Source of the DNA: an uncultured Candidatus Peribacteria bacterium
Lineage (GTDB): Bacteria > Patescibacteriota > Gracilibacteria > BD1-5 > JAGOOR01
Assembly (NCBI GenBank): GCA_964421335.1
Contig: CAYQWU010000002.1
Location: forward strand, 1-27,420
Direction of reading: 5' to 3'
Length of the DNA: 27,420 nucleotides
The notes beneath the pieces were generated by a model. The model was given only the letters and a program-made list of their open reading frames with translations. It did not search any database and was not told the DNA's origin. The translations under genes were made by a program, and so were the position numbers. The stretch's first letter is position 1, and each line of letters starts with the position of its first letter. Below, in pieces: positions 1 through 27,420 of the stretch.

Positions 1-231
1 CATGATGTTCCTGGCCTCCTCTCGCGAATTACGCAGATTATTTACGATATGGGTATCAATATCATAGATTTGGCACTTGTGGCTCAGGATGACGGTACGA
101 CTCACCTCGGCGTGAGCATAGAGGCACCAGATGATGACGAGTCCCTCTTGGACCGTCTGATGGAGAGAATTCAGCTCCATATTCCGGAGTTTCTGATGCG
201 GGATGATGATTTTTTTGACAAGAGGAAATAA
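1..231 (+). CDS. 3' end of an ACT-domain protein, probably the RelA/SpoT (p)ppGpp synthetase/hydrolase (5'-truncated by window edge)
   Basis: Frame is open from base 1: HDVPGLLSRITQIIYDMGINIIDL... matches the ACT pattern D-x-P-G-L-L-x-x-I...G-I-N-I found at the C-terminus of long RSH proteins; TAA at 229-231. The RSH assignment is inference, since other proteins also end in ACT. Confidence 0.65.
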   Translation, partial: HDVPGLLSRITQIIYDMGINIIDLALVAQDDGTTHLGVSIEAPDDDESLLDRLMERIQLHIPEFLMRDDDFFDKRK

Positions 232-241
232 TCTATACAAT
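215..241 (+). promoter_or_regulatory. sigma70-type promoter for rpsU, TTGACA-N15-TACAAT
   Basis: TTGACA 215-220, 15-nt spacer, TACAAT 236-241, about 30 nt upstream of the rpsU ATG. Confidence 0.6.
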
Positions 242-272
242 TCAGGTACTTATTTATCAGTTATTAGACCAT

Positions 273-476
273 ATGGTTCGTTTTTACGCTACAAAGAAAG
301 AAGGAGAATCAAGCGACAAAATGCTCGTCCGATTCAAGAAACTCCTCTACGGTTCTCGTTTGATTACTGATCTCCGAGCTCGTCGTTATAACAAAAAAGA
401 TCCTACAAGACGCAAGGTTCGTGAACAGGCTATCGTGTGTTCTCGATACAGAGAGCTTTCTGATGAGCTTTCGTAA
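273..476 (+). CDS. rpsU: 30S ribosomal protein S21
   Basis: 67 aa, basic; KKEGESSDKMLVRFKK...LRARRYNKK pattern typical of bS21. Confidence 0.9.
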   Translation: MVRFYATKKEGESSDKMLVRFKKLLYGSRLITDLRARRYNKKDPTRRKVREQAIVCSRYRELSDELS

Positions 477-495
477 ATTTTGGTAAATCTAATTC

Positions 496-522
496 ATCCC
501 ACTCAATTGAGTGGGATTTTTC
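496..522 (+). terminator. Intrinsic terminator hairpin after rpsU
   Basis: Perfect 22-bp palindrome ATCCCACTCAA/TTGAGTGGGAT (496-517) followed by a T-run, 20 nt after the stop codon. Confidence 0.75.
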
Positions 523-572
523 TTGTTCCAAATGAAAACATATCTATACTACTTTCACTTAAATTCTGTCTT

Positions 573-773
573 ATGCTTACTTTTTGAATTGTTGCTCTTA
601 TTCTGGGCACAGCGATACTCTTTAATCCAGCGATTCTCGGTTTCCTCGTAGGCTTATTCCTCCTTATCCTCGGTTCATGGATAATTCTGGGGTGGTACAA
701 GGTCAATAAAATTCTTGAAAAGACTTATTCTATGTGAAAATATCAGATTATCTTTCAGAAAAAGAAAAAATAA
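573..773 (+). CDS. Small membrane protein (66 aa, two hydrophobic segments), missed by the ORF track
   Basis: With TGA=Gly: MLTFGIVALILGTAILFNPAILGFLVGLFLLILGSWIILGWYKVNKILEKTYSMGKYQIIFQKKKK*. Its TAA lies 2 nt before the next ATG, and TTGTTC-N16-TATACT lies upstream (523-550). Confidence 0.7.
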
Positions 774-775
774 TC

Positions 776-1516
776 ATGTATACGATTTTTGCACTTATAG
801 CCGCTTTTCTCGGCCTCGTTCTCTGGTCGTATATTGTCTCCTACATGATGTATGAGGGTGTAGACAGGCAGTTTATCCTCCGAGCTCGGCGAGGTATAGT
901 TCGCGGCATGGCTGTTGCTGGTATTTTTATCTTTGTCGAATACATCCCTGTATTGAGAGACTTTATACAGAGGGATTGGGTGTTGTTTCCTGCAATTTTT
1001 TTCATCATTTCTCTGCCTCTTTCATGGCAGAGAGTTGGTGGTGTGGCTCTTTTTCCACTTCTCATATCTTTGGTTGCCTGGTTTATACTCTCATTTTCTG
1101 GAGATTCGTTTATTTCATTCCTCTGGTCCCCATTTCATGAAGAAATAGGGAAGTGGTACCAATCCGTCACCTTGAGTTATCCGGCTATTATGAGTCCTTT
1201 TGTGAGCCTCGGATTTGGTTTTCTCGAAAACTTCCGTTATTTTTCCGTCGATCTCACTCTCACCCAGATTTTGGGCCGTACGGTCTTTTCTTTGCCTCTC
1301 CATATCTTTGTGGGCCTTTTTGCATTCTGGGTCCTTCTTTCATCGCGTAATCGTACTGTAGGAGCCGTACTGGGGCTTGTAGCGGCTATTACCTTCCACT
1401 CCGTCTATAACTGGTCTCTAGATATATCGCTCATCCTCACACTCTTCCTCATTATCCTCGGATATATGTTTTATGGCTGGAGTCTGGAGAATGGTTGGTG
1501 GAAGAAAAGTCTCTAA
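776..1516 (+). CDS. PrsW-family intramembrane glutamic/metalloprotease
   Basis: Multi-pass hydrophobic protein with the PrsW motifs EExxK (HEEIGK), FGFLEN, a conserved His (SLPLH) and HxxxN (HSVYN). ATG at 776 is preferred over the GTG at 734. Confidence 0.85.
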   Translation: MYTIFALIAAFLGLVLWSYIVSYMMYEGVDRQFILRARRGIVRGMAVAGIFIFVEYIPVLRDFIQRDWVLFPAIFFIISLPLSWQRVGGVALFPLLISLVAWFILSFSGDSFISFLWSPFHEEIGKWYQSVTLSYPAIMSPFVSLGFGFLENFRYFSVDLTLTQILGRTVFSLPLHIFVGLFAFWVLLSSRNRTVGAVLGLVAAITFHSVYNWSLDISLILTLFLIILGYMFYGWSLENGWWKKSL

Positions 1517-1522
1517 AAAATT

Positions 1523-1550
1523 AAAAAATCCTCTCGAGAGAGGATTTTTT
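1523..1550. terminator. Bidirectional intrinsic terminator between convergent genes
   Basis: AAAAAATCCTCTC-GA-GAGAGGATTTTTT inverted repeat with A and T tails on either side. Confidence 0.8.
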
Positions 1551-1559
1551 AGATTTGTT

Positions 1560-2036
1560 CTATTTTTCTTCAGGTTTTTCCCAACCGAATTTTGGATCTA
1601 GTATAAAATTACCATGATCATCTACTTCTTCAACTAAATTTCACGCCAAAACTTGAGGATTAAGTGACCACAATAGGCCTCCTCCTGGTATAAAAATTCA
1701 TATGTCCTTTCATGATTCAGTTCATGATTCTGATTTTCATGACTCTAGGAGCGCATCTATTCTCATATTTAGTAGAGTCTCTCGGGCTTTTTGTGTGTCA
1801 ATTGTGTCATTTAGAACACTATTCTCTTCCTCTAACATAAAAATTTCGGATTCGAGTTCTAATGTATCTGTGTTTACAGCATTTGGAATTTCACTAGAGG
1901 CTGCTGATTCTTTATCTGCTTTTGGCAAAAGTGACCCAATAGATATGCATACCATACCTACAAGCAACAGACAACCGCGATTGGCTTTTTTATTGATTCT
2001 TTGTTGTGTAATTATATCAGGTGTACTTTCGCCCAT
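1560..2036 (-). CDS. Hypothetical protein (158 aa), N-terminal membrane anchor plus short coiled coil
   Basis: Track ORF 1737-2036 reads through TGA(Gly) to TAG at 1562-1560; C-terminus ...GIFIPGGGLLWSLNPQVLAGNLVEEVDDHGNFILDPKFGWEKPEEK*. Confidence 0.7.
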
Positions 2037-2065
2037 AATTCACTATTAAAATTTATATACGAATT

Positions 2066-2092
2066 ACTATATATTATTTATATATTTGTCAA
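2066..2092 (-). promoter_or_regulatory. Promoter TTGACA-N15-TATAGT for the 1560-2036 gene
   Basis: The minus strand reads TTGACA aatatataaataata TATAGT. The region is AT-rich, so other -10 choices are possible. Confidence 0.45.
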
Positions 2093-2098
2093 ATTAAT

Positions 2099-3643
2099 TT
2101 ATACCTTTTTCAGTGCTTCGATTTCTCCTTTTATCCTGTCTACTTCTTTTGTACTTCCAGTATCTGTCGCGAGCCACCTATTATAGAGATCGATAGCGAT
2201 AGCTTCTCTCGTTTTATCACCCAGTACACCTGCAGATGAAGAGGTGAGACTGTCGATGACCTTGAGATCGAGTTGGTATTTTGCGAGAGCACCCTTGGTT
2301 ATCTCACCAAATATCGCTGTATCCTTGACTGTCATATAACCGAGTTCTTTGAGTTTCTTTTGGAGTGTTCGGATTTCTGGGTGGACTTGCCCTATTTTGG
2401 CTGTTGGGATCTTTTTCAGGATGTTCACGAATTCGAGTTTTTTCTTATCCCGGAGAGCATTGAGAGTTGCCTGTGCTTCGCTCAGTGATACTTCGAGGTT
2501 TGCGATTTCCCCCTTTCTCGCTGTGTATGAAGCGTATGATTCAGAGAGTGCACTCTTTGTGACAGGTCCATAGTATCCAGCTCCTGGATCTTCTTCTCCA
2601 GTGACGATTTTCTTCGCGAGTTGAAATGCGTAGAGCGCATCGACGAGTCGCTTGTTATATATTCCGTCGATATCATATTTGAAATATCCGAGATCCTTTA
2701 GTTGATTCTGGAGTTCTCGGACATCACCGAGCTCAGTAGTATTTTGTTCTGGAGTGAGATTTGTTGTTGGTGTAGGGACGCTGTTATCTGTTGTAGGAGT
2801 TGTGACTGTTGTATTTACGGCAGTGGTATTGGTGGTCTTATTGAGTTCACCTGAGACGAGAGCTTTGAGCATAGCACGAGTTTTTGGTCCATAAGTACCA
2901 GCTCCGTCATCTGTTTTTTCTTTCACTATACCGTTTGCTTTCTGGAAACGGAATATCGCATCTGTGAGAGTATCATTATAGAGACCATTGATAGCTCCTG
3001 TGTAGATATTGACTCGAGTGAGGAGTTTCTGGACCGTCTGGATGTCCTCGACCGCACTTCCTGAGCCGATAGGCATAGTAAATGGATCAAATGCCTTCTT
3101 GATACCAGAAGAGAGGGGGACTGTTTCAGTATTTGGATTGCTACAATTTCCTGGCATCGTGTCAAAAGAGCTCGTGTCAGCAATAACAGAATTATTATCA
3201 AATTCTACATAAACTGTCTGAACACCAAAGTTGATAGCGCGACAGAGTCATTCTTGTCATTTTCCCATGTAGATATCGAGACGGGGGAGCTTCGAAGCTG
3301 AGTGTATAGCACCACCACGGTCGAGGATAGTTCCGTGAAAATCAAAATCATAGGCAGTTCACCTGATAGTGATATTTTGTTTGATGTGAACACGAGTATT
3401 GTATGGCCATTCTCGGGGTGCTGCTATTGCGCCTATTCTGACTGGTTGTCCTGATGCTGTTGTTTTACCTGCTCCGTTCATCTTTACTTCATCTGCGTAG
3501 CTCCCATGGAGATAGAAGTCTTGTCATTCGAGTGGTGAATAGTACGCTGAGACGAGATAGTATCATCCTTCAGCATGAGCTGTTAGGGGTATGAGCTGTG
3601 CTGAGAGTGCCAGGAGTGCCAAGAGGCTAGTTATACGACGCAT
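2099..3643 (-). CDS. Secreted 3D (Asp-Asp-Asp)-domain protein with about three peptidoglycan-binding (PG_binding_1-like) repeats; putative lytic transglycosylase (514 aa)
   Basis: With TGA=Gly the track ORF extends to ATG 3643: signal peptide MRRITSLLALLALSAQLIPLTAHA, then TTASG...GAIAAP...DRGGAI...LDIYMG...AINFG (3D domain), then repeats of the type VQ-x-x-L...G-x-Y...A-x-x-x-FQ...G-x-Y-G-P-x-T. Confidence 0.85.
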
Positions 3644-3664
3644 AAAAAAGAAAATTATGCTCAC

Positions 3665-3691
3665 ATTGTATCCTCTGAGAAAAGATGGCAA
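3665..3691 (-). promoter_or_regulatory. Promoter TTGCCA-N15-TACAAT for the 3D-domain gene
   Basis: Plus-strand tggcaa 3686-3691 and attgta 3665-3670 are separated by 15 nt, 21 nt upstream of the ATG. Confidence 0.55.
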
Positions 3692-3777
3692 CCCAAAAGT
3701 TATTGACATCAAAAACCTCGTCCAGGAGAGTCTTCTGGATAGCTTGCAAACTCTCCTCTCCTTCGTAGACTCATAAA

Positions 3778-4140
3778 ATGACAGGATTTAATAATCGTTC
3801 TCGAGGTGATGTGGGTGAAGATCTCGCCGTAGAATATCTCACCCATCATGGATATGAGGTGGTGGAGAGAAATGCGACATTTCTCGGAGGAGAACTGGAT
3901 ATCATCTGTAAAAAAGGTGAGTTCTGGAGATTTGTAGAAGTGAAGTATCGTGAGAGCACTGTATTTGGTTATCCAGAGGACTCTATGACGCCCAAGAAAA
4001 TCAAGACCCTTCTCCGAGCCATAGAATTCTATTGTTTGAAGAATGGTATAGACTACTCACAGACGCGACTCGACTTTCTCGGCATACTTCTCTTGCCTAC
4101 GAGGGAGTACGAATACAGACTTGTAGAAGATGTGAACTAA
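3778..4140 (+). CDS. yraN: YraN/UPF0102-family PD-(D/E)XK nuclease-like protein
   Basis: G-x-x-GEDLA-x-x-YL...GY-x-x-x-ERN...GELDII...FVEVKYR motifs. TTGCAA-N16-TAGACT ends 6 nt before the ATG. Confidence 0.9.
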   Translation: MTGFNNRSRGDVGEDLAVEYLTHHGYEVVERNATFLGGELDIICKKGEFWRFVEVKYRESTVFGYPEDSMTPKKIKTLLRAIEFYCLKNGIDYSQTRLDFLGILLLPTREYEYRLVEDVN

Positions 4141-4592
4141 CTAGATAGAGAAATAGGTAGAGCTAGAGGGCGGATTTTTTATAATAGTACTATGCAATTT
4201 TACTTTCAAACATTAGTAGTCTGGCAAAAAGCCTTCGAACTCACAAAGCATGTGTATTCTCTTCTTGAATTTTTCCCAAAACAGGAACAGTTCGCTCTTA
4301 CTGATCAAATGAGGCGTTCTGCTGTATCTGTCATGAGTAATATTGCCGAATGAAGCGGACGGTCTTCCACTGCAGATAAAAATCATTTCTACACAATGGC
4401 CAAATGATCAGCTATGGAGCTCGCATCTCAGATTTTACTTGCTAGAGATATTTGATATATTACTGACACAGAGGAATCGGATATCTGTCTCTGACTTATC
4501 GAGGAGGTAATGAAGATGACCTATTCCATGACTCAAAAATAATATAATTAGTCCGCCCTCTACCTCTTTCTCTACCTTTTACCTATCTATTA
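4138..4592. repeat. Imperfect inverted repeats enclosing the four-helix-bundle gene
   Basis: Left arm 4138-4174 (taactagatagagaaataggtagagctagagggcgga) pairs with right arm 4552-4592 (tccgccctctacctctttctctaccttttacctatctatta). There is a perfect 11-bp core TAGAGGGCGGA/TCCGCCCTCTA plus matching AGGTAGAG and TAGATAG blocks. Confidence 0.75.
4192..4542 (+). CDS. Four-helix-bundle protein (TIGR02436, '23S rRNA IVP' family), missed by the ORF track
   Basis: With TGA=Gly: [57 protein letters not shown]...[24 protein letters not shown]..., carrying the family signature QxRRxAxSxxxNIAEG. Four in-frame TGA codons. Confidence 0.92.
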
Positions 4593-5242
4593 TGAAACTC
4601 TTCCTCGATTCAGCTGATCTATCGCTCATCACACAGTATTCTGAATACGGTATTGTCGATGGTGTGACTACCAATCCTACAATAATTGCCAAAGAATGAG
4701 CAGATCAAGCAACGCGCATTCGTGAAATTGCTGCCATTATCTCTTGACCTGTGAGTTGTGAGGTGACCACCCTGACAGCAGAGGAAATGATAGAACAAGG
4801 GCGTGAATTTGCATCTTGGGGTGATAATATCTATGTGAAACTTCCGATAATTCCTGAGGGGTTAAAAGCATTGAAAGTCCTCGCTGCAGAGTGAATCCCG
4901 ACGAATATGACACTGTGTTTTTCTGTGACGCAGGCCTGGGTAGTGGCAAAACTCGGCGCAACACTCGTGAGTCCGTTCGTTGGTCGTCTCGATGATCGTG
5001 GAGAGGATGGCGTGAAACTCGTCGAGGATATCGTCAATCTCTATCGTCTTCATGGCTACGAGACAGCTGTTCTCGCTGCGAGTATTCGTTCAGTCGACCA
5101 TATTCGCCGTTGTGCACTCGTCGGCGCAGATATAGTCACGCTTCCTCCGAAACTCATCGATGAGATGCTCCAGCATGATCTCACTGATACTGGACTTGCT
5201 AAATTCATGGAAGACTTTCAGGCTTCACAAAAGAATAAATAA
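4592..5242 (+). CDS. tal: Transaldolase / fructose-6-phosphate aldolase (TalC family, 216 aa)
   Basis: MKLFLDSAD...GVTTNPT...KEG(TGA)...VKLP Schiff-base Lys...NMTLCFS...[10 protein letters not shown]...AASIRS. Confidence 0.93.
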
Positions 5243-5253
5243 AAAGAAAGGAT

Positions 5254-6081
5254 ATGACGACTTTTTCTCAAACTTCTGACCCAGTTGAACTCTCAAAAAT
5301 AGCTCACCAGCTCCGTCTCGATGTTCTCGAGATGCTTCACCTCGCTGGCTCGGGTCACATAGGATGACCTTTTGGTATGGCGGATATTTTTGCAGCACTG
5401 TATTTCTCTTTCCTCAATACTACTCCAGAAAATCCTACTAACCCAGACAGAGATTATTGTCTCCTCTCAAATGGCCATATCTGTCCGATTTATTATGCTA
5501 CGCTCGCTCGACGCGGTTTCTTCCCGGTTGAAGAACTGCAACACCTTCGAAAGATTGATTCACTCCTGCAATGACATCCGAAACTCGGTATTCCTGGCGT
5601 TGAGAACTCTTCGTGACCTCTTGGTCATGGACTTTCTCAGGCGGTGTGAATTGCCTTGACGCTCAAGATGGATGGCAAGAAAAATCGTGTAGTCTGCTGT
5701 ATGTCTGATGGTGAGCATCAGGAGTGACAGACATGGGAAGCGGTGATGTCCGCTCATAAATGGAATCTCAGCAATCTCATCGCTATCATGGATTATAATA
5801 ATCTCCAGATCGAGTGAACAACTGATGAGATAATGCCTCTCGGGAATCTCGCTGAGAAATACAGAGCATTTGGTTGGGAAGTGAAGGAAATAGACGGACA
5901 TAATTTTACCGAAATATTGGAGGCATTAGACTCGGCAGATGCAGCTGAAAAACCCACCATGATTGTCGCGAAGACGACACTCGGAAAATGAGTCTCATTT
6001 ATGGAAAATAATTGGGCGTACCATGACTGGGCAGGGAAGCCTGGTGATTACGAGAAAGCCTTGGCAGAACTTTCAAAATAA
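5254..6081 (+). CDS. tkt: Transketolase, N-terminal (TPP-binding) subunit (275 aa)
   Basis: AGSGHIGG, LSNGH, LQGHP, GPLGHGLSQAVG, SDGEHQEG-x-TWEA...DYNNLQ (TPP motif) and KTTLGKG; several of these conserved Gly are TGA. Confidence 0.93.
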
Positions 6082-6156
6082 AAAGAGAGGGGATTCTCCC
6101 GAAAATTGTCCATAGACCAAGACTGTCGATTTTTCCAAAATATATACAATTGTGAC

Positions 6157-7122
6157 ATGAAAAAATTCCTCATCTTTTCACTTTTCACTTTTCACTTTTC
6201 ACTGATCGGGGCATTTGCCTTTACTCCTTCTGCTGACTTTGTCGCCTATGCGGACAAGCTCGGTGGTCAGATGGGCACGCTTTTTGCTCGTATGTCGCCT
6301 GAGGAGAAAACAAGCGTCATCACTAATCTGAATACCAGACTCGTACAACTCCAGAATAATCTCATCGGATTGAGTGATCCGAAGATGCTCAATCGTCTCT
6401 ACCTGATACAATATCTCGCGAGAAATATTCCTGGTCTTGAATCATTTGAACAAGAGGATGTCATCTATGATGAACTGACTTCGACCATATGGACTCATGC
6501 AAAAAATGGTTTTGATCTCCTCTATCAGCCATTTAATACACCGCGGTTTGAGTCACATGACAGTGCCAAAAAATACCGCGCACTCGTGAACGGTGGCTAT
6601 TTCAATAAAATCGACGGCTCCATCTATCATGCTGGACTTCTCGCTCTGGATGGACAGCGATATACTCCTCCTGTGTTTGATAATTCTCAGGTGACGCATT
6701 TCCTGTGTCAGGATAGTCACTGAATCCGTATCATGCCAAATGTCGACTACCACGAATCTCTCATAGATTCTTGCGATGTCCTCTTCCAGGCTGGGCCAGT
6801 TATCTATTCCAAAAGAGGAGATCTTATCGAAGAAGACTTGAGACCAGCCTCATATATAGGGAAAGCTCATAAGCGAACAGCCCTCGTTCTCTTCGAAAAA
6901 GCTGGCGTCCAGGATGTGTGGTTTCTGACTATCAATGAGGAAGAAACACTGACAGAGGTGAGGAATATAGTTCTCCGAGAAATGCGATTTATTGGTGCAT
7001 ACGATACGGTACAAATCCTCAATCTCGATGGCGGGAGCTCAGTTGCTCATGTGAATTACGCCCATCCGGAACTCAATATTGGCAGGACAAAGATTCTGCC
7101 TATAGTATTGGGTATTAAATAA
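6157..7122 (+). CDS. Secreted phosphodiester glycosidase-family (NAGPA-like) protein (321 aa)
   Basis: Track ORFs 6106-6723 and 6733-7122 fuse through TGA. Signal peptide MKKFLIFSLF..., then NGGYF, QAGP, RTAL and LNLDGGSS family motifs. Confidence 0.8.
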
Positions 7123-7131
7123 TTTTATTTT

Positions 7132-8097
7132 ATGTTATTGTCCAACTGGTCCGACGAAACCTCTCTGACAAAAAAATCCATCCGTGCTGGATGGGGTGAG
7201 GGAATTGTCCAACTCGCTCGTCGGAATTCAGATGTTGTCGTCCTCAATGCTGACCTCCCATGATCCCTCAAGCTTGAAGGATTTATCCATGAATTTCCAG
7301 AGCGGTATTTCCAGGTCGGTGTCGCAGAGCAGAATATGGCGGGTATCGCTACTGGTATGGCCCATGCAGGGAAGATTCCATTTATTACTTCATTTGCTGC
7401 GTTTAGTCCGGGACTGAATTTCAGCCAGATTCGACTTGCAGCGATGTCGCACCTCCCACTCAAGGTCGTCGGAAGTCACTATGGTCTCAATGTCGGTCCA
7501 GATGGTGCGAGCGCTCAGATGGAGAGCGATATTGCTATGATGCGTGCACTTCCTGGCGTACGCGTCTTGTCTCCTGCTGATTATAACCAAGCAATACAGA
7601 TGGTTGCTGCGATGGCAGATGGCGAAGGTGTCGACTATATCCGTGTGACGCGTGCTGATTTTCCAGTATTTCTCGATGACACACCGATAGAGATCGGCAA
7701 AGCTCAGAAACTTCTCGACGGGACGGATGTGACCATTATCGCGACTGGCTCCATGGTCTACGAAGCCCTTCAAGTCGCTCAATCATTTGTCGCGACAGGG
7801 AAGTCAGTTGATTTCCTCAATATTCACACGATAAAACCGCTCGATAGTGAGAGTATTATTACTTCAGCACAGAAGACTGGTAAGGTCGTCGTCATAGAAG
7901 AACACAATGTCCACTGAGGACTCGGAGATGCGGTCGCTTCCGCTCTTTCTGAGCACTGCCCAACTCGACTCTTGAAGATAGGAATTGCTGATATATTTGC
8001 TGAATCGGGGACACATCGTGAGCTCTGGATGAAGTATTGACTTGATAGGAAAGTCATGTTCCCAAAAATTGAAACCTGGATAAACCAAATTTGATAG
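7132..8097 (+). CDS. tkt: Transketolase, C-terminal (pyrimidine-binding plus C-domain) subunit (321 aa)
   Basis: ADL-x-GS, GVAEQNM, GPDGASAQ, TIKPLD, EEH...GGLG motifs. The gene ends TGA(Gly)-TAG at 8092-8097. Confidence 0.92.
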
Positions 8098-8140
8098 AGC
8101 ACTCTCTTGCATTTTATACTGTATCCTTATTATAAGATTT

Positions 8141-8641
8141 ATGCTTCGTACTATCGCCTACATCATATTTTTGTGCACAGGAATTTTTGCGTTTTTCCTT
8201 ATCGTCCTCTTTTTCCGCTCTCAAGATGGCGTAGTAAATACCTCTACAGATACACCTTCTCGACGCCCGATTATCAGTACCAGCGTCAATGATAAAGTCC
8301 TCTCAAAGGTAGAAAAAGCTTATGAATTCCGTAAATCGACTCAAGATGATATTTTTGGGGCATTTATATTTACCTTTCCAGTAGAGATTACCGTCGCAGA
8401 TCGCATCCGTATGTATGTATTTGAAAATGACTATGCCCTCATTCGTCGTAATCTCCTCCTCCTTTCCAATCTCTATGATTTCCAGGATACGACTGATTTC
8501 TTTGGTAAGACGATGTTTCTCAATGATAAAACTGGTGACGGGCAGATAGTGAGATTTATTACTGAAATTGAAGGACACGCTGTCGGCTTTGAAGTCCTCC
8601 GGGATGAGTATGGTGACCTCAAGAGTTTGCTTTTGCAATAA
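8141..8641 (+). CDS. Hypothetical protein with an N-terminal membrane anchor (166 aa)
   Basis: Clean ATG-to-TAA ORF with host-like codon use. TTGCAT-N15-TATTAT (8107-8133) ends 7 nt before the ATG. Confidence 0.75.
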   Translation: MLRTIAYIIFLCTGIFAFFLIVLFFRSQDGVVNTSTDTPSRRPIISTSVNDKVLSKVEKAYEFRKSTQDDIFGAFIFTFPVEITVADRIRMYVFENDYALIRRNLLLLSNLYDFQDTTDFFGKTMFLNDKTGDGQIVRFITEIEGHAVGFEVLRDEYGDLKSLLLQ

Positions 8642-8653
8642 TTTTTCTATACT
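8627..8653 (+). promoter_or_regulatory. Candidate greA promoter TTGCTT-N15-TATACT
   Basis: Hexamers at 8627-8632 and 8648-8653. A second TATAAT lies at 8659-8664. Confidence 0.4.
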
Positions 8654-8683
8654 TCCTCTATAATTACTCTCTATTTTTCCACT

Positions 8684-9166
8684 ATGGCAAAGAAATATCA
8701 GCTTACCAATGAAGGTCTCGAAAAGCTCCACCTCGAACTCGATGATCTGCGTAATGTAAAACGCGTCGAAATCGCTGAAAAGCTCAAGGTCGCTATCGGA
8801 TACTGAGATCTCTCAGAAAACTCTGAATATCAGTCAGCTCGAGATGAGCAGGCAGCTGTAGAGCTCCGTATCTCTGAGATCGAAGAAATCATGGAAAACT
8901 ATGAAATCCTCGATATGGATAAGAAGGCAAAGAAGAATAATGTGATCACTATCGGTAGCAAATTCACACTCAAGATGGGAACAGAGAAGAATTCTCCAGT
9001 TCAAGAATATATCATCGTCGGTAGTACAGAAGCTGATATCCTCGAGAATCGTATCTCAAATGAATCACCACTCGGACAGGCTGTCATGGGTAAGGCTGAA
9101 GGAGAAATGGCAGAAGGTGTTGCTCGTGCAGGGAAGTTTTCTTATAAAATCATGGAGATAGCCTAG
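8684..9166 (+). CDS. greA: Transcription elongation factor GreA (160 aa)
   Basis: LT-x-EG-x-EKL..., G(TGA)DLSENSEY-x-x-AR-x-EQ, IVGS-x-EAD...ISNESPLG-x-A. Confidence 0.95.
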
Positions 9167-9178
9167 TATACTATTTTT

Positions 9179-9589
9179 ATGAATTACTTTTTCGCTCAAC
9201 ATATCATCCTCATACCACTTGCTGCGTATATCGTTGCAACACTTTTGAAATGATTATTTTTGTGGAGGAAAAATCGATTCCATCTCCAGTCTATGCTCTC
9301 TACAGGAGGTATGCCGTCTGGGCACTCAGCGCTCGTCGCGAGTCTCGCAACGGCTATCGGTATCAAATACGGTCCATTGCATGATCTCTTCGTCCTCGCT
9401 CTCGTCTTCGCAGCTATCGTCATCTACGACGCGATGAATATCCGCTACCAATCAGGTCTTCACGCTCACGCACTCAATAAAATAAAAGGAGAAAAACAAC
9501 TCAATGAATCTCTCGGACACCTCCCATCAGAGACTCTCGTCGGTAGCATGATCGGTGTGTTGGTTGCGGCAGTTTTGATGCAGATTTAG
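9179..9589 (+). CDS. Divergent PAP2 family (DUF212/YuiD-like) membrane protein
   Basis: STGGMPSGHSA, IVIYDA and LNESLGH-x-P-x-E motifs. The start extends to ATG 9179 through a TGA. Confidence 0.9.
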
Positions 9590-10257
9590 AGTAATTTTAT
9601 TTTTGATTCTAATCCATCCCACTCGTCTGAAGTGGTCTTTCTTTTAAAAGGGTTTTCTATTCACAATTGCTCGGTTGTGTACCCAGCCTTTCCATAATTA
9701 CAACTTGCACAAGAAGTCACTAGATTTTCTGGTAGTGTTTTTCATCATAAATTCCAGGGAATTACATGGTCTGCAACGGGCCATGTCAGATGAATAATTC
9801 CGTGTGTGTCTAGATTTGTAGATCAACGCTTGAAAGAGTCAGAATTTATTTTCTTTGAAAAAATTTTCAGGAATTTTTGGGATATAATTCTGCTACCACA
9901 GTAACGACATCTGTATCAATCTCTTAGAAATACTTCTTTTTCATATTTCTTTGGCGAACGAAGGGTATCTCTTTTATCTATATCTATTATTTTTGGTGAC
10001 TGGATTTTGAGGATATTATTTCTGTGCCAGCCAGACATTTGCCCGTGCTCTATATACCATGTTTGAATCTCATTATTCCTTAATTTCTCTATTTTCTCTG
10101 TAGCAGATATTTTATCTCACTGAATAAAGTCGTTAAGAGCATCTATAAATATATCTATTTGCTCGTTCATCCATCCTGGTTGTCGCAGTGGACAGTATAA
10201 ATCCCATTTTGAACTATCTTTATCTAATGCTGAACAGCAATCTTTTCCTCTGCACAT
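9586..10257 (-). CDS. HNH endonuclease (223 aa), missed by the ORF track
   Basis: With TGA=Gly: ...VFLRDGYRCRYCG...VADHVIPWNLGGKTLPENLVTSCASCNYGK...EWDGL...*. Two CxxC pairs plus DH...N...N; six in-frame TGA codons. Confidence 0.9.
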
Positions 10258-10260
10258 AAT

Positions 10261-10893
10261 TTATTTTAATATCCCCTCAATCTCACCCCACACGGCTTCC
10301 CGAGGTTGTTCGCCGTTTATTGTGTAGTATTCGACTCCGTCGGCTTTCCAGCTCTCGAGGAGGGGGACTATGTCCGTGCGGTACCATGCGAATCGTTTGT
10401 GGATTTTCTCTACATCAGTGTCATCGACTCGTATCACGAGCTTATTGCCTGTTCCAGGATTGGTATCTCCTTCGAAATCACTTCCAAATATCTCTTTTGT
10501 GACGGGATCCATCTTGCGACCTTGGAGTCTTCGTAATGCCTCTTCTTCCGTCAGCGTGAGGTGTATGACGCAGTAATCAGTCGTGATAGCATCGAAAAAC
10601 TCTCTTTGAGCGATATTTCGGACTGCTCCGTCGATGAGGATGCGGTCGTCGGGGTGACTTTCGACGAATTCTTTTATCAGGTCAAAAATGACAGAATCGG
10701 GTGTCATGATACCATGAGGGACAGTATCTGCGACTGCTTGGTAGTGACGATGTGCGGTATTTTCGAGGACAGAGCGGAGTATAGCGCCTGTTTCGAGGCT
10801 GATATAGCCGTAGTTTTTGTTGATGAGAGCTGCTTGTGTGCCCTTACCAGAGCCCTGGATGCCCATGAGCATGATGTGTTTTTTTGTGGTCAT
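10261..10893 (-). CDS. adk: Adenylate kinase
   Basis: P-loop GIQGSGKGTQA, ETGAILR, LIDGAVRN and a LID region ending IRVDD. Confidence 0.92.
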   Translation of the reverse strand: MTTKKHIMLMGIQGSGKGTQAALINKNYGYISLETGAILRSVLENTAHRHYQAVADTVPHGIMTPDSVIFDLIKEFVESHPDDRILIDGAVRNIAQREFFDAITTDYCVIHLTLTEEEALRRLQGRKMDPVTKEIFGSDFEGDTNPGTGNKLVIRVDDTDVEKIHKRFAWYRTDIVPLLESWKADGVEYYTINGEQPREAVWGEIEGILK

Positions 10894-10916
10894 ATGCAGG
10901 GAAGTATAGCTGGCAA

Positions 10917-10944
10917 ATAAAAAATCAAAAATAAAAAATCAAAA
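10917..10944. repeat. 14-bp tandem direct repeat (ATAAAAAATCAAAA x2) in the divergent adk/rplU intergenic region
   Basis: Exact copies at 10917-10930 and 10931-10944. Confidence 0.6.
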
Positions 10945-10989
10945 AACCTCATCCAAATCATGTTTTCTGTACTTTTAGAGTATAAAAAC

Positions 10990-11016
10990 TTGCCAGATTA
11001 AAAAAATATATACAAT
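10990..11016 (+). promoter_or_regulatory. rplU promoter TTGCCA-N15-TACAAT
   Basis: Hexamers at 10990-10995 and 11011-11016, 21 nt upstream of the ATG. Confidence 0.6.
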
Positions 11017-11037
11017 ACAGCCATCTAATCCAATATT

Positions 11038-11346
11038 ATGATTGCAGTTATCGAAAAAGGATGGAAACAATACATCGACAAACAAGGTGATATCATCACA
11101 GTAGATAGACTCGATGAAGCCCTCGAATCACACACATTTACACCACTTCTCGTCGCAGATGAGGCTACAGGTACCAAGGTTGGTGCTCCTTTTCTCGATG
11201 GTGCAAAGGTAGAATGCAAAGTGACAGAACACACACGAGGTGACAAGGTTCGCGTCTTTAAAATGAAATCAAAGAAACATTACCACCGTACAGCTGGTTT
11301 CCGCGCTGCACAGACAAAGCTCGAGGTGACATCGATCAGCGCGTAG
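11038..11346 (+). CDS. rplU: 50S ribosomal protein L21
   Basis: MIAVIE-x-G-x-KQY...VGAPFL-x-GAKV...RG-x-KV-x-VFK-x-K-x-KK-x-Y-x-R-x-x-G-x-R. Confidence 0.95.
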   Translation: MIAVIEKGWKQYIDKQGDIITVDRLDEALESHTFTPLLVADEATGTKVGAPFLDGAKVECKVTEHTRGDKVRVFKMKSKKHYHRTAGFRAAQTKLEVTSISA

Positions 11347-11366
11347 TTTGTCTTTAATGCTTTTGC

Positions 11367-12353
11367 TTGCTTCCAAAATTTATATCCAAGTATCTTCGCG
11401 ACCGTCGTGCTCTTCGTCGAGCACGGATGAAGAGGGTGAGGACTTCTAATTCTCTCCTGATTCTCTCGCTCGTCGTTTTATTGCCCATTTATCCTGTATT
11501 TGGTGCTTTTATCTACGATGGTTCCAATCGTGGAGCTCTCGGCATAGATATCAATGAGACTTCGATTATCAATGAATATACTGATGTGACCGATGATGAC
11601 TTCATCGATCCGCAGGTTGTTCCTGTCGAAAATCAGCGATCTACTGTTGCAGAATACATAGTTCAGGGTGGGGATACTCTCGGAGAAGTAGCCGAACAGT
11701 TCGATATATCAGCGAACACTCTCCGCTGGGCAAATAATCTCTCGACGGATACACTTCGTGTCTGACAAAAGCTCATCGTGCCACCAGGAGATGGTATCAT
11801 GTATACGACCAAAAGAGGAGATACTCTCGATGCTATTGCCATCAAATTCAAGACCACCAGTGAGAAAATCCGTACAGCGAACCTCCTCGGAGATATGCTC
11901 CCTACTGGTATCACACTCTTCCTCCCAGATGCTCAGCGCCCCTCAATTGCCATCGATAATGCGCCTGCGACGAACGGGGCACCGAGTGCTCCATTTAGCC
12001 TCAAGATGATTAACCCAAAGGGTGCAGGATTTGTGCCTGGTCATTGTACCTATTTCGTGGCTCAATACTGGCCCGTGAAATGGCGATGAAATGCGAGAAA
12101 TTGGTATAAAAATGCTAATGCCGCAGGATATAAAACTGGTCAAGTGGCGAGACCTGGATCGATAGTCGTCTGGTATGGACCGGGGTACAATCTCACTTAC
12201 GGACATGTCGGAATAGTCCTTAGCGTAAATACAAAAGCTGGTACAATGGTCGTTAAAGATATGAATTATGCTGGACTCTGGAAAGTGACAACCCGTGTCG
12301 AGAAGATAAAAAACAAAAATATCGTAGGATTTATCTATAACGAGAAAAAATAA
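11367..12353 (+). CDS. Membrane-anchored 2xLysM plus CHAP peptidoglycan amidase/endopeptidase (328 aa)
   Basis: Track ORFs 11367-11765, 11778-12089 and 12144-12353 form one frame joined by TGA. LysM motifs Y-x-VQGGDTLGEVA and YTTKRGDTLDAIA; CHAP motifs GHCTYFVA, WRG(TGA)NA-x-x-W and YGHVGIV. The TTG start is inferred (alternative ATG at 11427). Confidence 0.88.
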
Positions 12354-12356
12354 ATC

Positions 12357-13502
12357 ATGCAAAATAAGTTTTCTACACGCCTGCGCCGTCAAAAACAGTT
12401 TCGTCAGAAAACTCTCAGTAATCTCGCATTTTTACTCGTATTGCTCGTCCCTATCTATCCAGTGTTTGGTTCCTATATGCAGAGCTATACTGGTGTCGTC
12501 GTCCGCGGTGAATATGATCGCTCTACCATCCTCGCTTCCTATGATTGGGAAACAGGGGAGAGTACTTCGGACTTCATAGAGGATCTCGTTCAGACACCAC
12601 CAGAGACCACGCTTATAGAGCCTGAACCGACACCTATTGCTGAGCCTGAAATCGATAAAGTACCTGAACCAACAGTTGATCCGAAGCGATGACTCTATGT
12701 GACGCATACGGTCGTTCGCGGAGATACTATCAGTACTATTGCACAGAAATATGGTATACCTATTGCGACTCTCCGTACCATGAATAACCTCAATACAGAT
12801 ATCCTCTCCATCAATCAAAAAATCACCATACCTCGTATCAATGGTGTCCAATATGCGATACAGAAGGGGGATACGCTCAGCACTATTGCTCAGAAATATG
12901 GTATCGCTGATATCAATACTATCCTCGTCGCAAACGATATGAGTCGTAAGTCTACGCTGAGTGTCGGGAAAAAACTTCTCCTCCCAAATCCAACAAAAGA
13001 TCCAACGAAAAAACCTGTCACACAAGTCGCAAAAGCTCCAGCTCCAGCAGCAAAAAAAGCTCCAACGAATAATACTGAGAAAAAAGCTCCAGCTCCAGCT
13101 CCAGCTCCAAGACCGGCAGCTCGCGATCAGCAAGTGATCACTTATGGGGATTATTCTCTTTCACTGAAATTGAATAAATGATGTCGTAATTTTGTCTGGG
13201 GAAACTGTACTTGTTTCGTTGCAAAATATAAAAATGTCACATGGCGTGGTAATGCCAAAGACTGGCTCAGAAATGCGAAAAAACAATGAAAACCAACGGG
13301 AAGCGATCCGAGACCTGGTGCTATCATCGTCTACCATGGTCCAGGATTTCCGCCTGCGTATGGGCATGTGGGCATAGTTATGGCCGTCAATGAAGATCAC
13401 ATGATTATCAAGGATATGAACTATAAAGCACTCAATGAAGTGACCACTCGAAGAGAGACTTTCAACAATCCAGCTATCATAGGATATATTTATGTAGATT
13501 AG
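12357..13502 (+). CDS. Second membrane-anchored 2xLysM plus CHAP hydrolase with a Pro/Ala/Lys linker (381 aa)
   Basis: Single frame through TGA codons. LysM motifs HTVVRGDTISTIAQKYG and YAIQKGDTLSTIAQKYG; CHAP motifs GNCTCFVA, WRGNAKDW and YGHVGIV; TAG at 13500-13502. Confidence 0.9.
13086..13109 (+). repeat. Coding hexamer repeat (GCTCCA)x4 encoding an Ala-Pro linker
   Basis: gctccagctccagctccagctcca, with a shorter copy near 13035-13046. Confidence 0.8.
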
Positions 13503-13585
13503 AGCATTTTTGCAAGTGAGAAGAGGGGATAATCCTTTTATTCTAGAGATAAAATCAGTACAATAACGGGAAATATTACACCTTC

Positions 13586-16500
13586 GTGATTCCTTTCCAA
13601 AAGATCATTGCATGGTTTCTGATTGGCCTCCTTTCTTTTGAGGCTATTTTTCGTATTCCCTTCGTTGTTTCTGACGCTTCTGCACTCGAATCTCAGGACC
13701 ACGAGGATATTGTTTCCCTTCTCGTCGAAGAGGAGCTTTTCCGGAAAATGTCCTCTGACATCGATGCCTATGCTCGTCGTATACAAGCGAAGCTCCCACA
13801 CACGAGAACGACTATCCTCACATTTGCGAAAGATGCTCATCCATATCTCATCGCTTCTGCGAATGAGCGACTCTATTTCTCTGGACTTCCAGAACATGGT
13901 AAAAAAACTCAGAAACTTGTAGGAACTATTCTCATCTGACATGTACCCCTTCCTGTTGTTCATAAGAATTCCACAGATTTCCTCTCACTCTTTCCCTACA
14001 CAGATTTTGATGAACCTCATTTTTTCTGGAATTGGGAAACTTCTCGGTATGAGTACCTCGCCCAGAAGCAAGAAGATCCGCGACCTGATATCTGGCATTC
14101 AGTCATTGATCCAAATACGGGGAATGTCGATACTGATGTTCAGAAAATTCGTGATTTTTTTACTCGCGTGTACGAATACGATGACAAAAAATGACGCTAT
14201 CAAAATATCTGAGTAGACCCACAAGTCCTCTATATGGATAGTGTGAATGAGTCCCGTGCAGCGAGTAAATGACTCCTTTCTGTCTACGAACAGTTTTTCA
14301 TCCCCAATCAGGAGCACCTCGTCTATAACAGATTTTCTCGTGAATTTGCTCAGTACCTCTATACAGGATTCCTCTCACTCATGAAATCTGAATGAAATAT
14401 TCGGATACCTGCTTTTCGAGATTGGAAGCCAGAAGTAAATTCATGAGCATCATTTCTCAATCAAGCCAGCGACATCACTACCAAAGTTTTCAGTGACGGG
14501 CTTATCACACCTTTCATCAAAGTCATCAACGAAAAATATATCGAAGATGTCAGTCGGTGGGTACACAATACTGGTCGGTACTACAACGGCTCATCCGATG
14601 TGAGAGTTGATACTATCCCTGAACTCGTCACTACCAAAGATGCACTCTCTACTCAGGTGATCAAGGAGGGGAACGATGCTCTCGAGAAACTCATAGATGC
14701 TTATGTTGATACAACTTTGTCTCTCGATATCCCTATCCTCGTTAGTCGTCCTTTTCAGAAAACTATCACAGAAACAGAAGGGAGGAGAAGACAGACACGG
14801 ACTTATAATTTTGTTTATGATAATTATATTTATGGTGCCAAGGCAAATACTATTAAGACTGCCGCTGATTGTAGTCTCATTCGTGGTTCGACATTCGGAT
14901 GACTCAATACAACAGTTGAAACGAATCACTGATATAACATGCTCGCGGGTGAAAATGATGGGAAAATCATAGCTCGTGATACTGATGCTGGGATATTATG
15001 TCCTAATCCTACACTCTCATACTGGGGAGGGAATAGTTCTCTCAATTCGACATATCGTACTGGTGAGATGACGCTTGATTCTTCTCGGTCCGATGACTTT
15101 ACTCTTCCCGTTCTCGATCTCGCTGCCGGGAAGAAAACAACGGGAACCAATTCACCTCTCGACTGTCTCAAGACAGATCTCATACTACGACCGTATCAAC
15201 ACGAAGGCCTCCGGAAATATAATTGGCCTGTCGAAACAAATGGAAACAGATATTCATGTGCCACTCCGCTTCAGAGACCAACACCGAATCCTATCAATAT
15301 CGATCCGACTCCTGAGAGAAATGAAAATATTCTCGCAAATCTCGTGAGATGTTCTACGAATAATGGAGATATGACTCTCCTCGATCGTGATGGGAAAAAT
15401 CTCGGTCTCTGTCAGACCAACTGACTCACAGGAACCTATAAGAGAATACCATCTCTCATCAAACATAGCGATCCTACTACGAGTGTTTTTGGAAAACAAC
15501 TCCAGTGAAGCTCGACACCAAATCTCCCAATTGATGAAGAACGGTACCTCCTCTATCTCGATCGGACTGGTTCTCAGGCGCGCGTGAATTATCCTAATCT
15601 GTATGATATCGTCGTTGATCCTACTGATTCAGACGAGGTTATTATCTGAAAAATTCGTGCAGCACTTGCTCCTGCACAGTCTCGACTTACCGCACCGATT
15701 ATTCTCCCAGCTTCACACAAATGGTCTCAGCTCGTGCCATCAGGTGCTATGAATTCTGTCAATATCGCTGACATACTACTCGCAAATGCTGACATAAAAA
15801 ATGGTCTCATAGAGGCACTCCGCTGGAAACATCTCGATATCGAGACAAAATATATCTCTGTTTTTGAGAGAGCTCTCGCGCCAACTGTTGCCAACAAAAA
15901 TTTCATCTTGCCAGATAAAAAAGATCTCTATGAAATCAGTTATCTCTGAGGTCAGGGCGATGCGAGGAATTTCGTATTTTGATTTGCTCCAGAGAAAAAA
16001 AATGCTCTCCCAGAATGGTTCACAAATATTGAAGCCGTGCATGGTGATGGCTCAGATATTCCTTCTTTTTCAGATGATACGACCTCATCTCCGTACATGC
16101 TCTCTCCTCGAGAGATCAGCAGACTTCTCTGAGAACCGGGTTCTGAGGATCCTACTTCCGAGGAGGATACAACACAGCCAGAACAATCAGATTCTGGTTC
16201 TAAACCGAAACTCGATTGTCAGCTCCTCTCGACTGTTATTGTCTGGGAATGGCTTGCTCAGATTCTTTGCTGGCTTCAGTGAGTTACAGATATCAAATCA
16301 AAAACTTTCACGGCAGATACTTCTGACTTTCCTCCATTCCCTTTTTCTACTGGTGGAGGTCTCGGTTGATTTTCTGGATTATTACAACAGCTCAAGAGCT
16401 TCCTCCAGTCTGATACGAATAAAAACAATGTTCAGGATTATGTTGAGAAGAATAAAAATTCACTCGCCCTCAATACTGCTTCTGCTCGTACGATGAAGCC

Positions 16501-19500
16501 ACGAGAGACTCTCCGTATCGACACCACTCTCGATGAGAATAATTACCGTCTCGATGACGACTCCACGAACATCCGTCTCGAGATTATTCGTATAGATGAC
16601 CTCGATGAGAAGAAGAGTTATACTGCTCGTGATACTGATTGGGCCGAAATACAAAAACGATATTTTCGAGTTTCTGGGTCTGATTCATTGATTGATGGTC
16701 ACGCTTCATGGTCGTTCACATCAGAGAATAATAATCGTGCGCGCATTACTTTTGTTTCTCGTATTTATGCTGATGGTGGTGTCCTCATGAGTTCGGAGGA
16801 GAGTTCAGTGTTGATAGGCCCTATAGCTCTCGGTGTCACCGTTATTGGTACTTCCGGAACGAATACCTCACACACTATCACCGCTGGCGATACACGGGGT
16901 CTCGAGGCAATCCTCTCTGGACTTGATACCTATCCGAGCACGGTTGATATTTCTATTCAGGATTATGTGACAGGCGAACAAAAATGAACATATCGAGCTG
17001 TTCCAGTTTCAAACAATCAGATTCGTCTCGGTAGTCCTGCGATTGATTCTGTATTGAAAAAATCAGGGAGATATACCATCACTATTCTCGCAGGAGATTA
17101 TTCTGGTCAGACACATTTTATCGTCTCTCCAGATAAACCACAGACCATCAATATTTCTCTGTCGACCTTACTCATCCGGGACACTTCAGGACAGATAACT
17201 CTCTCACTCCAGGATACATGGTGAAATACTATCGACCTCAAAGACTGGAACATGGAGATAAAGACTTCCACAAAAGTAAAAATATCACCATTATCGAGTC
17301 AGCCGAATACAGTTTTTTCTGGTAAGGCTGTCAGCTCTCTCACTGTCACCCCTCTCGAGGCAGGGAATACAACTTTTGATGTGACCCTGACACAATGAAC
17401 TCAAAAAATAACTACCACTCTCTCTCGCCCCGTGCTCTCTGATGCCCGACTCGTGGTCGAGATTCCTCGGGGAAATCCTATAGAAGTAGGACAGGAGATT
17501 CCTGTTAATTTCACGATACAGCGTCTGGATGGAACTCCCGTTGATACCTGGGATATGCCTATAAAAATTGGTCTCCGTGGAGGTGACGCAACTCTCTCTC
17601 CAGAATCTCTCATTTTCAAAAACGGGAGAGCGACGGCGAGTATCAAAACTGGTACAAAACCAGCAACAGTTTCTCTCTATATGAAAGAGACGGGTCTCGG
17701 AAAAATAGTTGGTGAGAGCTTTGAAATCCTCTCAGGTACTCCTGCTCGTATCTCCCTCACGAGTCCAGAAACTCTCTTTGCTCGAACTGGTGCGAGAGGT
17801 GTTCTCACGACTCGTGTCTATGATACATATGGTAATCTGACAACACTTCATGGACATACCCTGGTCGCCACTGCAGACAAGACTCAGCTCATACAACCAC
17901 TCGTATCTCCGCGTGCAATAAGTACTGGGATATATGAGATGGATATCACGAGTCTCGGGAATCCTGGACGGATACTCTTCCGAGCTTGGCTCGAAAAAGA
18001 TGGCAAAAAATCTCCCATCACACTCCTGGAAAATGTCTCTGAAACAAATGCACTTCCTGTTATCACGAGTGAAGAAGCATCTCAAAATCGTTGGCAAAAT
18101 CTCACGCAAGTCTTGCTCGGAGCACCATTCTGACAGACGCCTGTTCAGTGATATTTTGGATGATCGACACTCTTCGCACCACAGACAAAAACTCTCGCAC
18201 TCACGACACTTCTCGACACTTCTGATAAGCCAATCGTCACGGTTATGCCAACTGGTAATATATCAACTGGCTCTATCCAGTATGGTACTGGTATCAAAGT
18301 ACAAGTCGAATCATATAAAAATAATGCGCTTACTCTCTGAATATCTGATGCACGCCTCTGAGTTATCGCTCGCATTCGATACCCAGCTATGTCTGATGTT
18401 TCCCTCACGCCTTGTGGCGATGCTTGTGCAGGAGACACTATGACTTTCACTCCAGCGGGGTCTGATATTTATTACAAAGAGGGAAGTGTGTACCGAAATA
18501 CTGAGAAACTTTTCTCACTCACAGAGATATTTACTTTGCCAAATCTTTCATTTGTTTTTGTTCAAAAAAATACTCAAAGCCTCCAATTCTCAGTGCTCCT
18601 CAACGGCGTAAATCTCGGCATCCTCTCGCTCACCTGGAAGCCACGAGTTCCACGAGAATGAGGAGTAGATAGCACTGATACGATTATTGTAGAACCACTT
18701 CTCTCTACCCTCCTCACCAAGCTCGCCTGGTCTCATACAAGCTCTCATGAAGCACCATGAATGGTTGTCTATTCTGCCTGAGCACCGACTACTTATCTCG
18801 GATGAGCTCATAATCAGTGATGGTCTACTTATCCAGAGCAGGGGGGTCTCGGTTGGACACAGAATAACACTACTCTTCTCCAATTCGCATCATGATCAGC
18901 ATGGTCAGAATCTATCGAAAATCATGCAGATTATCTCACCATCAATCTCGGAGATCCTATCATGAAACTCCCAAACTATGCTGTGAATTCTGTCACAGGA
19001 TTTGATAAAACTCTCGGCGAGCCGGTGTATATCTGAGGTACTGATGTGAGTGATTTTACTTTCCGCGATACAAATAGTGATACCAAGAAAGATCTCGTAG
19101 TGTACCATGATAATGGCACTATATGAATGGGGCTCTCACGGACTGATGGCTCGATGCTCGATGTAGGAGATCTGCTCTCAGTTCGAGGTGCACAGAAGGG
19201 CATGATACGATCCGGAGATTTCATCGGAGATGGGTATGCTGATGTCGTGTTTGTGGATGATGCGGGACAGCTCCATCATATAACTCACGATGCCAATGGT
19301 CCGACAGAAAAACCTCTGCAATATGACAAGACTCCCATTCTCTGAAAAATAGAACAGCTCGAAGTATTTGATATGGATCATGATGGTATTGATGATATCG
19401 TCGTCATGGATCATCTCGGAAGTTTGTTTATCTTCTATGGTCATAATTCTGGAATATTCCGAGTACAGCTCCTCGATAATGTGTACGATTTTGTTCTTTC

Positions 19501-22500
19501 TGATCAGGCGAAATCCTCATACTTCACGGGAGCTATCAGCTATAATGGTCCAGGGTTTGTGGATCCAGATACTATGCCGCGAGCATCTACATTTGAGCTC
19601 CGCACAAAACAAGAACAAGCAAATAACCTCCTCTTTACTCAGATACAGATGCCCTCTACTCAGCCTGCTACTCTCGCTCCCCCAGAGAGTTTGGGTACGA
19701 CTGTCGTTGATAGTTTTGCAGGGAATTCTACCAATAGTCTCTCAGGACTTCCAAATGGTCTGCTCAGGATGTATGATGGCAATGCTACCAATCTCGCCAA
19801 TTCACTCCGATTCGGTTATGATGCATTTGAATCAGACAATGATAGTATAGTTTCTGTCACCGCCGAAACAGGTCAACAGTATGATACGGTTAACCTCCTG
19901 AAGGCACCATTTATCATACCTACATCACTCTCAGTGATGAAACAGTACAAATCTCTGGAGGCTTCTGGTCAAGTCCTCTCAGGATCACCAATAGAAGTCA
20001 AAATAACGCTCAAAAATACTTCATCACAAAATATCAGCAACATCCTCCTGCTCGAAAAATTTGCGGATTATATAGATATTTCTGAGTTGCAGTATGATCT
20101 CGTTCGTCGTGAGAAAAAAGAAACACGGAAATTTATCACTGATAGCAATGAGAATCATTCAGGTATAGCAGATCTGAGAAATGTTTCCATCTCACCAGGG
20201 GAGACTATCACTCTCGTTTATACGGGGACTCTCAAATCATTCTCTTTTGGGAAATTTGATGTTGGCTATCTCGAAGATACACAAGATCCTACTTCCACTC
20301 AGGCAATATCAAAATCAGAAATACGCAGTATCAATACGACAGCTTCCGAGAAAGAATCACTCCCAGAAAGTGAATTCTATAATCATGATAGCTATGGAGA
20401 TATACGATTCAATCCCAATGAAACATGTGGAGGTCCTATCCTCCTCTGGCGTTCACACAATACCTATGATCGTACCTATCATGAGGCCCTCATAAAGCGT
20501 GAAATAGCGGACCCTGTGGCAAATGCTGTCCGATTGAGTAGTGATCCGACAAGTCAAAATCCTGCAACATCAGGCGCGCCTCGTCCAGCTCAACAATTGA
20601 CTGAATCTCAGTTGGCTGACAAATCTCAAGCTCAACTCTCATCATGGCAAAAGGACAGCGATGGTGATTCTATTCCAGATAAGGATGATAATGATTATGG
20701 TGATGTATTTCAGATGGTGATGCAGAATAATATACCTCAGATACTCTCGAGTCTCTGAAAAATCGATGGAGTCGCAGGTGGTATCACAGGTGGTTTAGAT
20801 AAAATACTCTCAAGTCTCGGCTCTGGTTTCGGTAATGCTATTTCACAGCCAATTAACTGGTCACCGAATATGCCGGGTAATACTATCTCTGCTCTGGGCT
20901 ATGCTGTTCCGTGAGCAAATACTCCTCCGAAAGCCTGTCATAAAGATGTTCGTTGTTGAGATCCTGTTATCTCATATCCGACTGGTGCAAAGCGTCGTTG
21001 AGCAGGAGGTCTTCGTGATTTCCTCTGAGGCTGACCAACTGTTACGGGGGGGAGTGGTCTCAACGATGCTCCTGACAGTACTGGATCAGTGAAGCCTCTC
21101 GCAGCAGGAGAATATACCCCTGGTTTGGGTATCTCAAAGTTCCGAGTATTTCTCGATACGACCCTCACAGGAGCTATGACGCAGCTTGTTTGTTTTGGTC
21201 CCAATAATGCTATCCCAAATAAGCCATGAATGTTTCCTCTCCGATTTGATGGTAACTGTATCTATGCAATTCTCGATCAGTTGTCTCAACTTCTCAAAGA
21301 TGATGGCAGTGAGGATAAGCCTCTCGAGAATGAAACAGATGTTTCTGACACTTTACCTCCTGAAGAAGAGAAGCGTGATAATCCAGAAAGGAAAGACCGA
21401 GCAGTGTTTTCTAATGCGAGCTCTTGTTCGTCATTTGATCCGATAGACTCCTATCCGACAGACCTGTCACAGGCGGCGGCCGCTTATTTTTCTCAGAGAA
21501 ATGATGAAAATACGACTGCACTTCTCACACAAATTGCCGAAAATCCGCAGGTAGTCGATGGTTCTTCATCGAGTGATTCAGCTCTCGAGCTCCTCTCGAA
21601 ATACGGTGACGATATACTCAAGATAGCTCTCAATCCTGATGTGATGAATTTCCTGGGATGAATCACAAATCCTGAATCTATCAATCTCCAGAGCGTCAAA
21701 GGTTTCCCTAATTTTATCATGGATTGGTATCAGAGGCAGATGGATGAGATTATGGCGAGTCTGACACAATTTCCTGATCTCAAGCTCGCCCTTCCTGACT
21801 TTGCAGGAGCACACATAGATACATGAGCTATACCTGGTCTCGAATCAGGTCTCCAGCAGGGTGTTGCTTCTGCTCTTCCTAGTGTGCAACCATCTTCATT
21901 TTTGAGTAGCTTCCTCCCGACAGCAGACGCTCTTTCTCTGCAATCATTATTTAATCGAGGAGAAGAAGATTCTCTGTATAAAATTACAGGAGTACCTCAG
22001 ACAGCTTTTGAGAGATTCCCTATAACGGTTAATCCAAAGATGAAGCGTGTTGATGCAAATATTCCCTATGCTAACGGTCCAGATATAAAGAAGAAACTTA
22101 TAGAATATCAGAAGGCACTTGAGGCTCCACAGAGCGCTGCGAATCAATCACGATTACGACAAAATATCGAACGACTCAAAGAGTATCAAGAATTGCCAGA
22201 GAGGCTCCAAGAGGCTTATTATGAAAAAGAAAAACATCTCTATGGTCTTTCAAAAAATGTGAAATCAACACAAGAATTCATGGGGGATTGGATGGAGGAT
22301 AACGGTCCAAAATTTAACAATTGGTCTGAATCGTTTGTTCTCAACAAGAAGATGCTTGGATCGTGGCAATGACTCATCGATGTCTTTAACGACTACGAAG
22401 CAGAGTGTGGAGTCAATCGTAATGAGCGATGGAACCTCCAACACTGGATGTCTGCTGTCATCCCAGAGATTATCCCCAATATGCCTATTATGGAATTACC

Positions 22501-25500
22501 GAGATTTAACGATGTTAAATTGGATAATTCCAATATTGATCCTACTATAGATGCTGAAATACCAGAATATAATCTCACATTTCAACCTGTGTCTCTCCCT
22601 GATGCTCCGATAGGTACCTCCGCAGGACCGATGGCATTGATTCCAGAAATTCCAAGTCTCTCAACAGGCATAGCCCCTCCATCGGTGGATATCCCCCAGC
22701 TTGCTGATTTGCCTCCTGCTCCGAAAATGCCATCACTCTCTCCAGCTCTCAAGCCAGCTCTCGGAATATTTAATGCGACAACGAAATTTCAGTGCCTCTA
22801 CCGTAAGGTTCCTCTCGCTCCTGAGTGGGTAGCATGAACGAAGGTTGCTCACAAAACTGAGAGAAAGTGATATCTCCCTTTTGATTTCCTTGACAGGGAT
22901 AAATGATACAAGGAGGATTATAAAAATCCTAAAAGATTCTTGCCTGATCTGAGTACGATAGATGCTATTGCCAATCGTAGCGTAGGTGATTCGGAGATAT
23001 CGTTTGATAACATAGAGGAGTCTCTGGGTAATCTCGAGGAAGCACTACAGATAGAGTTTGCGTCTACAGAATCTGATACACCAGCTACACCTCCAGAGAA
23101 TCGTCCGGATAATCAGAAAGATATACCTCAAAACAATTCCGATACTCTCGAAGAATCTATCGTACAAATCCCAGCTATGATTCGCGAGCTTATCGCTGCG
23201 ACACAAAATCCACAGCTCGTCACGCCACAGGAGGGGCTTGCTCAATTTTCTGACTTGATTCGGGATATGGATATGAGACCAGAACGACGGGCTCAATTTG
23301 ATCAACTCCTGGATACGACCCAACTATCAGCCCCTACTTTCGCTCCCGTTCTGGCTCAGATGAACGAGAGATTTGACCAGATAGACACAGCTATACAGTT
23401 GGATAGGGAAGAAAATAATCGACTCATCCAGGATATCATCGCGTGGGGCAATAATTCAAAAACACTGGAAGAGATACCATCACTTGCGGGAAAAATATCT
23501 GGAAAAGCCCACCTCGCACAAAGCGCAAATAAGAGTTATCTCGCATCACTCGATCCCAGCATTTTGAATCCTCTTTCTTCTGTAGTGGCACCATCCATAC
23601 AGAGCCTTTCTCCTCTTCTCTCTGTCACCACTACAGCTCCTGTTCCTGCCCCTTCAGATGTGACGACATTTGCGACTATGGTAGACGAACAAGGACTGAG
23701 AAAAGCTCAATGACTCTATGTGACATATGGTACTACTACTCAGAAAGTCATAGATCTGGACGAAGGTATCAATGGTAACAATAAGCTCCACACTGTGGAT
23801 GACGACAGAGACGGAGACCTGGATCTCTACTACTCAATCTGAAACATCATTTATAGGAAAGAAAATCATTCGAACACGCCAATATCCTACACTATCAAAG
23901 ATGCTCCAAAGGTCTACACAACGACAGATATATATCGTGATTTTTTCAATATAAAAACTCCCAACCTCGCCCTCATACCTCGAGATGGGCAGATACATAT
24001 TCGCCAGAATAATTCTCCTGCGAGTGTCCGATATCAGACACTTATGAAACAGGGGAATGAGCATCTTCGCCTCAGCCTCTTCCGCTCTCTCTTTGAAACC
24101 AACTCCGAAAAAGCTCGCTATCAAGTCGACATACTTCCTCAGACAAAGAATGATCCAGCAATGCCTGTCTCGAGTGTGCCCTATATAGCTGATATCGATT
24201 GAACTGTTTTCATAGAACATAATAAGATCTACCGTACCCTCCTCACCAGAGGTAAATATATCGATGAAAATGGTGCTTCACAAGACCTCTCACCTGATTT
24301 TATCATCCGTGGCGGACAGTCAGGATATACGACTGAATCCACTACTCTCGATGTCACGACGAAAGGGAAAACTGCTTCATATAAGATGACTACTGGGCAG
24401 AGAGTTAGATTTGCGAGTGATAGTAGTGTCACTGTACAGAGATGATCACTCATACTCTTTGGTACGACTGCTGAGAAAAGACCTCTCAGTGTCAGAGATA
24501 CACGACTCCCTCTCCTCCCAACAGATCGTCTCATTACTGATAAAAATGGCAGCGTCACAATCGTTTTCCCTGATGGTCAAAAAACTCTTGTGGGGTCTTC
24601 TCAATATTGGTCACTTAGTGAATACGCTCCAGGTGTTGGTGTGAAAAAACTCTCACTTCCTGTCGAATCCGAATGGTACTATGGTACTCTGACTGATTCC
24701 CGCAGTTTGATAGAAACGGGATTCCCTCGTGGCACAGTATTTGATGCGTATGCAGAATTTTCGCAGGGAAGTATCATGGCTCAGATTCCATCTCAGATAA
24801 AGCTTTCTCTTCCGAGTCCGACGGAGATTGATTTCCAATCATATTTCCCAGCAGACACGCTGACCAATGTAGAGATATTCCGTCTCCCGTCATCTCAGTA
24901 TAGGAGGGTTTCTCCTACTCGTATAGCATTTGAAACACAGAAGGATAGTACTGAAATACTTGTCCGAGTCACCATCGCATGACGGGTCAGAGACTATACG
25001 ACGAGAATTGTCACAGATCCACCAAAACTCGGCATCAATGCTCTCGATAAAAATGGAAAAGTCTCTGGAGCAACCATCTCTGTATCTCCAATTCTACCTC
25101 TCTGAATCCAGACATACATCGATAATCAGAACTGGACACTCGCTCGATGATTTGGGAGCAATGATGATGCTTTCTCTACTTCTGTCGTGCGCACAGCTCC
25201 CCTCATATCTCTCAATTATGGTGCAGATCCTTTGACGACATTTAAGAGAGAATCTGGTACACCAACTCTCTGAGGTACTCTCTCTGCTGTTCCTCTTATT
25301 TCACTCGGTAAATCTTTTGCTTATTCGATACGACTCAGTGGTGTTGAGAGACTTCAGGTGAGATATGATTTCCCAGAGACTACTTACCGCCAAGTAGCAA
25401 CTCTCGAAGAGGTGAAAAATCCGGGAATATATGTCATAGGTTCAGGTCTGCGACTTGAGCCATCAGCTATTCGCGATTCACTCAAATGAGTATATATTAC

Positions 25501-25690
25501 AGATACTTCCTACAGGCCGATGATTACGCTGGATTCTCGTGGCATCATCCGTACTCTCGACACCAATATTACATGGACGCTGAATATGGATAATAATCGT
25601 GTGAGCTTCATACTCTCTCGCGATAGAGTCGAGCTCGGTAGAATAGTGATAAATGGTGAGACTATTACGAGTCTGGAGACTCAGTATTAG
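13586..25690 (+). CDS. Giant secreted or surface protein (about 4,034 aa) with FG-GAP/VCBS motifs, Ig-like and DUF11-like domains and Pro-rich and helical regions
   Basis: All plausible plus-strand track fragments from 13586 to 24982 lie in one frame. A hand read of that frame found no TAA or TAG until 25688-25690, only about 55 TGA(Gly). Signal peptide 13586-13684; DTNSDTKKD, GDFIGDGYAD and DMDHDGIDD (19067-19400); DSDGDSIPDKDD (20654); DDDRDGDLDLYY (23798). Confidence 0.9.
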
Positions 25691-27420
25691 ATGAGTTTTT
25701 CTCCTATTTCCTTTTTTGTGTCTATCATCTTGCCACCTATATCGAGCCATACATGATAGTCTCAAGGGGCATATCATTCGAGGAGTGTCTTTATCTCGAG
25801 GAGTGTTTCTCGTGGTGTTTTATCCGAGAGCTTGAGAGTGATTATCTTATCCTCTATTACACAGGTATATGCCTTTTGTAGTTCTAGAAATAAGAGCGAT
25901 TCTTCTGTTTCCTTATCGCCAAAAATTCCTTCATTCCGAGCCGCTGTTCGGAGGTCAGATATTGTCGACCTTTTTACCTGGTCTGCCTCGATAGATATCT
26001 CCCGCATTTCTACTTTGCAATTCAGTTTCCCTTTCACGAGGATGATTTCCCCTGTATTGATATGACGAGCTATTTGATCGTACATCTTCGGGAAGACTAT
26101 GACGGTGAATTTCCAGCCTGTACTCGAACAAGTCGCGATAAGCATATTGTCGCCTTTTTTTGTTTGAATTTTTTTGACCGTATCGACATAGCCTATGACT
26201 TGCACTATGGGTTTTTCTTTCTTTTCTTTTTTTACTTCTTCTTCCGGTGTGTCATCTACTTCTTTCTCTTCTACGATGACCTCACCTCCATCACTGACCT
26301 CATCCGCTACCATCACTTCCTCTGTGATACTTTCTTCGAGGAGAGAGAGGAATTCTCATACCTTATCGAGACCGAGGGATTTCCTCTCTATGTATCGCTT
26401 GAGTCCATCGAGCGGATCTCCCGAGATACTCATGCCAATAGCATTTCTCTCTTCGCGGATTTTTTCTTCAAAGGACAATGGGGCGCCTGATTCGAGTATG
26501 AGACCACTTCCGGTCATGCCTTCTCCGAGATCAAACATGTCCATCTGTTTCGTACTTGTTTTGTGTTCTATTTCTCTGAGATATCCTGCCATCCTCTCCA
26601 TATTTGCGAGCATATGACCCCGTTCTCAGAGAGTGTCCATGGCACCACTCTTGATGAGAGCATCGAGTGTTTTTTTGTTGATGACATCTGATCCTGTTTT
26701 CTGTACGAGGTCTTCGAGTGTCGTATAATTCCCTCATTCTCGTCCACTCAATATCGTACCAATCGGTCCATCACCGACTCCTTTTATAGCTTTGAGCCCG
26801 AAACGGATTTTCGTCTTATCAATATAGGTAAAGTGCCTCCTTGATTCGTTTACATCAGGGACGAGTACCTGGATTCATTTTGAGCGAGCTTCATTTATCT
26901 CGAGAACGATTCGGTCGCTGTCATCCTCATCTGAGACCATGAGTGCTGTTAGGAATTCTGTTGGATAGTACGCCTTCAGATACGCAGTCTGATACGCAAT
27001 CATCGAATAACAGGCTGCGTGAGATTTGTTGAAACCATATCCAGCAAAGGGTTCGATGATATCAGTGAATATGTAGGTTGCGAGTTTTTCTGAGTGTCAG
27101 ATTTTCATCGCTGCCTCTATGAATTTGCCTTTCTGCTCGTCCATGAGTTCTTTAATTTTCTTACCCATCGCTCGTCGGAGTATGTCAGCTTCACCGAGAG
27201 AGAATCCAGCAAATGCCTGAACGAGCTGCATGATTTGTTCTTGGTAGACGGCTATACCCTGAGTCAGTTGGAGGATTTGTGCGAGAGATTCGTGCGGGTA
27301 TTTCACTTTTTCTTTTCCGTGTTTTCTCTTGATGTAGGTCGGGATGTAGAGCATCGGACCTGGTCGGTAGAGTGACACCATGACGATGATATCTTCAAAT
27401 GTATTGGGCACCAGCTCCTG
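25687..27420 (-). CDS. dnaE: DNA polymerase III alpha subunit, C-terminal 577 aa (5'-truncated by window edge)
   Basis: SLYRPGP, GIAVYQEQIM, GEADILRRAMGKK, FAGYGFNKSHA-x-x-Y, IRFGLKAIKG-x-G, E-x-x-x-IG-x-x-ISGDPL and an OB-fold, in one frame through TGA codons to TAA at 25689-25687. Confidence 0.97.

What the first reader, a model, noticed from the sequence alone, without database searches (positions are those of the whole stretch)
215..11016. Promoters repeatedly show a 15-bp -35/-10 spacer instead of about 17 bp
Six intergenic regions carry TTGnnn-N15-TAnnnT: rpsU TTGACA/TACAAT (215-241), TTGACA/TATAGT (2092-2066, minus), TTGCCA/TACAAT (3691-3665, minus), TTGCAT/TATTAT (8107-8133), greA TTGCTT/TATACT (8627-8653) and rplU TTGCCA/TACAAT (10990-11016). 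Two more are N16 (523-550, 3744-3771), and I saw no good N17 match. The best matches precede ribosomal-protein genes, where strong promoters are expected. E. coli/Bacillus-type sigma70 prefers 17+/-1 bp, so this may reflect a lineage-specific sigma-4/beta-flap geometry. I know of no description of this but cannot check the literature.
Basis: partly seen in the sequence, partly recalled or inferred. Interest (0 to 1): 0.75.

Follow-up and report, generated by a model that had tools for sequence, protein, structure and literature searches.

The report
Short-spacer housekeeping promoters in Gracilibacteria
In this tiny uncultured Gracilibacteria bacterium the two boxes of ordinary gene promoters usually lie 15-16 bases apart instead of the near-universal 17, a shift shared in graded form by its relatives and not described before as far as I could find.

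Summary
Observation confirmed. All eight sites are at the stated coordinates, upstream of genes in sense orientation.

The window alone is weak evidence. The loose N15 pattern occurs 20 times against 16.3 expected.

The genome is decisive. In 424 upstream regions, TTGnnn-N15-TAnnnT occurs 102 times against 23.4 in shuffles (z 17). N16 gives 72 and N17 gives 61, while N14 and N18 sit at background. A mixture model gives N15 122, N16 76, N17 22.

Without any -35 seed, TTG 21 nt before the -10 box is the top trimer/offset cell (43 vs 3.9).

The same pipeline gives mode 17 in Bacilli, Saccharibacteria and three of four standard-code Gracilibacteria-class genomes (the fourth tied 16/17). It gives mostly 16 in other TGA-recoded relatives and 15 in this genus.

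- The rplU promoter keeps N15 in 19 of 19 genus genomes.
- A -10 box exactly 6 nt before the start codon in 77 of 412 genes (leaderless mRNAs) fixes the -10 register.
- The N17 promoters that remain mostly carry an extended -10 TG (17 of 61 vs 3 of 174).

The proposed sigma/flap indels are absent. The mechanism is still inferred.

This scan earlier noted N15 promoters on other DNA: a phage and another CPR genome.

The parts
215..241 (+). Promoter upstream of the S21-like gene (273-476): TTGACA-N15-TACAAT. The -10 ends 31 nt before the ATG.
   Evidence: literal match. (13.8 bits). (Ribosomal_S21, E 5.5e-4, below Pfam cut-off).
2066..2092 (-). Promoter of the 158-aa ORF (2036-1560, minus strand): TTGACA-N15-TATAGT. 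The -10 ends 29 nt before the ATG.
   Evidence: 11.8 bits. (gene call). (no Pfam family).
3665..3691 (-). Promoter of the peptidoglycan-binding-domain protein gene (3643-2099, minus strand): TTGCCA-N15-TACAAT.
   Evidence: 14.4 bits. (PG_binding_1, E 1.2e-24).
3744..3771 (+). Leaderless-type promoter of the UPF0102/YraN gene: TTGCAA-N16-TAGACT. The -10 ends exactly 6 nt before ATG 3778.
   Evidence: 13.2 bits. (UPF0102, E 7.6e-22).
523..550 (+). Weakest candidate: TTGTTC-N16-TATACT, 22 nt before a 66-aa DUF3096-like ORF (573-773).
   Evidence: 9.4 bits, about the 95th percentile, 9.57 bits, of best-site scores in shuffled 90-nt tRNA-upstream regions. (DUF3096, E 0.0086, below cut-off).
8107..8133 (+). 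TTGCAT-N15-TATTAT. The -10 ends 7 nt before ATG 8141 (leaderless type). Ambiguous, because an N18 pair at 8091-8120 scores slightly higher.
   Evidence: 12.0 bits against 12.7 bits for the N18 alternative.
8627..8653 (+). greA promoter: TTGCTT-N15-TATACT. The -10 ends 30 nt before ATG 8684.
   Evidence: 12.9 bits. (GreA_GreB_N, E 8e-23).
10990..11016 (+). rplU (L21) promoter: TTGCCA-N15-TACAAT. The -10 ends 21 nt before ATG 11038.
   Evidence: 14.4 bits. (Ribosomal_L21p, E 6.7e-27). TTGC[C/T/G/A]A-N15-TACAAT is kept in 19 of 19 genomes of the genus, while the sequence further upstream is unalignable.

Best explanation
These are the ordinary housekeeping (primary-sigma, sigma-70-type) promoters of a TGA-recoded Gracilibacteria genus. 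The preferred distance between the -35 box (TTG[A/C][A/C][A/T]) and the -10 box (TA[t][a][a/c]T) has moved from 17 bp to 15-16 bp.

Shown:
- The boxes, their spacing distribution (15 > 16 > 17, with none at 14 or 18) and their sense-oriented position before genes and tRNAs.
- Conservation of the N15 architecture at an orthologous promoter.
- The graded phylogenetic pattern: 17 in outgroups, about 16 in other recoded relatives, 15 in this genus.
- The canonical -10 register, with the start codon of leaderless genes 7 nt after the -10.

Also shown: canonical N17 persists only as a minority class that carries an extended -10 TG.

Inferred: the RNA polymerase holoenzyme of this clade docks sigma region 4 one to two base pairs closer to sigma region 2 when region 3.0 is not anchored on a TG. 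This would come from substitutions or accessory parts, not from indels in sigma or the flap. The only structural correlate I found is an N-terminal extension of beta-prime just before the zipper and zinc-binding domain. It is about 25 aa in the order and gains about 60 further acidic aa in this genus.
For: Genome-wide counts in 424 upstream regions:
- N15 102 against 23.4 in shuffles (z 17).
- N16 72 (z 10.9).
- N17 61 (z 8.1).
- N14 24 (z 0.1) and N18 22 (z -0.2).
- Antisense strands of co-directional gaps and coding DNA show no peak.

Mixture model with a flat spacer prior over 10-22: N15 122.3, N16 76.3, N17 22.4, all others below 6.

Seed-free test: TTG 21 nt before TA[TC]A[AC]T is the top of 64 x 27 trimer/offset cells, 43 against 3.9, z 20.

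tRNA genes, which are independent of my gene caller: 10 of 16 have a site of at least 10.1 bits (95th percentile of shuffles is 9.6). Five have spacer 15, five have spacer 16, none has 17.

Orthologous rplU promoter: N15 in 19 of 19 genus genomes.

TSS ruler:
- TAnnnT ends exactly 6 nt before the start codon in 77 of 412 genes, against a background of about 17.
- Position -1 is a pyrimidine in 73 of 77.
- The 6-nt distance does not change with spacer length.

Same pipeline on other genomes, mixture-model expected counts:
- Bacilli pool: N17 37.7, N16 14.4.
- Saccharibacteria pool: N17 37.0.
- Standard-code class members: G058 N17 56; G032 N17 34; G045 N17 35 and N16 20; G053 N16 33 and N17 31.5.
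- Recoded f13: N16 51 and 68.5.
- G027: N16 35, N15 18.
- G021: N16 50.
- G028: N16 55.
- G014, same genus: N15 54, N16 44.5.

TG dependence: 17 of 61 N17 sites carry TG, against 2 of 102 N15 and 1 of 72 N16 sites (Fisher odds ratio 22, p 1e-8). The pattern recurs in most relatives.

Beta-prime N-terminal extension.

Papers (passages seen):
- The beta-prime zipper contacts the promoter spacer (PMC3173786; abstract start in the search listing).
Against: - There are no transcription-start data for this organism or any relative. The TSS ruler is indirect and depends on my own gene and start calls.
- No indel distinguishes sigma regions 2-4, the RpoB flap, or the beta-prime zipper and zinc-binding domain from N17-type relatives, so no structural cause is demonstrated.
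- The beta-prime extension does not track the spacer cleanly. The f13 genomes have mode 16 without any extension. The f3 genome G020 has the 25-aa extension but mode 17.
- The gradient is not clean either. G020 is 17 > 16 > 18, G022 is 16 = 17, and the standard-code G053 is 16 = 17.
- The regex N17 count is inflated, because TATACT read two bases later gives a second match. Conversely, in the strict leaderless subset N17 (11) is nearly as frequent as N15 (14).
- G000 itself lacks rpoB and rpoC and has only a truncated primary rpoD in the assembly. All polymerase comparisons therefore use genus relatives.
- Most relatives were sampled by 200 kb only. The Bacilli and Saccharibacteria pools are related rpoD-flanking regions, not independent genomes.
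Confidence: 0.6

Rival explanations
1. Canonical polymerase with drifted promoters. The RNA polymerase still prefers 17 bp. In these small-population, reduced genomes, deletion bias and weak selection for promoter strength let spacers pile up at the lower end of the tolerated 15-19 window.
For: - The distribution is cut off sharply at 14 and decreases from 15 to 17, as a pile-up at a lower limit would look.
- N17 still works in this genome when TG is present.
- Sigma, the flap and the zipper show no indel.
Against: - The f13 genomes have a sharp mode at 16 (78-85% of calls) with essentially no 15. That is an optimum, not a pile-up at a limit of 15.
- Equally small standard-code Gracilibacteria-class genomes and Saccharibacteria keep 17.
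- The presumably strongest promoters (tRNA, rplU) are N15 or N16.
- N18 is absent although E. coli tolerates it.
Confidence: 0.13
2. DNA topology. The chromosome of this clade is less negatively supercoiled. That raises the twist per base pair and so favours shorter spacers with an unchanged polymerase.
For: Forquet et al. [quoted passage not shown]
Against: - gyrA is present in 30 of 31 relatives searched, including both pieces in G000, so the simple no-gyrase version fails.
- By my own estimate, not computed here, full relaxation changes the twist over a 17-bp spacer by less than one base-pair step, while the shift here is about 1.5-2 bp.
- It does not explain why TG promoters stay at N17 in the same cell.
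Confidence: 0.08
3. Two sigma factors. The RpoD orthologue reads only the canonical TG-N17 minority. One of the RpoD-like paralogues, or another sigma, has taken over housekeeping with N15 and N16 promoters.
For: - The genus has three RpoD-like genes (G000: C34, and two on C18; G014: three).
- Two promoter architectures coexist.
Against: - G027, G021 and G028 show the same two architectures (mode 16 plus TG-N17) with only one RpoD-like gene at E <= 1e-60.
- The -35 and -10 hexamers of the N15 and N16 classes are the canonical primary-sigma boxes, and the orthologue's 4.2 helix is intact.
Confidence: 0.1
4. Chance or method artefact. AT-rich intergenic DNA gives many TTG...TAnnnT pairs, and the N15 excess comes from composition, seeding or miscalled genes.
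For: - At window level the loose pattern is not enriched.
- The mixture model needs a -35 seed. Without one it drifted to an A-rich block.
- The E. coli control gave no usable signal.
Against: - z 17 against dinucleotide shuffles, with no peak on antisense or coding DNA.
- The seed-free trimer scan puts TTG at N15 first.
- tRNA promoters are independent of my gene calls.
- N15 is conserved in 19 of 19 genus genomes.
- The same pipeline returns 17 in six outgroup samples; a seventh, G053, is tied 16/17.
Confidence: 0.02

Closest known systems
Canonical primary-sigma (sigma-70 / sigma-A) promoters, TTGACA-N17(+/-1)-TATAAT
   Same: - The same two hexamers, with invariant A2 and T6 of the -10 box.
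- The same -10-to-start distance, inferred from the leaderless start-codon ruler.
- The same conserved sigma 4.2 helix in the genus RpoD.
- They sit before housekeeping genes and tRNAs.
   Different: - The spacer mode is 15, then 16. N17 is about 10% by the model, or about 23% of the regex excess, and N18 is absent.
- In the papers I saw, the spacer is 17 in every genome tested, or predominantly 17 across species.
Extended -10 (TGnTATAAT) promoters
   Same: A minority class here has TG two and three bases before the -10 box together with a -35 box (17 sites). These sites keep the canonical 17-bp spacer.
   Different: - The majority N15 and N16 class is depleted of TG: 3 of 174 against a background of 5.5%.
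- That TG promoters lean to longer spacers in E. coli is recalled by me (Mitchell et al. 2003) and was not checked here.
Bacteroidetes sigma-AB promoters (-33 TTTG / -7 TAnnTTTG)
   Same: - A whole lineage whose primary promoters depart from the E. coli layout.
- The motifs are cited in PMC2483708 (passage seen).
- Shine-Dalgarno-poor leaders, by my reading of the window only.
   Different: - Here the -10 is an ordinary TAnnnT with no TTTG extension; the logos show no conservation after the hexamer.
- The sigma is a normal collinear RpoD.
- The exact Bacteroidetes spacing (TTG-N19-TA) is recalled, not checked.
Alternative sigma factors with short spacers (sigma-28/FliA at N15, sigma-32 at N13-15); recalled, not checked here
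   Same: A spacer of about 15 bp is physically workable for sigma-70-family holoenzymes.
   Different: Those have different box sequences, shortened or divergent sigma regions, and specialised regulons. Here the boxes are the housekeeping ones and serve tRNA and ribosomal-protein genes.
Leaderless-gene genomes ('group C' of GeneMarkS-2, PMC6028130; -10 box next to ORFs in Deinococcus-Thermus, PMC12340547; both seen only as search listings with abstract starts)
   Same: A -10 box at a fixed short distance before the start codon in many genes: 77 of 412 at exactly 6 nt.
   Different: Here most leaderless promoters also carry a clear -35 box at N15-17. I found no report for Gracilibacteria; no listed paper holds 'Patescibacteria'.

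Membership tests
Sigma-70-type (group 1 sigma) bipartite promoter | -35 hexamer resembling TTGACA | tested here: met
   Mixture-model PWM: T .95, T .90, G .87, A/C, A/C, A/T. The seed-free trimer scan gives TTG, flanked by C before and C/A after.
Sigma-70-type (group 1 sigma) bipartite promoter | -10 hexamer resembling TATAAT, with A at position 2 and T at position 6 | tested here: met
   Mixture-model PWM: T .93, A .99, t .65, a .67, a/c, T .95.
Sigma-70-type (group 1 sigma) bipartite promoter | Spacer of 17 +/- 1 bp with mode 17 | tested here: not met
   Mode 15. Model fractions are N15 0.54, N16 0.33, N17 0.10, N18 0.00, with a mean of 15.58. Regex excess over shuffles is about 79, 49 and 38 for N15, N16 and N17.
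Sigma-70-type (group 1 sigma) bipartite promoter | Sense-oriented position upstream of genes, enriched over background | tested here: met
   z 17 against shuffles. In co-directional gaps the sense strand has 42 N15 matches against 15 on the antisense strand. Coding DNA scaled to the same length gives 7-14. 10 of 16 tRNAs have a site.
Sigma-70-type (group 1 sigma) bipartite promoter | Transcription starts 6-8 nt after the -10 hexamer | tested here: inconclusive
   Only indirect evidence. The start codon lies exactly 6 nt after TAnnnT in 77 of 412 genes, and a pyrimidine sits at -1 in 73 of 77. No RNA data are available.
Sigma-70-type (group 1 sigma) bipartite promoter | A primary sigma with conserved regions 2.4 and 4.2 is encoded | tested here: met
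   The RpoD of genus relatives is collinear with E. coli over regions 2-4, and the 4.2 helix is conserved. G000's own copy is cut off by a contig end (C34:5-481).
Extended -10 promoter | TG at the second and third base before the -10 hexamer | tested here: not met
   Not met for the N15 and N16 sites of the finding. Genome-wide, TG occurs in 2 of 102 N15 and 1 of 72 N16 sites. It is met only by the N17 minority, 17 of 61.
Bacteroidetes -33/-7 promoter | -7 motif TAnnTTTG | tested here: not met
   Logos aligned on the -10 show no conserved TTTG after TAnn. Positions +6 to +21 have an information content of at most 0.3 bit in the N15 and N16 classes.

The most novel reading that the evidence does not exclude
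The RNA polymerase holoenzyme of TGA-recoded Gracilibacteria has been re-tuned in steps (17 to 16 to 15 bp). In this genus sigma region 4 would dock about two base pairs closer to region 2 unless region 3.0 is held by an extended -10 TG. This would be the first natural primary-sigma system whose optimum is not 17. The lineage-specific N-terminal extension of beta-prime next to the zipper and zinc-binding domain is a candidate cause.
Probability: 0.45. Interest if true: 0.85.

Novelty: new variant of a known kind. Interest (0 to 1): 0.72.

Why it matters
- **Challenge to a constant.** The 17-bp spacer is treated as a near-constant of bacterial transcription, because it mirrors the fixed distance between sigma regions 2 and 4 on the core enzyme. 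A 2026 preprint states that it 'holds across the bacterial domain', after searching only 16-18 bp. A clade whose housekeeping promoters centre on 15-16 bp shows that this geometry can evolve.
- **A natural series for experiments.** The clade offers a 17/16/15 series for structural and biochemical dissection, with TG-dependent N17 promoters as an internal contrast.
- **Practical consequences.** Promoter finders restricted to 16-18 bp will miss most promoters of these organisms. The built-in scan found no excess in the window. Genetic tools for these host-dependent CPR bacteria will need native-style N15 or N16, often leaderless, promoters.

Tried and rejected
- **E. coli K-12 as positive control** (400 kb). 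The regex gave 15 and 14 at N16 and N17 against about 10.7 expected, and the mixture model diverged. It was too weak to serve as a control, so I replaced it with the Bacilli/Clostridia and Saccharibacteria pools.
- **Mixture model without a -35 seed**. It converged on an A-rich block. I replaced it with the seed-free trimer/offset scan.
- **Anchoring on every TAnnnT** (885 anchors). The signal was too diluted.
- **G023** (GC 56%). No promoter signal. **G022.** The model diverged at the default seed strength and converged only with a stronger seed.
- **No-gyrase hypothesis.** gyrA was found in 30 of 31 relatives.
- **Indels in RpoD regions 2-4, the RpoB flap, or the beta-prime zipper and zinc-binding domain.** None found.
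- **Compensation between spacer and the -10-to-ATG distance.** None; the distance is 6 nt for all spacers.
- **rplU promoter in two f2 genomes** (G027, G021). No strong site within 110 nt, so no orthologous comparison was possible outside the genus.
- **G000's own rpoB and rpoC.** Not in the assembly.
They may show whether Patescibacteria stood out. Its main text does not contain 'Patescibacteria' or 'Gracilibacteria'.

Full report
**What the window is.** The window is the whole of contig C2 of a 790-kb, 110-contig assembly with 42.5% G+C. Completeness is 74.8%. Genes are interrupted by TGA under table 11 and read through under table 25. The closest relatives found through RpoD carry titles such as 'Candidatus Gracilibacteria' or 'Candidatus Peribacteria' MAG. 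I called genes with a codon log-likelihood caller of my own, using TAA and TAG as stops. It gave 695 genes.

**The sites in the window.**
- All eight sites are present exactly as described.
- With position weight matrices (PWMs) learned from the whole genome they score 9.4-14.4 bits.
- Each lies before a gene on the same strand: S21-like (weak Pfam match), a 158-aa ORF, a PG-binding protein, UPF0102/YraN, a 166-aa ORF, GreA, L21 and a small DUF3096-like ORF.
- By itself the window proves little. The loose N15 pattern has 20 matches against 16.3 expected and N17 has 13 against 15.6.
- At 10 bits or more there are 7 N15 hits against 3.5 in shuffles, and 1 N17 hit against 3.3.
- In the 13 oriented upstream regions of my gene set, N15 is 4 against 0.50.
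- The tool's standard 16-18 bp scan finds no excess, 27 against 26.9.
- The site before the gene at 8141 is ambiguous, because an N18 alternative scores slightly higher.

**The genome.**
- In 424 upstream regions (up to 150 nt, gaps of at least 40 nt), TTGnnn-N(s)-TAnnnT peaks at s = 15 (102 against 23.4, z 17). It is also high at 16 (72, z 10.9) and 17 (61, z 8.1), and is at background at 14 and 18.
- Antisense strands and coding DNA show no peak.
- A two-block mixture model with a flat prior over spacers 10-22 gives -35 TTG[A/C][A/C][A/T] and -10 TA[t][a][a/c]T. Its expected counts are N15 122, N16 76 and N17 22, with under 6 for every other spacer.
- The model needs a -35 seed. Unseeded, it drifted to an A-rich block.
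- A seed-free scan of all 64 trimers at 27 offsets before TA[TC]A[AC]T puts TTG at 21 nt (= N15) first, 43 against 3.9, z 20. TTG at 22 nt (z 9.3) follows, behind two trimers that overlap the N15 word.
- Of 16 tRNA genes found by ARAGORN, 10 have a site above the 95th percentile of shuffles. Five are N15, five are N16 and none is N17.

**Register of the -10 box.**
- TAnnnT ends exactly 6 nt before the predicted start codon in 77 of 412 genes, against about 17 at neighbouring offsets.
- The base before the ATG is a pyrimidine in 73 of these 77.
- This is the signature of leaderless mRNAs that start at the A of the ATG, seven bases after the -10, which is the canonical distance.
- The distance stays at 6 whatever the spacer, so it is the -35 box that has moved.
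- A second group of promoters has leaders of about 15-28 nt.

**Conservation.** Upstream of rplU, 19 of 19 genomes of the genus (L21 74-100% identical) keep AAAAC-TTGC[C/T/G/A]A-N15-TACAAT. The DNA further upstream cannot be aligned, and the leader length varies from 21 to 32 nt.

**Controls and phylogenetic spread.** The same pipeline gave these results:

| Sample | Result (mixture-model expected counts unless stated) |
|---|---|
| Bacilli/Clostridia pool | N17 37.7, N16 14.4 |
| Saccharibacteria pool | N17 37.0 |
| G058 (standard code) | N17 56 |
| G032 (standard code) | N17 34 |
| G045 (standard code) | N17 35, N16 20 |
| G053 (standard code) | N16 33, N17 31.5 |
| G085, G055 (f13, TGA-recoded, another order) | sharp N16: 51 and 68.5; almost no 15 |
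| G027 (same order) | N16 35, N15 18 |
| G021 (same order) | N16 50 |
| G028 (same order) | N16 55 |
| G022 (same order) | N16 26, N17 26 |
| G020 (same order) | N17 30.5, N16 22, N18 15 |
| G023 (same order) | no signal |
| G014 (same genus, complete genome, 400 kb) | N15 54, N16 44.5, N17 11 |

- Mean spacers run from 15.6 in the genus, through 15.75-16.6 in other recoded genomes, to 16.5-16.9 in the outgroups.
- The means do not follow G+C, which ranges from 25% to 47% across the samples.
- E. coli was unusable as a control.

**Two architectures.**
- In G000, TG at the extended -10 position occurs in 17 of 61 N17 matches, 2 of 102 N15 matches and 1 of 72 N16 matches, against a background of 5.5% (Fisher odds ratio 22, p 1e-8).
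- With TG the spacer histogram has a single peak at 17. Without TG it peaks at 15 and 16.
- Some of the N17 matches without TG are N15 TATACT boxes read two bases later.
- The link between TG and N17 recurs in G014, G021, G028, G022, G020, the standard-code genomes and both outgroup pools. The f13 genomes have no TG at all.
- The polymerase therefore still uses the canonical distance when region 3.0 can hold a TG, and a shorter one when it cannot.
- G027, G021 and G028 show both classes with a single RpoD-like gene. This argues against two sigmas as the explanation.

**Search for a cause.**
- RpoD regions 2-4 of the genus are collinear with E. coli, Bacilli and the N17 relatives, and the 4.2 helix is conserved.
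  - The f13 RpoD has a one-residue deletion in region 4 and a charged C-terminal tail.
  - Saccharibacteria have a 3-4 residue insertion in region 3.2.
- The RpoB flap and flap tip are collinear in all. So are the beta-prime zipper and zinc-binding domain.
- The order has an N-terminal beta-prime extension of about 25 aa before the zipper.
  - The genus adds about 60 acidic residues with a conserved EPDFF...FLGDDNMNPYLTDEMTD block.
  - This block is found in five independent protein clusters at 80-95% identity.
- The zipper is reported to contact the spacer (PMC3173786; abstract start). An appendage there is therefore a plausible but unproven modifier, and it does not explain f13.
- gyrA is present in 30 of 31 relatives. 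A topology effect in the right direction is published (PMC9303308), but it seems too small and does not explain the TG class.

**Literature.**
- A search for Gracilibacteria with promoter terms found one unrelated paper holding all terms.
- Broad promoter surveys state that 17 bp predominates across species (PMC12641261).
- The ProFinder preprint reports a median of 17 in all 49 genomes of its TSS panel and 99.2% of promoters within 16-18.
- I saw passages only, and the supplements were closed.
- Earlier notes of this scan record N15 promoters in a phage and in another CPR genome. I did not test those.

**Verdict.**
- It is lineage-specific and graded.
- The proposed sigma/flap indel is not there.
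- The most likely reading is a re-tuned holoenzyme-promoter geometry. The main rival is drift towards the lower tolerance limit.

Noticed in passing
Genome-wide; in the window, 3744-3780 and 8107-8143: About one in five genes with an upstream gap (77 of 412) has a -10 box exactly 6 nt before the start codon, with a pyrimidine at -1. This points to widespread leaderless mRNAs. G014 shows the same pattern (30 of 211). More distant relatives show it weakly or not at all.
   Followed up: partly
L248:3380-3997 (G014 rpoC 5' end); proteins P0001-P0005: Beta-prime of the order has an N-terminal extension of about 25 aa before the zipper. The genus adds about 60 acidic residues with a conserved EPDFF...FLGDDNMNPYLTDEMTD block. 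It is absent in f13 and in a standard-code class member.
   Followed up: partly
L036:11472-12527 (minus strand, G014); G000:C49:3196-3417: A conserved protein of about 351 aa has an N-terminal sigma-70 region 4 domain (E 1.1e-11) and a HARE-HTH domain, but no region 2. A region-4-only match with an open frame of about 350-400 aa occurs in most relatives searched. It could be a factor that docks on the flap or on -35-like DNA.
   Followed up: partly
G000:C18:5238-5927, G000:C18:8422-9123, G000:C34:5-481: The genus carries two extra RpoD-like sigma genes beside the primary one, and G014 also has three. G000's primary rpoD is cut by a contig end.
   Followed up: no
L236, L243 (RpoD of f13 genomes G085 and G055): The second TGA-recoded family has a very divergent RpoD. 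It is about 40% identical to the genus, with a one-residue deletion in region 4 and a charged C-terminal tail of about 55 aa. Its promoters have a sharp N16 spacer and no extended -10 TG.
   Followed up: partly
window 496-517, 1521-1552, 9619-9635: Terminator-like hairpins are enriched in the first 12 kb (20 against 7.9 in shuffles). They include one right after the S21-like gene and a two-way hairpin between convergent genes at 1521-1552.
   Followed up: no
window 9590-10260: My gene caller placed no confident gene here, although table 25 leaves a 223-aa minus-strand frame open (9586-10257, with 6 TGA). It may be a fast-evolving or decayed gene.
   Followed up: no
window 10903-10928 (minus strand): The best candidate promoter for adk is TTGATT-N14-TATACT (12.3 bits), ending 9 nt before the ATG. 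N14 is otherwise at background genome-wide, so this start or this promoter may be mis-assigned.
   Followed up: no

Follow-up and report, generated by a model that had tools for sequence, protein, structure and literature searches.

A 444-kDa protein of a Candidatus Gracilibacteria bacterium belongs to a conserved, unnamed family and may form an envelope fibre with a probable gingipain-like fold near its N-terminus

The window analyzed here, a stretch of genomic DNA of 27,420 nucleotides, contains one real, intact, and selectively maintained gene of giant size, whose product (444 kDa, pI 5.0) belongs to an unnamed and uncharacterized giant-protein family already in public sources. We consider it rather likely that this protein is an exported envelope fibre or adhesin. 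Its N-terminal module appears to open with a gingipain/caspase-like fold, which is supported with moderate confidence by three structure libraries. The source settings of this ‘Candidatus Gracilibacteria’ bacterium are wastewater and activated sludge. The features of the gene and its neighbors are collected in Table 1.

Table 1. Features located in the window, with the basis of each assignment.
Feature	Position	Strand	Basis or remark
LysM-CHAP hydrolase gene pair in tandem, immediately upstream	11367..13502	+	
Whole giant gene	13586..25690	+	4,034 codons, GTG start, TAG stop, 55 TGA=Gly
Putative signal peptide or signal anchor	13586..13684	+	Sole hydrophobic segment aa 4-29, then ASA-L site
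Conserved N-terminal module, aa 30-830	13673..16075	+	Common to all 54 full-length members
Candidate gingipain/caspase-like alpha/beta domain, about aa 35-335	13688..14590	+	VIA, AFDB, ESM Atlas
Cys-flanked hydrophobic helix C878...C895, conserved	16217..16285	+	Family consensus, hydropathy
Three putative Ig-like domains, aa 1186-1471	17141..17998	+	Inferred from homologues' Invasin_D3, Big_1, GH2_C5 matches
Conserved GIGW...NLGDP block, leads into propeller	18842..18958	+	
FG-GAP/VCBS Ca-binding repeats (beta-propeller blades), aa 1828-1950	19067..19435	+	Pfam FG-GAP_3
Putative DUF11-like domain	19940..20240	+	Homologue's DUF11 match maps to 19970-20080
TSP3-like acidic Ca-binding motif DSDGDSIPDKDDND	20654..20695	+	Read directly in sequence
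C-terminal conserved region, aa 2390-3130	20753..22975	+	Gly/Cys-rich part, then core
Best-conserved core, aa 2855-3105	22148..22900	+	35-40% identity across families
Second FG-GAP-like DxDxDGD Ca motif	23798..23824	+	Nearly invariant in family
Poorly conserved C-terminal region, about aa 3440-4034	23903..25687	+	
dnaE 3' part, convergent	25687..27411	-	

The original prediction proposed a long frame that stays open when TGA is read as glycine, and translation with table 25 confirmed this frame over its full length. Table 11 splits it into about 20 short ORFs. No internal TAA or TAG had been missed by hand, as the codon count gave 0 TAA and 1 TAG, the latter being the terminator, which is overlapped by the stop codon of dnaE. 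At the 55 in-frame TGA sites, eight orthologues carried 112 GGN codons, 42 TGA, and a single TGG, while the TGG sites of the window used as a control gave TGG 119 and GGN 3. Full Pfam matches of transaldolase, both transketolase halves, and the DnaE C-terminus also require TGA read-through. The TGA=Gly code is hence supported inside the giant gene and by housekeeping neighbors rather than assumed. Independent metagenome contigs gave no support for misassembly, as they were colinear across the gene and exhibited no insertions, deletions, or joints inside it; one 18.3-kb Logan contig spans 12300–27300 unbroken, and three runs from other studies tile the region in pieces of up to 5.7 kb. None of the runs listed as carrying the gene was an RNA run. 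Among the 38 best-supported strain variants within the gene, 32 were synonymous and 6 non-synonymous, and 33 fell on codon position 3 of its frame. The predicted absence of DNA-level tandem repeats was also observed, with no repeat score above 46.

The family to which the protein belongs comprises colinear members of 3,200–5,900 aa from Gracilibacteria, Absconditabacteria, and Peregrinibacteria, which are publicly labeled ‘hypothetical protein’ or ‘uncharacterized repeat protein (TIGR01451 family)’. The window protein is of the same length class and shares their order of signal sequence, N-terminal module, putative Ig-like run, FG-GAP, putative DUF11 domain, C-terminal core, and tail. We retrieved 393 representative clusters including 54 full-length ones, and phmmer placed the N-terminal module and the C-terminal conserved region in the same order in 54/54 of the latter. 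Whole-length identity across the family ranges from 72% down to about 21%; full-length homologues of the window protein lie at 72–51%, and a 4,889-aa relative at 29%. Eight of nine relatives inspected hold a single giant ORF (3,811–4,381 aa) rather than several separate genes, and the ninth (G014) holds overlapping 2,900- and 1,395-aa frames. Members were detected in every genome sampled from the order (41/41) and in 107/151 genomes of the class, covering 87/113 genera, while 0/284 genomes of the phylum outside the class contained one. The gene is single-copy in its own assembly. These comparisons point to an ancient, class-wide orthologue rather than a lineage-specific investment, which the original prediction missed. 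The gene indeed covers 44% of the window, as was claimed (and 1.5% of the 0.79-Mb assembly). Most relatives of these tiny, host-dependent bacteria, with genomes of ~1 Mb, retain the gene. The largest protein of the Absconditabacterium Vampirococcus lugosii is a hypothetical protein of 4,163 aa (PMC8080830); this protein, VAMP_16_20, is probably the family counterpart, judging from size and lineage only.

The middle region was predicted to carry Ig-like, FG-GAP/VCBS, DUF11-like, and Ca-binding elements, and this map largely holds, with the Ig-like and DUF11 assignments resting on homologues. FG-GAP_3 is the only Pfam family that the window protein itself matches above cut-off (aa 1878–1940; the gathering cut-off of 26.9 bits is exceeded by the whole protein with 28.5 bits and by the segment with 32.2 bits). 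It was matched in 21/23 relatives, and the family matches occupy almost exactly the interval proposed for these motifs. Big_1/Invasin_D3 (PF02369/PF09134) were matched by 8–11 of the 23 relatives, aligned inside the proposed Ig-like interval, and DUF11/TIGR01451 (PF01345) by 6/23, one of which was aligned to aa 2129–2165, again inside the proposed interval; the window protein itself has no match to any of these. The Gly-rich GGLGW...NLGDP block is conserved, and the predicted DSDGDSIPD and DxDGD motifs were found, the latter as DDDRDGD; TSP3_bac was found in relatives. The Cys-flanked helix is preceded by an acidic Ser-rich linker and lies below the transmembrane threshold. Extracellular-type domains are thus represented by FG-GAP_3 in the window protein and by Invasin_D3, Big_1, DUF11, and TSP3_bac at aligned positions in relatives, and the predicted role as an adhesin or attack-apparatus scaffold would be compatible with them. 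Over 90% of the sequence of the window protein itself is unmatched in Pfam, NCBIfam, PHROG, and PDB sequences. Giant surface adhesins (invasin/intimin-type Big_1, integrin-alpha-like propellers, DUF11) share with it the predicted signal peptide, the putative Ig-like stalk, the Ca-binding FG-GAP blades, and the putative DUF11 domain. In contrast to them, adhesin-type modules make up less than 1/4 of the window protein, its best-conserved parts (the N-terminal module and the C-terminal core) are absent from adhesin families, it exhibits no repeat expansion, and it is a conserved single-copy orthologue rather than a variable accessory gene.

The hydropathy scan detected a single hydrophobic segment, located at the N-terminus, in agreement with the predicted signal peptide, and all orthologues start with a similar segment. 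Sec would export the protein through this sequence, and the protein may then remain at the cell surface envelope, forming an extended fibre of many domains. As predicted, no SLH, sortase, or autotransporter anchor was found: the Pfam searches gave no SLH, autotransporter beta-barrel translocator, or TPS domain, the nearest approach to LPxTG was VPQTA at aa 2803, and no second or C-terminal hydrophobic segment appeared in the scan. The N-terminus is hence the only candidate wall or membrane anchor found in the window protein, and its poorly conserved C-terminal region matched no family and showed neither SLH nor an anchor. SLH occurs in 5/23 middle regions and 7/23 tails of relatives, where it is carried in standard-code orders; several longer standard-code members contain SLH or TSP3_bac repeats, whereas the window protein contains neither. 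Such SLH wall anchors are shared between these relatives and SLH-anchored S-layer-associated proteins. Because of the SLH domains in standard-code relatives, the family would be fixed at the cell wall, and the window protein without SLH would therefore be held otherwise, perhaps through a signal anchor that stays uncleaved or with the help of partner proteins.

Giant membrane proteins of this kind have been credited with the fibrous surface of Vampirococcus lugosii cells and with their attachment to the host (PMC8080830), which is in line with an exported fibre or adhesin. The conservation data have another possible reading, namely an envelope scaffold with a housekeeping function (an S-layer-like lattice, for instance, or a cell-shape or wall-spanning element), on which the integrity of the cell itself would depend and which would not bind a host directly. 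The gene is near-universal in the order and most of the class as a single copy, the family is colinear along its full length, relatives carry SLH domains, and strain variation is mostly synonymous. Furthermore, the LysM-CHAP adjacency is conserved within the genus only, and outside it the neighborhood is not conserved and consists of unrelated housekeeping genes. Conservation as a near-universal single copy, with unconserved neighborhoods, suits a housekeeping part of the envelope no less well than a host-specific adhesin. However, the core is missing or nearly so in three sampled families of the class (f99, f142, and f4, with a detectable core in 0/12, 0/8, and 3/15), so that the protein is dispensable for some lineages, and modules of the Ig-like, FG-GAP, and DUF11 types typically belong to surface proteins that bind ligands. 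Known S-layer subunits are also far smaller than 444 kDa. We regard the scaffold reading as rather unlikely.

The helical and Pro-rich segments noted in the original prediction exist, and they constitute the best-conserved core of the protein, a conservation that it missed. The C-terminal conserved region has invariant cysteines at 2536, 2558, 2614, 2941, and 3070. A beta-hairpin, a long helical bundle, and a CxxCxNER-type motif make up the core together with a Pro-rich stretch (LPxLP...PPAPK), which two amphipathic helices bracket, and a PEW motif. It was modeled with pLDDT of 70–95, and structure searches matched it to no known fold. This conserved core might be speculated to insert into or perforate the prey envelope, with the rest of the protein as a delivery stalk of a host-membrane-active feeding device. 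Absconditabacteria are documented to feed as predators (PMC8080830), the helices flanking the Pro-rich stretch have hydropathy values like those of transmembrane segments in 11 and 20 of 54 members, and the best structural neighbors, although weak, are helical bundles that perforate membranes (MLKL, SPECT, IpaB, and TcdA/TcdB residues around 790–840). All these matches however have Z of 5.1 or less, which is well within the noise range for helical models, Foldseek found no PDB match to the core, no toxin or pore-forming family was matched, and the two helices of the window protein itself reach only 0.78 and 0.55 on the Kyte-Doolittle scale. Such a device is accordingly improbable in our judgment.

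The region originally described as an unknown Cys/Asn/Thr-containing part is actually an 800-aa conserved module, at whose start the gingipain-like fold is predicted. It is the best-modeled part of the protein (pLDDT 83, pTM 0.79). With VIA, RgpB (Z 7.9), Kgp (7.8), and PorU (7.4) ranked first to third among 48,161 chains, at Z values that are ‘middling’ by the tool's own scale, and caspases followed at Z 5.5–5.9. Foldseek matched the module to AFDB ‘gingipain domain’/C25 clusters (E 3e-6 to 1e-4), and C25 clusters were among its ESM Atlas structure matches. The alpha/beta caspase-like fold of the gingipains and the sortase-like PorU (MEROPS C25, clan CD; PDB 4ief, 4rbm, 6za2) thus appears to be shared by the first ~300 mature residues, in which the motifs LIG[DNH]xPLPVV, PYTDF, (E/D)IWH(G/S), and VFYxDxxRE are conserved. 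In contrast to the C25 gingipains, the window protein belongs to a monoderm bacterium of the CPR and has no context of type IX secretion, and it shows no PF01364 sequence match.

This resemblance raises a further reading, in which the giant protein is a secreted hydrolase, for instance a protease, with the gingipain-like domain as its catalytic center. H171 of the (E/D)IWH(G/S) motif is retained in 43/46 family sequences, and nearly invariant polar residues (H171, D218, E222, D140, R331, D352, and E367) lie at the strand ends of the fold, of which D218 would end the strand where a nucleophile would sit; LysM-CHAP hydrolases also adjoin the gene in this genus. Against catalysis, aa 1–428 of the window protein contain no cysteine, no column with at least 5 Cys occurs at model positions 1–340 among the 46 aligned family sequences, and the residue at the end of the LIG strand varies (D, N, H, S, or E). 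Peptidase_C25 (PF01364) was matched neither by the protein, nor in its genome, nor at the giant-gene loci of 300 phylum genomes. Since the giant family's domain lacks cysteine throughout, it is not a canonical C25 protease, and we consider a hydrolase very improbable. A broader scheme joins these elements: a host-contact and feeding machine as the signature of the class Gracilibacteria, in which a gingipain-derived head has swapped the Cys nucleophile for a conserved His/Asp/Glu site with a new binding or hydrolytic activity, the long stalk is stiffened by Ca, and the new helical and amphipathic core engages or breaches the prey membrane. We would give this scheme little chance.

Finally, although G014 holds the gene as two overlapping frames and many database entries are short fragments, the latter because gene callers stop at TGA and contigs end, an artefact, whether a frame open by chance, a pseudogene, or a chimeric assembly of several genes, is refuted, as far as sequence data go, by the TGA/GGN counts, the colinear contigs from independent studies, the purifying selection seen in the strain variants, and the standard-code orthologues, which are full-length without internal stops (stop-free open frames of 3,000–7,874 aa).

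What is new here is the recognition of a candidate gingipain/caspase-like fold in the N-terminal module, together with a C-terminal core that resembles no known fold. For the favored envelope fibre or adhesin, the domains would follow the order of a gingipain-fold head, Ig-like stalk, FG-GAP propeller, DUF11, acidic Ca motifs, core, and variable C-terminus. The head, having lost the cysteine nucleophile, would probably serve in binding or assembly, and the helical and Pro-rich core may be the lineage-specific part. The most likely role of the giant protein would be structural and adhesive, forming a surface layer or fibres that bring these host-dependent cells into contact with others.

With TGA read as glycine (genetic code table 25), the plus strand at 13586–25690 exhibited 4,034 open codons, which started with GTG, ended with TAG and included 55 in-frame TGA codons. 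TAA was absent and the sole TAG was terminal, which confirms the open 12.1-kb frame of the original prediction and leaves no in-frame stop overlooked by its reading by hand. Translation of the same stretch with table 11 gave about twenty ORFs of 100–460 aa each. The recoding was supported by two independent lines, namely the neighboring housekeeping genes and the codons of orthologues. Transaldolase, the N- and C-terminal transketolase halves and the C-terminus of DnaE gave full-length Pfam matches only when TGA was read through. In eight orthologues of other genomes, the 55 TGA sites were occupied by GGN 112 times, by TGA 42 times and by TGG once; as a control, the TGG sites of the giant gene were occupied in these orthologues by TGG 119 times and by GGN three times. 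This read-through, together with the predominance of GGN at TGA sites and of TGG at TGG sites, indicates that TGA encodes glycine, not tryptophan. TGA usage differed nearly ten-fold among orthologues of about equal length (loci L012–L018), from 25 codons in L018 to 233 in L014. Database translations of several close homologues place W at TGA columns, which is an artefact of table-4 gene calling. The public translations of the homologous proteins P0002–P0005 and many rows of the family alignments A1 and A2 likewise show Trp at positions that are TGA in the window and Gly in other members, as exemplified by the G118 column (31 G and 15 W). Genes in the underlying genomes were evidently predicted under table 4 or a comparable code, and database sequences of the family are therefore systematically wrong at TGA sites.

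The giant gene is one real gene that is maintained by selection. In 11 studies, at least 20 metagenomes of wastewater, sludge and freshwater contained the sequence, at 70–93% of sampled words. Logan contigs from four runs of four studies were compared over 12300–27300, of which a single 18.3-kb contig spanned the entire interval and the three remaining runs tiled it in pieces of up to 5.7 kb. In the contigs of these four runs, the giant gene was free of insertions, deletions and joints; independent assemblies are colinear across it, and misassembly as the source of the frame is not supported. Among the 38 best-supported strain differences in the gene, 32 were synonymous and 33 fell at codon position 3, a pattern that reads as the signature of purifying selection on the frame along its whole length. 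Nine orthologous loci were excised from relatives, and eight of them were single ORFs of 3,811–4,381 aa with 25–233 TGA codons, not sets of separate genes. The ninth (L010; G014:C1:825500-844500, minus strand) exhibited overlapping frames of 1,395 and 2,900 aa at 2683–6867 and 6548–15247, which could reflect a frameshift, an error in sequencing or genuine decay of the gene. Its source, G014, is a complete genome of the same genus as the window. No tandem repeat scoring above 46 was detected in the giant gene by TRF, as had been claimed from the sequence. No tRNA or Rfam family was found in the window, and no RNA run with the giant gene was among the runs listed.

A word-indexed search returned full-length homologues of 4,001–4,300 aa with 72–51% identity, and one 4,889-aa protein with 29%. 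An exhaustive phmmer search with aa 2300–3460 as the query gave 393 representative clusters, 219 of them at E ≤ 1e-10. Fifty-four of the retrieved proteins were full length (3,197–5,860 aa), and all 54 matched the query at a comparable relative position and also possessed the N-terminal module. The many short matches are fragments, as would be expected from gene callers that terminate at TGA or run into contig ends. The C-terminal half matched all 41 genomes of the order (3 families, 18 genera), and the profile of the C-terminal core matched 107 of the 151 genomes and 87 of the 113 genera of the class. In standard-code orders, the core lay within open frames of 3,000–7,874 aa without internal stops. 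Outside the class, this profile matched none of 284 genomes sampled across the remainder of the phylum. Within the class, three sampled families, whose genomes exceed 90% completeness, gave no or nearly no match (f99, 0/12; f142, 0/8; f4, 3/15, weak), and either loss in those lineages or extreme divergence could be the cause. Two standard-code contigs of the same class, G343:C6 and G366:C1, encode the core as part of 7,874- and 6,555-aa open frames, respectively, nearly double the length of the window protein. This assembly contains one copy of the family gene, and a single-sequence search for related loci gave three close 'Candidatus Gracilibacteria' MAG contigs. The giant gene thereby belongs to a class-wide colinear family. 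In public sources, its members go by 'hypothetical protein' or 'uncharacterized repeat protein (TIGR01451 family)', and no paper was found that describes the family, its domains or its orthology throughout the class. The family is hence already known as a kind, though uncharacterized, and the giant gene is a further member. It is largely hidden in public protein sets because gene callers stop at TGA or read it as Trp.

The only strongly hydrophobic segment of the protein lies at its N-terminus and is followed by ASA-L, and the N-termini of orthologues resemble it. This indicates that the protein would be exported by Sec, the segment acting as a cleaved signal peptide or a signal anchor. FG-GAP_3 (28.5–32.2 bits, cut-off 26.9) was the only Pfam match in the window protein, and no further match was obtained for the whole protein against PDB sequences, NCBIfam and PHROGs. 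Pfam was also scanned over the middle regions and tails of 23 aligned relatives. The middle region gave FG-GAP_3 in 21, Invasin_D3 in 11, Ig-like GH2_C5 in 10, Big_1 in 8, DUF11 in 6, SLH in 5 and TSP3_bac in 4. In the tails, SLH was matched in 7 relatives and TSP3_bac in 6. The Ig-like, FG-GAP and DUF11 intervals proposed by eye agreed well with the positions of these matches mapped through the alignment, and both acidic DxDGD-type motifs were present. No LPxTG, SLH or C-terminal hydrophobic tail was found in the window protein, consistent with the absence of SLH and sortase anchors noted previously. Profiles A1 and A2 gave nothing against PDB sequences, and a feature search of the ESM Atlas with aa 30–1000 and aa 3131–4034 gave no usable match.

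Features of the giant gene, its product and the surrounding window (nt, window positions; aa, residues of the product)
Feature	Position	Remark
NAGPA-like phosphodiester glycosidase gene	nt 5254–8097	exported; between transketolase half-genes
HNH endonuclease gene	nt 9586–10257 (−)	
LysM-LysM-CHAP hydrolase gene 1	nt 11367–12353 (+)	tandem paralogue
LysM-LysM-CHAP hydrolase gene 2	nt 12357–13502 (+)	tandem paralogue, directly upstream of giant gene
Overlap of giant-gene TAG with dnaE stop codon	nt 25687–25690	convergent genes
Hydrophobic segment	aa 4–29	
N module	aa 30–830	
Conservation peak, distant relatives	aa 50–800	
Ig-like matches of relatives	aa 1186–1471	alignment-mapped
Conservation peak, distant relatives	aa 1750–1950	
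FG-GAP matches of relatives	aa 1828–1950	alignment-mapped
FG-GAP_3	aa 1878–1940	match in window protein
DUF11 matches of relatives	aa 2129–2165	alignment-mapped
Acidic motif DSDGDSIPDKDDND	aa 2357	read in sequence
Conservation peaks, distant relatives	aa 2400–2550 and 2700–2750	
Highest conservation peak, distant relatives	aa 2850–3100	35–40% identity across families
C-terminal core	aa 2855–3105	
Acidic motif DDDRDGD	aa 3405	read in sequence

The N module was modeled confidently with AlphaFold2 from a 46-sequence alignment (pLDDT 83, pTM 0.79). A Foldseek search of this model against the PDB gave nothing (E ≥ 0.1). The Foldseek-independent comparison with VIA, a structure library of 48,161 chains, placed RgpB (Z 7.9), Kgp (7.8) and PorU (7.4) of the gingipain peptidase family C25 at ranks 1, 2 and 4, followed by caspases. 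Among AFDB clusters, model residues 1–215 matched entries named 'gingipain domain' and 'peptidase family C25' (E 3e-6 to 1e-4), and a shape search of the ESM Atlas returned C25 clusters. The C25 fold was seen only in these three libraries, whose convergence suggests that the first ~300 residues adopt a clan-CD-like α/β fold. The C25 Pfam model matched neither this protein nor the giant-gene loci in 300 genomes of the phylum, no cysteine occurs before residue 429, and none of the first 340 alignment positions contains Cys in five or more of the 46 sequences. These observations indicate that the domain is not a canonical C25 peptidase; as modeled, the N module opens with a gingipain-like fold without the cysteine nucleophile. 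Its conserved polar residues are G118 followed by [D/N/H]119, a PYTD140F motif, W170-H171-(G/S), D218 and E222 on the strand VFYxD, and further R331, D352 and E367. H171 may correspond to the histidine position of the clan-CD dyad and D218 to the cysteine position, and if they do, the domain would either be a pseudo-protease or catalyze a different chemistry.

For the C-terminal core, aa 2390–3130 were modeled with 54 sequences, and this region contains five invariant cysteines. The model was confident at aa 2814–3094 only, where the prediction comprised a β-hairpin, long helices totaling ~110 residues, a short sheet and a pair of helices flanking a Pro-rich stretch. Fold searches of the model gave generic helical bundles only, with E ≥ 2.9 for Foldseek against the PDB and Z ≤ 5.1 for VIA; AFDB clusters gave one uncharacterized protein (E 2e-6, TM 0.23), the rest being noise. 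For the predicted core, no library thus offers a convincing fold match. A transmembrane hairpin formed by the two helices around the Pro-rich stretch was rejected for the window protein, where their maximum Kyte–Doolittle values are 0.78 and 0.55. The family-median values are 1.36 and 1.51, and conserved lysines lie inside the helices. In the window protein, these helices are amphipathic, not transmembrane.

Within the genus, the giant gene is preceded by a small gene and then two LysM-CHAP hydrolases, and is followed by convergent dnaE. The hydrolase paralogues share ~35% identity with each other and 50–61% with their counterparts in two same-genus genomes, and their pairing with the giant gene is conserved within the genus only. 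No terminator-like site was found between the second hydrolase and the giant gene, and the overlapping stop codons leave no intergenic space or terminator between the giant gene and dnaE. In seven genomes of the two other families, the flanks were unrelated housekeeping genes; no conserved synteny was detected outside the genus, where the neighbors included SerRS, GDH, Der, RsgA, ABC-F, HsdM and GroEL. An 'attachment and wall-breach locus' would hence be a genus-level arrangement at most. In L022, the JGI contig encoding the homologue P0116 of a distant standard-code relative, the giant gene is immediately preceded by a type IV pilin-like (N_methyl) gene at 1025–1555 and followed by five unannotated genes on the same strand.

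Three features point to a location at the envelope, namely SLH domains in relatives, modules of an extracellular type and invariant cysteines, which are consistent with disulfides; a structural or adhesive role is also suggested. The interpretation of the original prediction is partly supported, and its adhesin or attack-apparatus scaffold would be compatible with the domains. The largest protein of Vampirococcus lugosii is a 4,163-aa hypothetical protein, and the study of that organism proposed that its giant membrane proteins make up the fibrous surface and are responsible for attachment to the host (PMC8080830). Chief among the rival readings is a housekeeping scaffold of the envelope. A membrane-active feeding module is weakly suggested by the top VIA rows for the core, MLKL, SPECT and IpaB; these membrane-perforating helical bundles lie deep in the noise for helical models, and the likeness is only a lead. 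A re-tooled hydrolase is also weakly suggested, by the gingipain-like domain, whose predicted fold lacks the cysteine.

New here, beside the proposal of a cysteine-free gingipain-like N-terminal domain, are the distribution in class and phylum quantified with a profile, the Ig-like, FG-GAP and DUF11 modules mapped onto the giant protein, the read-level support for integrity and purifying selection, and the rejection of the transmembrane-hairpin idea for the window protein. The confident 800-aa N-module model and the sharply bounded 250-aa core without a known fold provide experimental handles, as discrete fragments that can be expressed, localized and solved in cultivated relatives (Absconditicoccus and Vampirococcus co-cultures). 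Genomes of ~1 Mb that have shed most biosynthesis yet devote 1.2–1.5% of their DNA to this gene, which is colinear across the class. For this reason, the giant protein probably has a function central to the building or attachment of these epibiotic or predatory cells.
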